Shown in pieces: positions 1-64,000 of a DNA stretch of 64,000 bases. The stretch spans positions 7,808-71,807 of the forward strand of contig NZ_BAABGX010000002.1 of assembly GCF_039541795.1 (NCBI RefSeq), read 5' to 3'. Below the pieces are notes generated by a model. That model was not told the origin of the DNA. It did no database searches and worked only from the letters and a program-made list of their open reading frames with translations. A program made the position numbers and the translations under genes. The stretch comes from Nibribacter koreensis. GTDB taxonomy: Bacteria; Bacteroidota; Bacteroidia; Cytophagales; Hymenobacteraceae. Each line of letters starts with the position of its first letter. The first letter of the stretch is position 1.

Positions 1-82
1 AGAAAACAGCCTAAAAACGAACCTTACAAACCAGTACCTTTGCATCTCAGTAAACCTAGCAACCACCCAACGCTCTTCCCCC

Positions 83-1117
83 ATGGCCAAACGCAAAGCC
101 TCTGCCCCAGAACACTTACCCTCGGTGACGGGTTTGCGCACCAGCGGCGGCACGGCCAAGCAACAAGAGTTCAACCAGTACGTGGCCAGAATCAACTTCT
201 TAAAAGAGCAGTTGGCCAGTCAGCGGGCGGCCTTGTCGCAGGCCAGGGTGCGGGTGCAGAAAGAAGTACAGCCGCTCATTACGCAACTGGTTGAGAAACG
301 CCGCGCCTTCGTGCATCTCCTGGATCGGGCCTATCATCTGGAGTTCTTCCAGAAGCAGGAGAAAGAAAAAATAGCCTTCCTGATCCAGAAACTGGCCTAT
401 GACCTGATTGACACCTACGGCGCCGAGGATCTGAAAGACCTGTATGCGCAGTATGCCCCCAACACATTCGCCCCAGACCCGCAGGAAGAACAAGTACCAG
501 AGATCCCAGAAGAAGAACCTGCGCCCGACATAGAAGATTATGAGGCCTGGGAGGCCCAACAGCAACAGCACCGCGAAGCCCAGCAAAAAGCCCGTCAGAA
601 AGCCAAGAAGCAGAAAGAAAAGGCCTCTGAGCTAAAGCTGGAGCTGAGTTCGCTCACCAAGGCCAGCCGTAAGATCTATACCACGCTGGTCAAACTCCTC
701 CACCCCGACAAAGAACTGGACCCCGAGGCCAGAATCTGGAAGGAAGAGGCCATGAAGCGCATCACCATTGCCTATAACCAGGACGACTTTTTTGAGTTGC
801 TCAGGCTGCAGATGGAATTCCTGCACCTGGAGGAAGAACACCTGGACCAGGTACCCGAAGACCAGCTCACCTACTACCTGAAACTGCTCACCGACCAGAT
901 CCAGGACCTGGAGCGTGAGTTACAGCATTTCCAGACGGGAACGCAGGCCAATTTCTTTCAGCGGTTTGCTGGCACAGAGCGGCAGATGGACCTCAAATTC
1001 AGGAAGGTGAAGAAAGAGTTAAAGGACGAGTTAAGCCAACTGGACCTGGAGCTGAGAGTTTTACAAGAACCCCTGCAACTGCGCGAATTCTTAAAACAAA
1101 TGCGTAACTTCCAGTAG
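83..1117 (+). CDS. J-domain-like coiled-coil protein (DnaJ-domain family, hypothetical)
   Basis: 344-aa ORF. It contains the motif 'IYTTLVKLLHPDKELDPEARIWKEEAMKRITIAYNQDD' with the HPD tripeptide typical of J-domains. The protein is rich in E/K/Q coiled-coil sequence. Confidence 0.5.
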   Translation: MAKRKASAPEHLPSVTGLRTSGGTAKQQEFNQYVARINFLKEQLASQRAALSQARVRVQKEVQPLITQLVEKRRAFVHLLDRAYHLEFFQKQEKEKIAFLIQKLAYDLIDTYGAEDLKDLYAQYAPNTFAPDPQEEQVPEIPEEEPAPDIEDYEAWEAQQQQHREAQQKARQKAKKQKEKASELKLELSSLTKASRKIYTTLVKLLHPDKELDPEARIWKEEAMKRITIAYNQDDFFELLRLQMEFLHLEEEHLDQVPEDQLTYYLKLLTDQIQDLERELQHFQTGTQANFFQRFAGTERQMDLKFRKVKKELKDELSQLDLELRVLQEPLQLREFLKQMRNFQ

Positions 1118-1285
1118 GCGAACACCTTCTGTTTTCGGTTTAGTACCATGCGCTGAATGGCAAGTAAGAACATGTAGAAACCTCGCAAAAATAAGAGGGT
1201 AGTTCTGCCCGCTGTCCTCAACTTCTATAACCGCGCCTGCGTATATTATTACATATCTATATGTAACCTTATAAATAGAGAAGCC

Positions 1286-1477
1286 ATGCACGAACATGAA
1301 TATAGAGCCCGCGGTAACTGGAACGAAATCAAGGGCAAAATGAAGCAAGCGTACGGGGACTTGTCTGATGACGATCTAACTTATGACGAAGGTCAGGAAG
1401 ACGAATGGATCGGGAAACTACAGCAGAAGATAGGCAAGGGAAAACACGAAGTTAAATCCTGGATTGATTCTCTGTAA
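1286..1477 (+). CDS. CsbD-family general stress protein
   Basis: 63 aa. The sequence 'RGNWNEIKGKMKQAYGDLSDDDLTY...GKLQQKIGKGKHEV' matches the CsbD signature (GNW..KGK.K...G.LTDDDL). Confidence 0.75.
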   Translation: MHEHEYRARGNWNEIKGKMKQAYGDLSDDDLTYDEGQEDEWIGKLQQKIGKGKHEVKSWIDSL

Positions 1478-1626
1478 GACAATTCCTCTGGCAGATCCCA
1501 AGGCTTGGCCTGTCCGGTAGAGCGGGGATTTCTTCTGGGTCTGTTACGTTCTTATAGTGAGCGTGACTTTGGGACTCGGGATTGCGATGAAGGGCAAAAG
1601 CGTCATACCTTTTGCAGTTGTTAATT

Positions 1627-1673
1627 CAAAAAAAGGAAAGGCTCTCTTTACCAAGAGAGCCTTTCCTTTTTTT
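1627..1673. terminator. Bidirectional rho-independent terminator
   Basis: A-run, then hairpin GGAAAGGCTCTCTT-tacc-AAGAGAGCCTTTCC, then T-run. It lies between convergent genes ending at 1477 and 1697. Confidence 0.7.
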
Positions 1674-1696
1674 ATGGACTGTTGGGTAGCTGTTTC

Positions 1697-2056
1697 TTAT
1701 TTGGCCGGGCTGGTTTGTGCAACATCCACCAGGGTCTTCATGCCTATAAAGGCCTTCTGCTGGTTGGGCGTCAATATTTCTAAGACAGAGGCAGAGAAGG
1801 CAGACTCAATGGTCGTTAGCTGGGCTACCAGTTCCTGACCAGTCAACGCGGTTTCAGCGGCTTTGATGGCCTCTAGCTTCTTGGTTTCAAACCCTTTTAG
1901 TTTTAGGTACTGCAACTCGTTCAACTGCAAGGTGTTGGCCAGCTCGCGGGCCAAAGTACCGGCAGACGCGCTAGATACCGCCGTAGGCAGCGTGCCCGCC
2001 ATAGAAGAAGTAGCTATAGAAAGGGTCAAAACAAGGGCAAGAGCAAGGCTATTCAT
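1697..2056 (-). CDS. Secreted hypothetical protein
   Basis: ORF 1697..2092. The internal start MNSLALALVLTLSIATSSMAG gives a signal peptide. No recognisable domain. Confidence 0.45.
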   Translation of the reverse strand: MNSLALALVLTLSIATSSMAGTLPTAVSSASAGTLARELANTLQLNELQYLKLKGFETKKLEAIKAAETALTGQELVAQLTTIESAFSASVLEILTPNQQKAFIGMKTLVDVAQTSPAK

Positions 2057-2267
2057 AAAGCAGAAGATAGTTTGTTGGTGTATCTGCTGCAAAGATGCAC
2101 GTATATAGCACTTGCCTATTATTTATTAGGCGAACAGTCTCCTTTGCCAGATGAACACCCTTAAATCTCCGCTCAGTTATATGCTTTTCTAAAGGGAGTA
2201 CTACTAGAACGCTATTTGCTCGGCTAGCCTACTTATTAAACGCTAGACCCGTCCTTACTTATTTCCT

Positions 2268-2519
2268 CTATCTGCTCATACCATGGGCACGTACAAACTC
2301 TTCAAAATGCCGTTCTTCCTGCTGTTCTGCTGCGCTAAGTTCTTCCAGATAGAGGTCACTCTGCCCTCTGGGGGAATAGAATGTCCATTTAAACGTGGGC
2401 CGATGTTTAATGAACAAATAACTGTCTATGAACTCGTCATGGTGGTACACGCCCAACCAGAGCCTCCCACATAGTCCTATCGCGCTTAGCATCCCTGCCG
2501 CCAGTACCTTTCTTTTCAT
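2268..2519 (-). CDS. Small hypothetical membrane-anchored protein
   Basis: Start placed at MKRKVLAAGMLSAIGLCG, which has a hydrophobic N-terminus. The longer ORF 2268..2645 would overlap the ArsC-family gene. Confidence 0.35.
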   Translation of the reverse strand: MKRKVLAAGMLSAIGLCGRLWLGVYHHDEFIDSYLFIKHRPTFKWTFYSPRGQSDLYLEELSAAEQQEERHFEEFVRAHGMSR

Positions 2520-2533
2520 CTGTACCTCCTGCC

Positions 2534-2902
2534 CTACAGGATGGTCAGCACATTCTGGGGCGGACGGCCAATCACGGCTTTGTCTCCGTTCACCACAATG
2601 GGGCGCTCCAGTAAGATGGGGTTTTCTACCAGTACTTGAATCCATTCGTCCTGCGTGAGGTGTTTGCCGGCGTACTGCTCTTTGTAAAGCATCTCTCCTT
2701 TCCTGATGATGTCTTCGGGGGCTAGTTGCAGTTTGGCCAATACGTCTTTTAACTCTTGCGCCGTGGGCGGATTAGTCAGGTAAGACACTACTTCAACGTC
2801 TTGTCCCGCGTTCTGGAGCAAGTCCAACGTCTCGCGGCTTTTACTGCATCTGTTGTTGTGGTAAATGGTGACCATGGCGGGATGGGTTTGGATGAAGGTC
2901 AA
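2534..2902 (-). CDS. ArsC/Spx-family protein (arsenate reductase-like, YffB type)
   Basis: 122 aa. The N-terminal 'IYHNNRCSKSRETLDLL' is the glutaredoxin-type ArsC-family active-site motif. Confidence 0.75.
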   Translation of the reverse strand: MTFIQTHPAMVTIYHNNRCSKSRETLDLLQNAGQDVEVVSYLTNPPTAQELKDVLAKLQLAPEDIIRKGEMLYKEQYAGKHLTQDEWIQVLVENPILLERPIVVNGDKAVIGRPPQNVLTIL

Positions 2903-2925
2903 AGATAAGGATTGTGTTGGATTCT

Positions 2926-2963
2926 CGTTTTTGGCGTGTTTTCTGGGAAACAGGCGGAAAACG
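2926..2963. repeat. 38-bp intergenic palindromic element (degenerate copy)
   Basis: cgtttttggcgtgttttctgggaaacaggcggaaaacg. It matches the family consensus but the two arms are imperfectly complementary. Confidence 0.7.
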
Positions 2964-2989
2964 CCGTTTTGATAGATGGCTGATTGTCA

Positions 2990-3745
2990 ATTGCTGATTG
3001 TTAAAGCATTCCCATCAGGACCGCCGTTGTTGGTGTTCTCACCAACTACCCGAACTGCTTCTCCAGTTGCCATTACTCTCTGGAAAAGACTTGGTGCACT
3101 TGCTTTGGCTGTTCCCTCGGTAATACCGTTTGTTCCGGTGCGAACTCACAGCTTTGTTGCATGGTCTCCGCTAAGCGCTCACGGCCGCGGGGCCTCGTCC
3201 TGGCCCTTCGCACTGCTGTTGTACTCTGGGCCTTTGGCCCCGCCTTTCAGGCGACGAAACAACAGAGGCGCTCAGGACCAAGACTGGTTCTGGTTCCAAT
3301 GCTGCTTAAGCCTGTTGGTTGGAGGTAAAGTCCGTCCCTGTCGCTGCAGAGTCATTCGTGCTGGCGCACGGCTGTAACTATCTGCTGTCCCGTGGGCATG
3401 GTTCAAGTCTTGGACTTGGACCCATGATGCAGGCAGTTTTCAACTGCCGTTGGCCTTCTGCCTAGTGATGCACATTGCTACTTTACCACGCATTGCGTCC
3501 CCCTCCGGAGGGGGTAGGGGGAGGACAAGTACTCCTTCAGACTCAGGACTCAGAACTCAGGACTAAACAAGTATCTTCTGCGCCAAGGACGGCTCCAACC
3601 GCAGACTACCCCCTTGAGGGTTGCCCAAACGGGAGTTTGAGGCACCGAGCGTAGCTCTAAGGGGGGTGTTTACACCAGCAGATAAAACTGACAGAAAGAG
3701 GCAATGGGCCCAAGACAAGGCAGTGCCGTTGTCTCTACAAAAAAG
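2990..3745 (+). repeat. Composite ~750-bp non-coding repeat, copy A
   Basis: About 90% identical to the reverse complement of 8690-9420. Its core also recurs at 13650-13990 and 50900-51430. ORF frames are not conserved between copies. Confidence 0.8.
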
Positions 3746-3894
3746 GCTCCCCTCCTGTTTTAGGAGAAGTTGGAGGTGGTAAAATCTCGATGTTGCATGC
3801 CAAAGACAAGGCAGCGCTTGGTCTCTACTTACTCAGCAATGCCTACCCCCTCATCCTAACCTTCTCCCTCAGGGAGAAGGGACTTGGGTCATTG

Positions 3895-3932
3895 CGTTTT
3901 TGGCCCGTTTTTCAGAAAATAAGCCAAAAACG
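3895..3932. repeat. 38-bp intergenic palindromic element (degenerate)
   Basis: gcgtttttggcccgtttttcagaaaataagccaaaaacg. Confidence 0.7.
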
Positions 3933-3996
3933 TAATAGTAGGCTGTTCATAAGATCCATAACCCAGTACTCAAAACTCAAGACTCAGGACTCAAAA

Positions 3997-5655
3997 CTAT
4001 TCCACCCGTTTGCTGGTCACGTAGAAGTTGGGGTCAACGGTTAGTTCGGCGGCGTTGCGGGAGACGGTGGCTTTCTTCCAGGTGCCGGCCACGGGTTTGA
4101 GCCATTTGGTTTTGCCACTTACTAGCACTTTGACGGGCATAGAGAAGGTGTCCAGGCAGTTGGTCCAGCGATATTCCAGGGTCTTGCCGTTGAGCTTGTA
4201 TTCCAGCACGGGGATGCGGGTGTCACGTAGGTACTGGTCAAAGAAGCCTTTTAAGTTATGGCCGCTTTTCTGGGCCAGGTAGTTCTCAATCTGGGCGCCG
4301 GTCACGGTCTGGTGGTAGAAGTCCTGGTTGAGGCCGCGCAGAATCAGGCGCCATTTCATGTCATTGCCCACCAACTGCCTGATCATGTGGAGCATATTGG
4401 CGCCTTTGGGGTACATGTCACCGGAGCCGGCGTAGTTGACATCATATTTGCCTACAATGGGACGGTCGTTTCTGATGCCTTTCCGGACGCCAATAATGTA
4501 GGCGCTGCTGGCTTCTTTGCCGTAATGGTAGTCTAAAAACAGGTTCTCTGAGTAAGACGTGAAGGCCTCGTGCACCCACATATCAGCTATGTCTTTATAG
4601 GTGATGTTGTTGGCGAACCACTCATGCCCGCTCTCATGGATGATGATGAAGTCAAACTTGAGTCCCCAGCCGGTTCCGCTTAAGTCACGACCCAGGTAGC
4701 CGTTCTGGTATTGGTTGCCGTACGTCACCGAACTCTGGTGCTCCATGCCCAGATACGGCACTTCTACCAGCTTGTAACTGTCTTCATAAAACGGATACGG
4801 CCCAAACCAATGCTCAAAGGCCTGCAACATGCGCGGCACGTCCTTGAACTGGGCTTTGGCCTTTTCCAGGTTCTCTGGCAAGACGTAGTAAATGCAATCC
4901 AAGGGGCCTTTCTCGCCGGGGTAGACTTCAGAGAAGGACACGTAATTGCCAATGTTAAAGTTGACGCCGTAGTTGTTGATGGGGTTGGTGACGGCCCAAT
5001 GGAAGGTTCTGGTGCTGTCTGCGTGTTCTTCAACCTTGCGCAGCCTTCCGTTAGAGACGTCTACCAGCGGCATGGGCACGTTCACCCGTATCATCATGCT
5101 GTCTGGTTCATCATACATGTGGTCTTTGTTGGGCCAGAAGAGGCTGGCGCCGTCGCCCTGCACCGAGGTGGCGATGAACGGATTTCCCTGCGTGTCTTGC
5201 TTCCAGGTGACGCCGCCGCTCCAGGGCGGGTTTACGCTCACCTGCGGTCTGCCGCTGTAATATACGTCTATGCAGTGCTGGGCGCCGGCCACCTGCGGCT
5301 GTTGCAGTTGAATAAACCAGGCGTTGCTGTCCTGGCGTACCACCAGGTTCTGGCCGTTCTGCGTGACGCGGTCAATGCGCATGGGCGCCTGCAAATCTAT
5401 CTGCATAGTTTGGTGCGGTTGCAAGACTTTGTAGCTGATCTTGTTTTGGCCCTGCAGGGTGCTGTCCTTAAGACTTACCTTGATGGACAAGTCATAGTGG
5501 GTCAAGTCCCACCAGGCGCGCTCTGGCGTGATGGAGCCGCGCAACGTGTCTTGCCGCGTGAAGGTGGGCGTGGTCTGGGCCTGGGCGCTAGGGACGGTGC
5601 CTGCCAGAAGCAAGAACAGCGCAAGACCTACGTGCCAAAATTGAGGGGTTTTCAT
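3997..5655 (-). CDS. M1-family zinc metallopeptidase (aminopeptidase N-like), secreted
   Basis: HEXXH motif in 'IIHESGHEWF' followed by a downstream glutamate in 'WVHEAF' (gluzincin pattern). Start chosen at MKTPQFWHVGLALFLLLAGTVPSAQA, which gives a signal peptide. The longer ORF to 5856 runs through a palindromic repeat. Confidence 0.75.
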   Translation of the reverse strand: MKTPQFWHVGLALFLLLAGTVPSAQAQTTPTFTRQDTLRGSITPERAWWDLTHYDLSIKVSLKDSTLQGQNKISYKVLQPHQTMQIDLQAPMRIDRVTQNGQNLVVRQDSNAWFIQLQQPQVAGAQHCIDVYYSGRPQVSVNPPWSGGVTWKQDTQGNPFIATSVQGDGASLFWPNKDHMYDEPDSMMIRVNVPMPLVDVSNGRLRKVEEHADSTRTFHWAVTNPINNYGVNFNIGNYVSFSEVYPGEKGPLDCIYYVLPENLEKAKAQFKDVPRMLQAFEHWFGPYPFYEDSYKLVEVPYLGMEHQSSVTYGNQYQNGYLGRDLSGTGWGLKFDFIIIHESGHEWFANNITYKDIADMWVHEAFTSYSENLFLDYHYGKEASSAYIIGVRKGIRNDRPIVGKYDVNYAGSGDMYPKGANMLHMIRQLVGNDMKWRLILRGLNQDFYHQTVTGAQIENYLAQKSGHNLKGFFDQYLRDTRIPVLEYKLNGKTLEYRWTNCLDTFSMPVKVLVSGKTKWLKPVAGTWKKATVSRNAAELTVDPNFYVTSKRVE

Positions 5656-5712
5656 AACAGTGATTTGGTTGAGAATAGAACGCGCGAAGCAGAAAGCGGT
5701 TGACGTGGTTTT

Positions 5713-5752
5713 CCGTTTTCGGGCTGAATTCTGGAAAACTGGCCGAAAACGC
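5713..5752. repeat. 38-bp intergenic palindromic element (degenerate)
   Basis: ccgttttcgggctgaattctggaaaactggccgaaaacgc. It lies between the convergent 3' ends of the M1 peptidase and the restriction-modification gene. Confidence 0.7.
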
Positions 5753-5767
5753 ATGAACCCCGGTTGT

Positions 5768-8527
5768 TTAGGCTTCTGGAACCACGGCGGCCTTTCTGGT
5801 TTTCTTGGGTTTCTCTTTGGCAAACAGACCGGCGGTGTACTGGGCATACAACTCAAACAGGAACTCCATGCGCTTGGCCTCGCTCACAAACGCCTGCGGA
5901 CGGTAACACAAATCTACGGCCTTGTCCAGGTCTTGGTGCGCCTTGACCAGTTTGGGCGGCATGGTGAGCGGGTCATACAAGTCTGCCAATGAACTGCCGG
6001 TAAACTCTGCCCGTACGTCCAGCACCTTCTGCGCGGCCACTTCTACGGCTTTGACCTGCTTCTCCGAAGGATTTTCTGGCCAAGGGAAGTTGTTGTAGAC
6101 GATGTCATTTGAATAACGGAAGCGACTTTCTAATCTTCCACAAACATTTTTTACCCAAGCCATATGCATTTTGGATGATAATATTCCAAAATGAAAAAAT
6201 GAATCAGTTTTAATAAAAGAGCAAAGATTGCTTGGAATCGTTTCTTTGTTTATAAATCCGATTGGAATATATCTTCGATTTTCAGAAGAAACTAAAGGGA
6301 TAATTATAGCATGCTCTGGATTATGCTTATCCCGAAAGGTAGTAGGAAAATTGGCCAAATTACGAGCCTGTGAATCAGGACTTTTTTCTCTTAGCTCTTT
6401 GACTTTTTTTACCCGGTCTAGAACATAAGGTAAATTCTTTAATTTAATTGGGTCTACATCAACTAGCCACAAGCACCATCTCGACTTACCATTTATAAAT
6501 TCTTCAGAACCTATAAATCTTCTAAAGTAATTTTCAGATAATGGCTCCTTTTGGATAAAATCTTCCTTTTCCTCATCATTAAAAATTAGATTTCCTCCAT
6601 CTATTGCTTTATTTCCTGCTTGCATTGGAAACACATTGCAAATTGGCTTCCCTCGTTTTGAGATTATAGTATCTTTCCCTTCGGTTAAGTAGGGGGTAAT
6701 ATTCATGGCTACATATTCATGAGGCTCTGAGTTGTAACTTTCATATTCATAAATAAACTTCTCATTCACATCGAAGTTGGCAAAACCAATAATCACCACA
6801 TGAACCGCGGCATTTCCTTTTGCTTCGTTCTTCCAGTTGAAGGTGCGGTGCGCGAAATGAATTTTAATCTTGTACCGATTAAATAACTCGTTCCAGAGAA
6901 TACCCACTTGCTCGCCTTGGGCAATAGAATTGGTAGACACAAAAGCAGTTTTAATCTTGGTGTCTTGCATGTACTGCGCGGCTTTTAAATACCAGGCGGC
7001 TACATAGTCTAAAACGCCAGCACCGTTCACGCCCGCAAAAACTTTCTCCATATCAGCTTTCTGCCCAGCGTTTTGGTTTGATTTGCCAATAAACGGCGGG
7101 TTGCCCAGAATGTAGGTGAGTTGGTTTTTGGGGATGACGGTTTCCCAGTCTAGTTGCAGGGCGTTTCCGTGGGTGATGTTGGCAGATTTCTTGAGCGGTA
7201 GGCGCGCAAAATACTGCCCGAACTCCTGACTGATGGCCATGTTCATCTGGTGGTCAATGAGCCACATGGCCACCTCGGCAATGCGCGCCGGAAACTCTTC
7301 GTACTCAATGCCATAGACCATGTCCACGTCCAGCCAGATAATTTCGCGCACATCCAGAATCATCTGCCCAGACTTGTTCATGGCCCGTAAAATCTCAATC
7401 TCCAGCAAACGGAGTTCGCGGTAGGTGATGATGAGGAAGTTGCCGCACCCGCAGGCCGGGTCCAGGAACTTGAGCGTGCTCAGCTTCTTATGGAATTCGG
7501 GGAGGCGGTTCTTATTGGTCTTTACGCTTTCAAACTCGCGCCAGAGCTCATCCAGAAACAGCGGCTTTATGAGCTTGAGGATGTTCTTCTCTGAAGTGTA
7601 GTGCGCGCCCAGGTTTCTACGCTCCTTGGGGTTCATGACGCTCTGGAACAGACTACCAAAAATTGCCGGCGAAATCTTGCTCCAGTCCAGGGCACAGCAG
7701 TTTAGCAGTTGCGTGCGCATTTTGCTGTCAAAGGCGGCCGGCGGCAAAGGCTCTTCAAACAGCTTTCCGTTCACGTAGGGGAACTGGTTCAGGTGCTCGT
7801 CTATGTTCTTGAGGCGCTTGTCTACGGGCGTGTTTAAGATGTAGAACAGCTGACTTAAATGCGCGGCCAGGTCAGAGCCGTCCTCACTGGTTTTCTGCTC
7901 AATGTAATCCTGGAAAAGGCGCTTGTCAAAGATGCTGGTGTCTTCAGAGAAGAGGCAGAAGAGAATGCGCACCAGGTACACCTCCAGCACGTGGCCCTCA
8001 TAGCCAATCTCCTGCAGGCGGTCATGCAGCTTGCCCATGCGTTCGGCGGCCAGAATGTTGACGGGGTCCTCAGACTTATAATGCTTGGTCTGGTAGCCCA
8101 GCAAAAACCCGAACAGCTTTACGTTCTTATACAGGTCCTGCAACAGAAACTCCTGCTGAGTGCCGTCCTCCAGATCATACAGCCTGAAGCGCTCAAAGTC
8201 ACTCACCAGAATGCACTTGGGCAGGTCATATTCCTTGAGTCCGGCAAAATAGTCTTTGGCCTGCGTGTAAGCCTTGTCCAGGTCCTTGCCCTTAGATTTC
8301 ATCTCTACCAGCAGCACGCCCTTCCAGAGCAGATCAATGAACCCGTCCCGTTCGCCCAGCTTCTTGACCTTGTGCTCAAACGTAGAAACGCGCTTACTGC
8401 TTATGCCAAACACGTTGAAGAACTCCACCAGAAAGGGCTTGGCGTCTGCCTCTTCACGGGCGGTGTCTTGCCATTCTTTGGAGAACCTGATGGCGCGGTC
8501 CTTTATCTCATTCCAGCTTAAAGCCAT
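5768..8527 (-). CDS. MmeI-family Type IIL (IIG) restriction-modification enzyme: fused endonuclease, N6-adenine methyltransferase and target-recognition domain
   Basis: 919 aa. N-terminus MALSWNEIKDRAIRFSKEWQ... The PD-(D/E)XK-like motif D-X9-E-X-K is present ('DLLWKGVLLVEMK'). Gamma-class methyltransferase motifs are 'FLDPACGCGNFL' (motif I) and 'ILGNPPFIGK' (motif IV). The long C-terminal region is consistent with a target-recognition domain. Architecture and length match MmeI. Confidence 0.85.
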   Translation of the reverse strand: MALSWNEIKDRAIRFSKEWQDTAREEADAKPFLVEFFNVFGISSKRVSTFEHKVKKLGERDGFIDLLWKGVLLVEMKSKGKDLDKAYTQAKDYFAGLKEYDLPKCILVSDFERFRLYDLEDGTQQEFLLQDLYKNVKLFGFLLGYQTKHYKSEDPVNILAAERMGKLHDRLQEIGYEGHVLEVYLVRILFCLFSEDTSIFDKRLFQDYIEQKTSEDGSDLAAHLSQLFYILNTPVDKRLKNIDEHLNQFPYVNGKLFEEPLPPAAFDSKMRTQLLNCCALDWSKISPAIFGSLFQSVMNPKERRNLGAHYTSEKNILKLIKPLFLDELWREFESVKTNKNRLPEFHKKLSTLKFLDPACGCGNFLIITYRELRLLEIEILRAMNKSGQMILDVREIIWLDVDMVYGIEYEEFPARIAEVAMWLIDHQMNMAISQEFGQYFARLPLKKSANITHGNALQLDWETVIPKNQLTYILGNPPFIGKSNQNAGQKADMEKVFAGVNGAGVLDYVAAWYLKAAQYMQDTKIKTAFVSTNSIAQGEQVGILWNELFNRYKIKIHFAHRTFNWKNEAKGNAAVHVVIIGFANFDVNEKFIYEYESYNSEPHEYVAMNITPYLTEGKDTIISKRGKPICNVFPMQAGNKAIDGGNLIFNDEEKEDFIQKEPLSENYFRRFIGSEEFINGKSRWCLWLVDVDPIKLKNLPYVLDRVKKVKELREKSPDSQARNLANFPTTFRDKHNPEHAIIIPLVSSENRRYIPIGFINKETIPSNLCSFIKTDSFFHFGILSSKMHMAWVKNVCGRLESRFRYSNDIVYNNFPWPENPSEKQVKAVEVAAQKVLDVRAEFTGSSLADLYDPLTMPPKLVKAHQDLDKAVDLCYRPQAFVSEAKRMEFLFELYAQYTAGLFAKEKPKKTRKAAVVPEA

Positions 8528-8599
8528 GGTGTGTTGCGTCTAGAAAGGGAAGGTAGGAAAATTCTATATACCCCGCCTACGTAGTTCCCGCAAGCCCAT

Positions 8600-8637
8600 C
8601 GTTTTTGGCCTGTTTTCTGGATTTCAGGCTGAAAACG
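8600..8637. repeat. 38-bp intergenic palindromic element
   Basis: cgtttttggcctgttttctggatttcaggctgaaaacg. Confidence 0.7.
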
Positions 8638-8689
8638 GGGGGTATAGTTAAGAGTTAAGAGTTATGAGTTAAGAGTTGGATGATGGTAG

Positions 8690-9420
8690 AGACCAGGCAC
8701 TGCCTTGTCTTGGGCGCATTGCCTTCTTCTGCTAGTTTTATCTGCTGGTGTAAACACCCCCCTTAGAGCTACGCTCGGTGCCTCAAACTTCCGTTTGGGC
8801 AACCCTCAAGGGGGAAGTCTGCGGTTATGAAAGGCTCATGGCGCAGACGCAACTTGTTTAGTCCTGAGTCATGAGTCATGAGTCTGAAGGCGCTCCTGTC
8901 CTCCCCCTACCCCCTCCGAAGGGGGACGGAATGCGTGTTAAAGTAGCAATGCCCGGGCAGTTGCAGACTGCGCTCGTCATGGATCCAAGTCAAAGACTTG
9001 AACCATGGCTACGGGAAAGGAGATAGTTACAGCCGTGCGCAGCACGCGTGACTCTGCAGCGACAGAGACCGCCATTATCTTCCATCAGCCAATCAACCAT
9101 CAAGCCCTTACAGGATTGGGACCAAAACCAGTCTTGGCTCTGAGCGCCTCTGTTGTTTCGTCGCCTGAAAGGCGGGGCCAAAGGCCCAGAGTACAACAGC
9201 AGTGCGAAGGGCCAGGACGAGGCCCCGCGGCCTTGAGCGCTTAGCAGACATAATGCAACAAGACTGGTAGTACGCACCGGAAAGAGCGGTCTTACTCAGG
9301 GAACTGCCAAATGCGTGCACCAAGGCATTGGCAAAAGTTATAATAGCTAGAGAAGCAGTTTGGGTCGTTGGTGAGAACACCAACAACGGCGTAAGTTGGT
9401 CCTATGCAACAACAACAACA
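8690..9420 (-). repeat. Composite ~750-bp non-coding repeat, copy B (inverted)
   Basis: Reverse complement of copy A (2990-3745) at about 90% identity. This includes the G/C-rich mini-palindromes at its distal end. Confidence 0.8.
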
Positions 9421-9437
9421 ACAACAACAACAACAAC
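9407..9437. repeat. (CAA)10 trinucleotide microsatellite
   Basis: caacaacaacaacaacaacaacaacaacaac. It produces a spurious poly-Cys ORF on the minus strand. Confidence 0.9.
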
Positions 9438-9813
9438 GGCGACAGACGGTAGCATAGACCATGCATACGCAAGGTGAGGCACATGCCTCAGGGGATTGGA
9501 AATCCCCGACAGAGTAGTTCGGGATTAGAAATCCCGAACAGCGTAGATCTCGAACAGCATAGCAGCGTAGCAGCAGAGACCAACCACGGCGGCGCAGCAG
9601 AGGCAAGTAGTATAGCAACTGGAGAGGCAATCTTAATCGTTGGTGAGGGCGCCAACCAAGGCAGGCTAGAATTGAGAACAGAGAAGAAGCAGACCCACCA
9701 ACTGGGATTCAGGCAGAGAGATAGTCAACCTAAATCGGAAGCAACAGAACTAATTTGCTTGCGGACCCAAGCGGACGCTGGCGCCATGTCAAACGCCTCA
9801 GGCAAGGCTTCCT

Positions 9814-9852
9814 CGCTTTTAGCCTGATTCCCAGAAAACAAGCTAAAAACGC
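9814..9852. repeat. 38-bp intergenic palindromic element (inverted-loop orientation)
   Basis: cgcttttagcctgattcccagaaaacaagctaaaaacgc. Confidence 0.7.
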
Positions 9853-9857
9853 AGACG

Positions 9858-11207
9858 CTAAGCAACTGCCACAAGGGAGGTAGAAGCAGCAACAAGTCCC
9901 TCCGGCACCAACGGCACCTCTACAAAGAAACTCACGCCAGAAACAGGGTGGCTTTCAAACCAGATGCGGCCGTTCTGGGCTTCTACAAACTCCCGGCAGA
10001 GCACCAAGCCTAAGCCCACGCCCTTCTCTTGTTGGGTGCCATAGGTGGTGCCGCTGTTAAGCAAGAAAATGTCTGGCGAAAGAAGCGCGGGTTGGCCGTT
10101 GCCGCTGTCGGTGACGGTTAAGAGCAGAGAGCCGTCCTGCTTTTGGGCGCTCACCTGCACGGTGCCGCCAGAGTTGGTGAACTTAACGGCGTTGTTGACC
10201 AGGTTCCTGACAATTAACTGCAGAAACTCTACTTCAGCGATGATGTGGACCGCTTGGTCTAGCGCATACGTCAAGGTAATGTCTTTGCGGCGCGCAATGT
10301 CCTTGAACAGCTCCAGGGTAGAAGACAGCGCCTGGTGGACGTTGATAGACGTCAAGGCCTTCTTGCTCCCGTCCATCTGACTTTTAGACCAAGCCAGTAC
10401 GTTGGTGAGCATGTCCAGGGTGGTCTGGGTATTCTGCAGGAGCTGCGTTTTAATCTGCAGGCGTTGCTCAGGGGGCATTTCGGCCTTGGTCAAGAACTGA
10501 AGGTAGCCTTGAATGTTCGCCAAGGGCGCGTGCAGGTCATGTGATATGATGGACAACAGCTTGGTCTTCTCCTGGTTTAGCTTTAGCAAGGCTTTGTTGG
10601 CTTGTTCGGTGGCCAGGCGGGCGTTGTTGTAGTGGTTGAGCAAGAAGACGGTACACACCCGTATGAGCACAATTACAATGAGGTAGGTGGTGACCATGTC
10701 AATAAAACGGGTCTCCCGGCTGAGGTAGCGCCCAAGGATGACTTCTGGGTACAAGTACTCCACCAAAGCCAGACTTAAAATTAGCCCTACGTTGACGCTG
10801 GTCCAAACCCAGTAGCGGCCTTTGGTAGCCACCACCAGAATAGGAAAGAAAAACAAGGACAGCAGCACCAGCGTGGGGCCGGTAATGCCGTCATTGAAAA
10901 AGTAATTAATGCCCAAACCCGCATGCACGGACAAAGACAGGATTAAAAAACTGCGGTGGTACCTGCCTTTGAACCTGGACAGATAAAACGCATAGGTCAC
11001 CAGTCCCAGCAAAAAAATAGTAACGAAGAATGGGCCGTACAGCGCAGAGATGATGTTGAACGGAATGTTATACCCCACGCCTATGATGGTGATGAGACAG
11101 AAGGTGTTGTAAACACGTTGCTCCATGGAGAATTCCTTAGCCGAACCCACCAAATGTACCCATGTCTGCTTTATCTTCTCCCGTACTCCCGTCACGCTAC
11201 GTATCAT
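9858..11207 (-). CDS. Sensor histidine kinase with N-terminal polytopic membrane sensor domain
   Basis: H-box in 'IISHDLHAPLANIQGYLQFL'. N and G boxes in 'NLVNNAVKFTNSGGTV...VTDSGNGQP...GVGLGL'. Six to seven N-terminal TM helices. Confidence 0.8.
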   Translation of the reverse strand: MIRSVTGVREKIKQTWVHLVGSAKEFSMEQRVYNTFCLITIIGVGYNIPFNIISALYGPFFVTIFLLGLVTYAFYLSRFKGRYHRSFLILSLSVHAGLGINYFFNDGITGPTLVLLSLFFFPILVVATKGRYWVWTSVNVGLILSLALVEYLYPEVILGRYLSRETRFIDMVTTYLIVIVLIRVCTVFLLNHYNNARLATEQANKALLKLNQEKTKLLSIISHDLHAPLANIQGYLQFLTKAEMPPEQRLQIKTQLLQNTQTTLDMLTNVLAWSKSQMDGSKKALTSINVHQALSSTLELFKDIARRKDITLTYALDQAVHIIAEVEFLQLIVRNLVNNAVKFTNSGGTVQVSAQKQDGSLLLTVTDSGNGQPALLSPDIFLLNSGTTYGTQQEKGVGLGLVLCREFVEAQNGRIWFESHPVSGVSFFVEVPLVPEGLVAASTSLVAVA

Positions 11208-11473
11208 TCTTAAGCGGCCTTAAACCGGCACAAAGATACTAGGTATAGATATAAGTTAATTGCACTATAAAAAGAATGTAGCAACATGAAATAGCATCGT
11301 ATAAACAATTTTTAAAGGCTATTTTAAGTCATATACTCAATGTTATCAACCTTAAAAGAATCCCACCCAGGTTAGACTGGTTTAAACAATTGTCTATTTC
11401 AAAATTTAACAATATCAATATAGATTAAAATTATCTAGGCTAGATACAAATCATTTATAACCGTGGCAAAAAT

Positions 11474-11523
11474 AACAAGGGCACCTTCTGTGCAGATGGT
11501 CTGCCGTAGAAGGTGCCCTTGTT
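11474..11523. terminator. Hairpin terminator downstream of M28 peptidase gene
   Basis: aacaagggcaccttct-gtgcagatggtctgccgtag-aaggtgcccttgtt. Stem of 14 bp. Confidence 0.6.
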
Positions 11524-11573
11524 CAATTAGGTTAACAGCGCTCTATTAATCAGAATGCCATTACTGGTTACAC

Positions 11574-13181
11574 TTAATCCAAACCGCCTTTACGGGTGGG
11601 TTTGTTCTGCGTAGGCCAAGTGCCCGGCTGCCCTGTTCTAGGGTTTACCGGCAAGACAATGCGCTCTCTGGATGTTTTGGCTGGATCTTCGCTGGCCATG
11701 TAGGCTAAGATGGCGGTTAAGATGGCATTGCTGCGCACATCATCAAACACAATCTTGTCATAGGTGTCGCGGTTGGTATGCCAGGTGTAGGTGCCGTATG
11801 ACCAGTTCAAAGAGCTCAGGGAAAATGCCGGGGCGCCCGCCGCTACAAATGAGGCATGGTCTGACCCGCCCCCGCCCGGCGTACCCGGGAAGTTGGTTTC
11901 AATAGGCTGACGGATAGACGCCGGTACCGCAGACAGCCAGCGGCCAATGTAATCATACGAGTGCAGAAAGCCCTGACCCGAGATGTTCACCACGCGGCCC
12001 GTACCGTTGTCCTGGTTGAAGACCGCCTGGATGTTCTTCACAATCTCTGGGTGATCTTCTACAAACGCGCGTGAGCCGTTCAAGCCCTGCTCCTCACTGC
12101 CCCAGTGGCCTACCAGGATGGTGCGCTTAGGGTTAGGATAGAGTTTCTTTAAGATGCGCATGGCCTCCATCATGACAATGGTACCAGTCCCGTTGTCTGT
12201 AGCGCCAGAACCGCCGTCCCAAGAGTCAAAGTGCGCTGACAGGATCACGTACTCATCAGGCTTCTCAGAGCCTTTGATTTCTGCAATGGTGTTGAAGGCC
12301 GGCACTACGCCTAATTCCTTCGCATTCACCTTGATGTTGATTTTAGGCTTGTCGCCGGCTTCTACCATGCGGTACAGCATGCCGTAGTCTTCCAGGGCAA
12401 TGTCTACCGTAGGGATTTTCTTGGTAAAGGCATTGAAAATCTTGTTCACGCCAAACCCCGCTGACCAGTTGGACATGACAATACCTGCGGCGCCGGCTTT
12501 CTCCAGCACCGCGGGCAAGGTGCGGGTGGTATAACCAGTTTTGGCCAGTTTGTTGCGCCAGGCTTCGGTTTGCGCCGTGCGTTGGGCTTTCATTTTGTCA
12601 AAAGAGGCTGCGGTGGCAAATTCCTGCCAGTTATAGTCTGGTCTACCAGTGGGCTGGTACATAGAGATCATGACCAGTTTGCCTTTCACATTTGGCAACC
12701 ATTGTAAGAAAGAAACGGAGTCGGTGATTTCTGCCGGCAGGGTAATCAGTTCGGCGGTGACGCCTTTGCCTTTGGTGGCCGGGCTCCAGGCCAGCTGCAT
12801 GCCCTCTAAGGATTTTACCCTAGGTGCTACCATCTCTATTTGTGACGTGCCTCTTTCCCAGCCACGCCATTCGCCCCATTTCTCGTTGCGGGCCATGATG
12901 CCCCAGCCTTTGTACTTCTCAATGGCCCAGTCGTTGGCCTGCTTCATTTGGGGCGAGCCCACCAGACGCGGGCCAATTTTATCCAAAAGTTCATAGGCCA
13001 GGCGCTCTAGCTGCGAATTCTCGGTGGCTTCCTTCACAATGGCTTCCACCATCGGGTTTTTAGGTGCTTGCGTCTGCGCGTTGTTGGGCGTTTGGGCCTG
13101 CCCTACCTGGGCAGACAAGAGCAAGGCCGCCAGCAGGGCCTTGGGCAGGTGATGGGTATAGCGTTTCATCATAGTTTTCAT
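11574..13181 (-). CDS. M28-family zinc peptidase with PA domain, secreted
   Basis: Signal peptide MKTMMKRYTHHLPKALLAALLLSAQVGQAQ. The motif 'LSAHFDSWDGGSGATDNGTGTIVMMEAMRIL' is the M28 metal-binding signature. Confidence 0.8.
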   Translation of the reverse strand: MKTMMKRYTHHLPKALLAALLLSAQVGQAQTPNNAQTQAPKNPMVEAIVKEATENSQLERLAYELLDKIGPRLVGSPQMKQANDWAIEKYKGWGIMARNEKWGEWRGWERGTSQIEMVAPRVKSLEGMQLAWSPATKGKGVTAELITLPAEITDSVSFLQWLPNVKGKLVMISMYQPTGRPDYNWQEFATAASFDKMKAQRTAQTEAWRNKLAKTGYTTRTLPAVLEKAGAAGIVMSNWSAGFGVNKIFNAFTKKIPTVDIALEDYGMLYRMVEAGDKPKINIKVNAKELGVVPAFNTIAEIKGSEKPDEYVILSAHFDSWDGGSGATDNGTGTIVMMEAMRILKKLYPNPKRTILVGHWGSEEQGLNGSRAFVEDHPEIVKNIQAVFNQDNGTGRVVNISGQGFLHSYDYIGRWLSAVPASIRQPIETNFPGTPGGGGSDHASFVAAGAPAFSLSSLNWSYGTYTWHTNRDTYDKIVFDDVRSNAILTAILAYMASEDPAKTSRERIVLPVNPRTGQPGTWPTQNKPTRKGGLD

Positions 13182-13333
13182 GTTTGCTAATTTAGGAAAG
13201 GATTACCGTCTGGCAACAGATAAATCTTACGCACAGGCGTTTGGCCGCTTTCCTTTATGAAAGCAGCCTCTCTTCCTAGAAACTTATTTGCCTTATATTT
13301 ACTTTATAGGGTACCCCCATACCATAGACGCAC

Positions 13334-13588
13334 ATGCTAGAATATTCTATTTTTAGAAAGCTGCCGCCTTGGATGCAAGTGCAAGAGTTGGCCCAGAAAG
13401 GCGCTTTCCTAGCTTTAAGACACCATAAGGACTGGACCGTCCAACTCTATTACATTGACAACCGCTTTGTAGAAGTCTGGGGCCGGGGCGGCTTGCACAT
13501 CGTCAGTACGTTTTATGAACCTGCTAATGCCTTGCACGTGGTGGAGCCATATTTAGGGACGATGGAGGTGCAGGATTTGTATCTGTAG
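13334..13588 (+). CDS. Hypothetical protein
   Basis: 84-aa ORF with no recognisable motif. It sits in its own intergenic window. Confidence 0.3.
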   Translation: MLEYSIFRKLPPWMQVQELAQKGAFLALRHHKDWTVQLYYIDNRFVEVWGRGGLHIVSTFYEPANALHVVEPYLGTMEVQDLYL

Positions 13589-13649
13589 TTTGGTTTTTTT
13601 GTTAGGAATTTCTGAGGTGGAGGGCAAGATTATTTTTAGCTGTTGTTGG

Positions 13650-14200
13650 TGTTCTCACCAACGACCAAGATTGCCTCTCTAACTGCTGTAGTGCATTTGT
13701 GCACTTCCGTTGGCTAATCCCTAGGTAATACCTTGTGCTCCGGTGCGTACTATCTTTCTTGTTGCATTTTGTCCGCTAAGCGCTCACGGCCGCGGGGCCT
13801 CGTCTTGGCCCTTCGCACTGCTGTTGTACTCTGGGCCTTTGGCCCCGCCTTTCAGGCGACGAAACAACAGAGGCGCTCAGAACCAAGACTGGTTTCGGTC
13901 CCTTTCTGCTGAGACTAGATGATAGATTCAGGTTTTTGCATGTAAGTTCAGCTGCTGTCGCTGCAGAGTCACTCGTGCTGCGCACGGTTTGCTTTATCTT
14001 GGTTCACGAGAGCGGCCGACTGCCGGTTGTAGCGTCGCTCCGCGGAACGACGTGGTCCAACGCAGCATTGGCCGCGCTATCCCGGTTGGCACTGTTCTCT
14101 GAAACAGAAGATTCATTCATTCCCAGAAAGAGGTTTCTATTCTGCCAGAGGCGTTCCCGTTACATGGGGGCACGTCGTTCCGCGGAACGACGTTACGTTA
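13650..14200 (+). repeat. Composite repeat, copy C (partial, diverged 3' half)
   Basis: The core 'ccgctaagcgctcacggccgcggggcctcgtcttggccc...ggcgacgaaacaacagaggcgctcag' is shared with copies A, B and D. The tail carries two 20-bp palindromes, cgtcg(c/t)tccgcggaacgacg, at 14031-14054 and 14174-14193. Confidence 0.65.
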
Positions 14201-14208
14201 ACAGGTGT

Positions 14209-14246
14209 CGTTTTTAGCTCCATTCCCGGAAATCAGCCCGAAAATG
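14209..14246. repeat. 38-bp intergenic palindromic element (degenerate)
   Basis: cgtttttagctccattcccggaaatcagcccgaaaatg. Confidence 0.6.
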
Positions 14247-14323
14247 ACTCAAAGGATACAAGCCGTTTTAAGAGAAAGACAATTGTCCTTGGGTACCGGT
14301 GTGCAAGCCTGTAAGTTTGTGGC

Positions 14324-14998
14324 ATGGAAGAGCAATTTTTCACTGACTACCGGAGCCGCATCGTGCAGTTCTTGCAGGCAAACGCTATGTTGCTGGCCCA
14401 GTACCACAGTACGCAAGTTCAGGTAAATGCCCAAGAAGTGCTTCTACAACAAGGAGCCCATCCCAAAGGCATTTATGTATTGGCTTCGGGTCTGGTAAAG
14501 GTTACGCGCACTACCGCCAACGGACAACTTTTTACCTTGGGCGTATTTGGTCCCGGCGAGATGGAGGGTGACGTAGAAGCCATTTTGGGCATGCCTTACA
14601 TCTGCACAGTGCATACCCTCACACACTGCTCATTCCATTACCTGGAGCAGGCACAATTCCTTCAGATGCTGGCTCAGGAACCTGACTTCAATTTGCTGGT
14701 GCACAAGGCCATAGCGTCTAAACTGGCTAATACCTCTTTGCAAACTTCCATCCAGAGCACCAACCGGCTCTACTACACGCTTTTGATAGTTTTGCGCGAA
14801 CTCTCCCAAGTCCAGGACCTCCACGTCACCAAAAGCCTGCTCACTGAGTTCTTAGGCACCTCGCAGCGCAACCTAAACCGCCTGCTGGGCCAGATGGAGG
14901 ACGAAGGAATTTTACATGTAAAAGGAAGCCAAATACAGCACATCCATAAACCTCTAGTTGAGAAAAGAATCACCACGTATGACCACGAAATACACTAA
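14324..14998 (+). CDS. Crp/Fnr-family transcriptional regulator (cNMP-binding domain plus C-terminal HTH)
   Basis: 224 aa. The beta-roll region 'GIYVLASGLVKVTRTTANGQLFTLGVFGPGEMEG' is followed by a C-terminal HTH segment 'TEFLGTSQRNLNRLLGQMEDEGIL'. Confidence 0.7.
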   Translation: MEEQFFTDYRSRIVQFLQANAMLLAQYHSTQVQVNAQEVLLQQGAHPKGIYVLASGLVKVTRTTANGQLFTLGVFGPGEMEGDVEAILGMPYICTVHTLTHCSFHYLEQAQFLQMLAQEPDFNLLVHKAIASKLANTSLQTSIQSTNRLYYTLLIVLRELSQVQDLHVTKSLLTEFLGTSQRNLNRLLGQMEDEGILHVKGSQIQHIHKPLVEKRITTYDHEIH

Positions 14999-15635
14999 AC
15001 ACCCTATCACCGTGCAGGGCTGGGACCGCGAAGAGCAGTTCAATTTTTTCAAAAGCTTCACCCAGCCGTTTTTCAATGTGCACACAGAGATAGACATCAC
15101 GCCGCTCTATACTTATTGTAAGCGCACCCAGACGTCTGTGTTTATGGCCTATTTGTACGTGACCTTGCAGGCCGCCAGAACCGCTGACAATTTCTTGTAC
15201 CGCCTGGACAACGGACAACCGGTCAAGTATGAGGGGCTGGACATTTCCACCACGTTGCTTAAAGACAATCAGACCATAGCCTTCGCACATTTTCCTTTCC
15301 AGGATTCTTTAGCCGAATTCTGCGCTTCTGCCCAAGCCATTAGTCAGGAGGTAAAATCCAGCCCCAAACTATTTCACGGCTACCAAGGCCCCGACAACCT
15401 GCATGTCACCACCCTGCCCTGGTTTCCCTTTAAAGGGATGGAGCACGCGTTTATGATCAATGACCAAGAAGCTGGTATTCCTAAAATAGCGTTCGGGCAG
15501 TTGGAAAAGCGTGAGCATGGCGTTTTCCTGCCGTTGAGCATTGCCCTGCACCACGCGCTGGCAGACGGCTTTCACATACACCTGTTCCTTCAGCAAATGA
15601 GCGGCTACATCAACGCATTTGACTTTGCTGGTTAA
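14979..15635 (+). CDS. cat: Chloramphenicol O-acetyltransferase, type A (CAT family)
   Basis: The active-site region 'LSIALHHALADGFHIHLFL' corresponds to the CAT catalytic-His motif HHAVCDGFH. Overall length and the N-terminus 'ITVQGWDREEQFNFF' are CAT-like. Start set at MTTKY. The ORF's first ATG at 14958 overlaps the end of the upstream Crp-family regulator gene. Confidence 0.8.
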   Translation: MTTKYTKHPITVQGWDREEQFNFFKSFTQPFFNVHTEIDITPLYTYCKRTQTSVFMAYLYVTLQAARTADNFLYRLDNGQPVKYEGLDISTTLLKDNQTIAFAHFPFQDSLAEFCASAQAISQEVKSSPKLFHGYQGPDNLHVTTLPWFPFKGMEHAFMINDQEAGIPKIAFGQLEKREHGVFLPLSIALHHALADGFHIHLFLQQMSGYINAFDFAG

Positions 15636-15848
15636 GTGATTGATGTGGAGATTTGGAGATTTGAAAATGTGGAGATGCCTAAATTGAACCTTTCACTTTG
15701 TCACCCTGAAAGTGGCACATCCTGCGGGCTTGGTTTGGGAGACTTGTGGGTTGGCTAGACAGTTCATAGTCTCTGATGGCATTCTCTTCCATATTTTGAA
15801 AACAATCCCCATGGACACATCTTCAAATTTCCACATCTCCACATAAAT

Positions 15849-15888
15849 CCGTTTTTAGTCTCTTTTGGCCAAAACATGCTAAAAACGC
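15849..15888. repeat. Palindromic element, variant with cttttgg/ccaaaag core
   Basis: ccgtttttagtctcttttggccaaaacatgctaaaaacgc. Confidence 0.6.
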
Positions 15889-15971
15889 ATTCTATCATTC
15901 TCCTTCTTCGTCGCATTCCCGTTAAACCAATTTCTAATTTTTAACTTCTAATTTCTAATTACAAAAAGAAC

Positions 15972-16214
15972 ATGGTTCAACGCGAAGTAACCGATAAAGA
16001 CAACCTTACCTGGACGTGCGTGCAAGCCTATGCGGGCCTAGAGGGAGATGCCGCTGAAAAAGCCACTGAGCTCAGTGAGACGGACGCTGGCAAAGTGACC
16101 GTAGTCTGCACTCCCAGCGGCCAGGCCCAAACCGTACGGCTAGAAGTTGCCAAAGACTGGCTAGACACTTTATCAGACGATGAACTGGTGCAACAGATTG
16201 AGCAGAATAGGTAA
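15972..16214 (+). CDS. Hypothetical small acidic protein
   Basis: 80-aa ORF bounded by palindromic elements. No motif recognised. Confidence 0.35.
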   Translation: MVQREVTDKDNLTWTCVQAYAGLEGDAAEKATELSETDAGKVTVVCTPSGQAQTVRLEVAKDWLDTLSDDELVQQIEQNR

Positions 16215-16274
16215 CAGCATCGTTCCCTGAGATATCCAGCGTAGCTTGCACACTACTCATATGCAGTGGAAACT

Positions 16275-16328
16275 CCCATAATCGTTTTTGGCCTCTTTTG
16301 ATTAAAAGAGGCCAAAAACGATTATGGG
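16275..16328. repeat. Palindromic element, extended near-perfect 54-bp palindrome
   Basis: cccataatcgtttttggcctcttttgattaaaagaggccaaaaacgattatggg. Confidence 0.8.
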
Positions 16329-16415
16329 AGTTTTTTGAATGGTCTAAATCTAAACGGACTTCTATTAAAACCATTCAAAAAAACTGATGTTCCTCCCGAA
16401 GGAGATATGCCCTCA

Positions 16416-17918
16416 TCACCTTAACTCATTGCTCAGGCGCCAATCATTGTAATTCCAGGACTGCCACTCTTTTTGCGCTTCTCCCCTCAAATACTCCAGC
16501 TCCCATTCCGCCAAAGATTTTTTTTGATTGTCAGTGAAGGCGTGCCTGGATAAGGCAATATCCTCTTTCAAGAGAGAGAGGTTAGAATTAGACAAAGTGA
16601 ATAGATATGCAAGGTCTGGCGACTTGGCATAGGTCAGGTTGAATCTAGTAAGCACTCTGTCCCAGTTCACGGTAGAGAAGACCACCAGAAGTACGTACAC
16701 TGCCCAGCCATTCATTCTAAACAGATACCAGTTGGTCTTAACCTTGGACACTTTTATGTAACTAAAGATCAATCCTATTCCAGTTAAGATGAGGTAGGTG
16801 TACACCCCAATGCGTTTATAAGTCAGACCAGTACCTGTTATGTAAATGCTATTCTTGGTGAGCGTAAGGAGTACCAACACCATGTTTAGTCCCAGCCACA
16901 CGTAGGCTAACTTTTTTAAAGATTGGTTCTTGCTGTAGAAGTTCAGGTTTTCTCTGAATAAATATAAAAGAATGGCAATGGCTAAAAGGATAGTGAAGAT
17001 GAGAGTATATACGCCTTGATGTAAATACTCTGAATAGGGTATGCCCTCAGGAAGGTCACCTATGAAGAGATAATACGCGTCGGACAGTATAAATACAAAA
17101 AGGAGTCCATTCAGCAGGGCCAGTAGCAGCACGCCCGTTTTCAATTCATTCTTCAATGCCATGGTATTAAAAACCCTTTGAGCATATTTTTTGACCCGGC
17201 AAAGATGATTAGGTGCCAACTCATCCACCTTAGCCAATTTTGTTAGGATCAAGGGCCTGAAAAAACAAACTAACAACCACGCTCCAAACAAAGTAAACCA
17301 CACCCATGGCCAGGAAATAAAGTCAAAGTTTATAAAACTTAGTACATGCTCAAATCCCATGCTGGAGTTCTTGTAAAGCCACAGGAAAAGAAAGAATATC
17401 ACCAAAGGAAGCCCAACCACGGAAATCCGATGTTTACTGGTTGGAACAAACGACAAAGTGGCAAGCTGTTGCTCTTGGGTAGAATCCTTAGAAACCATCA
17501 ATGCTTTAACAGGTGCCGCTATCAAGGACCAGATAGCATATAGGGCCGCATAAAAGATGGAAGCAGAAGGCGCGGTGCTAAACACGGCTAAAAGTGCAAG
17601 GGAAATAACATTAGCCAAAATAGACAAGCCAGAATTTACTACAACAACGCTGAAGGCAGAGATAAGGCAGGCAAAAGCAGTGATCAGCCAATTTCTGTTA
17701 AGCATTTCCCTCCTTTCCTTCTGGAAAGTGAGTAAGGCAATCAAAAGCACTGTAAACAGCAGGTAATTAACTCCCGCAGTCTGGCTATAGAATAGATAAC
17801 TGTAGGCAATGGTGGCAACGGGGAGGTTCCAATTTTTCTTTTTCATATAGGTGAGAATAGTAAGGTGCACGACACTATTATATTGCATAGTACTTTGTGT
17901 TACAAAGTTAATTTTCAT
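16416..17918 (-). CDS. Polytopic membrane protein (DUF4153/DUF4173-like), function unknown
   Basis: At least 10 predicted TM helices and a C-terminal soluble region. The true start may be MKKKNW at 17843, because the first ATG lies inside an operator-like palindrome. Confidence 0.5.
   Translation of the reverse strand: MKINFVTQSTMQYNSVVHLTILTYMKKKNWNLPVATIAYSYLFYSQTAGVNYLLFTVLLIALLTFQKERREMLNRNWLITAFACLISAFSVVVVNSGLSILANVISLALLAVFSTAPSASIFYAALYAIWSLIAAPVKALMVSKDSTQEQQLATLSFVPTSKHRISVVGLPLVIFFLFLWLYKNSSMGFEHVLSFINFDFISWPWVWFTLFGAWLLVCFFRPLILTKLAKVDELAPNHLCRVKKYAQRVFNTMALKNELKTGVLLLALLNGLLFVFILSDAYYLFIGDLPEGIPYSEYLHQGVYTLIFTILLAIAILLYLFRENLNFYSKNQSLKKLAYVWLGLNMVLVLLTLTKNSIYITGTGLTYKRIGVYTYLILTGIGLIFSYIKVSKVKTNWYLFRMNGWAVYVLLVVFSTVNWDRVLTRFNLTYAKSPDLAYLFTLSNSNLSLLKEDIALSRHAFTDNQKKSLAEWELEYLRGEAQKEWQSWNYNDWRLSNELR
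17892..17908. promoter_or_regulatory. Operator-like palindrome ACTTTGT-gtt-ACAAAGT (site 1)
   Basis: Inverted-repeat arms are 6 or 7 bp, depending on whether the 5-nt or 3-nt spacer reading is used. It is duplicated 71 bp away in the divergent promoter region between the membrane protein and S9 peptidase genes. Confidence 0.4.
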
Positions 17919-17962
17919 TAAAAAAGGCCATAGTTGACCTTATCTTCTATCACTTTACATAG

Positions 17963-17979
17963 TACTTTGCGTTACAAAG
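17963..17979. promoter_or_regulatory. Operator-like palindrome ACTTTG-cgtta-CAAAGT (site 2)
   Basis: Second copy of the motif, embedded in the repeated 30-mer catagtactttgYgttacaaagttaat. Confidence 0.4.
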
Positions 17980-18266
17980 TTAATCTCACCAAAAAGAAAT
18001 CAAAACTTTTATCCGTGTTTATTTACAACGCAGTCCTGCTTCGTGAATAAACAATAGCTATCATAGGCCTAATGAAGTCTATACAGCTGACTCTCTAAAA
18101 GGATTGTGCAAAGAATTATCCTACCTGAGTTATTATTGGTTGAATTACGCCAACATGCTCATCTTTCCACAAGAAGAGATAGGTGGTTACTAAAGTTATT
18201 TTTCTAGATTTAAAGAATGGCTTATAGAAAGCCGGCTGTACTCCAACCTCCACACACCAACCTGAC

Positions 18267-20432
18267 ATGAACAAAAAATGTATGGCTTTCCTGCTTTTCT
18301 GGTGGGTGAGCTTTTCCTATGGCTACGCGCAGCAACAGAATGGCAACCTGGTCCAGATCACAGACATGCTCAAGATCAAGCAGATGGGATCGGTAGCTTT
18401 GTCGCCGGATGGCAAGCAGGTGGCCTTTACCGTGACCAGTATTGAGCCAGACGCTGCCCAGAAAAACGAGTTCAAGTACGTGACGCAGCTGTACCTGCAA
18501 CCCACCAATGGCAGTGCACCAGCACGTCAGCTTACCTACGGCACCAGCAATTCTACCCAGCCCACCTGGAGCCCAGACGGTAAGCAACTAGCTTTTGTGC
18601 GCGTGGCAGAAGGTAAGGCTCAGATCTTTTTGCTTTCCTTTGCCGGTGGCGAGCCTGTCCAGTTGACCAAATTCAAATACGGCGCCAGCCAACCGCGCTG
18701 GAGCCCCAACGGACAGCAGATTCTGTTCACCTCGGGCTTTGCGTTAAGGGAGTTGTTGGCAGACTCGCTGTTGAACCCTGGCCGTGATGTGCCAAGATGG
18801 TCGTATGAGAAACCGGGTTTCTTTCAGAACGAGCATTTAAAGCCTACTACCTCCAAAGCCAACCCAGACGGATCGCTGGCCGAGATAAGAACCTACTTGG
18901 ACCAGAACGAAAAGGATAACAAGGCCAAGGTCATCAACCAGTTGTCTTTTCAGGAGGAGTCTACCACGTCCTCATCCATCAACCTGTCGCATGTGTTCAT
19001 CATGGATGCCAAACCTGGGGCCACACCAAAGGATTTGACGCCCGGCTTCGTGTCCAGTTCCAACGCCCAGTTTGTGAACAACGGCCAGCAGGTGGTCTTT
19101 GAAGGCGATGCTTCTGCCGAAGAAAATCCTACCCGGGCACTGGAGAATTCCATCTATATCATTAATGCTAATGGGTCAAATCTAAAGACCCTGGTGTCTA
19201 AAAAAGGCTTCTCTTACAACGGTGTGAGTGTATCCCCGTCTGGTAAGATGTTGGCCTTCCAGTACAGCCCGGTCATGCAAGTGGCCAATCCTGTGCTGGC
19301 AGTGATGCCCGTGAACGGTTCAGCTGCCAACATGACCTCCATAGCCTATGACCGTACCAAGAGCAACCTTACCTGGGACGAGAAAGACCGCACCGTGTAT
19401 TTTGTCTCTCCGTCCAATGGCGGGTTTGTCTTGAACCGTGCCGATGTAAAAAGCAAGAAAGTCGCCCAGCTCACTGACTTTAACAGCGGCGTGAACAGCT
19501 TTGATGTAGAGAAGGGGCAGTTGGTGTTTGTAAAGACCGAAGTTGCCAACCCTAATGAGTTGTATAGCGCTAACACGGATGCCAAAAATACCAAGCGCCT
19601 TACCTCTTTCAACCATGACTGGGTGAAGGACAAGAAACTAAGCCAACCCGAAAAGCACACCTTCACCAACAGCAAAGGCCAGACCGTAGAGTACTGGGTC
19701 ATGAAGCCCACCAACTACGTAGCTGGTCAGAAATATCCGTTGCTGCTGGAGATTCACGGCGGGCCAACGGCTATGTGGGGACCCGGCGAAGGCAGCATGT
19801 GGCACGAGTACCAGTATTTTGCCGCCAAAGGCTACGGCGTAGTCTATGCCAACCCACGCGGTTCTGGGGGTTACGGCGAAGAATTCATGCGCGCCAACAT
19901 CAAGGACTGGGGCGCTGGTCCGGCCAGTGACGTTTTAACGGCGCTGGACAAAACCGTGGCAGAAGGCTGGGCTGATACGTCCAAACTTGCCATCACGGGT
20001 GGCTCATATGGCGGCTACCTGGTGTCCTGGATCTTGGGTCATGACAAACGGTTCAAGGCGGCCTGCTCGCAGCGCGGCGTCTACGACTTGACTACCTTTT
20101 TTGGCGAAGGAAATGCCTGGCGCCTAGTACCCAACTATTTTGGCGGCTACCCTTGGGAGGCCGAGCACAAAGCCATCATCCAGAGTGAATCGCCGTTCAC
20201 CTACGTGCAGAACATCACCACGCCGCTCATCATCTTCCATGGGGAGAATGATCTGCGCACCGGCGTCATCCAAAGTGAAATGCTCTACAAGGCCCTCAAA
20301 ATCCTGAACCGCCCAGTAGAATATGTTCGGCACCCGGGCGCTACCCATGAGATCACGCGCACGGGCAATAACCGCCAGCGCATTGACCAGATGCTAAGAA
20401 CTTATGAGTTCTTTGAACGATACCTTAGATAA
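18267..20432 (+). CDS. S9-family serine peptidase (prolyl oligopeptidase / acylaminoacyl-peptidase type) with N-terminal beta-propeller
   Basis: Signal peptide present. Repeated 'SPDGKQ/WSPNGQQ' TolB-like propeller blades. Nucleophile motif 'ITGGSYGGY' (GxSxGG). A C-terminal 'HPGATHEI' region probably contains the catalytic His. Confidence 0.85.
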   Translation: MNKKCMAFLLFWWVSFSYGYAQQQNGNLVQITDMLKIKQMGSVALSPDGKQVAFTVTSIEPDAAQKNEFKYVTQLYLQPTNGSAPARQLTYGTSNSTQPTWSPDGKQLAFVRVAEGKAQIFLLSFAGGEPVQLTKFKYGASQPRWSPNGQQILFTSGFALRELLADSLLNPGRDVPRWSYEKPGFFQNEHLKPTTSKANPDGSLAEIRTYLDQNEKDNKAKVINQLSFQEESTTSSSINLSHVFIMDAKPGATPKDLTPGFVSSSNAQFVNNGQQVVFEGDASAEENPTRALENSIYIINANGSNLKTLVSKKGFSYNGVSVSPSGKMLAFQYSPVMQVANPVLAVMPVNGSAANMTSIAYDRTKSNLTWDEKDRTVYFVSPSNGGFVLNRADVKSKKVAQLTDFNSGVNSFDVEKGQLVFVKTEVANPNELYSANTDAKNTKRLTSFNHDWVKDKKLSQPEKHTFTNSKGQTVEYWVMKPTNYVAGQKYPLLLEIHGGPTAMWGPGEGSMWHEYQYFAAKGYGVVYANPRGSGGYGEEFMRANIKDWGAGPASDVLTALDKTVAEGWADTSKLAITGGSYGGYLVSWILGHDKRFKAACSQRGVYDLTTFFGEGNAWRLVPNYFGGYPWEAEHKAIIQSESPFTYVQNITTPLIIFHGENDLRTGVIQSEMLYKALKILNRPVEYVRHPGATHEITRTGNNRQRIDQMLRTYEFFERYLR

Positions 20433-20501
20433 TGATTAATGACTAGTGATGAATGATTAATAAGTAGAGTTAGCAAGGCCGTTCCCATGGGAGCGGCTTT
20501 G

Positions 20502-20540
20502 CTGTTTTTGGCCTATATTCTGAAAAACAGGCCAAAAACG
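20502..20540. repeat. 38-bp intergenic palindromic element
   Basis: ctgtttttggcctatattctgaaaaacaggccaaaaacg. Confidence 0.7.
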
Positions 20541-20945
20541 CAAGAGCCCGATCCCTTCTCCCTGAGGGAGAAGGTTAGGATGAGGGGGTTGACGGTAATA
20601 ATGTAGAGACCAGACACGGCCTTGTCTCCCACGCATTGTCTTTATCTGCTTTCTTCTACTCTTAATGCGTTAATCATTCCGGGCCTTCATAGGGGGACGA
20701 TATGCGTGATTTAATTGTAGAGACAAGGCACTGCCTTGTCTCACGCGCATTGCTTTCTGCTGCTGACTTTACCATCCCATCTCCTCCTAAATAAGGAGAG
20801 ATGCTTTTTCATCTTCTGGTGTACCCCCCCTTCGCCCCCCTCAAGGGGAGAATCACCGGCTTGAGGCGTTCTTGGTATAAATACTCTCAGGTTTTCTAGA
20901 CGCTAAGAGGTCTCTTGAGTAATCGCGGTAGTAAAGGAATACATA

Positions 20946-20985
20946 GTGTTTTTGGCTTATTTTCTGGAAAACAGCCTAAAAACGG
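20946..20985. repeat. 38-bp intergenic palindromic element
   Basis: gtgtttttggcttattttctggaaaacagcctaaaaacgg. Confidence 0.7.
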
Positions 20986-21025
20986 CAAGGCCTGAATCTG
21001 GTAGATTCAGGCCTTGCCGTTTTTG
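20985..21025. terminator. Bidirectional hairpin terminator
   Basis: A-run, then ggcaaggcctgaatct-ggtag-attcaggccttgcc, then T-run. It lies immediately 3' of the desaturase gene. Confidence 0.7.
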
Positions 21026-21048
21026 TCGTTAGGTTCAGGTATGGGAGC

Positions 21049-22116
21049 TTATGCAGCTTTGGCCAGGTATCTCAAGTGTGAAATGTGAGAAGCAATGGCC
21101 GTTCTTGTTTTTTCGTACTCAATATACGGAATCTTATACTCTGCGCAAGTCTGTTTGATGATTTTGCTAATCTCAGGGTAATGCACGTGTGAGATTTTTG
21201 GGAACAGATGGTGCTCAATCTGGAAGTTCAACCCGCCCGTCAACCAAGAAACCACTTTGTTTTTAGTGGCAAAATTGGCCGTGGTGCGCAGTTGGTGAAT
21301 GGCCCATTCATCTTCAATTTTGTTGGTTTCAACAGTGGCCACCGGGAAATGCGCGTCTTCTACGGTATGCGCCAACTGGAACACAATGCTCAAGACTAAG
21401 CCGGTAAACATGCCATACACCAAGAAACCTACCAGCCAAGGCAAGAACCCAACCATGTAAATAGGCACCACCACAAACATGATAAAGTGTTGTACTTTGA
21501 ACGCCCAAAACGAGATATGGTCGGCGCGCTTCATTTTCTTTAGTGGAATGTCGCCCACTTTCTGAGTAAAGTACTTCACATAGTCTGTGAAGAAGATCCA
21601 GTAGATGTACAGCATGGCATACGCACCCCAGAAGTAAAAATGCTGGTATTTGTGGATGCCCAAATGCTTTTGATTCTCACAAAGACGCAAGAACGGACGT
21701 GCGTCCAGGTCATCGTCTACGCCGTCAATGTTGGTGTACGTGTGGTGAATGACGTTGTGCTTGGTGGTCCACATGAAAATGTTGGCACCCATCACGTTCA
21801 AGGAAAGCCCGGCCAACTCGTTCAGCCATTTCTTCTTGCTGAAGCTACCATGACCACCGTCATGCATCACGTTAAAACCAATGGCGGCCGTTACGCCGCC
21901 CAGCAACACGCACTCTAATAGCGCCACCCACACGTTTGGGGTGAAGAACACCAGGTGCACGTACAATAAGATTAAGCTGGAGATGAGGATGATCGCTTTG
22001 GTGTAAAGCTTATAGTTACCAGTGGGAGAAGTACCACGATCGGTGAAATACTGGTTAATTCTGTTTTTCAGCTCTGCGTGAAAGCCAGTGGGTTGCAAAA
22101 ATCTTGGCGTAGCCAT
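21049..22116 (-). CDS. Membrane fatty-acid desaturase family protein
   Basis: Three histidine boxes: 'HDGGHGSF', 'HNVIHHTYTN' and 'HHLFPKISHVHY'. Several TM helices. Confidence 0.85.
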   Translation of the reverse strand: MATPRFLQPTGFHAELKNRINQYFTDRGTSPTGNYKLYTKAIILISSLILLYVHLVFFTPNVWVALLECVLLGGVTAAIGFNVMHDGGHGSFSKKKWLNELAGLSLNVMGANIFMWTTKHNVIHHTYTNIDGVDDDLDARPFLRLCENQKHLGIHKYQHFYFWGAYAMLYIYWIFFTDYVKYFTQKVGDIPLKKMKRADHISFWAFKVQHFIMFVVVPIYMVGFLPWLVGFLVYGMFTGLVLSIVFQLAHTVEDAHFPVATVETNKIEDEWAIHQLRTTANFATKNKVVSWLTGGLNFQIEHHLFPKISHVHYPEISKIIKQTCAEYKIPYIEYEKTRTAIASHISHLRYLAKAA

Positions 22117-22267
22117 AAATAATAATTAGGTGATGGGAAGGCTACAGAATGAATAAAGGCCTTCGGCACAAATTTATATCTATAACTGACTTTAAAGGTA
22201 ACGCTTTCTACGCAAGTTTTAATTCAACAGCCATTTGAATGGGGTAACTTTTTAATTTAGAAGCGCA

Positions 22268-22306
22268 CCGTTTTTAGCCTATTTCTCTTAAAACAGGCCA
22301 AAAACG
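22268..22306. repeat. 38-bp intergenic palindromic element
   Basis: ccgtttttagcctatttctcttaaaacaggccaaaaacg. Confidence 0.7.
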
Positions 22307-22449
22307 CCTTTTAATGTCATAGTAGAAATACGGATTATAGAGGCAGTTGGACTTAGCTGAAGCGATGAAATTTTATAAATATTTTTCTTGTAAGTGACTG
22401 GTTCAAGAATAAATACGATTCTTCTTGGCGAGTGCTATACATGCATAAT

Positions 22450-22489
22450 CCGTTTTAGGGCTGTTTTCTGGAAAACGGCCCTAAAACGG
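22450..22489. repeat. 38-bp intergenic palindromic element with compensatory arm changes
   Basis: ccgttttagggctgttttctggaaaacggccctaaaacgg. Both arms carry complementary substitutions (GGG/CCC). Confidence 0.75.
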
Positions 22490-22512
22490 ATCATTGAAAA
22501 AGATTTTAGAGA

Positions 22513-23076
22513 TTACCCTTTCTGCACGTCATCTGCGGTGGGGCCGTACATGCCCGGCACCGGAACGTCCAACAGCCTCAAATATACAGACAGCTGCCCC
22601 CGGTGATGAATGAGGTGGTTCATGGCTACGCTTCTTATTACGTCGGCTTTGGGCCGCGTGAAGATAGTGTGCATTCCATGGCGCAAGGTCCAGGTTTGGG
22701 CAAAGTCATCTGTGCTGGCACTGGTAAGCGCCTGCGTCACGCTGGCCACAACTTGGTCATGGTAGGCCAGCAATTCTTGCGTGGACGAAGGCACAAACGG
22801 AGTATACTTTTGCTGGACAAAGTCCATCTCCTGGGTACGCAACACGGTGGCTACAAACATCTCCGGAATCTCTGCCACGTGTGCCGCTAATTTACCCAAG
22901 GGCATGCTCTTGGTATGCGGTTTCCAATCAAACTTATCTGCCGGAATCCGTTCCAGCATCCGGCGCGTGCTTTTGGCTTCCTGGGTAAATTCTTTGAGTA
23001 GAACCTGGTTTAATTCCATAAGTGCAGAGGTTAGAAATAGGGTAGCTGATAAGTAGTTTTGGTGCGTTTTTAACAA
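22513..23076 (-). CDS. DinB/YfiT-family protein (DinB_2 metal-dependent hydrolase fold)
   Basis: The sequence 'HLIHHRGQLSVYLRLLDVPVPGMYGPTADD' is the DinB-superfamily four-helix-bundle signature. Confidence 0.7.
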   Translation of the reverse strand: MLKTHQNYLSATLFLTSALMELNQVLLKEFTQEAKSTRRMLERIPADKFDWKPHTKSMPLGKLAAHVAEIPEMFVATVLRTQEMDFVQQKYTPFVPSSTQELLAYHDQVVASVTQALTSASTDDFAQTWTLRHGMHTIFTRPKADVIRSVAMNHLIHHRGQLSVYLRLLDVPVPGMYGPTADDVQKG

Positions 23077-23107
23077 AACCCTCTTGAGCTTCCTGTAATA
23101 ATTAAGT

Positions 23108-23521
23108 CTATTTTATTCTTTCATCTAGGTACGCATCATCCCCATTGACGAAGGCTTCTAGAAGTTGTGCTGCCTGTTCTTTGGTCTGGTCAAGTAGTTC
23201 TGTGGTGTATTTCTCATCATGCTTTTTGACCAAGCCAAACAGACTCTTCACTATTTTTGGACGTCTGTAAAAGACATAGAATATGGTTTGTCCCTTGTCA
23301 ATTAATGCAGACAAAAGCATTTCCCTTTTCTGGTCTCTTTGGGATATGTTTAACGTGGGAGAAGAATGGAAATCATCAGTTGCCGCCACTTCCATTTTAT
23401 GAAGCCATTTTTCCCATGGCCATTCCAAGAACGTCTGTTTTAGTTTATAACCTTCTATGTAGCCCAAATCTACCTCTTCAGGTTGGAATGGATCTGAAAA
23501 TGCATGGTGGAAAACGGCCAT
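23108..23521 (-). CDS. Hypothetical protein (137 aa), immediately downstream of the giant AAA+ gene
   Basis: Same strand as the giant AAA+ gene with a 47-bp gap. No recognisable motif. Confidence 0.45.
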   Translation of the reverse strand: MAVFHHAFSDPFQPEEVDLGYIEGYKLKQTFLEWPWEKWLHKMEVAATDDFHSSPTLNISQRDQKREMLLSALIDKGQTIFYVFYRRPKIVKSLFGLVKKHDEKYTTELLDQTKEQAAQLLEAFVNGDDAYLDERIK

Positions 23522-23568
23522 AGTATTTAGATTAAATGACTAGTCTTATAATAAACAAAATTGCTGTT

Positions 23569-26500
23569 TTAATTCTCTCCTATCATCAACTTGCTCTCTG
23601 CTTTCTTTTCTCCCAGCACTTGCTTTATTCCTTCGAGCCCCTCAGAAATGTTCTCCATCTGCGCCAGTACCTGCCCTACCTGGTTGCCCGCTCCGCCAAA
23701 ACCGTTGAGCTTGTTGTTGCGCACAAAGGTGACTTTGATGTCTTCCCAGCGCTGGATTTCCTCTGGTGTGGCAATGTTAATGAGCTGTTTGAACTTGAGC
23801 ATGTTGGCCTCGGCGCCGGTGGTCAAGGTCTGGGACTCTGACTGGTAATGGGACAAGATAAGCGTGTGCAGTTCCTGGTCGTTCATGATGGGCATCACCT
23901 TCTCGGCGAGCTTGTTCATGTTGCGATACGAGCCCTGCATCTTGAACGGCGGCTCAGTGCGGTACTCGTCTGCCTGGGCGGCAGATTTAATGTACTCCAG
24001 GTTCACCTTCAGGATCACGTCCCGTATGGTCAGCAGTTTCTTGAGCACCGACACGTACTCGTTGATTTCTTCGGCGGTGTGGCTGGCTTCCAGTTCCAAG
24101 CCTTCGCCGTTGCCCGTTTCCGCTAGCTTCACCAGTGCATACACGTCTTTCTGGCTCTTGGCAGAGAGTTTAGCCAGCACGGTGTTAGACGTCATGGCAT
24201 TCTCCAGATAGCTTAGCTTGAACACGTCTTCGGTGTCGCCCAGAATGTCACCCAGGTTGTAAATATCGGCGCGGTTGGCCAGCATGTCAGGGATTCTGAA
24301 CTTGTCGCCGGTCTCAGTGTACGGGTTACCAGCCATGACTACGCACACTTTCTTGCCTCTGAAGTCATACGTCTTGCTTCGGCCTTTGTACACGCCCTCA
24401 ATCTTGCGCTGGGCATCACACAGGGAGATGAACTTCTGCAAGAACTCAGGATTACAGTGCTGGATGTCGTCCAGGTAAATCATGACATTGTCGCCCATCT
24501 CAAAGGACAGGTTCAGCTTTTCCAGCTCCTCGCGGGCGGCGGCATTGGGGGCTTCGGTTGGGTCAAGCGCCGTGACCTGGTGCCCGATAGCCGGTCCGTT
24601 GATCTTCATGAAGATGATGCCCAGACGGTTGGCAATGTACTCCATGAGCGTGGTCTTGCCGTATCCCGGAGGCGACAAGAGCAAGAGCATGCCCATGAGG
24701 TCGGTGCGCTTGGTTTCGCCGGCTGTGCCCATCTGCTTGGCCAGGTTGGCGCCAATAAGCGGCAGGTACACCTGGTCAATGAGTTTGTTGCGTACAAACG
24801 AAGACATGACCCGAGGCTTGAACTCCTGCAGGCGCAGTTCCTCTTCAAACGTGACGGTCATCTGGTGCTTGAGCGCATGGAATTCTTTAAACTGGCTCAC
24901 CACCTGCGTCTCATACTGGCCCAACTTCTGCTGGAAGCCATGGAAATGCAACGGGTATTGCTGTTCCTGCAACAACGGGTGACTGCCTTGCATGCCTGCT
25001 AAGGTCTCGCGCAGATTTGCGTGCACCACTTGCTTGGGCTTTAACTCCTGCAAGAGCAACAACACCGCCGCCTCGGGCACATATTCTTCTGCGTCTGCTT
25101 GATTAGTTTGAGTGGCAAAGGCTTTCAGCCAATGTGCCATCAGTTCATATTGCTCTACTTTGTTCTCTTCTAAGGCCCCGGCAGATGCCTCAAACATGGC
25201 CCAGGCCTTTTTCTCTGTGAGGTACTGATGGAAGTTCTGCACCAGCTCGGCGGCCAGTGCACTCGTCACAAACTGGTCACCGCGGGTAAGCTCAAAGAAA
25301 AGATACTCGCCGGCCGCGGTGGCATTGGCTTCTGGTAATAAACCGGTCTCCTGCTGTAAAGCCTGTAGCTCACGTTGTAAATCTGCCTTGATGTTGTCAA
25401 ACTGATGCGTTTCTGGGAACACCTGCAAAATGGCGCCCACGCCTTTGAGCTGATGATGGAACAGTTGTTTTTGGCCTTCTTTCATGAAAACAGCCCAAAA
25501 ACAACGGGCGGCGGCGCGGTCAACGGCTGTGTAGCGGAGCAAGTCTGCGGTTTTAAACAAACGCACCAAGGTACTTAAAATTAGCACCGCGTCATGGTCG
25601 TGCACGCCTTTCAAATACCCTTCATTAAAGCGCACGGACATGAATTTCTGCACGTATTCCGTCAGCTCCTCCGCTTTAAGTTTATGCAGTTCATCCAGGG
25701 TGAATAGACGTAGACTTCCTTCTGCGGCCTCTCCCGTAGCAGACGAATTTTTAGCTAGTTGCGCGGCTTGCAGAATCTGGAAGGCCAAGTATTCGGCACG
25801 ATAGACTTGGTTGTTCTCTGAGATAAGCGACTGCTCCCAAACGGGTCTGTAACTCAGGAAACGCTCATCGGTGATTTTCTCAAAGAAGCTGGTGCCGGTG
25901 AGGTGGTAGTACATGGCGTCCTCGCGGTGCACAATGCTCAGTTCCAGCGGCTGGGTATTCACCGTGAAATGGTGCGTCCCGAACTTGAGCACGTTCTGCC
26001 CGTCCACGAACAGCTCGCTTTTGTCTTTGAGCTGGCGTACGGCGTCTTCGCGTAACGTTTTCAGGCGGCTCTGGATGGCATCTGCCTTCACGGTATCGCC
26101 CATGGCCAAGAGCTCGTCTACGGTGGTGCGCACCTTCTCCAGCATTAAGTCAGACGCGAAGTAGCCGTTAATCTCAGCCACGGTGTCTAGCTTGCTGATG
26201 CGGCTTTGTACGGCTTTGAGAATGCGGTCGGCGGCTTGTTGCAGGGTGGTGGCGCGTTTGTTGCGGGCTTCCTGCAGGGCTACTTTCTTGCTTTCAAACG
26301 CAGAGTAAATCTCTTCGCGCTTGTCTGCAATGATTTCTAAAAAGGCGTCAAACTCAGAGAAGCGCCCTTCCAGCTCCTCCAACTGCACCATGAGCTTGGT
26401 CAGGTACTCTTCGCACTTCTGAGGCGTGTCACAGACGTCCAAAAAGTTGATGACGCTCTGACTGATGAGCTTGATTTGGGCATTAAATTCGGCCTGACCT

Positions 26501-28554
26501 TCAGAGCTCAGCAACTCTTGGCGTTTGCGTTTAAGGGTAGCTTTGGTTTTGTTAAAGGAGGCGTAGATGGTAGAAATGGCGTCTACAATGCGCGTGGTTT
26601 GGGTAGCGTCCTCAATCTTGAGGTTGCTTACAATCTCAATGAGCATTTCCAGCTCACTGCTCACGCCCGCAATCTCTTTCTCGGTGGCATCTGCTTCTAC
26701 CACTTTGGCAATCTTGTCAATGCCCTGCGTGATCTCCCCTACCCGTTTTTCATAGGGCACCAGGGCATCTGGCTTGAGCAAGAAGGCCACCGTCTGGTTG
26801 GCAATCTCCTGACTGAAGCCCTGCAACTGCGCCTCATAGTCTTCAATGCGCGTCAAGTCTGCGTAGCGCAGTTCCTTTAAAGAAATGACCTCGCCGCGCA
26901 CGGCACGCAGATCAGCCAGGGACTTGACAAAGTCATTGATGTGCCCGTTGCTCTGGACCTTCAGCTTGGATATCAAGTCACCAGCCAGGCCCAACACCTG
27001 GTCTACCTGCGCTTGTGTGCTTTTGCGTATGCTGATGACTTTCTCAAACTCCTCCACCGCGGCGGTGGCCGTCTGCCGGATGGCACCTACTGGTTCTGCC
27101 AAACCGAACGTCTCTTTCTGGTTCAGCCAGTGATACGAGTCCAGCAGGTCTGTAGTAATTTTAATGAGGTCCAGGTACAGGTTGTCATAGGAATCCTCTT
27201 TGTTGACCAGCGTCAGAATCTCGGTGCACTCGGCCATGGCCTGCACAATCTCCTTGTTGCCTATCTTATATAGGTAAGAGTCCTTGGTAACTGGTATGCT
27301 GAAGTTAGAGCCAATGTACGGCGTCTGCCAGATCTGGAGCGCATGGTGCTTTTTGGGTTCTTCGTCTGCCCTGAAATAGCATAACTCGCCGTTCTCATAA
27401 ATGGCGTAGCCGTGGCAGATGATGGGGCTTTCAATCTTCTGGGTGATCAGGTTGTAGCTCAACAGCAGGTACACGCCCGAATCCTTGTTGTAGAAGACGT
27501 ACAGGAAATCTTCGCCGTTGGGCGAGGTTATGCGCTTCTCAAACAACATCTCCTGCAAGCCGTTGTCAAAAGACTTGAACTCGCCGGTTTGCAGGTAATA
27601 GCCATACGCGTAAATGATGCCTTGGCTTTCTGGCAAAAACACGCAACAGTCCTGGATGGCGTCAATGCGGCGCGCTTCCTTCAGTTTGGCGTTGTAGACA
27701 ATGTAGCGGTAGGCATTCTCGCGGTACGGCCTGATCTTGAGCAGAATGAGGTTACCGATGATGGAATAATACAGCTCTGAGTCGTCCAGGGTCTGGTCTT
27801 TGTCCTCCACCGGCTCTGAGTAAATGCCCTGGCCCGAGTCAGTGTTGTCCTCTACCTTGATGGTAAGGTCGCCGTTGATGGTTTCTACAAAGACTTTGTC
27901 CTCAATGGAGATGTGCGGGTGCTTGCCTTTGCGCTGGGCCTCGCGGGGTACGCGCTTCCAGGCGAAGTCGTGCTGATTGGGGAACTGGTACTCATGGTCT
28001 GAGCGGTTGTCCAGATAGGTGAGCGTACCGCCCTGAATGGCCCATTTAAAGGTCTTGATGTCATTAACGCCTTTGCCAATCCTGAACACCATGAACAGGT
28101 GCACGCCCATGACGGCAAACTTGACAAACTGCGTGTTCTTGTAGTATTTGTACAGCTTCTGGAATTCGTCCTGAAAGGCGGCGTTCTGGATGAGGTCCAG
28201 TGGCTGGTGATGGAACTGGTGCCCTTCATAAGAATAGACACTGAACACGTCGCTCAGCTCTATTTCTGTTTTTAAGCCCAGGTGCACGTTGTAGCCAAAC
28301 AGCAGGAAATTTCCCACCGGCACCATGTCATAGGGCACGCAGTTGTGCTCCGTAGTGACACGCTCGGTGGCCAGCAACTTGGTCTCAATCGCTCCGAAGA
28401 CCTCTTTCCGTTCCTGGTTTAGCTGGTCCAGCAGACCGCGCAACTCCCCGCCACTTTTGGCCAGACGGTTACGCAGAATCTCATAGGTGCCGCCTTCTAG
28501 TTGAACTGGATTGGTTGTGGAAGAGGTATTATTTTCAGAAGTAATAGTGCTCAT
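23569..28554 (-). CDS. Giant multidomain protein (1661 aa) with a C-terminal AAA+ ATPase module of the MoxR/McrB/dynein (AAA_5) type, an N-terminal beta-rich domain and a long central helical region
   Basis: Uninterrupted 4986-nt ORF. Walker A 'LLLLSPPGYGKTT' lies near residue 1235. Walker B 'VMIYLDDIQHCNPE'. Sensor 1 'VVMAGNPYTE'. An Arg-finger-like motif 'RIPDMLANRADIY'. The N-terminal roughly 450 aa are beta-strand rich; the central roughly 700 aa are helical or coiled-coil. Confidence 0.8.
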   Translation of the reverse strand: MSTITSENNTSSTTNPVQLEGGTYEILRNRLAKSGGELRGLLDQLNQERKEVFGAIETKLLATERVTTEHNCVPYDMVPVGNFLLFGYNVHLGLKTEIELSDVFSVYSYEGHQFHHQPLDLIQNAAFQDEFQKLYKYYKNTQFVKFAVMGVHLFMVFRIGKGVNDIKTFKWAIQGGTLTYLDNRSDHEYQFPNQHDFAWKRVPREAQRKGKHPHISIEDKVFVETINGDLTIKVEDNTDSGQGIYSEPVEDKDQTLDDSELYYSIIGNLILLKIRPYRENAYRYIVYNAKLKEARRIDAIQDCCVFLPESQGIIYAYGYYLQTGEFKSFDNGLQEMLFEKRITSPNGEDFLYVFYNKDSGVYLLLSYNLITQKIESPIICHGYAIYENGELCYFRADEEPKKHHALQIWQTPYIGSNFSIPVTKDSYLYKIGNKEIVQAMAECTEILTLVNKEDSYDNLYLDLIKITTDLLDSYHWLNQKETFGLAEPVGAIRQTATAAVEEFEKVISIRKSTQAQVDQVLGLAGDLISKLKVQSNGHINDFVKSLADLRAVRGEVISLKELRYADLTRIEDYEAQLQGFSQEIANQTVAFLLKPDALVPYEKRVGEITQGIDKIAKVVEADATEKEIAGVSSELEMLIEIVSNLKIEDATQTTRIVDAISTIYASFNKTKATLKRKRQELLSSEGQAEFNAQIKLISQSVINFLDVCDTPQKCEEYLTKLMVQLEELEGRFSEFDAFLEIIADKREEIYSAFESKKVALQEARNKRATTLQQAADRILKAVQSRISKLDTVAEINGYFASDLMLEKVRTTVDELLAMGDTVKADAIQSRLKTLREDAVRQLKDKSELFVDGQNVLKFGTHHFTVNTQPLELSIVHREDAMYYHLTGTSFFEKITDERFLSYRPVWEQSLISENNQVYRAEYLAFQILQAAQLAKNSSATGEAAEGSLRLFTLDELHKLKAEELTEYVQKFMSVRFNEGYLKGVHDHDAVLILSTLVRLFKTADLLRYTAVDRAAARCFWAVFMKEGQKQLFHHQLKGVGAILQVFPETHQFDNIKADLQRELQALQQETGLLPEANATAAGEYLFFELTRGDQFVTSALAAELVQNFHQYLTEKKAWAMFEASAGALEENKVEQYELMAHWLKAFATQTNQADAEEYVPEAAVLLLLQELKPKQVVHANLRETLAGMQGSHPLLQEQQYPLHFHGFQQKLGQYETQVVSQFKEFHALKHQMTVTFEEELRLQEFKPRVMSSFVRNKLIDQVYLPLIGANLAKQMGTAGETKRTDLMGMLLLLSPPGYGKTTLMEYIANRLGIIFMKINGPAIGHQVTALDPTEAPNAAAREELEKLNLSFEMGDNVMIYLDDIQHCNPEFLQKFISLCDAQRKIEGVYKGRSKTYDFRGKKVCVVMAGNPYTETGDKFRIPDMLANRADIYNLGDILGDTEDVFKLSYLENAMTSNTVLAKLSAKSQKDVYALVKLAETGNGEGLELEASHTAEEINEYVSVLKKLLTIRDVILKVNLEYIKSAAQADEYRTEPPFKMQGSYRNMNKLAEKVMPIMNDQELHTLILSHYQSESQTLTTGAEANMLKFKQLINIATPEEIQRWEDIKVTFVRNNKLNGFGGAGNQVGQVLAQMENISEGLEGIKQVLGEKKAESKLMIGEN

Positions 28555-28640
28555 GGTGGTAAAGGTTGTACCTCACCCCCAGTCCTCTCTTAGATGAGAG
28601 TATACTAATTTATTTGGGTGAAGTAGAATTTGGTACAAGT

Positions 28641-28679
28641 CCGTTTTTGGCTTGTTTCTGAGAAATCAGGCTAAAAACG
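28641..28679. repeat. 38-bp intergenic palindromic element
   Basis: ccgtttttggcttgtttctgagaaatcaggctaaaaacg. Confidence 0.7.
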
Positions 28680-28765
28680 ACTGTTTAATTAAGAATTCAA
28701 TATTCAATTTTACTTTATCCTGAGGCTCAATATCGAGTCAATGGAATAAGGCGCGTAGCCTCTAC

Positions 28766-29341
28766 CTACTTTCTCGTTTTATAAGAGATGAGTGAAAATA
28801 TTTCAGGATTCTGGCTTGAGCATTTTATCGTCACACTATCACCTATTGAGAGGTTTTTATCATTCCAAATTTCCTGATGATACTGTTTTCCAGATAATGT
28901 ATATTGAAATACTGCGTACTCCCTGCTGTTTCGACCCGTCTTCATGTAAATAGTTTCTACTTTTCCAGATACCACCTCGCCATATTTCTCCAATTGTCCA
29001 TTTTGGTAAAAGGTAGAAATTGCAAAAAGTGAGAAAAACATTAGGAAAAGGAGTATAACGCCCAACAATACATTACTAATTCTACCCCATCTACTATCAG
29101 GAAAAACTTGAAGGCGCCATACACCGAACCCTATAGTACTTATCATCACTAGACCAATGGCCATTTTTGGAAGGACACTGTCGTATGTATGAGAATAAAA
29201 TACATGTAAGAGAACACCAATAACAAACGCCAAAGCTAATCCCCACGCAATCAATCGGTTTTGAGAAGCCTCGCGGGCTTTTATCATTTCTCTTACTCGC
29301 CTAATTTGGTCAGCGGATGGTCGCTTAGTTTGTGGGCTCAC
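28766..29341 (-). CDS. DUF3592-like membrane protein (paralog 1)
   Basis: Three to four N-terminal TM helices plus a C-terminal beta-rich domain 'EKYGEVVSGKVETIYMKTGRNSREYAVFQYTLSGKQYHQE...IKCSSQNPEIFSLI'. It is a paralog of the adjacent gene. Confidence 0.55.
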   Translation of the reverse strand: MSPQTKRPSADQIRRVREMIKAREASQNRLIAWGLALAFVIGVLLHVFYSHTYDSVLPKMAIGLVMISTIGFGVWRLQVFPDSRWGRISNVLLGVILLFLMFFSLFAISTFYQNGQLEKYGEVVSGKVETIYMKTGRNSREYAVFQYTLSGKQYHQEIWNDKNLSIGDSVTIKCSSQNPEIFSLISYKTRK

Positions 29342-29403
29342 TTTAATGATCAGTTTTTAACTTATTGTTTAAAACTTCCTAGCATATGGCTTGAACTAAA
29401 AGT

Positions 29404-29946
29404 TTAATACAGATTATTCTCTTGAGGGAAGACCATAGTAAACAATTCAGGATCTTGACTTGAGCACCTCAATTGGATTCTTTCGCCAATTTTGAGATGG
29501 TATTTCTCATTATTCACTTCCTGCACATACCTTTTAGTATTTATATAGTAGTGAATCACAGCTGTTTCAGTGGTGGATTTATAACCTCGTTTCAAATAGA
29601 TCAAATCTACTTCCCCATTGGCAGAAACACCATATTTCTCTAACTGATAGCTTTCATAAGCATCTTGCCCCTGGATCAACCCAAAGAAAAAAACTGCATA
29701 AATCAGAAGACCTATCCAATAATTAGCAAACCTATTCCACTTTGATTTGGGAATGACATAAAACCAAGAGTAATGCACAGCAGCAATACTCCCAATCGGA
29801 AACCAAATACCCAAGTCAGTTATATAACTGTCATAATGGTAAGCATGAAAAACAAACAAGTAGACACCAACAAAAAACGATGGAATGGCTACCCACGTGG
29901 CAACTACTCGTCCATCTATTGATCTACTTCTGGGTTTGCTTCTCAA
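29404..29946 (-). CDS. DUF3592-like membrane protein (paralog 2)
   Basis: Same architecture as paralog 1. The C-terminal segment 'EKYGVSANGEVDLIYLKRGYKSTTETAVIHYYINTKRYVQE...LRCSSQDPELFTMV' aligns with the neighbour. Confidence 0.55.
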   Translation of the reverse strand: MRSKPRSRSIDGRVVATWVAIPSFFVGVYLFVFHAYHYDSYITDLGIWFPIGSIAAVHYSWFYVIPKSKWNRFANYWIGLLIYAVFFFGLIQGQDAYESYQLEKYGVSANGEVDLIYLKRGYKSTTETAVIHYYINTKRYVQEVNNEKYHLKIGERIQLRCSSQDPELFTMVFPQENNLY

Positions 29947-29985
29947 TCTGTTTAATTACCGTTACTACCTACTGCAACGCCCCCC

Positions 29986-30666
29986 TTAGTTCTTCAACTG
30001 GGCAAGTTGTTGTTTCAGTTCTTCTACCTTATTGGCCTCAGACTGCTGGTCACGTTTAAGTTTGATTTCTTTCTCGCGGGCGGCCTGCTTGTAGTTTTTG
30101 AATTCTTCGCTTACTTCTTCAAAGGCGTCTATCTTCTCCTGGGCCTCGGCGTTGCTTTTCTTGTACATGACAGCAAAAACCGCCGCTAATACGCCTAAAC
30201 CTAGAATGATGCCCAAGCTCAGCCACACGTACACTTGCTTGTCCATGTCAAGGCCCAGCACAGAAAGGCTGGCTACGTCATGGGCGCCTTGCTGAATCTG
30301 CTGCTCTTTCTTGGCGTTCTCCTGCTGTAAGGCCACTACCTTCGCTTTCTGGTCGGCTAGCTCTTGTTGCGTTTTGGCCAGGGCCACGGCGGTTTCTTTG
30401 CCTGCATTCTTGATGCTCTGTTCCCTTACCCGTAAAGTGTCCTGAACGCTTTTAGATAAGGCATCAAAACTGCTTTCCCGCACTACTCTATAGGCCTGGC
30501 CGTTTTCTGAGTAAGAAGAAGACCTGAACTTTAAGGAGTTGAACTGTTGTGGCAAGGTATAGGCGGCCCGGTTTTTGGCCGGCGCGGCAGGTTTGGCTGG
30601 AGCTTGCGCCATGGCAGATGTCAAGACCGAAGCACTAAACAAAAGGGAAAGGGTAAGAGCTTTCAT
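29986..30666 (-). CDS. Secreted/bitopic coiled-coil protein, hypothetical
   Basis: Signal peptide MKALTLSLLFSASVLTSAMAQA. Q/K/E-rich coiled coil on either side of a TM helix 'VWLSLGIILGLGVLAAVFAVMY'. Confidence 0.5.
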   Translation of the reverse strand: MKALTLSLLFSASVLTSAMAQAPAKPAAPAKNRAAYTLPQQFNSLKFRSSSYSENGQAYRVVRESSFDALSKSVQDTLRVREQSIKNAGKETAVALAKTQQELADQKAKVVALQQENAKKEQQIQQGAHDVASLSVLGLDMDKQVYVWLSLGIILGLGVLAAVFAVMYKKSNAEAQEKIDAFEEVSEEFKNYKQAAREKEIKLKRDQQSEANKVEELKQQLAQLKN

Positions 30667-30807
30667 GGGGATAAAATCAAAGTCAAAAAATATTACCTCT
30701 GAAAATAAAGCTACTGATTTCCGGTGAAGGGTAAAAGCATACGCCCACTCTTCTCAGGTTTTTCAAATTTTTTTCCAGGGTAATACCATTCACAACGACC
30801 GCTCCCC

Positions 30808-30845
30808 CGCTTTTAGCCTCTTTTCCTGAAAATAAGCCAAAAACG
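30808..30845. repeat. 38-bp intergenic palindromic element
   Basis: cgcttttagcctcttttcctgaaaataagccaaaaacg. Confidence 0.7.
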
Positions 30846-30914
30846 ATTCTTCCCTCAAGCCTCCTTCCTGCGCCTCCTCTCACTTGGAGAAGAGGCGCTT
30901 AGAAAGAGTTTTCT

Positions 30915-33086
30915 TTAGTTTAAGGTATACACCGGCTTGTCACCAAGACCCAGGGCCGTGGCCGTAGACGTCAGTTCCTTGAGCGTGTTGGCCGTGGCGT
31001 CATCCAGGGTCTTCTGTTGCATCATCTTCAAGAGCAGGGCAGAAACGCTTAGGTTACGCACATCTTCGGTGTCCATGCCAAACTGCGTGATGAAGCGCTG
31101 TAGGTTGGCTTTGAAGTCAATGTGGCCGTTGCCGTCCTTCTGGAAGAAGGCTTCTTTCACGGTACCCAGCACTTCGCTGTTGGTCACCAGGCGGTCTACC
31201 TGCTTGCCCTTGGTGATGGAGCCTACTATCTGATCAAAGAACATGGTCTCACCGCCTACAATGTCAATCTTGGCAGCTTTGAGGGCCTCAGAAATCACGC
31301 TGGCCTGGGCCGCGGCAATCTCTTTCTGGATGTCAATGTGGGCCAGTTCAATGGCTTTGTCTTTCTCCAGGCGTAGCTTGAACTCTTCGTGCTCTTTGCC
31401 TACGCCGTCCAGTTTCTTCATGGCGTCTGCCTTCTCTTCAATGCCTTTGGCTTCTACGGTGAACTTCTCTCCGCTTACACGGGCTTCCGCTAAACCGCGC
31501 TTCTCCTCGGCAGAGGCCAGGTTGGCGATGATAGAAGCGTCTGCCAAGCCTTTCTCCTGGGTTACTTTGGCGGCTACCATTCCTAGTTTCTCGTCGGCTT
31601 CGGCTTGGGCCTCTGCTTGAACTTTGGTGGCTTTAGCGGTGGCTATGGCCTGGCGCTCGGTTACGTTGGCTTCGGCCTCGCCTTCTTTCTGACGGGCGGC
31701 GGCTTTGGCTTCCATTACCTGGGCTTCAGACAAACCAACGGCGGCGGCTTGCGTGGCCTCGGCTTCAGCCATTACTTTGATGGCTTGGGCGCGGTTGATG
31801 GAAGAGGTCTTCTCGGCTTCGGCGTCAATCAACAACTGCTCAGCTCTAAACTCAGCGGCGGCTTTGGCAGCCTCAGCACCTTTGATCTCTTTCACCAGGG
31901 CTTCTTCGGCTTCCATAGTGGCCGTCGTGATGGCGACAGATTTGATACGCTCGGCTTCGGCGAAGGCTTTGGTGTCTTTGATTTTCTCTTCTTCCTCTAC
32001 CACCGCTTTCTCTACTACCACGCGCTCTTTGATGATGGCCTGGATGTTCTTACGCTCTTCTTCTACGGCTTTATCTTTCTCAATCTGAGCCAGAGCCACA
32101 ATGCGTTGCATTTCGTTTTCTTCTAACAGCTTAGCTTGCTCTACGCGTACCGTTTCAATGGCATCTGTACGTTGCTTGCTACGCTCGGCCACCAAAATCT
32201 GGCGGTCACGGTTCTGTTCTGATATCTGCACTTCTTCATCGGTGGCAATGCGGGCTCTTTCTGAGATCATGCGTTGCTCCTGGGTTACTTTCTCAATCTC
32301 GGCAGATTCTCTGGCTTTGATGGAGGCAATCTCGCGGCGTTGCTTTTCCTGGTTCTCGGCTAGTTGCTTTTCCAGCTCCAGAATAGTCTCTTGCGCTTCT
32401 ACGTTTTGCTTTTTGATGGTCTTCTCGCGCTCGCGTTCAATCAGGTTGGCCTGTACTTTCTGCTTGGCAGTCAGGTCAATGATCTTCTTGATACCTTCGG
32501 CGTCCAGGATGTTGTTCTCATTGAGGCTAGAAAGCGGCGTCTGCTCTAAGTAATCAATGGCACAGTCATCCAAAATATAACCGTTCAAGTCTGTTCCAAT
32601 GGTGGCCAAGATCTGGCGCTTGAACTCGTCGCGGCTTTGGTACAGGTCCACGAAGTCAAAATGCTTGCCCACGGTCTTCAAGGCTTCTGAGAACTTGGCA
32701 TCAAAAAGGCTCTCTAAGGCCATTGGGTCTGAGGCGCGCTTACAGCCAATGGACTGCGCCACGTTCACCACGTCCTCGGCGGTTTTATTCACGCGCACAA
32801 AGAAGTTCACTTTGATGTCGGCGCGCAGGTTGTCTTTACAGATCAAGCCTTCTGTGCCGGTGCGGGCAATGACAATGGTTTTGAGGGTGATGTCCATCAT
32901 TTCCAGCTTGTGGATGATGGGCACCACGAAGATGCCGGAGAAGGATACTTTGGTATCGCCCATACCGGTACGCACCATGGCTTCGCCCTGAATGGCCTTG
33001 CGGTACATCTTTATGATGACAATAAAGAGCCCGAAGACAATCACCGCCAGCATGATGGTGGTGGCTAGAGTAAGAGATTGAAACAT
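30915..33086 (-). CDS. yqiK: Flotillin-family SPFH/band-7 protein (YqiK-like) with extended E/A-rich coiled-coil tail
   Basis: N-terminal TM helix, then an SPFH domain ('GEAMVRTGMGDTKVSFSGIFVVPIIHKLEMMDITLKTI...'), then a very long EA-repeat coiled coil. Confidence 0.8.
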   Translation of the reverse strand: MFQSLTLATTIMLAVIVFGLFIVIIKMYRKAIQGEAMVRTGMGDTKVSFSGIFVVPIIHKLEMMDITLKTIVIARTGTEGLICKDNLRADIKVNFFVRVNKTAEDVVNVAQSIGCKRASDPMALESLFDAKFSEALKTVGKHFDFVDLYQSRDEFKRQILATIGTDLNGYILDDCAIDYLEQTPLSSLNENNILDAEGIKKIIDLTAKQKVQANLIEREREKTIKKQNVEAQETILELEKQLAENQEKQRREIASIKARESAEIEKVTQEQRMISERARIATDEEVQISEQNRDRQILVAERSKQRTDAIETVRVEQAKLLEENEMQRIVALAQIEKDKAVEEERKNIQAIIKERVVVEKAVVEEEEKIKDTKAFAEAERIKSVAITTATMEAEEALVKEIKGAEAAKAAAEFRAEQLLIDAEAEKTSSINRAQAIKVMAEAEATQAAAVGLSEAQVMEAKAAARQKEGEAEANVTERQAIATAKATKVQAEAQAEADEKLGMVAAKVTQEKGLADASIIANLASAEEKRGLAEARVSGEKFTVEAKGIEEKADAMKKLDGVGKEHEEFKLRLEKDKAIELAHIDIQKEIAAAQASVISEALKAAKIDIVGGETMFFDQIVGSITKGKQVDRLVTNSEVLGTVKEAFFQKDGNGHIDFKANLQRFITQFGMDTEDVRNLSVSALLLKMMQQKTLDDATANTLKELTSTATALGLGDKPVYTLN

Positions 33087-33098
33087 AAGCTTGATTAA

Positions 33099-33719
33099 TT
33101 AAAGGGATTCAAAAGGTTCTATTAAATACAGTTGGTTTTCGGGGAGGTAATCTATGACCAAGGCGGTTTCGCCTTTCTTGGCAAGATGGCCTTGGGTAGT
33201 TTTGACGTTGAGCAACAGCGGCGAGCCTTTGGTTTTGACCGAGGCCTGCCCTACCTGGTCTTCATTGGCAGGTAATAGAATGGTGCACAGTTGGCCAATC
33301 ACGTTCATTTTGGGCGCTTCCTCGGTTTCCATGACCGTGAACAACTTCACGAAAGGCCAGGTAAGCAACTTAGCCAGAAACAAGCACACAAACCCAATGG
33401 GAAATAGTAGCAATACTCCCAACCAGCTGTCCTGTGTGCCCAAGGTATGGTTCACGCCCACGCTCAAGGCCCAAAACGGCAGCGCGAAGAATGACAGAAA
33501 AAACATGAGCGGCAGGCGGCCCAGGTTAAAGAAGGCCAGAGCCGAGTTCAACCAGGCAATGGAGGCAATTCCGTCAGCGTCCGCGTCTAAGTCAATGTCC
33601 AGAGAGCTAATGTCCAGCAGGCCTACAATCACAATGACCCAATAGATAAGGACAAAAAGAAGCAAGCCAGAGGCAAAGGCGTTTGCGCTGGAAAAAGAGG
33701 CTTGTAAAAGTTCAATCAT
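33099..33719 (-). CDS. yqiJ: NfeD-like / YqiJ-family inner-membrane protein with C-terminal OB-fold
   Basis: Four TM helices and a C-terminal beta domain 'GQASVKTKGSPLLLNVKTTQGHLAKKGETALVID'. It sits directly upstream of the flotillin gene, which is the conserved NfeD-flotillin pairing. Confidence 0.7.
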   Translation of the reverse strand: MIELLQASFSSANAFASGLLLFVLIYWVIVIVGLLDISSLDIDLDADADGIASIAWLNSALAFFNLGRLPLMFFLSFFALPFWALSVGVNHTLGTQDSWLGVLLLFPIGFVCLFLAKLLTWPFVKLFTVMETEEAPKMNVIGQLCTILLPANEDQVGQASVKTKGSPLLLNVKTTQGHLAKKGETALVIDYLPENQLYLIEPFESL

Positions 33720-34039
33720 ACGCGGGTGGAATCTCTCCTATAAATCTACACATTCTCCTTTGATTCTTCTGGCATTTGAAGCCGACGGACAGAAATAATT
33801 CCTGCCGCCTGCCCTCACAACGCGTTCTGCCCCTTGCGTCTACCTTTATATCAGCAGAACGCCAAAGGTTAGTCAGCATGCTCCTTTTTCTATTTGCACC
33901 GGCGGTACCTTGGCCATCATTTGCATTTCTGCGGGAGTGGTCAACAGCCAAATGCCCATGGCCGCGAAAAACATAAACCCAAGTTTGCCCACCGTTTCTA
34001 GAGTTAAAAGTTAAGAGGAATGAGTTTAGGGTTGGTGGT

Positions 34040-34077
34040 CGTTTTTGGGCTGTTTTCTGGAAAACAGCCCAAAAACG
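34040..34077. repeat. 38-bp intergenic palindromic element, perfect
   Basis: cgtttttgggctgttttctggaaaacagcccaaaaacg. Confidence 0.8.
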
Positions 34078-34081
34078 CTCC

Positions 34082-34828
34082 TTATTCTGCTGGCGTGGCA
34101 GTGGTGGACTGCGGTTCTGACGGCGTGGCAAAGCCTAGCTTGGCTTTAAGAGCCTCTACTTCTTTGGCAGACTTCTGCGCCGAACTGCTTTCCAGCGCCT
34201 TCTCAATCTCCTGGTCAATGGAACGGCTCTCGTTGGCAATCTCTCCATACGACTCGGCCAAGGCTTCTTCTACCGCCACTTTCTCCTTCATGCGCTCCAG
34301 CAGGGCTACCGTACCAGATGAGTCTATCTGCGCCAGTTGCTTGTTGATGGTCTTGGTGGCGTTGCTCACGGTCACCCTGGACTTTAACACGCGCAGTTCA
34401 TTCTCCCATTTGCTGATGGTAGACCTAAGCGTCTTAATGTTGGTGTCCATCTGGGCCACAGATTTCTCAAACTTAGCCTGGTCTTCTTGCGCAGAAGCGG
34501 CCAACGCCGTGTTCTCTTCTTTCTTCACCAGCGCCTCGCCGGCCAGACGATCCGCGTCTGCAGAGCTTAATTCGCCTTTGTGGGCCCGTTGCAAGAGTTG
34601 TACCGCCTTGTTTTCATAATCCTGCGCCTTGGCGCGGTAGGTTTCCACGTCGTTGCGCGACCGGATGGCCATGGACTTAACCTCGGCTAGGCCTCTCAGG
34701 CTTTTGTCCAGGTCTTCTTTCATGTCCCGGATGCCCTGCTCGGTTAACTTGATGGGGTTCTCCAGTTGGTCTACCGCTGAGTGGGCCTCGGCCTGGCCTA
34801 TCTTAAAGATGCGTTTTAAAATATTCAT
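34082..34828 (-). CDS. pspA: PspA/IM30/Vipp1-family protein (phage-shock protein A; bacterial ESCRT-III superfamily)
   Basis: 248 aa. The N-terminus 'MNILKRIFKIGQAEAHSAVDQLENPIKLTEQGIRDMKEDL' matches the PspA pattern (M..F.R......N..LD..EDP....Q.IR.M...L). All-helical coiled coil. Confidence 0.8.
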   Translation of the reverse strand: MNILKRIFKIGQAEAHSAVDQLENPIKLTEQGIRDMKEDLDKSLRGLAEVKSMAIRSRNDVETYRAKAQDYENKAVQLLQRAHKGELSSADADRLAGEALVKKEENTALAASAQEDQAKFEKSVAQMDTNIKTLRSTISKWENELRVLKSRVTVSNATKTINKQLAQIDSSGTVALLERMKEKVAVEEALAESYGEIANESRSIDQEIEKALESSSAQKSAKEVEALKAKLGFATPSEPQSTTATPAE

Positions 34829-34839
34829 GTGCGTGGTCT

Positions 34840-35238
34840 TTAGTTTTTTGAGAATTGAATGAGTTGGTCTGAGTATTCGCTCAGTAAAAGCGCAAGCGAG
34901 TTGAGGGAGGCCTCAATCTCATGAAGGTCCAATCGGGCCATTTGCAGGGTGTCCCTGAAGATGAGCTTCTGCCCGGTCTCATCCAGCACGAAGGCGCCAT
35001 GAATGATGTCCCGGTTTTTCTGGAGCAGGCTTTGGCAGATTTCCACGGTCAGCTGGGGCAGGTCCATCAGGTACTGCTCCATAATAAGGAGCGGGTCTGT
35101 ACAGCCAATAACCAGGTTGGTGATGCCCAAGCTTTCCTTGTCTACCACAAACACGCAGTCTCTGGAGTCTTCCAGCTTAATCTGGAAGTCCAGTTCCAGC
35201 AGGTAATCTTTCACTTTCAGGAAGTAGTTGTTTTCCAT
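34840..35238 (-). CDS. YbjN-like domain protein (putative sensory-transduction regulator fold), hypothetical
   Basis: 132 aa. The start overlaps or abuts the pspA stop. YbjN-family proteins are frequently encoded next to pspA. Confidence 0.45.
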   Translation of the reverse strand: MENNYFLKVKDYLLELDFQIKLEDSRDCVFVVDKESLGITNLVIGCTDPLLIMEQYLMDLPQLTVEICQSLLQKNRDIIHGAFVLDETGQKLIFRDTLQMARLDLHEIEASLNSLALLLSEYSDQLIQFSKN

Positions 35239-35252
35239 AGTATGTCTTTATG

Positions 35253-35465
35253 CTATTGCTCTGTTTCTGAATAGGTAGCAGGCCTTAGATTGTATATCTT
35301 TTGAAATAAAAAATGCACCAGGTAATAGATGAAGCCCCAGATAAGTAAGTCTACCAGAAACTTACCCGTGATAATGCCTTCTTTAAAAACATGATAGTCA
35401 AACCCCAGGGCTGCCTTCACCACTGTCACCAAAATGAAGGTGATGAAAAGCTTGAGTGTATACAC
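35253..35465 (-). CDS. Small two-TM membrane protein, hypothetical
   Basis: 70 aa with two hydrophobic helices. First gene of the minus-strand pspA block. Confidence 0.4.
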   Translation of the reverse strand: MYTLKLFITFILVTVVKAALGFDYHVFKEGIITGKFLVDLLIWGFIYYLVHFLFQKIYNLRPATYSETEQ

Positions 35466-35777
35466 TACTTATTTTACACTCATGTTTTTCTATTTGGGGC
35501 ATTCCCCTACTGCAATCTACACTTTTAACAACTTTTCTCTGGCTGGTCTGTGCTCCTTTTTCCTTGTTTCCTTTTCTGCTCAAAATCCTGACAATGGTTA
35601 TACTTCTCTATTCAATCTCCTAAAAGTGGCTAGTTTCTTAAATTTTGGGGCATTGCTCATATATGTAGCAGCATTTTCAATTATACTCCCTATATTGTCC
35701 CTGTTTGTAGGGCAATTATACTACAAAAAATAGATACGCTCAAAATTGTAGCAGGTTTATTTTTAAAAATATTTTTT

Positions 35778-36572
35778 ATGTCGTGCATCGGGAAGAACAT
35801 AAAGAAAATTAGGACGGTCAAGAATTTGAGCCAGGCCGGTTTCGCGCAACTCTTTGATCTGGCGCGCCCTAGCGTGGGTGCCTATGAAGAAGGCCGCTCT
35901 GAACCTAAGATTGAGACGCTGGTACAGATTGCCCGGCATTTTGGGGTGAGCCTGGACTTAATGATCACAAAGGAACTCACCATCAATGACTTGTATGGGT
36001 TTGACATCTTCAAGCGAGATCTACCCCAAAGCCAACTGCTCAAAAAAGTAGCAGAGCCATCAATCTCTGCTTCCTCTACCGTGTTAGTGACGGCCCAAGC
36101 TTTGCCCGCCTATCTTTCACAGGGACAGGACGCCACGTTTCTCCAATCCCTGCCCGTTATTCAGTTACCTAGCCAGGTGCAGACGCTTCATAGAGCGTTT
36201 GAGCATACCGGTCTAGAGATGGAATACCAGCAGCAAGGCATTTTAGAAGGTGATGTTCTATACGCGGCCTCTGTGCCCTTGAATGCGCATCTTTTACAAC
36301 CGCAAGCCGTGTACGTGGTGGTGACGGCCACCCAAATCGTGACCCGGCGCTACCAGGGGCTGAGCCACCATAACGAGCTGTTTTTAAAGGCGGATAATCC
36401 AGCGTACGAGGTTGCGTTGGTACCCATGGGAGACGTGAAAGAGCTTTGGCAGGTGCAGGGCGTGTATAGTACTCGCTTAACTTTACCCACTCCTATAGAA
36501 ACACGTTTAGCCAAGCTGGAGCACCAGGTACAGGAACTGCAACTGCAAAAGAAAGCAGAGCAGGCAAAGTAA
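35778..36572 (+). CDS. XRE-family HTH regulator with C-terminal S24 (LexA/cI)-like domain
   Basis: N-terminal HTH 'IRTVKNLSQAGFAQLFDLARPSVGAYEEGRSEPKIETLVQIARHFGVSLD'. The C-terminal beta domain resembles the S24 peptidase fold. Confidence 0.65.
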   Translation: MSCIGKNIKKIRTVKNLSQAGFAQLFDLARPSVGAYEEGRSEPKIETLVQIARHFGVSLDLMITKELTINDLYGFDIFKRDLPQSQLLKKVAEPSISASSTVLVTAQALPAYLSQGQDATFLQSLPVIQLPSQVQTLHRAFEHTGLEMEYQQQGILEGDVLYAASVPLNAHLLQPQAVYVVVTATQIVTRRYQGLSHHNELFLKADNPAYEVALVPMGDVKELWQVQGVYSTRLTLPTPIETRLAKLEHQVQELQLQKKAEQAK

Positions 36573-36591
36573 AAGAAACTCATCTCTCTTT

Positions 36592-36630
36592 CCGTTTTTG
36601 GCCTGTTTCCTGGAAAAGAGGCCAAAAACG
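36592..36630. repeat. 38-bp intergenic palindromic element
   Basis: ccgtttttggcctgtttcctggaaaagaggccaaaaacg. Confidence 0.7.
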
Positions 36631-36704
36631 AGTTGGAGTTGCACTTAAATCCCACTTCAACTCTTATCTTCACTTTTCAACTTATCAGCCTTTAGGCCTA
36701 CGCC

Positions 36705-37190
36705 ATGTCTCTGAACTCCTTCTTCTCTCCCTCTTCTACTAAAATAAAGAACGGCGTCTATTTCAGTCCCGGTGAAGAGTGCCTGAACGCCATCATCTCT
36801 TTTATTCTGGCGGCCAACGCCTCCTTGAAAATCTGCGTGTTCACCATTTCTGATGACCGCATTACCCGGGCTATTTTGCAGGCCTACCAGAGAGGCATTG
36901 CCGTAGAACTGCTCACGGACAATGAGAAGCTGTTTGACAAGGGCTCAGACATCAGGGAGCTGGCCATGGCGGGGATTGAGATTAGAGTAGACAATACGCC
37001 CAACCACATGCACCATAAATATGCGGTCATTGACCAGAAGCACGTGCTCACGGGCAGTTACAACTGGACCAGAAGCGCCGCGCTCTACAACCATGAGAAC
37101 GTGCTGGTCTCCTCAGACCCGCAACTGGTAAAGCCTTACTTAATAGAGTTTGACACGCTATGGGCAGAGATGGTGGCCTTTGAAGGCTAA
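36705..37190 (+). CDS. Single-HKD phospholipase-D-superfamily nuclease (Nuc-like)
   Basis: 161 aa. HKD motif 'HHKYAVIDQKHVLTGSYNWTRSA' (HxKx4Dx6GSxN). The size matches Nuc-type dimeric endonucleases. Confidence 0.75.
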   Translation: MSLNSFFSPSSTKIKNGVYFSPGEECLNAIISFILAANASLKICVFTISDDRITRAILQAYQRGIAVELLTDNEKLFDKGSDIRELAMAGIEIRVDNTPNHMHHKYAVIDQKHVLTGSYNWTRSAALYNHENVLVSSDPQLVKPYLIEFDTLWAEMVAFEG

Positions 37191-37269
37191 ACCTCAGCCA
37201 TAAACCCAACCTGACTTTTTTCCTCTTCTTTAGACAGAAACCGTAATCGCCGGTCACTTACCCCAGCCC

Positions 37270-37683
37270 ATGCTCACTCTGCTTGACTGCGTCTACCTCA
37301 TTTCCTGTGACTTTTACAAGTCAAGAGAAGCAGATTCTTTTAAGGCGATCGGTGCCGTTATGATGGGTGCCCTTTTCTTGTTTAACCTGTTGTTGCTGGT
37401 ATTTGTGTTTGAGCCATACTATACCAGTAGATGGGGAGAAAACTTTATTTATGCGGCAGCTTTATACAGCACGGCGCTATATGTCTTGGTGCTAATGCCG
37501 GCGCTGTATGTGCGGTATTTTAGAGTCACCAATTATGAAGCGGTGCTGAGAAAACTGCAAGAGATGGCAGAAGGCAAAAAGATACTTTACCTGGTTTTAG
37601 CCCATGGCTATGCGGTCTCTTCGGTGCTCATGTTTTTCACCTATGTTTTCTATAAAGGCGGGCAGGTAAACGGCTGGTGGTAA
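37270..37683 (+). CDS. Hypothetical four-TM membrane protein
   Basis: 137 aa, hydrophobic. No motif recognised. Confidence 0.4.
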   Translation: MLTLLDCVYLISCDFYKSREADSFKAIGAVMMGALFLFNLLLLVFVFEPYYTSRWGENFIYAAALYSTALYVLVLMPALYVRYFRVTNYEAVLRKLQEMAEGKKILYLVLAHGYAVSSVLMFFTYVFYKGGQVNGWW

Positions 37684-37768
37684 TGCCATACATGTTCTAA
37701 CCAGTCTGCCTCTTGGCTTAGGGCCTCTTCTAGTATACTGTCCAGCGGTTGCAACCAATAGAGGCAAC

Positions 37769-37809
37769 CGCGTTTTTGGGCTGTTTCCTGGAAAACAGGT
37801 CAAAAACAG
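37769..37809. repeat. 38-bp intergenic palindromic element
   Basis: cgcgtttttgggctgtttcctggaaaacaggtcaaaaacag. Confidence 0.7.
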
Positions 37810-37875
37810 AAAACCCTTCCGGTTTAAGGGAAGGGCTCTGGTTCATAGTTTTATTTTGGATAGGAACAGGATGCG

Positions 37876-38181
37876 TTACGCTCTCTTGTAAGAGCTGGGG
37901 AGCACATGGTACATGCCAAGTTTTACCGGACCATTCTTAAGCTCAGCAATGGCGGCTTTGGTAATATAGTAACTGGTAAAACTAGCCATGTTGCAACTGG
38001 TCAGGTACCCATGGCACTCCAATACTTTGCAACAGGCTATTACCCGCTCCAGGGGTACGCCAGACATGACACTGATGGTGTCTGGTGACAAGGGTAAATG
38101 AACCGGTGACGGATCTCCCTTCACTAACCTGTATATAGCTTTCAGCACGATATCTTCTTCTCTCATACGGGGGAGGCTCAA
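37876..38181 (-). CDS. Hypothetical protein (possible winged-helix fold)
   Basis: 101-aa ORF. Weak evidence. Confidence 0.3.
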   Translation of the reverse strand: MSLPRMREEDIVLKAIYRLVKGDPSPVHLPLSPDTISVMSGVPLERVIACCKVLECHGYLTSCNMASFTSYYITKAAIAELKNGPVKLGMYHVLPSSYKRA

Positions 38182-38345
38182 CTTATATTTGCCTAGTCTA
38201 AAACGAAACAGAAATCAGGATGTTGCTTAAAAATAGTATTTATACGGATAATTTAAATTCAAAAAACCCTATTTAATGCGTTTCAGGCCCGTTTACGTGT
38301 TTCTCACAAGCCTGACTTTCTTTAAAAATTCATAAAACTAATGGT

Positions 38346-38385
38346 TCGTTTTTGCCCTGATTTCCAGAAAACGGGCCAAAAACGA
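38346..38385. repeat. 38-bp intergenic palindromic element (inverted-loop orientation)
   Basis: tcgtttttgccctgatttccagaaaacgggccaaaaacga. Confidence 0.7.
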
Positions 38386-38501
38386 ATACATCTCAAACAG
38401 GGGCTGGCCACTTCTATTAAGGTTAGAATTGCTAAGTTTACCGTAAGTATCTTATCCGGGCTTTATATCGTTTTGATAAAAGCCACACAAGCATTCTGTA
38501 T

Positions 38502-39710
38502 TTGCCTATGTTTCAAGTTAACTTAAGACCCTACCGCGATTTCTTCAGGTCAGCCTCTGCTGGCGGCATCATCTTGATGGTTTGTTTAGTTGTTTCTTTG
38601 GTCATCGCCAACTCGCCGTTGGGAGATGAGCTGGAGGCGCTTCTGGCTACCGAGATTGGCTATGCATCATCTGGTTTAGACCTGCGCTACTCAGTGCTGC
38701 TCTGGATCAATGACGGCCTCATGGCCATATTCTTTTTGCTGGTAGGTCTTGAGATTAAGCGTGAACTGGTGGAGGGAGAGCTTTCTTCTTTGAAAAAGGC
38801 ATCCTTCCCGGTGTTTGCGGCGGTGGGTGGCATGTTAATACCGGCAGCCATTTACGGTCTCTTAAACCAAGGCACGGATACGGCCAGCGGCTGGGGCATT
38901 CCCATGGCCACAGACATTGCCTTCGCCATTGGCATCTTGTCCTTGCTGGGCAGACGCGTACCGCTCACGCTCAAGGTATTTTTGACGGCCCTGGCCATTG
39001 TTGATGATTTGGGTGCCATTCTGGTCATTGCTATTTTCTATTCCAAAGAGATGCAATTGACTTACCTACTGTATGCGGCGGGGGTGTTTGCCTTGCTGTT
39101 TGCCTTTAACAAGCTGGGCGTAAAAAGCATCATCTTCTATCTGGTGCCGGGCGTGTTCATGTGGTATTTCATTCACCACTCAGGCGTGCACGCCACCATT
39201 GCCGGCGTACTTACGGCCTTTACCCTGCCTACTACGCCGGGCAAAGAAGAGTCGCCGCTGGAGAAATTGGAACATGCGCTCACCAAGCCCGTCAACTTTC
39301 TCATCATGCCCATTTTTGCGCTGGCCAACACCAACATAGCCTTAGAGCTAAACATGGTAGACGGCTTGTACAGCTCACTAGGCCTGGGCATTATTCTGGG
39401 TCTCTTCTTGGGTAAGCCGGTTGGCATCTTTGCTCTATCCTGGCTTTCTGTAAAACTTGGCATTAGTGATTTACCAAAAGGTGTCACCTGGACGCAGGTG
39501 CTGGCCTTGAGTTTTCTGGCGGGCATTGGCTTTACCATGTCCATCTTTGTGGCCTTGCTGTCCTTTAGCAACCCAGAGTTCCAGACAGAAGCCAAGTTCT
39601 CAATTCTGGTGGCCTCCTTTATCTCTGGCTTAACCGGGTACCTGCTCTTGCGTCGGTATGCCACCCGCCATCCAGAGATTGCTCTGGCCAACCAAGCCCA
39701 GCAATCGTAA
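38502..39710 (+). CDS. nhaA: Na+/H+ antiporter NhaA
   Basis: 402 aa with 12 TM helices. NhaA signature 'ALAIVDDLGAILVIAIFY' and 'FFLLVGLEIKRE'. Confidence 0.85.
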   Translation: MPMFQVNLRPYRDFFRSASAGGIILMVCLVVSLVIANSPLGDELEALLATEIGYASSGLDLRYSVLLWINDGLMAIFFLLVGLEIKRELVEGELSSLKKASFPVFAAVGGMLIPAAIYGLLNQGTDTASGWGIPMATDIAFAIGILSLLGRRVPLTLKVFLTALAIVDDLGAILVIAIFYSKEMQLTYLLYAAGVFALLFAFNKLGVKSIIFYLVPGVFMWYFIHHSGVHATIAGVLTAFTLPTTPGKEESPLEKLEHALTKPVNFLIMPIFALANTNIALELNMVDGLYSSLGLGIILGLFLGKPVGIFALSWLSVKLGISDLPKGVTWTQVLALSFLAGIGFTMSIFVALLSFSNPEFQTEAKFSILVASFISGLTGYLLLRRYATRHPEIALANQAQQS

Positions 39711-39782
39711 ATCTAAATAGACTTATCAAACTAAGCGCCTGCCCTCAATTTCAACCAGGGGCACCCACTTAGTTTGACTGAG

Positions 39783-39822
39783 TGGTTTTTGGCCTGTTTT
39801 CCGGAAAACAGGCCAAAAATGG
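39783..39822. repeat. 38-bp intergenic palindromic element
   Basis: tggtttttggcctgttttccggaaaacaggccaaaaatgg. Confidence 0.7.
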
Positions 39823-40935
39823 CTAGGCGCGTTCTTCTTCCTGCCCGTCTTTCTTATGGTATTTAGAATTGGCGTTGGCCAAAAGCAGCTGCCGGATGCG
39901 GGCTATGTGCAGTTTGAGCTCGTCTGCCCGCTCCTGTTGGCTTTCTGACCAGTAGTGGTGGCCTCTGCGCCGGTCTTGTTGAGCCATGGCTTGGAGCATG
40001 GTGCGGCGCTCCTCTAGCATGCGCATGGCAATCCAAAGTGTCTCTTCCAGTGCTTCTACATTGGCATTCAGGAAAGAATCTTGCGTGAAGGCGTGCCCCA
40101 CGTGGCACCGGTAGTGCTTTACATGCCCGGTGCTTACCTCCCATAAGGCGCCGCCGCAGTCTGGGCAGGAAAAAGCCGAGCGGGGTCCCATCAGTTCTGT
40201 GTCTGTTATTCCCCCCGAGTCCAGCATGAGGCGTTCGGCTATCTGGGCTTCATAGGCAATGTCTTCGGGAATGACTTCTTGTGAGGAAGCCGGCACATAC
40301 ACCAGTTCCTTCAACAGCTCGCCCATCTCTGCCACTTTCACCACATAGTCCACCTCCATCATGTCCAGCACGCTCTGGGGCATGTCTGGGTATTCTGCCT
40401 CTGCGGGGCTTTGCACCATGGTGATGCCACCGCTGCGCTTGATCATCTCCATGCCCACGGTGCCGTCCTGCAACATGCCGGTGAGCACAATGCCAATGAC
40501 CCTGCTGTCATAGGCTGCGGCGGCAGACCTGAACAAGGGATCAATGGCGGGCCTGAACAGGTTTTCCCTAGGCCCTTTGGTCACCAGCATCCTTCCCTTT
40601 TGCAGCAGCAGGTGGTTGTCTTGGGGCACAAAATACACATTACCGTGCTCTATGGCCTGCTCATGCTGGGCCACCTGGCACTGCAACGGCGTGCATTTAC
40701 TTAAGCGCTCCACCAGAATCTGGGAGTTGGATTCTCTGGCCAGGTGCTGGACTATGAAAATGGACGCAGGCAGGTTGGCAGGCAACTGGGACAGCAGGCT
40801 GGTGAGCACGCTCATACCGCCGGCAGAGGTGCCAATGACAATGATATCATGGTGCAAAAATTTCATCTTGTGGCGGTGGTGGCTTGTCCTGTTCATACGA
40901 GCAATGGGTACCAAGAGGTAATGCAAGGAAGGCAA
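39823..40935 (-). CDS. Stand-alone CheB-type protein-glutamate methylesterase domain protein with C-terminal Zn-ribbon/helical extension (no REC domain)
   Basis: 'IIVIGTSAGGMSVLTSLL...IFIVQHL...GIVLTGMLQDGTVGMEMIKRSGGITMVQSP' is the CheB methylesterase catalytic core. C-terminal 'CPDCGG...HYRCHVGH'. Alternative start MKFLHHD at 40866. Confidence 0.75.
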   Translation of the reverse strand: MPSLHYLLVPIARMNRTSHHRHKMKFLHHDIIVIGTSAGGMSVLTSLLSQLPANLPASIFIVQHLARESNSQILVERLSKCTPLQCQVAQHEQAIEHGNVYFVPQDNHLLLQKGRMLVTKGPRENLFRPAIDPLFRSAAAAYDSRVIGIVLTGMLQDGTVGMEMIKRSGGITMVQSPAEAEYPDMPQSVLDMMEVDYVVKVAEMGELLKELVYVPASSQEVIPEDIAYEAQIAERLMLDSGGITDTELMGPRSAFSCPDCGGALWEVSTGHVKHYRCHVGHAFTQDSFLNANVEALEETLWIAMRMLEERRTMLQAMAQQDRRRGHHYWSESQQERADELKLHIARIRQLLLANANSKYHKKDGQEEERA

Positions 40936-41154
40936 TTAACCGCCTGCCCCTGTAGGACCAAATCACGGCCCGGGCCTCCGTATTAATCCGTATTCTTGTT
41001 TGGAACGACCTCTTTTTAGTGGAGTGTGAGGGGTAATTTGTACCTTGTAGGATTCAAAAACACAGGCTTGGTGTGTGGTTTAAGACAGGTCCTCTCCTGC
41101 TTTTCTGACGCCCCGGCGCAAGACCCATGCCTGCCTGCTACGTACACCAATTCA

Positions 41155-44136
41155 ATGGAGAGAGAAGAGATAGAACAACCTGCCATTACAGAGGATTTTT
41201 CTAGAAAAGGGGCCTCTGCCAAAAGCCCCGAAGAAAGCCGCCCGGCAGACAAGCACCATAACACTTTTCAGGTGGTGGGCTTGGGCGGTTCTGCGGGTTC
41301 TTTAGAGGGGTTTGAACAATTCTTCCAGCATGTGGGTACTAGTACAGGCATGGCCTTTGTGGTGGTGCCGCACCTGGACCCTACCCAAAAAGGCCTGATG
41401 ACCGAAATCATCCAGCGCTATACCTCCATGCCCGTAGTAGAGGTTACGGATGGCTTGACTATTGAGGCAGACCATGTCTATGTAGTACCCTCCAACAAAG
41501 AGACCTCACTAGAGAAAAACGTCTTTCAGCTACACCAGCCCGCCCAGCCCAACGGCCAACGCATGCCCATAGACTTCTTCTTTGAGAGCCTGGCCATGAA
41601 CCGCCGCGAGCACGCCATTGGCATCATCTTCTCCGGCATGGGCTCAGACGGGGCGGTGGGCGTTAAGATGATCATGGAGAACTTTGGGATGGTGATGGTG
41701 CAAGACCCCAATACCGCCCGCTTTGACAGCATGCCCCGCAACGCCATTAAGACCGAGTTTGTTGACCATGTGTTACGGGTAGAGGATATGCCCGAAAAGC
41801 TTCTCTCCTACGCCCAGATGCCGCCTATCAAAGGCAAGTATGTGGAGGAAGCGCACAAGTCCACCCAGATGCTGCAGAAAATCTTCTCGCTCATCCGCAA
41901 CAAGACGGGCCATGACTTCTCACTATACAAACGCAATACCATCTTCAGGCGCATAGAGCGGCGCATGAACAGCCACCAGATAGTCCAGTTCTCTGAGTAC
42001 GTGCACTTTTTACGGGAACACCCTCAGGAGGTGGAGCTCCTGTTTAAAGAGTTGTTGATTGGCGTGACCAAGTTCTTCAGAGACGCAGAGGCCTTTTCTC
42101 TTCTGCAGGACAAATACCTGCCAGAACTGCTTCAGGACAAGCAGGAGGGTGACACGGTGCGGGTGTGGGTGGCCGGCTGCTCTACCGGTGAAGAGGCTTA
42201 TTCTGTTGCCATGCTGCTGCAGGAAACCATGGACAAGCTCAACCTGCACTTAAAAACCCAGATTTTTGCCACCGACATTGACCCAGACGCCATTGAGAAG
42301 GCCCGTGATGCCTGCTACCTGGAGAACATTGTGGCAGACGTGAGCCCAGAGCGCCTGAGGCGGTTCTTCAACAAGATGGACGGCTACTACCACGTCAAGA
42401 AAGAACTGCGCGAAATGGTGGTGTTTGCCGTGCACAACGTAAACCGCGATGCGCCTTTCACCAAGCTGGACATGCTCACCTGCCGCAACCTGCTCATCTA
42501 TCTCTCCGCAGATTTGCAAAAGAAGCTGTTCCCGGTGTTCCATTACTCCTTAAAACCAAACGGGCTGTTGTTTTTGGGTTCGTCTGAGACTTTGTCTGGC
42601 TTCCCAGACATGTTCAACACCCTGGACACCAAATGGAAAATCTCACGCCGCTCAGACAACAACATCCCACTCGCGCGGCTGGTAGAATTCCCGTTCACCT
42701 TCAACTCCTTTGAAACCATTAAAACGCAACCAGAACCGCCTATTGCCGTGAAGAAAGAATCTAACATGAACGGTGTCATCCAGCGCGTTCTCTTACAGCA
42801 GTTTGCCCCGCCCACCGTCATCATCAACCCCAAAGGGGATATTTTTTATGTACACGGGCGCACCGGGCGGTACTTAGAGCCTGCCCAGGGCCAAGCCACC
42901 CTCAACATCTTTGACATGGCGCGCGAAGGCCTCCATTTTGAACTGGACAATCTGGTCACCAGAGCCTGCGTGCTCAATGAGTCTGTGCGCACCGAGGATG
43001 TACAGGTAAAGACAGATGCCGGCCCCAAGTACATTAACCTGACGGTGACGCCGCTCCAGGAGCCAGACGCGCTCACGGGCATGCTCATGGTGGTCTTGGA
43101 AGACAAGCCCGCCCCCAAGGTGCGCAAAAACCGCAAAGACAGTCCAGAAGAAGCCTCTGCCAAGGATGCGCGCATACAGGAGCTGGAAAAAGACTTGCTG
43201 TACACCAAACAACGCCTGCAAACGGTCATAGAAGAAATGAACTCCTCTCTGGAAGAACTCAAGTCTACCAATGAAGAACTGCAGAGCGCCAATGAGGAGT
43301 TGCAGAGCACCAATGAGGAGGCCATGACCAACAAAGAAGAGATGCAGTCTCTCAATGAAGAGCTCATGACCATCAACCTGCAGTTCCAGACCAAGGCAGA
43401 AGAGCTTACCAACTCAAACAATGACATGCGCAACCTCCTGGACAGCACAGAGGTGGCCACCATCTTCCTGGACAATGCACTCAACGTCAAAAACTTCACG
43501 CCGCAGGCCACCAAGGTATTCAATTTGATACGGGCAGACATTGGCCGCTCCATCACACACATTGTCTCTAACCTTAAATACAAGCACATAGCAGAAGACG
43601 TGCAAGAAGTCTTGGAGCGCCTGCGTAGTAAAGAGGTGCATCTGCAAACCGTAGATGAACAGAACTGGTTCTCCATGCGCATTCTGCCCTACCGCACCCT
43701 GGACAACTTCATTGACGGCGCCGTGGTCACGTTTACCAACATCACCAGCTTTAAAAACCTGGAGGCCAGCGTAGCCGCTACCAGCCAGTATGCCGCCAAC
43801 ATCATTGACATCATTCAACAACCGCTCCTGGTCCTGGATGGAGACCTGCGCGTGGAGTGCGCCAGCAATGCCTTCATGGACACGTTCCAGTTAATACCAG
43901 AGCAGCTGACAGGGCAACTGCTGTTCCATCTGGGCAATGGCCAGTGGGATATTCCGGCCTTGCGGCGGTTGATGGCCAAAGTGATACAAGAACACCAGGA
44001 AATCAAGAACGAGGTAATAGAGCATGAGTTTCCGGTGCTGGGGTACCGTAGAATGATTTTAAACTCGCGCCGGGTAGAGCAAACAGAAAGCAAACCGTTC
44101 AAGATTCTTCTGGCCATGGAGGTCTTTGAGAAATAA
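41155..44136 (+). CDS. CheB methylesterase / CheR methyltransferase fusion with PAS domains and a heptad coiled-coil linker
   Basis: N-terminal CheB core 'FQVVGLGGSAGSLEGF...VVVPHLDP'. CheR SAM-methyltransferase region 'VRVWVAGCSTGEEAYSVAMLL'. Coiled coil 'TNEELQSANEELQSTNEE'. C-terminal PAS domains. Start set at MEREEIEQ; the ORF extends upstream to 41026. Confidence 0.8.
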   Translation: MEREEIEQPAITEDFSRKGASAKSPEESRPADKHHNTFQVVGLGGSAGSLEGFEQFFQHVGTSTGMAFVVVPHLDPTQKGLMTEIIQRYTSMPVVEVTDGLTIEADHVYVVPSNKETSLEKNVFQLHQPAQPNGQRMPIDFFFESLAMNRREHAIGIIFSGMGSDGAVGVKMIMENFGMVMVQDPNTARFDSMPRNAIKTEFVDHVLRVEDMPEKLLSYAQMPPIKGKYVEEAHKSTQMLQKIFSLIRNKTGHDFSLYKRNTIFRRIERRMNSHQIVQFSEYVHFLREHPQEVELLFKELLIGVTKFFRDAEAFSLLQDKYLPELLQDKQEGDTVRVWVAGCSTGEEAYSVAMLLQETMDKLNLHLKTQIFATDIDPDAIEKARDACYLENIVADVSPERLRRFFNKMDGYYHVKKELREMVVFAVHNVNRDAPFTKLDMLTCRNLLIYLSADLQKKLFPVFHYSLKPNGLLFLGSSETLSGFPDMFNTLDTKWKISRRSDNNIPLARLVEFPFTFNSFETIKTQPEPPIAVKKESNMNGVIQRVLLQQFAPPTVIINPKGDIFYVHGRTGRYLEPAQGQATLNIFDMAREGLHFELDNLVTRACVLNESVRTEDVQVKTDAGPKYINLTVTPLQEPDALTGMLMVVLEDKPAPKVRKNRKDSPEEASAKDARIQELEKDLLYTKQRLQTVIEEMNSSLEELKSTNEELQSANEELQSTNEEAMTNKEEMQSLNEELMTINLQFQTKAEELTNSNNDMRNLLDSTEVATIFLDNALNVKNFTPQATKVFNLIRADIGRSITHIVSNLKYKHIAEDVQEVLERLRSKEVHLQTVDEQNWFSMRILPYRTLDNFIDGAVVTFTNITSFKNLEASVAATSQYAANIIDIIQQPLLVLDGDLRVECASNAFMDTFQLIPEQLTGQLLFHLGNGQWDIPALRRLMAKVIQEHQEIKNEVIEHEFPVLGYRRMILNSRRVEQTESKPFKILLAMEVFEK

Positions 44137-44186
44137 AGGCAAAGGAGGCGGTCTCCCCGCTTTTACAGGTTCTGAACGCAGGTAAC

Positions 44187-47100
44187 ATGAGTAAAGAGAG
44201 AAAAACACCTATGAGCATGACGCAGAACTTCTCCCTGCTTCGGCAAGAGGCCGAGAAACTTCAGAAACCTGTAAGCGAGGAAGATGTCCAAAACATGTCT
44301 CCGCATGAGGTGCGCCAGCTCATACAGGAACTGCAGATACACCAGGTAGAGCTAGAAATGCAGAACCATCAGATGCACCTGGCCACGCAAGAACTAGAAG
44401 CCGCCACCCGCAAATACCAGGACCTCTACCACCATGCCCCCTTTGGGTACGTGACCCTGGATGAACACGGCATCATTGAAGAGGTAAATGCCAAAGGCAA
44501 TCAGTTGCTGGAAGCTACCAGAGACCGGTTGGTAGCCCGCCGCTTTAGTCAGTTCATCCACCCAGACAGCTTGGACGCCTATTATGGCTTCTTCCGGAAC
44601 GTGCTGCTATCAGACAAGCCCCAGACCATTGAACTGCAGTTATTGGCAGGCAACACCCGTACCTTTTATGCCCAGGTAGAAGGCCTGTTGTTGCGGCGCC
44701 CCAATGACACGGACCAATGCCGCCTGGCATTTGTAGACGTGACCGAACGCAAGGAAGCGCACCAAGAACTGTTTAACAAAGAGACTCTGCTGTCTGCCGT
44801 CATCAACAACTCGCTCAACGCCATTCAGGTATTAAAAGCCGTGCGCAATGCCCAAGGCCAACTCATAGACTTTGAATGGGTGTTGCTCAACAGAACGGCA
44901 GAGGTCTTTCTGGATTACACCCAGCAACAATTAGGCAAAAAACGCCTTTCTGAGGTTTTGCCCGGCCTCATGGCAGAGCCGGTCTTCTCCAGACTGGTAG
45001 AGGTAGTAGAAAGAGAACAGCCCACCACGTTTGCGGCCCACCTGCCCTGGCAAAAGCAAGACCGCTGGATTAACTGCGTGGCCGTGAAACTGGAGGATGG
45101 CCTGGTGCTCACCTCTGAGGACGTCACCCAGCAGCGCATAGCCAATGAACGATTGCAGGAAAGCCAACTTCTGGTCAAGAAGATGGCAGAGGCCATGCCA
45201 GATTTTCTTTATGTAGAAGATTTACAGCTGGGCCGCAACGTCTACAACAACCGCAATTTCCTGCATTTTCTGGGCTACACAGACCAGGACATCACCGGCC
45301 ACCCGCGCCAGTTGCTGGACACCCTCTATCATCAAGAAGACGCACACCTGTTGTTTGGCAGACATAACCGGTATAAAGAAGTGCCAGATGGGCAGTTTTT
45401 GGAATACATGGTGCGCATTAAAGACAAGCAAGGCGACTGGCGAAGCATCCACTTTAGGGAGACGGTGTTCAAGCGCGGAGCCAATGGCATTCCCATTCAA
45501 CTGGTGGGCACCGCCCAGGACCTCACTGAAAAACTGCGCGCAGAGCAGAAACTACGCCAGATGCACAAGACCATCAGTGCCATTCTGGAAAGTTTGCCCA
45601 TCATCATCTGGCGCATTGACGCAAAGGGTTGCATTTTAGAATCCATGGGTTCTGGCTTGCAGCGGCTAGGCTACCAGGACCATGAGCTGGAAGGCAAGTT
45701 TATTACAGACGTCAACCCCAGCATTGTTCCCAACATCGCCTCTGTGCTGGCGGGCAACTCAGACATTTTTTTAGGCGAGTCTGAGGTGAACGGCCAGAAA
45801 GTATATAAGCAAAACTACTTCGTCTATGACCCAGAAACCAAGGACGGCATAGGCTTCTGCCTGGATGTGACTGAACAGAAAACCGCCGAAGCCGAAGTCC
45901 TTCACCGCAACATGGTGCTGGACCAGCTGTTGCAACACCTGCCCCTGGTACTGGCGGTCCTAGATCTGCAAGGAAACTACCAGGAGATTAGAGGAGCCGG
46001 CCTGCGCGCCGTGGGCATAGAGGACAATGCCTTAAAGGGGAAGAGCCTTTATGAGGTCTTCCCTCACCTTAAAGCCAACATACAGGATATACTGGACGGC
46101 CAGGTGAAAACCTTTACCGCTTCATTTACACATCAAGGCAAAGAAGTCTATTTTCAAAACTTTGGATTCCTGGATAAGGAAAAGCAACTGGGCATTGCGT
46201 TTGGCATAGACATCACAAACGTACATGAGACGCAGGAGAAGCTGGTCATGGAAAAGGAATTCTCTGAAAACCTTCTGGAGACGCACATCAATGGCATAGT
46301 AGCCTTTGATAAAGACTTGAACGTGACGGCCTGGAACAAGGCGATGGAAGAGATTACCGGTTACCCTAAGGCTAAGGTGCTAGGCAAGTCGGCCCAGTCT
46401 TTTCTGGCCAAAGGGAAACAGTCAGGCCTTAAGCAGAATTTAAAACGCGTCTTAAAAGGCTCATTGGTGACCATGCGGCACCTGCCCTTCCTTCCGCAGG
46501 ACAAGTCCTTTGAGGTAAACCTGGCACCGCTCTTTGGACCCAACAAAGAGGTAGCGGGCGTCTTGGGCGTGGTATGGGATGTGACTGCCCAAAAAGCGAA
46601 ACAGAAGGCAGAAACCCAGTTTGAGCTGTCCCAACAGAAAGCCGTAATGGAGGCTGTCCTGGCCACCCAGAATGAGGAGCGCAAGCGCATTGCCGAGGCC
46701 CTCCACAACAGCCTGGCCCAGCTGCTATATGCCGCCAAACTCAACCTGGAAGAACTACAGACCGAAGTATCTGACGGCTCCACCTTCCTTAAGCCTCTAT
46801 CAAGGGTCTCTGGTTTTTTAGAGGACGCCATCAAAGAAACCCGTACTCTGGCCCATGAGCTTATACCCAGGGCGCTGCAGGACTTGGGCCTTAAGTCTGC
46901 CCTCAAGGACCTGGCTACCCGGCTTACCTCAAGATCGTTGTCCATTCAATGCATTGTCACTGGCTTTGACGCGCCTACAGACTATGCCCTTGAGACGCAC
47001 ATCTTCAGGTTTGTGCAGGAACTCCTGAACAATATCATGAAACACGCGCAAGCCACCGAAGCACTGGTGCAAGTGGTAGACCAGGGCAGAAAAGTGCGCA

Positions 47101-47276
47101 TACGGGTAGAGGACAATGGCAAAGGCATGACTACCCAGCAAATAAAGGATAGCAACGCAAAAGGCATGGGCTTGAAAACACTCAAGAGCCGGGTTCATCT
47201 GCTGCAAGGCCATTTAACCATTGACTCTTCGGGCACAGAGGGCACCACGGTCACCATTGAGATCCCCACTAAATAA
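44187..47276 (+). CDS. Multi-PAS sensor histidine kinase, HisKA_3 (NarL-partner) type
   Basis: 1029 aa. At least four PAS-like segments. HisKA_3 H-box 'ERKRIAEALHNSLAQLLYAAKL'. HATPase_c region 'LLNNIMKHAQATE...DNGKGM...GMGLKTLKSR'. Confidence 0.8.
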   Translation: MSKERKTPMSMTQNFSLLRQEAEKLQKPVSEEDVQNMSPHEVRQLIQELQIHQVELEMQNHQMHLATQELEAATRKYQDLYHHAPFGYVTLDEHGIIEEVNAKGNQLLEATRDRLVARRFSQFIHPDSLDAYYGFFRNVLLSDKPQTIELQLLAGNTRTFYAQVEGLLLRRPNDTDQCRLAFVDVTERKEAHQELFNKETLLSAVINNSLNAIQVLKAVRNAQGQLIDFEWVLLNRTAEVFLDYTQQQLGKKRLSEVLPGLMAEPVFSRLVEVVEREQPTTFAAHLPWQKQDRWINCVAVKLEDGLVLTSEDVTQQRIANERLQESQLLVKKMAEAMPDFLYVEDLQLGRNVYNNRNFLHFLGYTDQDITGHPRQLLDTLYHQEDAHLLFGRHNRYKEVPDGQFLEYMVRIKDKQGDWRSIHFRETVFKRGANGIPIQLVGTAQDLTEKLRAEQKLRQMHKTISAILESLPIIIWRIDAKGCILESMGSGLQRLGYQDHELEGKFITDVNPSIVPNIASVLAGNSDIFLGESEVNGQKVYKQNYFVYDPETKDGIGFCLDVTEQKTAEAEVLHRNMVLDQLLQHLPLVLAVLDLQGNYQEIRGAGLRAVGIEDNALKGKSLYEVFPHLKANIQDILDGQVKTFTASFTHQGKEVYFQNFGFLDKEKQLGIAFGIDITNVHETQEKLVMEKEFSENLLETHINGIVAFDKDLNVTAWNKAMEEITGYPKAKVLGKSAQSFLAKGKQSGLKQNLKRVLKGSLVTMRHLPFLPQDKSFEVNLAPLFGPNKEVAGVLGVVWDVTAQKAKQKAETQFELSQQKAVMEAVLATQNEERKRIAEALHNSLAQLLYAAKLNLEELQTEVSDGSTFLKPLSRVSGFLEDAIKETRTLAHELIPRALQDLGLKSALKDLATRLTSRSLSIQCIVTGFDAPTDYALETHIFRFVQELLNNIMKHAQATEALVQVVDQGRKVRIRVEDNGKGMTTQQIKDSNAKGMGLKTLKSRVHLLQGHLTIDSSGTEGTTVTIEIPTK

Positions 47277-47280
47277 GACC

Positions 47281-47328
47281 GCCTTCGTTTTTGGCTTGTT
47301 TTAGGGAAAACAGGCCAAAAACGAAGGC
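47281..47328. repeat. Palindromic element, extended 48-bp perfect-arm copy
   Basis: gccttcgtttttggcttgttttagggaaaacaggccaaaaacgaaggc. Confidence 0.8.
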
Positions 47329-47351
47329 GCCAAAGGCAAGCTTGCCTCTTT

Positions 47352-47738
47352 CTATTTCAGTTGTAGGGCCGCTTCTTCTTTAGAAGGCACTATGGTCATG
47401 ATCATATGTAGACCAAGCAGTTCAAATACGTTGCGCACCTGGTCACTCATGCCATAAAGCACCATGGGAATGTGCAGACTATCCAGGGTGCCTAAGTGCG
47501 AGATAAAAACGCCCAAGCCCGCAGAAGATATGTATTGAAGCTTCTGGCAGTCAATCCAGAGTTGGGAGATAGGCCGAATGAGCGCATCTTCTATGGCGCG
47601 GTCCACCTCCAGGCACGTGGATGCATCCATCTCTCCTTCTAAGCGCAGGATGTAGGCCTGTTGCTCTTGTTCTATTTCAATCTTCATGGCCTCATGGGTT
47701 TTGTTTTTGAAAATAAGAAAAAGTATTCTCTTTTTCAA
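47352..47738 (-). CDS. STAS-domain anti-sigma-factor antagonist-like protein
   Basis: 'ILRLEGEMDASTCLEVDRAIEDAL...LWIDCQKLQYISSAGLGVF' shows the SpoIIAA-like fold with a conserved phosphorylatable-Ser region. Confidence 0.7.
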   Translation of the reverse strand: MKKRILFLIFKNKTHEAMKIEIEQEQQAYILRLEGEMDASTCLEVDRAIEDALIRPISQLWIDCQKLQYISSAGLGVFISHLGTLDSLHIPMVLYGMSDQVRNVFELLGLHMIMTIVPSKEEAALQLK

Positions 47739-47750
47739 CGGGCAGGTGCC

Positions 47751-48125
47751 TTATGTTTGTTTATCAGGCTGTTGCACGTACTGGAGAGCATTTTGCAGCG
47801 TAGGTTTTATGGTGACCAGAGAGTCAAAGCCAGAGCTGCTCACCGTTGCTTGAATGTCTTTGCGCATGTTATAGAGCACCAGCTCTTTCTTTTGCGCCTG
47901 TAAATTTGAGAGGTAGGGTAATAAAAGCCTAAGGCCTGAGGGGGTTACCTGCGTGATGCTTCCAAAATCCACCAGAACAAAGGAGCTCTTGAAGGGCGCG
48001 GCCTCCCGCAAGGCGTTTAAGAGGGTTTCGGCGTACTTTTCATCCAGGCTCCCGTGAAGAATAACCAATGGCGTATGCCCCGCCAATAGGGTTGCCTGCA
48101 CGCTTTTTTCATTTCTGCTTTCCAT
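47751..48125 (-). CDS. STAS-domain protein (second, tandem)
   Basis: 'FVLVDFGSITQVTPSGLRLLL' and the overall SpoIIAA-like pattern. Confidence 0.6.
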   Translation of the reverse strand: MESRNEKSVQATLLAGHTPLVILHGSLDEKYAETLLNALREAAPFKSSFVLVDFGSITQVTPSGLRLLLPYLSNLQAQKKELVLYNMRKDIQATVSSSGFDSLVTIKPTLQNALQYVQQPDKQT

Positions 48126-48361
48126 ACCTGTCGCCTCTTTATACCCTAGCAGTCAACTATTTACAAATATAAATTTAACATTGAAACTTTACAGATGGGT
48201 AAATACTATAAAAACTAGTACAAATACGCATTCTTCACCCGGGGGCATATTTTACGTATGAGAAGTGATGCTTGAGAAGATGCTAAGCTGTATTTTTAAT
48301 TATTGATTGTGGTTGTACCTCAAGAACGCCCACATAACGTAAAGGCTTACCCCCAAATACT

Positions 48362-49012
48362 ATGATAAAAGTTATTTTAGCAGATGACCATACCTTGATT
48401 AGAGATGGATTGAAGTCACTTCTAAAGTCTGACAGGTCCATTCAGGTCATTGGCGAGGCAGAGAATGGCGCTAAGCTACTAGAACTGCTAGAAACCCACA
48501 CCCCAGACGTGGTCATGCTTGATTTGAACATGCCGGTCATGGATGGTTTTGAGGCGCTCACGCACCTGCAGGCCAAACATCCGCATGTAAAAGTCTTGGT
48601 CTTAACCATGCTAGACCAGGATAGTTATGTGACCAAAGTACGCACCGCCGGCGCCATGGGCTACGTACTCAAGTCGGCGGGCCGTACCGAGCTCATCCAC
48701 GCCATTAAAACCGTAGCCGACAACAACTCCTACATTTGCTCTGAGGTGGCTTTAAACCTTTTGAACCGCGTCAACAACGGCCCGGCTGTACCTTCTGAGG
48801 GGTCTGGCAAGACACCATCTGATTTGTCTAAGCGGGAAATGGAAGTACTACGGCTTATAGCAGAAGGATACACCAACGCAGAGATTGCAGACAAGCTCTT
48901 CGCCAGCAAGCGCACCATAGAATCACACCGGCAGCACTTGATTGAGAAGACCAAAGCCAAAAACACGGCTACGCTTATCAAATACGCCATCCAGCAGGGC
49001 TTGATTGACTAA
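48362..49012 (+). CDS. Response regulator, NarL/LuxR family (REC plus LuxR HTH)
   Basis: 'MIKVILADDHTLIRDGL...VVMLDLNMPVMDG' is the REC domain. C-terminal 'LSKREMEVLRLIAEGYTNAEIADKLFASKRTIESHR' is the LuxR-type HTH. Confidence 0.85.
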   Translation: MIKVILADDHTLIRDGLKSLLKSDRSIQVIGEAENGAKLLELLETHTPDVVMLDLNMPVMDGFEALTHLQAKHPHVKVLVLTMLDQDSYVTKVRTAGAMGYVLKSAGRTELIHAIKTVADNNSYICSEVALNLLNRVNNGPAVPSEGSGKTPSDLSKREMEVLRLIAEGYTNAEIADKLFASKRTIESHRQHLIEKTKAKNTATLIKYAIQQGLID

Positions 49013-49022
49013 GCGTTAAACC

Positions 49023-49088
49023 AAAACCTCCCTTGCAAGCAGAAGCCAGCGCCTAAAGACGCTGGCTTCTGCTTGCAAGGGAGGTTTT
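49023..49088. terminator. Bidirectional terminator with unusually long (29-bp) perfect stem
   Basis: aaaacctcccttgcaagcagaagccagcg-cctaaaga-cgctggcttctgcttgcaagggaggtttt. Confidence 0.8.
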
Positions 49089-49120
49089 ACACGGGCTTGG
49101 AAACCAAGCTCCTCTAGATG

Positions 49121-49363
49121 TTATTTTTTATTGAGGGCTGAGAGTCTTAAGACATTGTTACCCACTTCTGTCTGTTGGATGTAGGCCTGCTTTAATTCTT
49201 TTAGCCTGCAAACAGCGTCTTTGATGGTAGATGGATCTGTAGCAAGAAGCATGTTGTTCTTTAATAGCTTCTCTATAGGCTGCATAGCCGCTTTTTTCTT
49301 TGCTGTGATACTCATAGGAGTGTAATCAAAAGAATTTGGGAAACCACATACTAGGGGGAACAA
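49121..49363 (-). CDS. Hypothetical small protein
   Basis: 80-aa ORF convergent with the response-regulator gene. Confidence 0.3.
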   Translation of the reverse strand: MFPLVCGFPNSFDYTPMSITAKKKAAMQPIEKLLKNNMLLATDPSTIKDAVCRLKELKQAYIQQTEVGNNVLRLSALNKK

Positions 49364-49707
49364 CGAAGCTACGGTTACTTTTTTATTTTCACAACCTTTT
49401 ATTATATGAATAATTTAAGGGTTTGTTGCATCATTAATTTTAACTACCTTTACTTTGAACGTTAAAGAGATTGACATGCAACCATTTCTGGGATTCCTAT
49501 TTTTCTTTCTAGGCTTACTGGCATCGTTGGTGACTTGGTTGTTGAACCTCATCTTCGGGTAGTCTTTTCCTTCCTTCGCTCCTTTTCTTTCCTGCACAGG
49601 ATTCTACGCTTGTGTGCCTTATTTTCTTTTCCCTGCCCCGCTAGGGGTTGCTAAAAATCAGCGTACTTTTGTACCCCCATTTGCCTGCGTTCGTTTGATA
49701 GGTTGGA

Positions 49708-50724
49708 ATGGCTTGCCCAACAGATTCTATGGCTACACCTTCGTCCTCCTCTCCTATTAGGTTAATGGCGCTTATGTTAGGACTGGCCTTTGTGCTGCTC
49801 AGCATAAAGTTCATTGCCTTTTTCATCACCCACTCCAATGCCATCTTCACCGATGCCCTGGAGTCTATCATCAACTTTGTGACGGGGGGCTTTGCCTTAT
49901 ACAGCGTTTATTTAGCCGCTAAACCCAAAGACCAGGACCACCCCTACGGCCACGGCAAGATTGAATTCCTATCCTCTGGGTTTGAAGGCACCCTCATCTT
50001 ATTGGCGGGCGTGGCCATTATCATCAAGTCCATTTACAACCTCCTCTATCCGCACCCCATTGAAAGCCTGGATTGGGGTATTCTGCTCACGGCCGTTACC
50101 GGCGGGGCCAATTACCTGGCTGGCCGCTACCTGGTGCGCACCGGCACCCACCAGCATTCGCTTACCATCATTGCCAACGGCAAACACTTGCTCACAGACG
50201 CTTATACCAGCGTGGGCCTCATCATTGGCTTGGTGGCCATTTACTTCTTTGAGTATGTCTGGCTAGATGCCGTGGTGGCCATCATTTTTGGGTCTATCAT
50301 CACCTATACCGGCTATGGGCTGGTGCGCAACTCCATCTCTGGGGTGATGGACGAAGCAGACCATGAGCTCATTACCCGCATCATTTCTGTCTTAAACCAG
50401 CGCCGCAGGCAAAACTGGATTGACCTGCACAACATGCGCGTCATTAAATACGGCCGTCAACTGCACATAGACTGTCACCTAACCCTGCCCTGGTACTTTA
50501 ATCTGGTGGAATCCCACGCCGAGGTAGAGGCCTTGCAAGAAATCATCACCGAGGAGCTAGGTGACGTAGTGGAGTTGTTTGTTCACCTTGACCCTTGCCT
50601 GCCTCCAGACAGCTGCAAGCTCTGCACCAAGGCAGACTGCCACGTGCGGGAGAATGCCTTCATTGGCCGGGTGGAATGGACGTTGGAGAACGTGATTGAA
50701 AATGAAAAGCATGTGTTGATTTAA
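49708..50724 (+). CDS. Cation diffusion facilitator (CDF) family divalent-cation efflux transporter
   Basis: 'HSNAIFTDALESIINFVTG', 'DHPYGHGKIEFLSSGFEG' and a C-terminal cytoplasmic domain. The true start is possibly a downstream Met. Confidence 0.8.
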   Translation: MACPTDSMATPSSSSPIRLMALMLGLAFVLLSIKFIAFFITHSNAIFTDALESIINFVTGGFALYSVYLAAKPKDQDHPYGHGKIEFLSSGFEGTLILLAGVAIIIKSIYNLLYPHPIESLDWGILLTAVTGGANYLAGRYLVRTGTHQHSLTIIANGKHLLTDAYTSVGLIIGLVAIYFFEYVWLDAVVAIIFGSIITYTGYGLVRNSISGVMDEADHELITRIISVLNQRRRQNWIDLHNMRVIKYGRQLHIDCHLTLPWYFNLVESHAEVEALQEIITEELGDVVELFVHLDPCLPPDSCKLCTKADCHVRENAFIGRVEWTLENVIENEKHVLI

Positions 50725-50727
50725 GCG

Positions 50728-50771
50728 ATGCGTTTTTGGCCTGTTTTCCAGAAAATAGGCCAAAAACGCAT
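50728..50771. repeat. Palindromic element, extended 44-bp copy (inverted-loop orientation)
   Basis: atgcgtttttggcctgttttccagaaaataggccaaaaacgcat. Confidence 0.8.
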
Positions 50772-50899
50772 TTTCAATTGTCTATTGGTAAGGTGGCTTG
50801 TTGGTTTTTAGTTTGCTTTTTGTGGTTGATGGTTTGGTCATCCACAAACAAGGTTGTCTTTCCAATTGAGACGTCTCTTATTGTTGGTATTCTCGCCAA

Positions 50900-51430
50900 T
50901 GCCTAAGACTGCCGCTCCAGCTGCAAGTACCCTTGCCACTGCTTTGGTGCACTTCCCTGAGCTGTTCTCTTGGCAATACCGCCTTTACCGGTGCGCACTA
51001 CCTTTCTTGTTGCATAGCCTCCGCTAAGCGCTCAAGGCCGCGGGGCCCCGTCTTGGCCCTTCGCACTGCTGTTGTACTCTGGGCCTTTGGCCCCGCCTTT
51101 CAGGCGACGAAACAACAGAGGCGCTCAGGACCAAGACTGGTTCTGGTCCCAATGCTGCTCAGACTTGTTGGTTGGTTCTGGTGTTTGCAGGCAACGACGG
51201 GTACTGTCGCAACAGAGTCATTCGTGCTGGCGCACGGCTGTAGCCATCCGCTGTCCCTTGCGCGTGGTTCAAGTCTTGGACTTGGACCCATGATGCAGGC
51301 AGTTTTCAACTGCCGTTGGCCTTCTGCCTAGTGATGCACATTGCTACTTTACCACGCATTGCGTCCCCCTCCGGAGGGGGTAGGGGGAGGACAGGGGCGC
51401 CTTCAGACTCAAGGCTCAGGACTCATGACT
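50900..51430 (+). repeat. Composite ~750-bp non-coding repeat, copy D (core plus G/C mini-palindrome tail)
   Basis: Shares the core and the tail 'cttctgcctagtgatgcacattgctactttaccacgcattgcgtccccctccggagggggtagggggagg' with copy A. Confidence 0.8.
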
Positions 51431-51603
51431 AACGAGTAGCGTACGGCAGGGCCTGCGAGCGTCTGCGCCAGGAAACACGCTATACACCCTTACTACTGCA
51501 CGGGGTAGGTGGGTCTGGGTAATGGGTAAAATCTTATCTCCGGAGACATTAGGTTTTACGCAGAGCGACGCTACGAATCATGGAGAGACAACAAATACTG
51601 CAT

Positions 51604-51644
51604 CTCGTTTTTGCCTTGTTTTCTAGGAAATAGCCAAAAAACGG
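51604..51644. repeat. 38-bp intergenic palindromic element (degenerate)
   Basis: ctcgtttttgccttgttttctaggaaatagccaaaaaacgg. Confidence 0.6.
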
Positions 51645-51658
51645 TTTGCCTAAACAAA

Positions 51659-52798
51659 CTACTGCTTGTCTGCTTTAGGCGTAGGTTTTAGCCAAAGATC
51701 ACTCACGATGGGGTAATGGTCTGATAGCTTCTGCCGAATGGCGCGGTACCCGCTCCCCACCAGCCGCTTGTCATGCAAAAGGTAATCAATGCGCAGAATA
51801 GAGAACATGCCGTCATAAGTATTGCCTAATCCCCAACCGCTCTCAATAAAGGCATCCTGCAGCCCTTTGCTAATTTTATTATACGTGAACGAGGCCGGCG
51901 GATCATTGAAATCGCCGCACACAATGACGGGGTACGGAGACTGTTGAATGTGCCGGGCTACCACCTCTACCTGCCGGGCCCGCTTAATGGCTCCCACCTT
52001 TAAGCGCATGATGATGTTGCGCGAGGCCGTGACCTTTTCCTCATTGGTGGGCTTAGCATTGGGGTTGCCCAAGAACTCGTAATCCTCACGCTTAAAACGG
52101 TTAGACTGTAGGTGCACATTGTACACTCGTAGGGTATCCTGTCCCACCTTTATGTCGGTGTAAATGCAGAGATTGTTCGTCTCTTCATTAAACATAATAT
52201 TTCCCCTTCTAACAATAGGATACGTACTAAAAGTGGCTATTCCCCAGTGGTCGGTTTGGCGCTTGGTCTCGGTGTAGGCTACGTGTTTCTGGGTGGTCTT
52301 CTGAAGGTGCAGCAAGGTATCCAGGTTGTTGCGGCCTGCCTTGGACGAGGTATAAAACTCCTGAAAACACACCACGCTGGGAGCCTCGTCCTGCACCATT
52401 TTAAAGATCTTTTCGCGGGTTAAGGGGTTACCAGTCCAATTGTACAAATCAAAGAGCCTGGCATTAAAGGTAAGCACCCGCACTCGTTCTGCCACGGCAG
52501 GCACCTCTGCCGGAAACAGATTAAGTTGTACCTGGGCCCGAAGGTTGTCCAACCCAATCAACAAAACAAACAAAGAGATGAACAACGCCCGGCTTTTCAC
52601 CAACAACCAGTACACCACAAAAAGCAGGTTTACTAGTAAGACCCCTGGATAGGTAAGTGCAAACAGACTGGCGGGCCAGAAAACGCCCGGGTTAATATAA
52701 GAGCAAATATGCGCCAACAGCAGCCACGTCGCTACTCCAATATTAAGGAGCACGATCAGCTTAAACAGAAAACTCCTTCTGGTTTTTTGGGTAGCCAC
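51659..52798 (-). CDS. Endonuclease/exonuclease/phosphatase (EEP) family protein with N-terminal membrane anchor
   Basis: Three N-terminal TM helices. EEP motifs 'VVCFQEF', 'IVCGDFND' and 'SDHYPIVSD'. Confidence 0.7.
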   Translation of the reverse strand: MATQKTRRSFLFKLIVLLNIGVATWLLLAHICSYINPGVFWPASLFALTYPGVLLVNLLFVVYWLLVKSRALFISLFVLLIGLDNLRAQVQLNLFPAEVPAVAERVRVLTFNARLFDLYNWTGNPLTREKIFKMVQDEAPSVVCFQEFYTSSKAGRNNLDTLLHLQKTTQKHVAYTETKRQTDHWGIATFSTYPIVRRGNIMFNEETNNLCIYTDIKVGQDTLRVYNVHLQSNRFKREDYEFLGNPNAKPTNEEKVTASRNIIMRLKVGAIKRARQVEVVARHIQQSPYPVIVCGDFNDPPASFTYNKISKGLQDAFIESGWGLGNTYDGMFSILRIDYLLHDKRLVGSGYRAIRQKLSDHYPIVSDLWLKPTPKADKQ

Positions 52799-53397
52799 CG
52801 CAACAGGTTAAGATGAAACTCTCAGGTTTAAAGATACGCATACTGCAGTTGGAACGGAAAGCTCCTTGCCAGAAACTACAAATCTGAGACGGGATCGCAG
52901 ACTACTAAAAATCAACTTCTGGTCTGAGCGCCCGTACAAGTTTAGAACGGGATAAAAGCCCAATCAAGTATCCAAACAGTCTCTATTCTACCCTACTTAA
53001 AGTTTATGTTTCTATAAGAACGGTGAAGCCACTGGTTTATACCATTGTATACTTTTACCCACCCGAATTAAGACTGGGCGTGGAACATCGTAAATCTGAA
53101 GTTTAAGCAATAAAAGCAGCCCTTAGCGATTAAATACAGGTTGGTAAAAGATTAAGTTGAGCCTTTAAATACAAGAAAAGGACATTTTACGGCGTAGATA
53201 GCATGCTTTCCTCATCTCTGTCGTCGTTTTGCTGGCCTGTAACCTAGAAACATCTTATCCATCCAGCTTCTTACCTACCTGACAGGCTGTCATACTGTGT
53301 TTATAGAAATCTATAATCCAATATTCTAGAACCACTCTTTTAAGGTGTTACTTTAGGTTCATTTTATAAGATGTGTGCGGGTTTGAAAGTTGACTAG

Positions 53398-54495
53398 CTA
53401 AAACATGGTAAGTTGTTTCCCGGCCCGGGGAGTGAACTGTGTGAAGTCATATGGCGGCATGGACCTTCCCGAAAAGCATTTCTGGTAGTAGACTTTGAAG
53501 AGAGATTTGATGGTTTCAGCCCACTGACCCTCCCCTTGCATGCGCCGCCCAAACTGACTATCGTTTAAGGATCCGCCGTGGCAGGACTTGATTTGGTCCA
53601 GCACTTTAGCCCCTCTGTCTGGGTAGGCCTTCATAACCCAATCCTCAAAAATCTCCCCAATCACTCCGTTCAACCGCACCACGGTATAGGCCGCCGAGAG
53701 CGCTCCCGCATTGGCAGCGGCTTGCAGAATGGACGGGATCTCCTGGTCGTTCAAGCCCGGGATGACGGGCGCTACCATGACATTGACGGGCAAGCCGGCC
53801 TCGGCCAAGGTCTTCACCACGGCTAATCTTCTTATACCCGTGGCCGTGCGCGGCTCCATTTTTTGACGCAATTCTTCCTGTAAGGTGGTGATGGAGATGT
53901 TCACGTGCAGCAGCTGGTGCTTGTGCAGTTCTTGTAATATATCCAGGTCTCTTAGAATAAGGGCGTTCTTGGTAATGACGCTGACCGGGTGCTTGTACTG
54001 GAGCAAAACCTCTAACAACTGACGGGTGATTTTGCGCTTGGCTTCTATGGGTTGGTAGCAGTCTGTGTTGCCTGCCAGCATGATGGGGCGCACCTTCCAG
54101 TTTGGGTTTTCCAGTTGCTGTTTGAGCACCTGCGGCGCGTTTTCCTTGACTATGATTTTCTGCTCAAAATCCAGCCCGGCACCCAGGCCCCAATAGGCAT
54201 GGGTGTTGCGCGCATAGCAATAGACACACCCGTGTTCACAGCCTTGGTAGGGGTTCATGGAGTAGCTTAAACCTAAGTCTGGGGACGTTACTTCATTGAC
54301 AATCTTCTTGGGTTTCTCTACAAGAAACTGCGTCTTTGCCGGGGGCAGCCACTCCTCGTCTAGGCCCTCCAGGTGTTCTACTACCTACTCTTGTTGAAGG
54401 TATGGATTACCTGGATTGAACTGCGCTCCTCTTCCCTTCTGTGCCCCGGCGTTTTTAAAAGGTGCTGACGCAACTTGGCCTCTCTGCTCTTCCAT
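53398..54495 (-). pseudogene. Radical-SAM DNA-repair photolyase-like (SplB/COG1533) gene interrupted by an in-frame TAG
   Basis: The downstream part (from 54258) carries the CxxxCxxC radical-SAM motif 'NPYQGCEHGCVYCYAR'. The same frame continues upstream without a start codon ('...VEKPKKIVNEVTSPDLGLSYS'). A TAG at 54385-54387 separates it from an N-terminal segment MEEQRGQVASAPFKNAGAQKGRGAQFNPGNPYLQQE that matches the family N-terminus. Confidence 0.6.
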
Positions 54496-54791
54496 AGCTA
54501 AATTTATTAGCTTTTAAAGACTTGTCAAAGCAAAACAGAACCAAATATTTTAGCAATCAAATAACGTATTGAAGGTCAATCCTGTACGCAATTTTCTTTT
54601 ACATACTTGATTTGAGGAAGAAGAGCATTCCAATCAAAGGTAAGGAAGGCATTTTTGAACAAGCACGCGTGAATAGTGCCTCTAGAACATGACAATAAAC
54701 GCTTGTTTTTTTGAGAGTGCACTTCGGCTTGAATTATAATGCTTCCGTATGAGAGGGGGTATTATATGTGTTACTACTAAATTACCTAACT

Positions 54792-55160
54792 ATGAAAAAG
54801 AACAATTTTAATTGGCTGGCAGGCATTGCACTAGTATCCATGATGGCGCTATCTTCTTGCGGGAGCAACAAAGAAGACCAGGCCAATGGCACCACGCCAA
54901 ACAACCCCACGGTGAGCAATGGCGCTATGGACAATGGCACTAGCTCTACCACTGACATGGAGACGCCTACCACCACGGGCATGGACACTACCACTACCAC
55001 CACAACAGGGACAACCACCGGAACCACCAGCACTACCATGGGCACGACCACTGGCACTACTACTACCGGAACCACAGGCACTACCGGGACCACTGCTACT
55101 ACTACGGGCTCTACAGGTACCACTTCAGGCGGAACTACGGCTGGCACCACTGGCAGATAA
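54792..55160 (+). CDS. Thr/Gly-rich low-complexity lipoprotein
   Basis: Lipobox 'ALSSCG' is followed by roughly 90 aa of T/G repeats encoded by repetitive DNA. Confidence 0.55.
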   Translation: MKKNNFNWLAGIALVSMMALSSCGSNKEDQANGTTPNNPTVSNGAMDNGTSSTTDMETPTTTGMDTTTTTTTGTTTGTTSTTMGTTTGTTTTGTTGTTGTTATTTGSTGTTSGGTTAGTTGR

Positions 55161-55173
55161 GCATAGATGACAT

Positions 55174-55218
55174 AAAAAGACAAGGCGACCCATACCTATG
55201 GGTCGCCTTGTCTTTTTA
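55174..55218. terminator. Bidirectional hairpin terminator
   Basis: aaaagacaaggcgaccc-atacctat-gggtcgccttgtcttttt. Confidence 0.8.
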
Positions 55219-55261
55219 TGTGGGAGGGTAATAGAAACCCTACTTTACATATTTATTAAAA

Positions 55262-55666
55262 TCATGGACATTGTTGTAGCTGCGCCTTTACCTCATCCAA
55301 TGACATGCGGGTGGCCGGGTTCTTAAACTCGCTGTGCAGGTAGTTAAGAATGTTGGTAATGTCTGCCTCGGTGAGGCCTCTGTTACCGGGCATGGCCTGG
55401 TTATACATTCTACCGTTCACCTGAATTGGTCCGTTAATGCCGTTTCTTATCAGGCAGGCTAGCTCTTCACGGTGCTTGTCCAGGTAATCCGCTCCGGCTA
55501 GCGGCGGAATCACGCCTCTCAGTCCTTCGCCGTTGTCCAGGTGGCAGTTGGCACAGTGGCGGCCGTACAACAGCTTTCCTTCTTTACCTCTTTCTGTAAA
55601 ACAACCGGCCAGCACTGCCCCAAGGCCCAAAGAACACAGCACTATCAAGGCTCTCGTCAAGAACAT
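55262..55666 (-). CDS. Class-I c-type cytochrome
   Basis: Signal peptide and haem-binding motif 'CANCHLDNGEG' (CxxCH). Confidence 0.8.
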   Translation of the reverse strand: MFLTRALIVLCSLGLGAVLAGCFTERGKEGKLLYGRHCANCHLDNGEGLRGVIPPLAGADYLDKHREELACLIRNGINGPIQVNGRMYNQAMPGNRGLTEADITNILNYLHSEFKNPATRMSLDEVKAQLQQCP

Positions 55667-55669
55667 GGC

Positions 55670-56320
55670 TTATTTCTTCTCTTCTTGAAGGAGCAAATCT
55701 ATGTCTTTCATCAGCTTGTCCACGTCTGGTGCCATAGTACCGTCATAATGCCCTCTAATGTGCCGTTGGCCGTCCACCAACAAGAAGGCACCGCTGTGCG
55801 CGAAACCGCCAGGCGCATTTTTGTCTTCCAGCGCGCTGGTCATGTAATGCTTCTGGGCCATATCTAGAATGGTGTCTTTGTCTCCGGTCAAGAAGTGCCA
55901 TTTCTTGCTGTCTACGCCCAGACGTTCTGCGTACTCTTTCAAGACGGCTACTGTGTCATGGGTGGGATCTATGGAGTGCGAAAGCAAAATCACGTTAGGA
56001 TTGTCCTTGTACTTCTCATACACGCGCAGCATTTGGCTTTTCATCTTAGGGCAGATAGAAGGACAGCTGGTGAAGAAAAAATCAGCTACGTAGATTTTAC
56101 CGGCCACCGTTTCTTGGGTCACCCGTTGGCTGTCCTGGTTGAAAAACGCGAAGTCAGGGATGGAATGGTAGACGGTGTCTACCTTGGGCGTACCGTCCAC
56201 CATGGTCACTTTGGGCTCACGAGAGCCCAGAATAGGCAGCTTCTTAGCTTCTTCAGGTTTAGCTTGACAGCCGGCCAAGGCTAAGGAAAGCAGGCCGACA
56301 TAGACAATAGACTTGGTCAT
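55670..56320 (-). CDS. SCO1/SenC-family thiol-disulfide/copper chaperone
   Basis: Motif 'FFFTSCPSICPKM' (CxxxCP) in a thioredoxin fold. Start set at MTKSIVYVGLLSLALAGC, which gives a lipoprotein signal. Confidence 0.8.
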   Translation of the reverse strand: MTKSIVYVGLLSLALAGCQAKPEEAKKLPILGSREPKVTMVDGTPKVDTVYHSIPDFAFFNQDSQRVTQETVAGKIYVADFFFTSCPSICPKMKSQMLRVYEKYKDNPNVILLSHSIDPTHDTVAVLKEYAERLGVDSKKWHFLTGDKDTILDMAQKHYMTSALEDKNAPGGFAHSGAFLLVDGQRHIRGHYDGTMAPDVDKLMKDIDLLLQEEKK

Positions 56321-56324
56321 GAGT

Positions 56325-56792
56325 TTACTTGTTGGAAGGATCCAAAGCCTTGGCCTGGGCCAGGCTTTTTTGAATTTGTTGCTGAATGGCTTCAATCTCC
56401 TGCTTTTCTTTTTGCAGGTACTGCATGGCTGCGTCTTGAGAGAGTGAGTCTGGTGCCTGATAGGAGCGCATCCATTGCATCATGGCGTCATCTGCTTTGA
56501 TGAGCTCCAGAATGGTTTTACCGTATTGCTCTTTTAAGGCTACGTTGCCGTTAGGCAGTGAGTCTGCCTGTTGTGACAGGCGTTTACGCTCCAGGTACAG
56601 CTCTCCGTATTTAGCCATAGCCGAATCATGGGTGGCCATCACTTCGTCTTTGAGCAGGTCTACCTGGGTTTTCTCCGGAGCCTTCTCTACTTTAACGGTG
56701 TTGCCGCGGTCACAGCCCAGGCAAAATGCCAGACCCAGTCCTAAAAGCCAGTGATTTGTTTTCATCCTTTTTACCATCAAAAGGTTTAACAT
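56325..56792 (-). CDS. Hypothetical lipoprotein, first gene of the SCO1/cytochrome c operon
   Basis: Lipobox 'LGLGLAFCLGC'. Helical and Q-rich. Ends 4 bp before the SCO1 start. Confidence 0.5.
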   Translation of the reverse strand: MLNLLMVKRMKTNHWLLGLGLAFCLGCDRGNTVKVEKAPEKTQVDLLKDEVMATHDSAMAKYGELYLERKRLSQQADSLPNGNVALKEQYGKTILELIKADDAMMQWMRSYQAPDSLSQDAAMQYLQKEKQEIEAIQQQIQKSLAQAKALDPSNK

Positions 56793-56868
56793 GCGGCAAA
56801 GGTAGAACCTACATCTCTAGAACGCACAGGATTTCATGAGATTATCTAGGCACGCGTTTTAAACCCCA

Positions 56869-56907
56869 CCGTTTTTGGGTTATTTTCTGGAAAACATGCC
56901 AAAAACG
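56869..56907. repeat. 38-bp intergenic palindromic element
   Basis: ccgtttttgggttattttctggaaaacatgccaaaaacg. Confidence 0.7.
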
Positions 56908-56950
56908 ACGGGTATGGTCCTACCACCTTCCTACCCTCTTTTTAAAGGAT

Positions 56951-56982
56951 AAAAAAAGGCCACCCTTTTTGGATGGCCTTTC
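56951..56982. terminator. Hairpin terminator 3' of the disordered-protein gene
   Basis: aaaaaaaggccaccc-ttttt-ggatggccttt. Confidence 0.6.
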
Positions 56983-56998
56983 TAATGATTGCGCTGGG

Positions 56999-57991
56999 CT
57001 ACCAGTTAAAATCTTCTCTGGATGGTGGCTGAGCGCCTTGCCCGCGCACGTGCCCGCTCATGGGGTCAAAACGGCGGTCTCTTCCCTCCTGGCTTCTATA
57101 GTCTTCTGAGTGACCAAAGCTGAGCGAGCCGGCCATGTTGCCGTAGTTCTCACTTCTGTTGCCTTCGCCCTCTTGATTGTGGTGCTCGCGTCTTGGGGCG
57201 TTGTAATTCATCATGGAACTGTTCTCACGCTGGGCACGGCGGTCAAAGCCGCTTTGCATGTAAGATCCGCCTCCTATCATATTGCCGTATTCGCCCCGGT
57301 TGTAATGTGACAGCGAAGAGTCATAAATTTCATACTGGCTGTCATCTCCCCGGCGGGACCCGTCATTGGTGCCCGGGTTTCTGACAGACCCGCTGGAGCC
57401 CACGTGCTCTGAGGGCTGCCACCCTCTGGTATTGTCTGCTCCTTGTGACCCGTACCGGCTGGTGCCGTCATACTGCTCACGTTCACCGGGGGCAAAGCTG
57501 TTATGGTCGCGGTAGGCGCCATAGAACTGGCGCTGGCCTTGCTGTTGCTGCCCGCCACCATGGCCGCTGGTAGAATTAAAACCTATAGAGGAGTTTTGGT
57601 GAGAGCCACCTCTTGAACTTCCCCAGCCCTGGGCGCCGCCGTAGCTGCCCATGTTGCCGTAATTGCGGCTGGCCCCTTCTAAACTGCTGTTGCTTTCATT
57701 GGACAATTGCCTAGGGTGGTCATAGCGCTCTCCCTGGCGGCCAGAGTCTCTGCCGAAGTCTTGGTGACTGCCTTCCCAGCGCATGGAAGAAGATTGCCCT
57801 TCATGGTACGTTGGGTAGCCGTGACGCCCAGGCAGGTCCGCCCCTCTGTCATCCTCTGACAGATGACGTCTGTTCTGGTCACGGTAGCTGTCTTCTGCAC
57901 TAAAGCGGTAGGCACCGCGGTACTGATTTTCGTCTACGCGGCCTGGGTTACCCTGACGCCCGTAGTCCTTATTCTCCTGATTTCTATTCAT
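56999..57991 (-). CDS. Intrinsically disordered G/S/Y/R/N/Q-rich protein (hydrophilin/LEA-like), hypothetical
   Basis: 330 aa with almost no hydrophobic residues. Repeated YG, RG, SGG and QQ motifs. Uninterrupted ORF. Confidence 0.55.
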   Translation of the reverse strand: MNRNQENKDYGRQGNPGRVDENQYRGAYRFSAEDSYRDQNRRHLSEDDRGADLPGRHGYPTYHEGQSSSMRWEGSHQDFGRDSGRQGERYDHPRQLSNESNSSLEGASRNYGNMGSYGGAQGWGSSRGGSHQNSSIGFNSTSGHGGGQQQQGQRQFYGAYRDHNSFAPGEREQYDGTSRYGSQGADNTRGWQPSEHVGSSGSVRNPGTNDGSRRGDDSQYEIYDSSLSHYNRGEYGNMIGGGSYMQSGFDRRAQRENSSMMNYNAPRREHHNQEGEGNRSENYGNMAGSLSFGHSEDYRSQEGRDRRFDPMSGHVRGQGAQPPSREDFNW

Positions 57992-58047
57992 AACTCAACT
58001 AGGTTTATGGTACATGAATAGTATAGCTTAACGAGGGCAAAGCGCTT

Positions 58048-58088
58048 CCGGTTTTTGACCTGTTTTCTGGAAAACAGGCCAAAAACAG
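58048..58088. repeat. 38-bp intergenic palindromic element
   Basis: ccggtttttgacctgttttctggaaaacaggccaaaaacag. Confidence 0.7.
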
Positions 58089-58115
58089 ATAAAGCACGTT
58101 AGCTTCAGGAGGCAG

Positions 58116-58382
58116 TTATTTGGTTCTCAGGTTATTAGCGTTGCTGCCATCCAGGTTATGCGTATCCTCTTCATTTCTAGCGGCTACGTTCCCTTCAGAC
58201 TGTTCGCCTTCTGGCTCGGTGTCCAGATAGTCTGTTTCTTTGGCTTGCAGGGGATCACCGCCAATGTCTGGCTTGGCAATGTTCTCTGCCTCTGAGTGGT
58301 TGCCGGTGGTAGGCGAAGGGTTGCTGTCTGGCAGTTTCTTGCTCTCGTCTGAGTTGGTAATCATGTCTTGGTCAATGGGCAT
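58116..58382 (-). CDS. Small acidic disordered protein, hypothetical
   Basis: 88 aa rich in D/E/N/S/T. Confidence 0.35.
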   Translation of the reverse strand: MPIDQDMITNSDESKKLPDSNPSPTTGNHSEAENIAKPDIGGDPLQAKETDYLDTEPEGEQSEGNVAARNEEDTHNLDGSNANNLRTK

Positions 58383-58494
58383 GGTTTCTATGCGTTAGGT
58401 GTAGATATAGTATTTATACGCACGCCAAGCTCTTTTAGTAAACCTGCTCCAGTTACCAAATCATTACCATTGCGTTTACCAGTAAATAAAAAAT

Positions 58495-58536
58495 CCCGTT
58501 TTTGGCCTGTTTTCTGGAAAACAGGCCAAAAACGGG
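58495..58536. repeat. 38-bp intergenic palindromic element, perfect consensus copy
   Basis: cccgtttttggcctgttttctggaaaacaggccaaaaacggg. Confidence 0.85.
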
Positions 58537-58561
58537 ACGCATATCCTAATCCGGGACGTGA

Positions 58562-59194
58562 TTAGTTGTCGCTGAAGGGCTCCATCTTGATTTTCTCAAT
58601 CATGAGGTACTTCTTGAACTCATGCAGCATCTTGTTCATCTCTACGTCCTGCTCTTCCATTCTCAGGCGCTCAGCGTCGGCAGAGGCAATGGCGGTGCGC
58701 AATTGCTCCAAGCTGATGGCCATGTGGTCACGGGCGCCTTGGGCACGCTCCTTCAAAGCCTCATCCATCTCAGTGCCTTGCAGATTTTTATCCAACTCCT
58801 GCAGGCAGAGTTCCAGGAAAGGAATCATGTCCCAGGGGTTGTTAGGACGGTTCCAGGTGAATTCAATATTGTCGCGGCGGCATTTGTAGCGGTTAGACTT
58901 CCAGCCCAGTTCATTGGTGGCCACGCTTACTTTCTTAAGCATGTCAGACTTGCCGCAGTTGGGGCACTGCGCCTGGTCCTGTATGATGCCGCGCAAGGTC
59001 TCTGTCTTCTCCTGTACCTGCTCTCTAAAGTCGGCGTGAGCGTATATTTTCTCTGTGAGGCGCTCACAGGCGGTGTTGAGTTCTTCGTGCTCTTGGGTCA
59101 ACGCTCCCTCCTGCGCCAAGCGCTCACCCCGCTTTTTAAAAAAGGTGATCAGCTTGATGACTTCGCGTTCGTTCTCTGTGAGGTTCTGCTTCAT
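58562..59194 (-). CDS. Hypothetical helical protein with putative zinc ribbon
   Basis: 210 aa. Contains 'CPNCGKSD...YKCRRD' (CxxC...C). Confidence 0.4.
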   Translation of the reverse strand: MKQNLTENEREVIKLITFFKKRGERLAQEGALTQEHEELNTACERLTEKIYAHADFREQVQEKTETLRGIIQDQAQCPNCGKSDMLKKVSVATNELGWKSNRYKCRRDNIEFTWNRPNNPWDMIPFLELCLQELDKNLQGTEMDEALKERAQGARDHMAISLEQLRTAIASADAERLRMEEQDVEMNKMLHEFKKYLMIEKIKMEPFSDN

Positions 59195-60112
59195 TGGGGC
59201 GTGTTTCTTTTCTTCTCAAAGATACAAAAAAGGCGCGAAAGATGCTGTAACGGACGGCTATAGGCCAAGGGCATAAAAAAAGCCCTTCAGAAATGAATCT
59301 GAAGGGCTGTAAAAACAGGAGCCAGCGGAACAAGTGTCATCAGTGTCTGTAGCATATCCCCCAATAAGCGCCAGAACCTTTGTCTCTCTTGCCGAAGCAA
59401 AAGTGCCCCGCTGCTCCTTTATATCAAGAACGTCTACCTGTTGTATACGTTTTGTTCTTTCAACTGTGTCAAAGGTAGTGGGATAATTTAAGCCGGCTAT
59501 TGAAATTCGGTGAGTTTATCCTCTTGCTAGCCGAAGTACTCCATTTTCCGGTTAAACCAAATCTTTCATTTGGTGTCTGCCCCTTCCTTTTACCAACTCT
59601 CTAAAGTTATCAGATTCCTTTCTATCCTGCAATAGATTTCTAAAAAATTTATCAAAAAAATCTAAGGTTTCAGCCAGTAAGCAGCTCAGAAAAATAATCC
59701 TATTTGGTATTAATTAAAAAAAGATAGGTTTTTACGAACTCTCTGAACTTAAGTTTCAATTTTAGATGTTACGCCGTTCAAATGATCTAATTTAACATCA
59801 CTATTCTAATCTTAAAAACCCAGGGCTTATAAAGCACCAGTGGCATTTTGACAAGAACAGTACAATTTAAGTTTACTATGAGAAACTCTTACTTGCCCGT
59901 TAGATTATATTTCAAGCCCTCTCCCTCTCTTTTTCTCAGCCTTTTAATGTCCATAAGCAGTCCCACTGCCTTGGAAAACCGTTTTGTGCGCCCCGCTTTT
60001 CTGGCGGCCCGGTAACGCAACAGCTGCCTAGATTTTAAGAATAGGCCAGAGCTTGCTGCTTTTGCCTGCCCAATTAAGAAAGTTTTTCACCGTGAGCACT
60101 CTAACTGGCCCC

Positions 60113-63100
60113 ATGGCGTGTATTAAAAAGTATTTCAATTTACTACCGTTCTTTCTCCTGTTGTCTTTTGCCTCTTTTGCGCAAACCTGCCCAGACTTGC
60201 CCAACGCAGCGCTAGAGGATGTCAACAAGGAAAATTTCATCAAATGTAGTCCGGTGATAGGGCCATTTGAGTTTAACCTTTCGGTTAAGAACATTTCCAC
60301 CACTAAAGCCACCAACCAGTCTTATCTGATTGAATGGGGCGATGGCTCCCAGAACACCTACGGAGCGTCTTTCTCTACGGCCACCCACTTGTACAAGACC
60401 AGAGGCAAGTTTGACATGAAGGTGACGGTCACCAGCCTGAGCGGCTGCACCTCTTCTAAAACCTATGCTGTCTACAATGGCACCAACCCGGGCTTCGGAC
60501 TGCAAAACATTGGCAACACGTCTTCTTGCGCGCCTGCCACCTACACCTTCAACATTACGGGTACCAGCAACAACTCCCCCACTACGGCCTACAAGATCTG
60601 GTTTGATGATGGCAGTGACACCTTGTACTTCAATCAAGACAACATTCCGGCCAGCATTGAGCATGTTTTTGAATCTTCCTCTTCTAAAAAAGAGAACGGC
60701 TTTACCATTTCTGGGGTGGCCATTGACTGCTACAACCGCAAGACGCCTGCCACCATCAGTGGCTTTGTGGTTTCTGGCAATCCTAAGTCTGCGTTTGAGT
60801 TTAAGTCGGCTACGCGTTGCGTGGACAGCATCATTAAATTAAAAGACACGTCTACCGGTGGCTTTAACCCTTACAACCCCAACAACAGCGGTGGCTACAA
60901 CCGAAAATGGAAGATTGAACCCGCCACCGGCTGGAGCTTTGTCAATGACACTGATGAGTTCTCTGAGGAGCCAGAGGTTATCTTTACTGCCTCGGGCCAG
61001 TACAACATCACCCTTACCATCACCCCGGTAGGCAACAGCGCCGTTTGTCCAGGAGATGAGCACAGCGAGTTGATCACCATTGAAGACCCAACCAAAGCCG
61101 CCTTTACCTTAAGACCAGATCAACTGAACAGCTGTGCGCCCAACACCTTTGCGGCGCAGAACCTGAGCACCGGCACCAATGTGGCTTACACCTGGTCTGT
61201 CACTCCGGCTACTGGATTTGTATACGCCCAAGGAAACTCCACGTCTGCTCACCCGTCCTTCACGTTCCAAGAGGCAGGGACCTATAGAATCACGCTCACG
61301 GCCAAGAATACCTGCGGCACTACCACTTATTTTGAAGATGTCACGGTACTAAACAAGCCAACGGTTTCCTTACCAGCCAATGCCCAGTACTGCGGTCCGC
61401 AGACCCTGGTGTTTGGCCCATCAAATGCCGCACATACACCCGTGTACAATGCACAAGGAAGCAGAATCACGCGCTACCAGTGGAGCCTAGACAGCCAAGA
61501 CGGAGCGCAGTTCCTGGAGCCGGGCATGGCCAGCGAGGCCTATCCAGCTATTGTTTTCACTAAGGCGGGCGTTTACCAAGTACGGGTACAAGCCTGGAAC
61601 GATTGCGGTGAATCTGTGGCAACCAACCAAACGGTGACCATCTACGCCCTTCCTGCTGCTCCCGTGGTGGCCCCGGTCTTGGTCTGCAAAGGAACCTCGG
61701 CCACCCTAGAAGCATCTGGCGAGGTGACTACCTACAAGTGGTATGCGTCTGCAACGGCTACCTCTCCCTTGTATACTGGCGTCACCTTTACCACGCCGGT
61801 CTTGCAAACCACTACCACCTACTATGTAGAGGCCTTGTCTGAGAATGACTGTGCCAGTTCTAGCCGTACACCTGTTACAGTGACGGTGCAAGACCAACCA
61901 GTGGCGCCTGTGATCAACAGTAATCCGGCTATCTGCGCCAACAGCAGGGCGGTCTTGGAAACGGCTGTACCTAACTCCAGAATTGAGTGGTTCTCATCAG
62001 CTACTAGTGAAGCTCCTTTCTTTGTAGGTAATATTCTGGACACGCTCCTCACGTCCACCACCACCTTTTATGCAGGAAGCATCACCGAAGCGGGCGACTG
62101 TAGATCTTTGACCCGCACCAAGGTGACGGTGACCGTTCATCCAAACATTTACAGCAACACCATCACCACCTTGTCAAGAGGCATCTGCGAGGGAAGCGAG
62201 ACAGGCATCATTGTAGCCAGCGCACCCAAGGGTGGATTTGGCTCGCCAACCTTCCAATGGCAGATGAGCATAGACGGCCAGACCTTCACGGACATTTCAG
62301 GTGAAACAAAGCAGAACCTTCCCTCCAGGGCATTAACCAACACTACCTGGTTTAGAAGAACCGTGACCTTGGGCGCTTGTACTGAGAACACAGAGGCTAT
62401 CAAGATTGCAGTAGTACCGCCTATCACTCAGAACGTAATCATAGCCCCGGCCGACTTCATCTGCGCCGGCACGGTTCCACCAGCCTTAGAAGCTGCCCCG
62501 TTACTTGGCGGCGACGGCTCTGAGCCCACTTTTATCTGGGAAAGCAGCGCCTCTGAGAACGGTACCTACACCTTAGCCAAAGGAGCTGGCACGTTGACTT
62601 CCTTCCAGCCAGACGCTCTGCCTAACAGCCGCTGGTTCCACCGCAAGGTCATCATCAATGGTTGTGAGAGTATTTCTGCGCCAGTTGAAATCAAAGTGAA
62701 TCCATTGTCACTCCCTCCAACGGTAAGCGCCACCAGAAGCACCATTTGCAGTGGTTCCACCACAGAACTAAAGGCCACGGCACCTAGCGGACCTTACTCT
62801 TGGTATGACGCCGCCACAGAAGGTAATTTGCTACATACAGGCAACACCTTTGTCACTCCGGTTTTGACCAACAACACGGGTAGCTCCATTACAGTGACTT
62901 ATTATGTGCAGTCTGAGGCTACCGGTGGTTGTACCGTAAGCAGAACGGCCGTTAAAATTACGGTAGAATCAGAAATCACCAACAATACCATCCTGGAGGT
63001 GGCCCGCGTGTGCGCCGGCGAATCTCCTTCTATTAGAGGATTGGTACCGGCTGGTGGAACAGGATCTCCAGTGTACACCTGGCAATACAGCCTGGACGCT

Positions 63101-64000
63101 GGTGATGAGAAGGTCTTCAAAGATGCTACAGGTAATACCAAAAACAGCGTAACCTATACAGCCGCTAACTTAGGGCAGACCACCTGGTTTAGACGCAAGG
63201 TGAAACTGGGAACGTGCGAGTCTTACTCCAACACGGTACAAGTAGTTGTAACACCGGCCCTAGCCAACAATGCTTTGCCAGCCGCGCTTAAATTCTGCGA
63301 AGGCACCACGCCTCCGCAGCTTGCAGGAACAGGAGACGTGACGGGTGGTGATCCAATAGAAGGCATCCAGTACCGCTGGGAAATGAAGACCTCCCTGGCA
63401 GATACCTTTGGCCCTGCGCCCGGAGACAACACCAATGCCACCTATCAACCCACAGACATCACGCAACCTAATACTTGGTTTAGAAGAGTAGCCGTATCTG
63501 GAAGCTGTCAATTAGAGAGCAATACGCTGGTGTTGCAAATGTCACCAAAACCAGCCTTGCCGGTGCTAGCCAAGACCAGTTTGGAAGTATGCGTAGGCGG
63601 TGGCGCTACCTTAAATGCCATCCCTAAAGCAGGCGTGACCTTCCAGTGGTTTGACCAGGCGGGCACTTTGCTAAAAACTGGCAACAGCCTGCCTATTGCA
63701 GCTGCTGATTTGACTGAAGCAAGACCTTACATCTATTATGTAGAAAGCAAGACGGCTGATGGTTGTTTATCTTCTGACCGCGTGGCTGTTACAGTGAAAA
63801 TATTACCATTGCTAAGCGCGTCTTTGGCCACTGGTGAGCAGTCTGTTTGCATGGGTTCTGCCCCAACCAAACCACTAACAGCCACTGCCCCAACCGGCGG
63901 CAACGGACAGTACCATTACCAGTGGCAGTCTACCACAGACCTGAGCAAGCCTTTCAAAAACACATCCTATGAAGATACGTTGGCTACCTACCTGCCAGGT
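60113..64000 (+). CDS. Giant secreted cell-surface adhesin (partial, runs off the window end): PKD domain, Ig-like domains and SprB-type repeats. This is a likely T9SS or gliding-associated cargo.
   Basis: Open frame of 1296 or more codons with no stop from ATG 60113 to the window end. It is absent from the ORF track because it has no stop. Signal peptide MACIKKYFNLLPFFLLLSFASFAQT. PKD-like motif 'IEWGDGSQNTYGAS'. Repeated modules of about 90 aa, 'C.G....L.A.......W......TG..F.TPVL...TTYYVEA', alternate with SprB-like repeats 'C.G...G.I....GG...P.Y.WQ.S.DG..F.DI'. Confidence 0.8.
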   Translation, partial: MACIKKYFNLLPFFLLLSFASFAQTCPDLPNAALEDVNKENFIKCSPVIGPFEFNLSVKNISTTKATNQSYLIEWGDGSQNTYGASFSTATHLYKTRGKFDMKVTVTSLSGCTSSKTYAVYNGTNPGFGLQNIGNTSSCAPATYTFNITGTSNNSPTTAYKIWFDDGSDTLYFNQDNIPASIEHVFESSSSKKENGFTISGVAIDCYNRKTPATISGFVVSGNPKSAFEFKSATRCVDSIIKLKDTSTGGFNPYNPNNSGGYNRKWKIEPATGWSFVNDTDEFSEEPEVIFTASGQYNITLTITPVGNSAVCPGDEHSELITIEDPTKAAFTLRPDQLNSCAPNTFAAQNLSTGTNVAYTWSVTPATGFVYAQGNSTSAHPSFTFQEAGTYRITLTAKNTCGTTTYFEDVTVLNKPTVSLPANAQYCGPQTLVFGPSNAAHTPVYNAQGSRITRYQWSLDSQDGAQFLEPGMASEAYPAIVFTKAGVYQVRVQAWNDCGESVATNQTVTIYALPAAPVVAPVLVCKGTSATLEASGEVTTYKWYASATATSPLYTGVTFTTPVLQTTTTYYVEALSENDCASSSRTPVTVTVQDQPVAPVINSNPAICANSRAVLETAVPNSRIEWFSSATSEAPFFVGNILDTLLTSTTTFYAGSITEAGDCRSLTRTKVTVTVHPNIYSNTITTLSRGICEGSETGIIVASAPKGGFGSPTFQWQMSIDGQTFTDISGETKQNLPSRALTNTTWFRRTVTLGACTENTEAIKIAVVPPITQNVIIAPADFICAGTVPPALEAAPLLGGDGSEPTFIWESSASENGTYTLAKGAGTLTSFQPDALPNSRWFHRKVIINGCESISAPVEIKVNPLSLPPTVSATRSTICSGSTTELKATAPSGPYSWYDAATEGNLLHTGNTFVTPVLTNNTGSSITVTYYVQSEATGGCTVSRTAVKITVESEITNNTILEVARVCAGESPSIRGLVPAGGTGSPVYTWQYSLDAGDEKVFKDATGNTKNSVTYTAANLGQTTWFRRKVKLGTCESYSNTVQVVVTPALANNALPAALKFCEGTTPPQLAGTGDVTGGDPIEGIQYRWEMKTSLADTFGPAPGDNTNATYQPTDITQPNTWFRRVAVSGSCQLESNTLVLQMSPKPALPVLAKTSLEVCVGGGATLNAIPKAGVTFQWFDQAGTLLKTGNSLPIAAADLTEARPYIYYVESKTADGCLSSDRVAVTVKILPLLSASLATGEQSVCMGSAPTKPLTATAPTGGNGQYHYQWQSTTDLSKPFKNTSYEDTLATYLPG

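Follow-up and report, generated by a model that had tools for sequence, protein, structure and literature searches.

The closest described counterpart of the locus analyzed here is an operon class reported by Ravi et al. in 2024 (PMC11237479). The arrangement is given in their text, and their supplementary table lists the order for Dokdonia donghaensis (ANH61663.1): a divergent HTH+protease gene (written '<-cHTH+Protease'), followed by genes for a CesT/Tir protein, PspA, a YqiJ/YuaF protein, a Band-7 coiled-coil flotillin, and a β-propeller coiled-coil AAA+ protein. A phospholipase D (PLD) superfamily gene is attached to some operons of this class. PspA has also been linked with Band-7/FloT and NfeD (Popp et al. 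2022, PMC9239133), and the SPFH protein YdjI of Bacillus subtilis is reported to be required for the link between PspA and the membrane (PMC8581546).

We analyzed a window of 64,000 nt from Nibribacter koreensis, which like Dokdonia belongs to the Bacteroidota, and found a locus with identical components in the identical order, including the divergent HTH+protease gene (Table 1). Further members in N. koreensis are a transmembrane (TM) protein of 70 aa, a coiled-coil protein of bitopic topology, a pair of DUF3592-like genes, and a protein of 137 aa, and its cluster is split by REP hairpins. The locus is a genuine conserved membrane-maintenance cluster whose core arrangement has been in print since 2024, and an earlier note on this DNA was mistaken in calling the arrangement undescribed. 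What is new here is only the two fast-evolving DUF3592-type membrane genes adjoining the giant ATPase. The observation made in that note is confirmed, and its interpretation is supported in part.

Layout and conservation of the cluster

Table 1. Features of the N. koreensis cluster and its upstream neighbors, in window coordinates
Feature	Coordinates	Strand	Description
137-aa protein	23108..23521	-	Soluble, possible accessory; 47 nt downstream of AAA+ gene; GC3 0.41
AAA+ protein	23569..28554	-	1661 aa; N-terminal DUF3686, coiled-coil middle (DUF7902), C-terminal AAA+ module (Pfam)
REP-like palindrome	28642..28679		Degenerate; indel edge, upstream of AAA+ gene
Indel	28679..29981		1.3 kb, both DUF3592-like genes; ~140 nt instead in N. 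ruber (blastn of window versus L085)
DUF3592-like paralog b	28766..29341	-	Membrane protein; 191 aa as ORF, 173 aa as called by NCBI; GC3 0.35
DUF3592-like paralog a	29404..29946	-	Membrane protein, 180 aa; GC3 0.36
Bitopic protein	29986..30666	-	226 aa; signal peptide, coiled coil, TM, second coiled coil
REP-like palindrome	30808..30845		Degenerate; between flotillin and coiled-coil genes; -14.5 kcal/mol
Flotillin	30915..33086	-	YqiK type; N-terminal TM, SPFH domain, long Ala/Glu-rich coiled coil, C-terminal domain
YqiJ-like protein	33099..33719	-	YqiJ/YuaF-type multi-TM protein, C-terminal beta domain; NfeD-like flotillin partner; YqiJ profile match
REP-like palindrome	34040..34077		Perfect; at pspA stop codon (repeat finder's extent, 34040-34083, overlaps its first base)
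PspA/IM30	34082..34828	-	ESCRT-III superfamily; PspA_IM30, E = 3.5e-36
CesT-like protein	34840..35238	-	CesT/Tir-like chaperone fold, PspA partner; CesT_Tir_1 (PF22550), E = 3.5e-51
70-aa protein	35253..35465	-	Two hydrophobic segments; first gene of block; lineage specific
Regulator	35778..36572	+	Divergent; XRE-type HTH (HTH_3, E = 2.6e-11), degenerate S24 (LexA-like) C-terminal domain, C-terminal coiled coil
PLD-superfamily protein	36705..37190	+	Small, single HKD, 161 aa; PLDc_2, E = 1.3e-29

The genes named in the earlier note are all present, on the minus strand and in the order claimed. Ten genes had been announced, but the list itself contains nine; the unbroken minus-strand run comprises twelve genes (21049-35465), and the AAA+ gene falls beyond the span of 28766-35465 that had been assigned to the cluster. 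Palindromes do punctuate the cluster, as had been stated, but they are confined to three junctions (28642, 30808, and 34040). They belong to a genome-wide REP-like family, of which the window contains 25 copies and shuffled sequence none, and the one at the pspA stop codon has a 17-bp stem (-26.5 kcal/mol, z = -6.8) without a 3' U-tract. Three gaps of 211 to 362 nt with REP hairpins divide the N. koreensis cluster into four blocks, and co-transcription of all of its genes is therefore unproven.

These long gaps could be taken to mean that the blocks are independent operons adjacent by chance, a reading to which the synteny comparison leaves next to no probability. The set consisted of 84 related loci; the triad YqiJ, flotillin, and AAA+ was scored in the 68 with enough upstream DNA, and the five-gene order in 66. 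The triad is present in order at 62 of the 68 informative loci, in at least seven phyla, with a range that takes in Bacteroidota, Planctomycetota, Verrucomicrobiota, Desulfobacterota, Clostridia, Kiritimatiellota, and Omnitrophota. The full order, in which CesT and PspA are added, is found at 23 of 66 loci, which belong to several orders of Bacteroidota only, and each of the 23 has the regulator in divergent orientation. Median gaps are 14 nt from CesT to PspA (23 loci; 11 nt in the window), 66 nt from PspA to YqiJ, and 17 nt from YqiJ to flotillin (12 nt in the window); gaps of 0 to 20 nt are frequent and some genes overlap, which is consistent with co-transcription. As to co-localization, the conserved order refutes chance adjacency, and the earlier view of an evolutionarily conserved neighborhood stands. 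The triad of a YqiJ/YuaF-type protein, a flotillin of the YqiK type, and a soluble, dedicated AAA+ protein of 1650 aa is the ancient core of the locus, ahead of which the Bacteroidota carry a CesT-PspA pair with a divergent regulator upstream of the pair.

The CesT-like protein had been labeled YbjN-like; YbjN does match (E = 2.8e-6), but CesT_Tir_1 is far stronger (Table 1). The nearest solved relative of PspA is Vipp1/PspA 6zvr (E = 6e-13, residues 2 to 236); the window PspA does not qualify as an equivalog of E. coli PspA, scoring 39 bits where the cutoff is 243. By itself, the YqiJ-like protein gives a sub-threshold match in Pfam (E = 0.01); a profile of 31 orthologs aligns with E. coli YqiJ over the full length (hhalign probability 97%, E = 8e-11), and 12 of the 31 match YqiJ_N. 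The flotillin, named 'flotillin family protein / YqiK' in the source databases, has no Pfam match as a single sequence, even at E = 10; a profile of 32 orthologs aligns with E. coli YqiK over 385 columns (hhalign probability 100%, E = 1.9e-40), and Band_7 is matched by 4 of the 32. The structure predicted for its N terminus is of low confidence (pLDDT 55).

Peptidase_S24 matches are found in orthologs of the regulator. When aligned with LexA, most members have Glu, Asp, or Ala in place of the catalytic Ser and Arg in place of the Lys, so that the catalytic dyad of the S24 domain is lost; the protein is probably a repressor of the operon that acts without self-cleavage. The PLD protein has HxKx4D and GSxN motifs, and its homologs are sporadic neighbors that adjoin the locus in L001, L002, L004, L007, L015, L080, L085, and L090 of the synteny set. 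Among the accessories, the 70-aa and 137-aa proteins have no match in Pfam, and the bitopic protein has only weak sub-threshold ones. Homologs of the 70-aa protein and of the bitopic protein are confined to Rufibacter (L001 and L092 for the latter) and N. ruber, while Rufibacter and N. ruber have homologs of the 137-aa protein 3' of the AAA+ gene, and Adhaeribacter has one between that gene and the flotillin gene.

The variable slot beside the AAA+ gene

The indel that holds both DUF3592-like genes has a GC content of 0.375, versus 0.497 for the window, and the GC3 of the two genes (Table 1) compares with 0.59 to 0.71 for the core. Paralog b scores 24.7 bits against DUF3592 (E = 4e-5), marginally below the cutoff of 25.3 bits, and paralog a has no match in Pfam. 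Paralog a is 38.6% identical to the slot gene P0243 of Rufibacter hautae, and the subfamily comprises at least 150 representative clusters. The two paralogs are only 33% identical to each other (E = 2e-30), and hence the recent duplication suggested in the earlier note does not hold; the foreign composition of the pair (GC3 0.35 to 0.36) and its absence from N. ruber also speak against that suggestion. In other genomes, the flotillin/AAA+ gap carries IS200, nucleases, and toxins. In this variable gap beside the AAA+ gene, the DUF3592-like pair is cargo that evolves fast and is foreign in composition.

The inclusion of these genes in the cluster, absent as they are from N. ruber, is nevertheless borne out insofar as the family recurs immediately next to the AAA+ gene elsewhere in the Bacteroidota. 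A single copy occupies the same slot in R. hautae and is the nearest relative known for the window pair, and Aquimarina (L043) also has a family member there. In five Hymenobacter species, a DUF3592 gene lies directly upstream of the AAA+ gene (L013 and L089) or 3 to 9 nt downstream of it (L010, L062, and L091). This recurrence is unpublished; DUF3592 does not appear in the main text of Ravi et al. (PMC11237479) or in the supplement consulted.

The recurrence raises the possibility, which we hold to be rather doubtful, that DUF3592-type proteins serve the AAA+/flotillin machine as genuine but variable partners in the membrane (adaptors, tethers, or sensors) and are not hitchhiking cargo. They stay adjacent to the AAA+ gene despite switching sides, N. 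koreensis has two copies in the slot, only two further matches occur across ~1.1 Mb of flanking DNA, and the AAA+ protein, having no TM segment, would need a membrane tether. However, they are also missing from R. tibetensis, Pontibacter, Adhaeribacter, and three Hymenobacter genomes (L003, L008, and L088), and no locus outside the Bacteroidota has one in this gap or adjacent to the AAA+ gene. Their GC3 is far under that of neighboring genes (0.35 to 0.37, versus 0.6 to 0.74), their copies share just 33 to 38% identity, compared with 85% for the neighboring flotillins, and a more distant subfamily member (P0246) has no linkage to any such locus. Moreover, the slot is repeatedly occupied by DUF559, PD-(D/E)XK, IS200, AbiEii, and ParE genes, so that an insertion hot spot would account for the recurrence.

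The AAA+ protein and the function of the cluster

Homologs of the AAA+ protein in at least seven phyla share 47 to 89% identity over ~1640 residues. Walker A (G1297-T1302), D1362-D1363, N1410, and R1428 are invariant, and Walker B is DD, not DE. The AlphaFold2 model of the C terminus (pLDDT 72) matches AAA+ folds, Foldseek placing MoxR-type NorQ/CbbQ first and Vps4 tenth with all TM-scores at 0.2 to 0.35, and a p97/VAT-like stretch follows Walker A. The protein is soluble, without a TM segment or protease domain, and a search of it for an MIT domain detected none. The assignment of DUF3686 as a β-propeller is that of Ravi et al. (PMC11237479).

NCBI and Pfam names of DUF3686 proteins point to DNA repair. 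A DNA-damage or repair locus could be read from the name 'DNA repair ATPase', the HTH plus S24 architecture of the LexA-like regulator, a DinB-family gene (22513-23076), and the PLD nuclease, and the AAA+ P-loop region is weakly similar to RuvB. We regard this as very improbable, as the RuvB similarity is limited to ~45 residues around Walker A, the regulator is without the Ser/Lys dyad required for RecA-stimulated self-cleavage, and at the 62 triad loci the AAA+ gene is coupled with two integral-membrane genes and with zero DNA-metabolism genes. DUF3686 was not mentioned in the literature searched, and the name thus has no traceable experimental basis.

The locus is the N. koreensis copy of the published conserved neighborhood and probably operates through a flotillin/PspA/AAA+ membrane mechanism, each step of which, like the function of the cluster, we infer. 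On the inner membrane, the flotillin would form an SPFH scaffold with the help of YqiJ. The CesT-like chaperone may hold PspA until it is needed, and PspA would then polymerize on damaged membrane. The AAA+ protein could drive the assembly, remodeling, or recycling of flotillin/PspA polymers with ATP, in a role analogous to that of Vps4 on ESCRT-III or of FtsH inside the HflK/C cage. It is linked to flotillin/YqiJ in every phylum and to PspA only in Bacteroidota, which suggests that the flotillin assembly is the likelier primary client. The membrane-integrity or envelope-stress role proposed earlier is a reasonable reading, given PspA, flotillin, and YqiJ.

The earlier note had also suggested abortive infection, and an anti-phage or abortive-infection system would fit the fast evolution of the DUF3592 genes, the DrmC-like similarity (E = 4.8e-12) of the adjoining PLD-family nuclease-like gene, and the AbiEii, ParE, restriction-like nuclease, MmeI-type methyltransferase, and reverse transcriptase genes that cluster beside the AAA+ gene in other genomes. 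We nonetheless judge it improbable. Against the PADLOC models, the nine cluster proteins give nothing above coiled-coil or P-loop noise, and the DrmC-like similarity is generic and belongs to the neighboring PLD only. The components are well-known membrane-maintenance families, and a single-copy locus with flanking genes common to Nibribacter and Rufibacter and 47 to 60% identity across phyla follows a housekeeping or stress pattern and not that of a mobile defense island.

Comparison with other known systems

The locus shares gene order and tight spacing with E. coli yqiJ-yqiK and B. subtilis yuaF-floT, and profile-level homology with both E. coli proteins. However, the E. coli locus has no adjoining AAA+, PspA, or CesT-like gene, and the N. 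koreensis flotillin is 170 residues longer and escapes the Pfam Band_7 model. In E. coli yjfI-yjfJ (CesT-superfamily DUF2170 plus a PspA-family protein), as here, a chaperone-fold protein is encoded immediately 5' of a PspA paralog, although the similarity of the window PspA to YjfJ is weak (E = 1e-6 over 81 residues) and that of the CesT-like protein to YjfI is not significant. In a Fulvivirgaceae locus (L004), DUF4178, DUF350, and spermine synthase genes come after the AAA+ gene, which ties the cluster to polyamine-type operons with yjfJ-like genes; unlike those operons, the window contains no polyamine genes.

In HflK/HflC-FtsH, too, a scaffold of the SPFH family goes together with an AAA+ protein dedicated to it, a likeness of logic only: the N. 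koreensis protein is a soluble one that lacks a protease domain and shows no relation to FtsH beyond the P-loop region. Its enclosure in a cage would be hypothetical. As in ESCRT-III/Vps4, a member of the ESCRT-III superfamily (PspA, by its Vipp1 match) and an AAA+ protein are encoded in the same neighborhood. According to a 2025 review, bacteria appear to lack a Vps4-like ATPase. The AAA+ protein here differs from Vps4, a low-ranking, low-TM match, in its lack of a detected MIT domain. Its gene tracks the flotillin gene and not pspA.

Gene content of the cluster and identities of its proteins

The AAA+ protein of the window has a counterpart with 100% identity in Nibribacter koreensis (Hymenobacteraceae, Bacteroidota), and ORF and family calls bore out the gene order that an earlier note had read from this DNA. 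That note spoke of ten genes and its list holds nine, and the AAA+ gene that it placed within its coordinates actually lies outside them.

Genes of the PspA/flotillin/AAA+ cluster and its flanks in the window
Product	Position	Strand	Supporting match
70-aa protein, two hydrophobic segments	35253-35465	-	
CesT_Tir_1 protein	34840-35238	-	PF22550, E 3.5e-51
PspA	34082-34828	-	PspA_IM30, E 3.5e-36
YqiJ-like protein	33099-33719	-	Profile comparison with E. coli YqiJ
723-aa flotillin	30915-33086	-	Profile comparison with E. coli YqiK
226-aa bitopic coiled-coil protein	29986-30666	-	
DUF3592-like paralog a	29404-29946	-	
DUF3592-like paralog b	28766-29341	-	
1661-aa DUF3686/DUF7902/AAA protein	23569-28554	-	
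137-aa protein, then DinB-family protein, then desaturase	Downstream of AAA+ gene	-	
XRE-type HTH regulator	35778-36572	+ (divergent)	HTH_3, E 2.6e-11
Single-HKD PLD protein	36705-37190	+ (divergent)	

The CesT/Tir-like gene lies directly upstream of pspA, 11 nt apart, as in the neighborhood described by Ravi et al. in 2024 (PMC11237479). PspA matches Vipp1/PspA structures. By TIGR02977 it falls well short of an equivalog of E. coli PspA (39 bits versus a cutoff of 243), and no match to the PspB, PspC, or PspF partners of the proteobacterial PspF-PspABC system was found among the neighboring proteins scanned.

The flotillin itself gave no direct Pfam match, and NCBIfam and PDB sequence searches likewise returned nothing significant; the same searches with the YqiJ-like protein gave nothing significant and weak recognition at most. 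Orthologs of both proteins were gathered from 80 genomes, out of at least 564 DUF3686 loci in GTDB, and aligned, and the profiles were compared with the E. coli proteins with hhalign. The flotillin profile matched that of YqiK with a probability of 100% (E 1.9e-40, 385 columns), with residues 19 to 427 aligning to residues 24 to 423 of YqiK, which corresponds to an SPFH region following an N-terminal membrane anchor, and 4 of 32 flotillin orthologs had a Band_7 match (best E, 3.3e-13). The YqiJ-like profile matched that of YqiJ over its full length (probability 97%, E 8e-11), and the beta-rich C-terminal segments of the two proteins align. YqiJ_N was matched by 12 of 31 YqiJ-like orthologs, and NfeD (PF01957) by just 1 of 31, weakly (E 0.0049). 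The yqiJ-like and flotillin genes are 12 nt apart. An AF2 model of the flotillin N terminus built with 20 close homologs had a pLDDT of 55, which dropped under 50 in the SPFH region, and was discarded for the profile-profile comparison with YqiK.

Elsewhere in the window (39823-44136), translations inspected by eye look like the products of a CheB-like methylesterase gene and a divergent 1036-aa CheB/CheR/PAS-type fusion protein gene.

Conservation of the neighborhood, its regulator, and its palindromes

Ravi et al. (PMC11237479) have already described the CesT/Tir-PspA-YqiJ-flotillin-AAA+ core of this cluster, with a PLD hydrolase sometimes attached, a large AAA+ protein, encoded downstream of flotillin, that combines a beta-propeller at its N terminus with a coiled coil, and a divergent regulator of the HTH and protease type. 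Popp et al. in 2022 (PMC9239133) tied PspA to Band-7/FloT, NfeD, and HTH regulators. Since the core was already in the former study, the central novelty claim of the earlier note, that of an undescribed arrangement, fails. The cluster is real and was correctly read, and it is a new example within a published neighborhood class, not a discovery.

When the ORFs of 84 loci were searched with the window proteins and gene orders were counted, YqiJ, flotillin, and AAA+ genes were found in this order in 62 of the 68 loci whose upstream sequence exceeds 3.2 kb, from Bacteroidota, Planctomycetota, Verrucomicrobiota, Desulfobacterota, Clostridia, Kiritimatiellota, and Omnitrophota. The full order CesT-PspA-YqiJ-flotillin-AAA+ was found in 23 of 66 loci, in Bacteroidota only, and all 23 also carry a divergent HTH-S24 regulator. 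This comparison, suggested in the earlier note, shows colocalization in related genomes, and synteny across loci refutes a chance adjacency of the genes. Spacing is operon-like, with median gaps of 14 nt (CesT-PspA), 66 nt (PspA-YqiJ), and 17 nt (YqiJ-flotillin) and overlaps in some loci.

Other members are more restricted. Among the loci examined, the 70-aa transmembrane protein and the coiled-coil protein were found only in Nibribacter and Rufibacter; the 137-aa protein is encoded downstream of the AAA+ gene in these two genera, but in Adhaeribacter its gene sits between those for flotillin and the AAA+ protein. Many Bacteroidota carry a membrane ORF of 64 to 76 aa between pspA and yqiJ (L090:3351-3569, L088:2306-2527, L089:1873-2103, and L001:5608-5802 in our set of related loci), which is PLDc_N in Pontibacter. 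These ORFs have no evident homology across genera and were rejected as one conserved gene; in the window (33720-34081) the ORF is reduced to a 33-codon remnant beside a REP element. In Fulvivirgaceae bacterium BMA10 (L004:15077-19203), the genes directly downstream of the AAA+ gene encode DUF4178, an unknown product, DUF350, and a spermine synthase, an arrangement that unites two PspA operon classes kept separate by Ravi et al. In two Hymenobacter genomes (L088:11998-13812 and L089:12018-14972), genes for a reverse transcriptase and an MmeI-type restriction-modification protein adjoin the AAA+ gene on its downstream side.

The HTH regulator of the window is orthologous to the HTH and Peptidase_S24 proteins of 23 of 23 loci and corresponds to the divergent regulator of Ravi et al. 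Its gene is separated from the minus-strand cluster by a divergent region of 312 nt (35466-35777). It carries a C-terminal coiled coil, and its S24 domain has degenerated beyond recognition by Pfam. When aligned with E. coli LexA, the window regulator lacks the LexA/S24 Ser-Lys dyad, Ser119 being replaced by Glu and Lys156 by Arg. In most Bacteroidota orthologs, the catalytic Ser is Glu, Asp, or Ala and the Lys is Arg. With the dyad lost, self-cleavage is unlikely, and the protein is predicted from its sequence to be a pseudo-protease repressor.

The palindromes that the earlier note described as punctuating the cluster are indeed present in its gaps, but they are genome-wide elements of the REP type and not specific to the cluster. 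This 38-nt perfect-palindrome family (CGTTTTTGG..CCAAAAACG; consensus, CGTTTTTGGGCTGTTTTCTGGAAAACAGCCCAAAAACG) occurs 25 times in the 64-kb window (for example, at 2926, 3895, 20503, 22451, 34040, 36593, 50731, and 58497) and not once in 50 shuffles, and 22 of the 25 copies lie outside long ORFs, although these make up 70% of the window. N. ruber, the sister species, carries the palindrome, and Rufibacter has a single chance-like match inside the AAA+ gene. The long gaps of the cluster are due to these elements; gaps of 362, 248, and 211 nt cut it into four blocks in N. koreensis. The copy just after pspA forms a perfect hairpin (-26.5 kcal/mol) without a U-tract. A scan for sigma-70 promoters and terminators, with models that do not cover Bacteroidota promoters, gave matches no better than those in shuffled sequence.

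The DUF3592-like pair and the slot between the flotillin and AAA+ genes

The sole unpublished element of the cluster is lineage-specific cargo. The two DUF3592-like paralogs are 33% identical, which does not agree with the recent duplication proposed earlier. Paralog b scores 24.7 bits against DUF3592 (PF12158), for which the Pfam gathering threshold is 25.3, and its 173-aa NCBI version has a precomputed PF12158 match; paralog a has no Pfam match. Several relatives in the subfamily likewise fall below the threshold. An exhaustive HMMER search found at least 150 representative clusters of this subfamily, and a word-indexed homology search with paralog b returned only itself.

Several observations argue for the pair being hitch-hiking cargo. 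N. ruber has a 98% identical flotillin and keeps the gene order minus both DUF3592-like genes, the difference being a 1.3-kb indel (28679-29981) that corresponds to about 140 nt in N. ruber and has a REP element at one edge (blastn). The GC3 of the pair is 0.35 to 0.36, versus 0.59 to 0.71 for the core genes. In other genomes the slot holds unrelated cargo, namely, IS200 transposases, DUF559 and PD-(D/E)XK nucleases, AbiEii, ParE, SHOCT, an esterase, and GPP34 with an ABC transporter (loci L004, L008, L010, L022, L046, L053, L055, L062, L067, L084, and L090), and it measures anywhere between -11 and 3762 nt; the slot acts as a hot spot for insertions. Against this reading, DUF3592 genes recur beside the AAA+ gene in other Bacteroidota. 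The closest relative (P0243; GC3, 0.37), 38% identical to both paralogs, occupies the identical slot in Rufibacter hautae, Aquimarina has a DUF3592 gene in the slot, and Hymenobacter DUF3592 genes lie directly upstream (L013 and L089) or 3 to 9 nt downstream (L010, L062, and L091) of the AAA+ gene; only two further DUF3592 matches were found in about 1.1 Mb of flanks. This raises the possibility of a real functional link to the AAA+/flotillin machine, but a more distant DUF3592 relative is unlinked to such a locus and DUF559 also recurs in the slot, and we regard the link as rather doubtful. The recurrent adjacency is a small new lead.

The small slot ORFs of other genomes are not one hidden family, their families differing (DUF559, PD-(D/E)XK, IS200, SHOCT, ParE, and others), and a Pontibacter slot ORF (L005:8615-9244) considered as a DUF3592 relative is not one. 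On a metagenome contig (L093:183-1239), a DUF3997 gene comes after a gene of the DUF3592 subfamily, and 1 of the 31 slot ORFs scanned has a DUF3997 match; our guess is that this is L005:9282-9701 of Pontibacter.

The AAA+ protein and its comparison with known systems

The N-terminal domain of the AAA+ protein is DUF3686 (E 3.4e-191), to which Ravi et al. assigned a beta-propeller fold, and the AAA+ module and its place downstream of flotillin were confirmed. Walker A (GYGKTT), the DD of Walker B, N1410, and R1428 do not vary among 17 homologs. Walker B (VMIYLDD; residues 1357 to 1363, window 24467-24487) has Asp where the catalytic Glu is usual, and the stretch that follows Walker A is similar to p97/VAT. 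Residues 1225 to 1661, modeled with AF2 (pLDDT 72), match AAA+ folds. Foldseek ranked NorQ/CbbQ (MoxR type) first, followed by RuvB, Vps4 (tenth), and ClpA/B, with TM-scores of only 0.2 to 0.35; these are generic AAA+ matches that do not settle the clade. The Pfam scan gave no match to MIT, the domain that joins a classical-clade AAA module in the Vps4 type.

Databases name DUF3686 proteins "DNA repair ATPase," and a literature search on DUF3686 found no paper. The name conflicts with the constant flotillin/YqiJ linkage; it appears unfounded, fits the membrane context poorly, and may mislead annotators. The reading as a DNA-repair locus conflicts with the membrane partners that the AAA+ gene has and with the dead S24 dyad of the regulator. 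Antiphage defense, raised earlier as abortive infection, is likewise not supported. The neighboring PLD matches DrmC-type PADLOC models generically, but PADLOC 2.0 gave the cluster proteins no model match beyond coiled-coil/P-loop noise (E 6e-4 or weaker), and the locus is single copy, vertically stable, and pan-phylum.

This 1650-aa protein matters for its conservation, with 47 to 60% identity over about 1640 residues across at least 7 phyla, nearly always tied to the flotillin/YqiJ pair. Because it tracks that pair everywhere and PspA in Bacteroidota only, the flotillin assembly is more likely than PspA to be its primary partner. We infer a mechanism in which flotillin and YqiJ would form an SPFH scaffold, PspA held by the CesT-like chaperone would polymerize on damaged membrane, and the AAA+ protein would remodel or recycle the flotillin/PspA assemblies.

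Three points favor this mechanism. HflK/C-FtsH couples an SPFH scaffold to an AAA+ machine. In Bacillus subtilis, the SPFH protein YdjI is reported to tie PspA to the membrane (PMC8581546), and a 2025 review reports that a Vps4-like ATPase is apparently absent in bacteria. It seems to us quite improbable that the DUF3686 AAA+ protein is that missing Vps4 counterpart in full, a motor disassembling or remodeling flotillin and PspA polymers, with fast-evolving DUF3592 proteins as interchangeable adaptors or sensors in the membrane by which it is recruited or triggered. The AAA+ protein would be an obvious candidate for the Vps4-like ATPase said to be lacking for PspA in bacteria.
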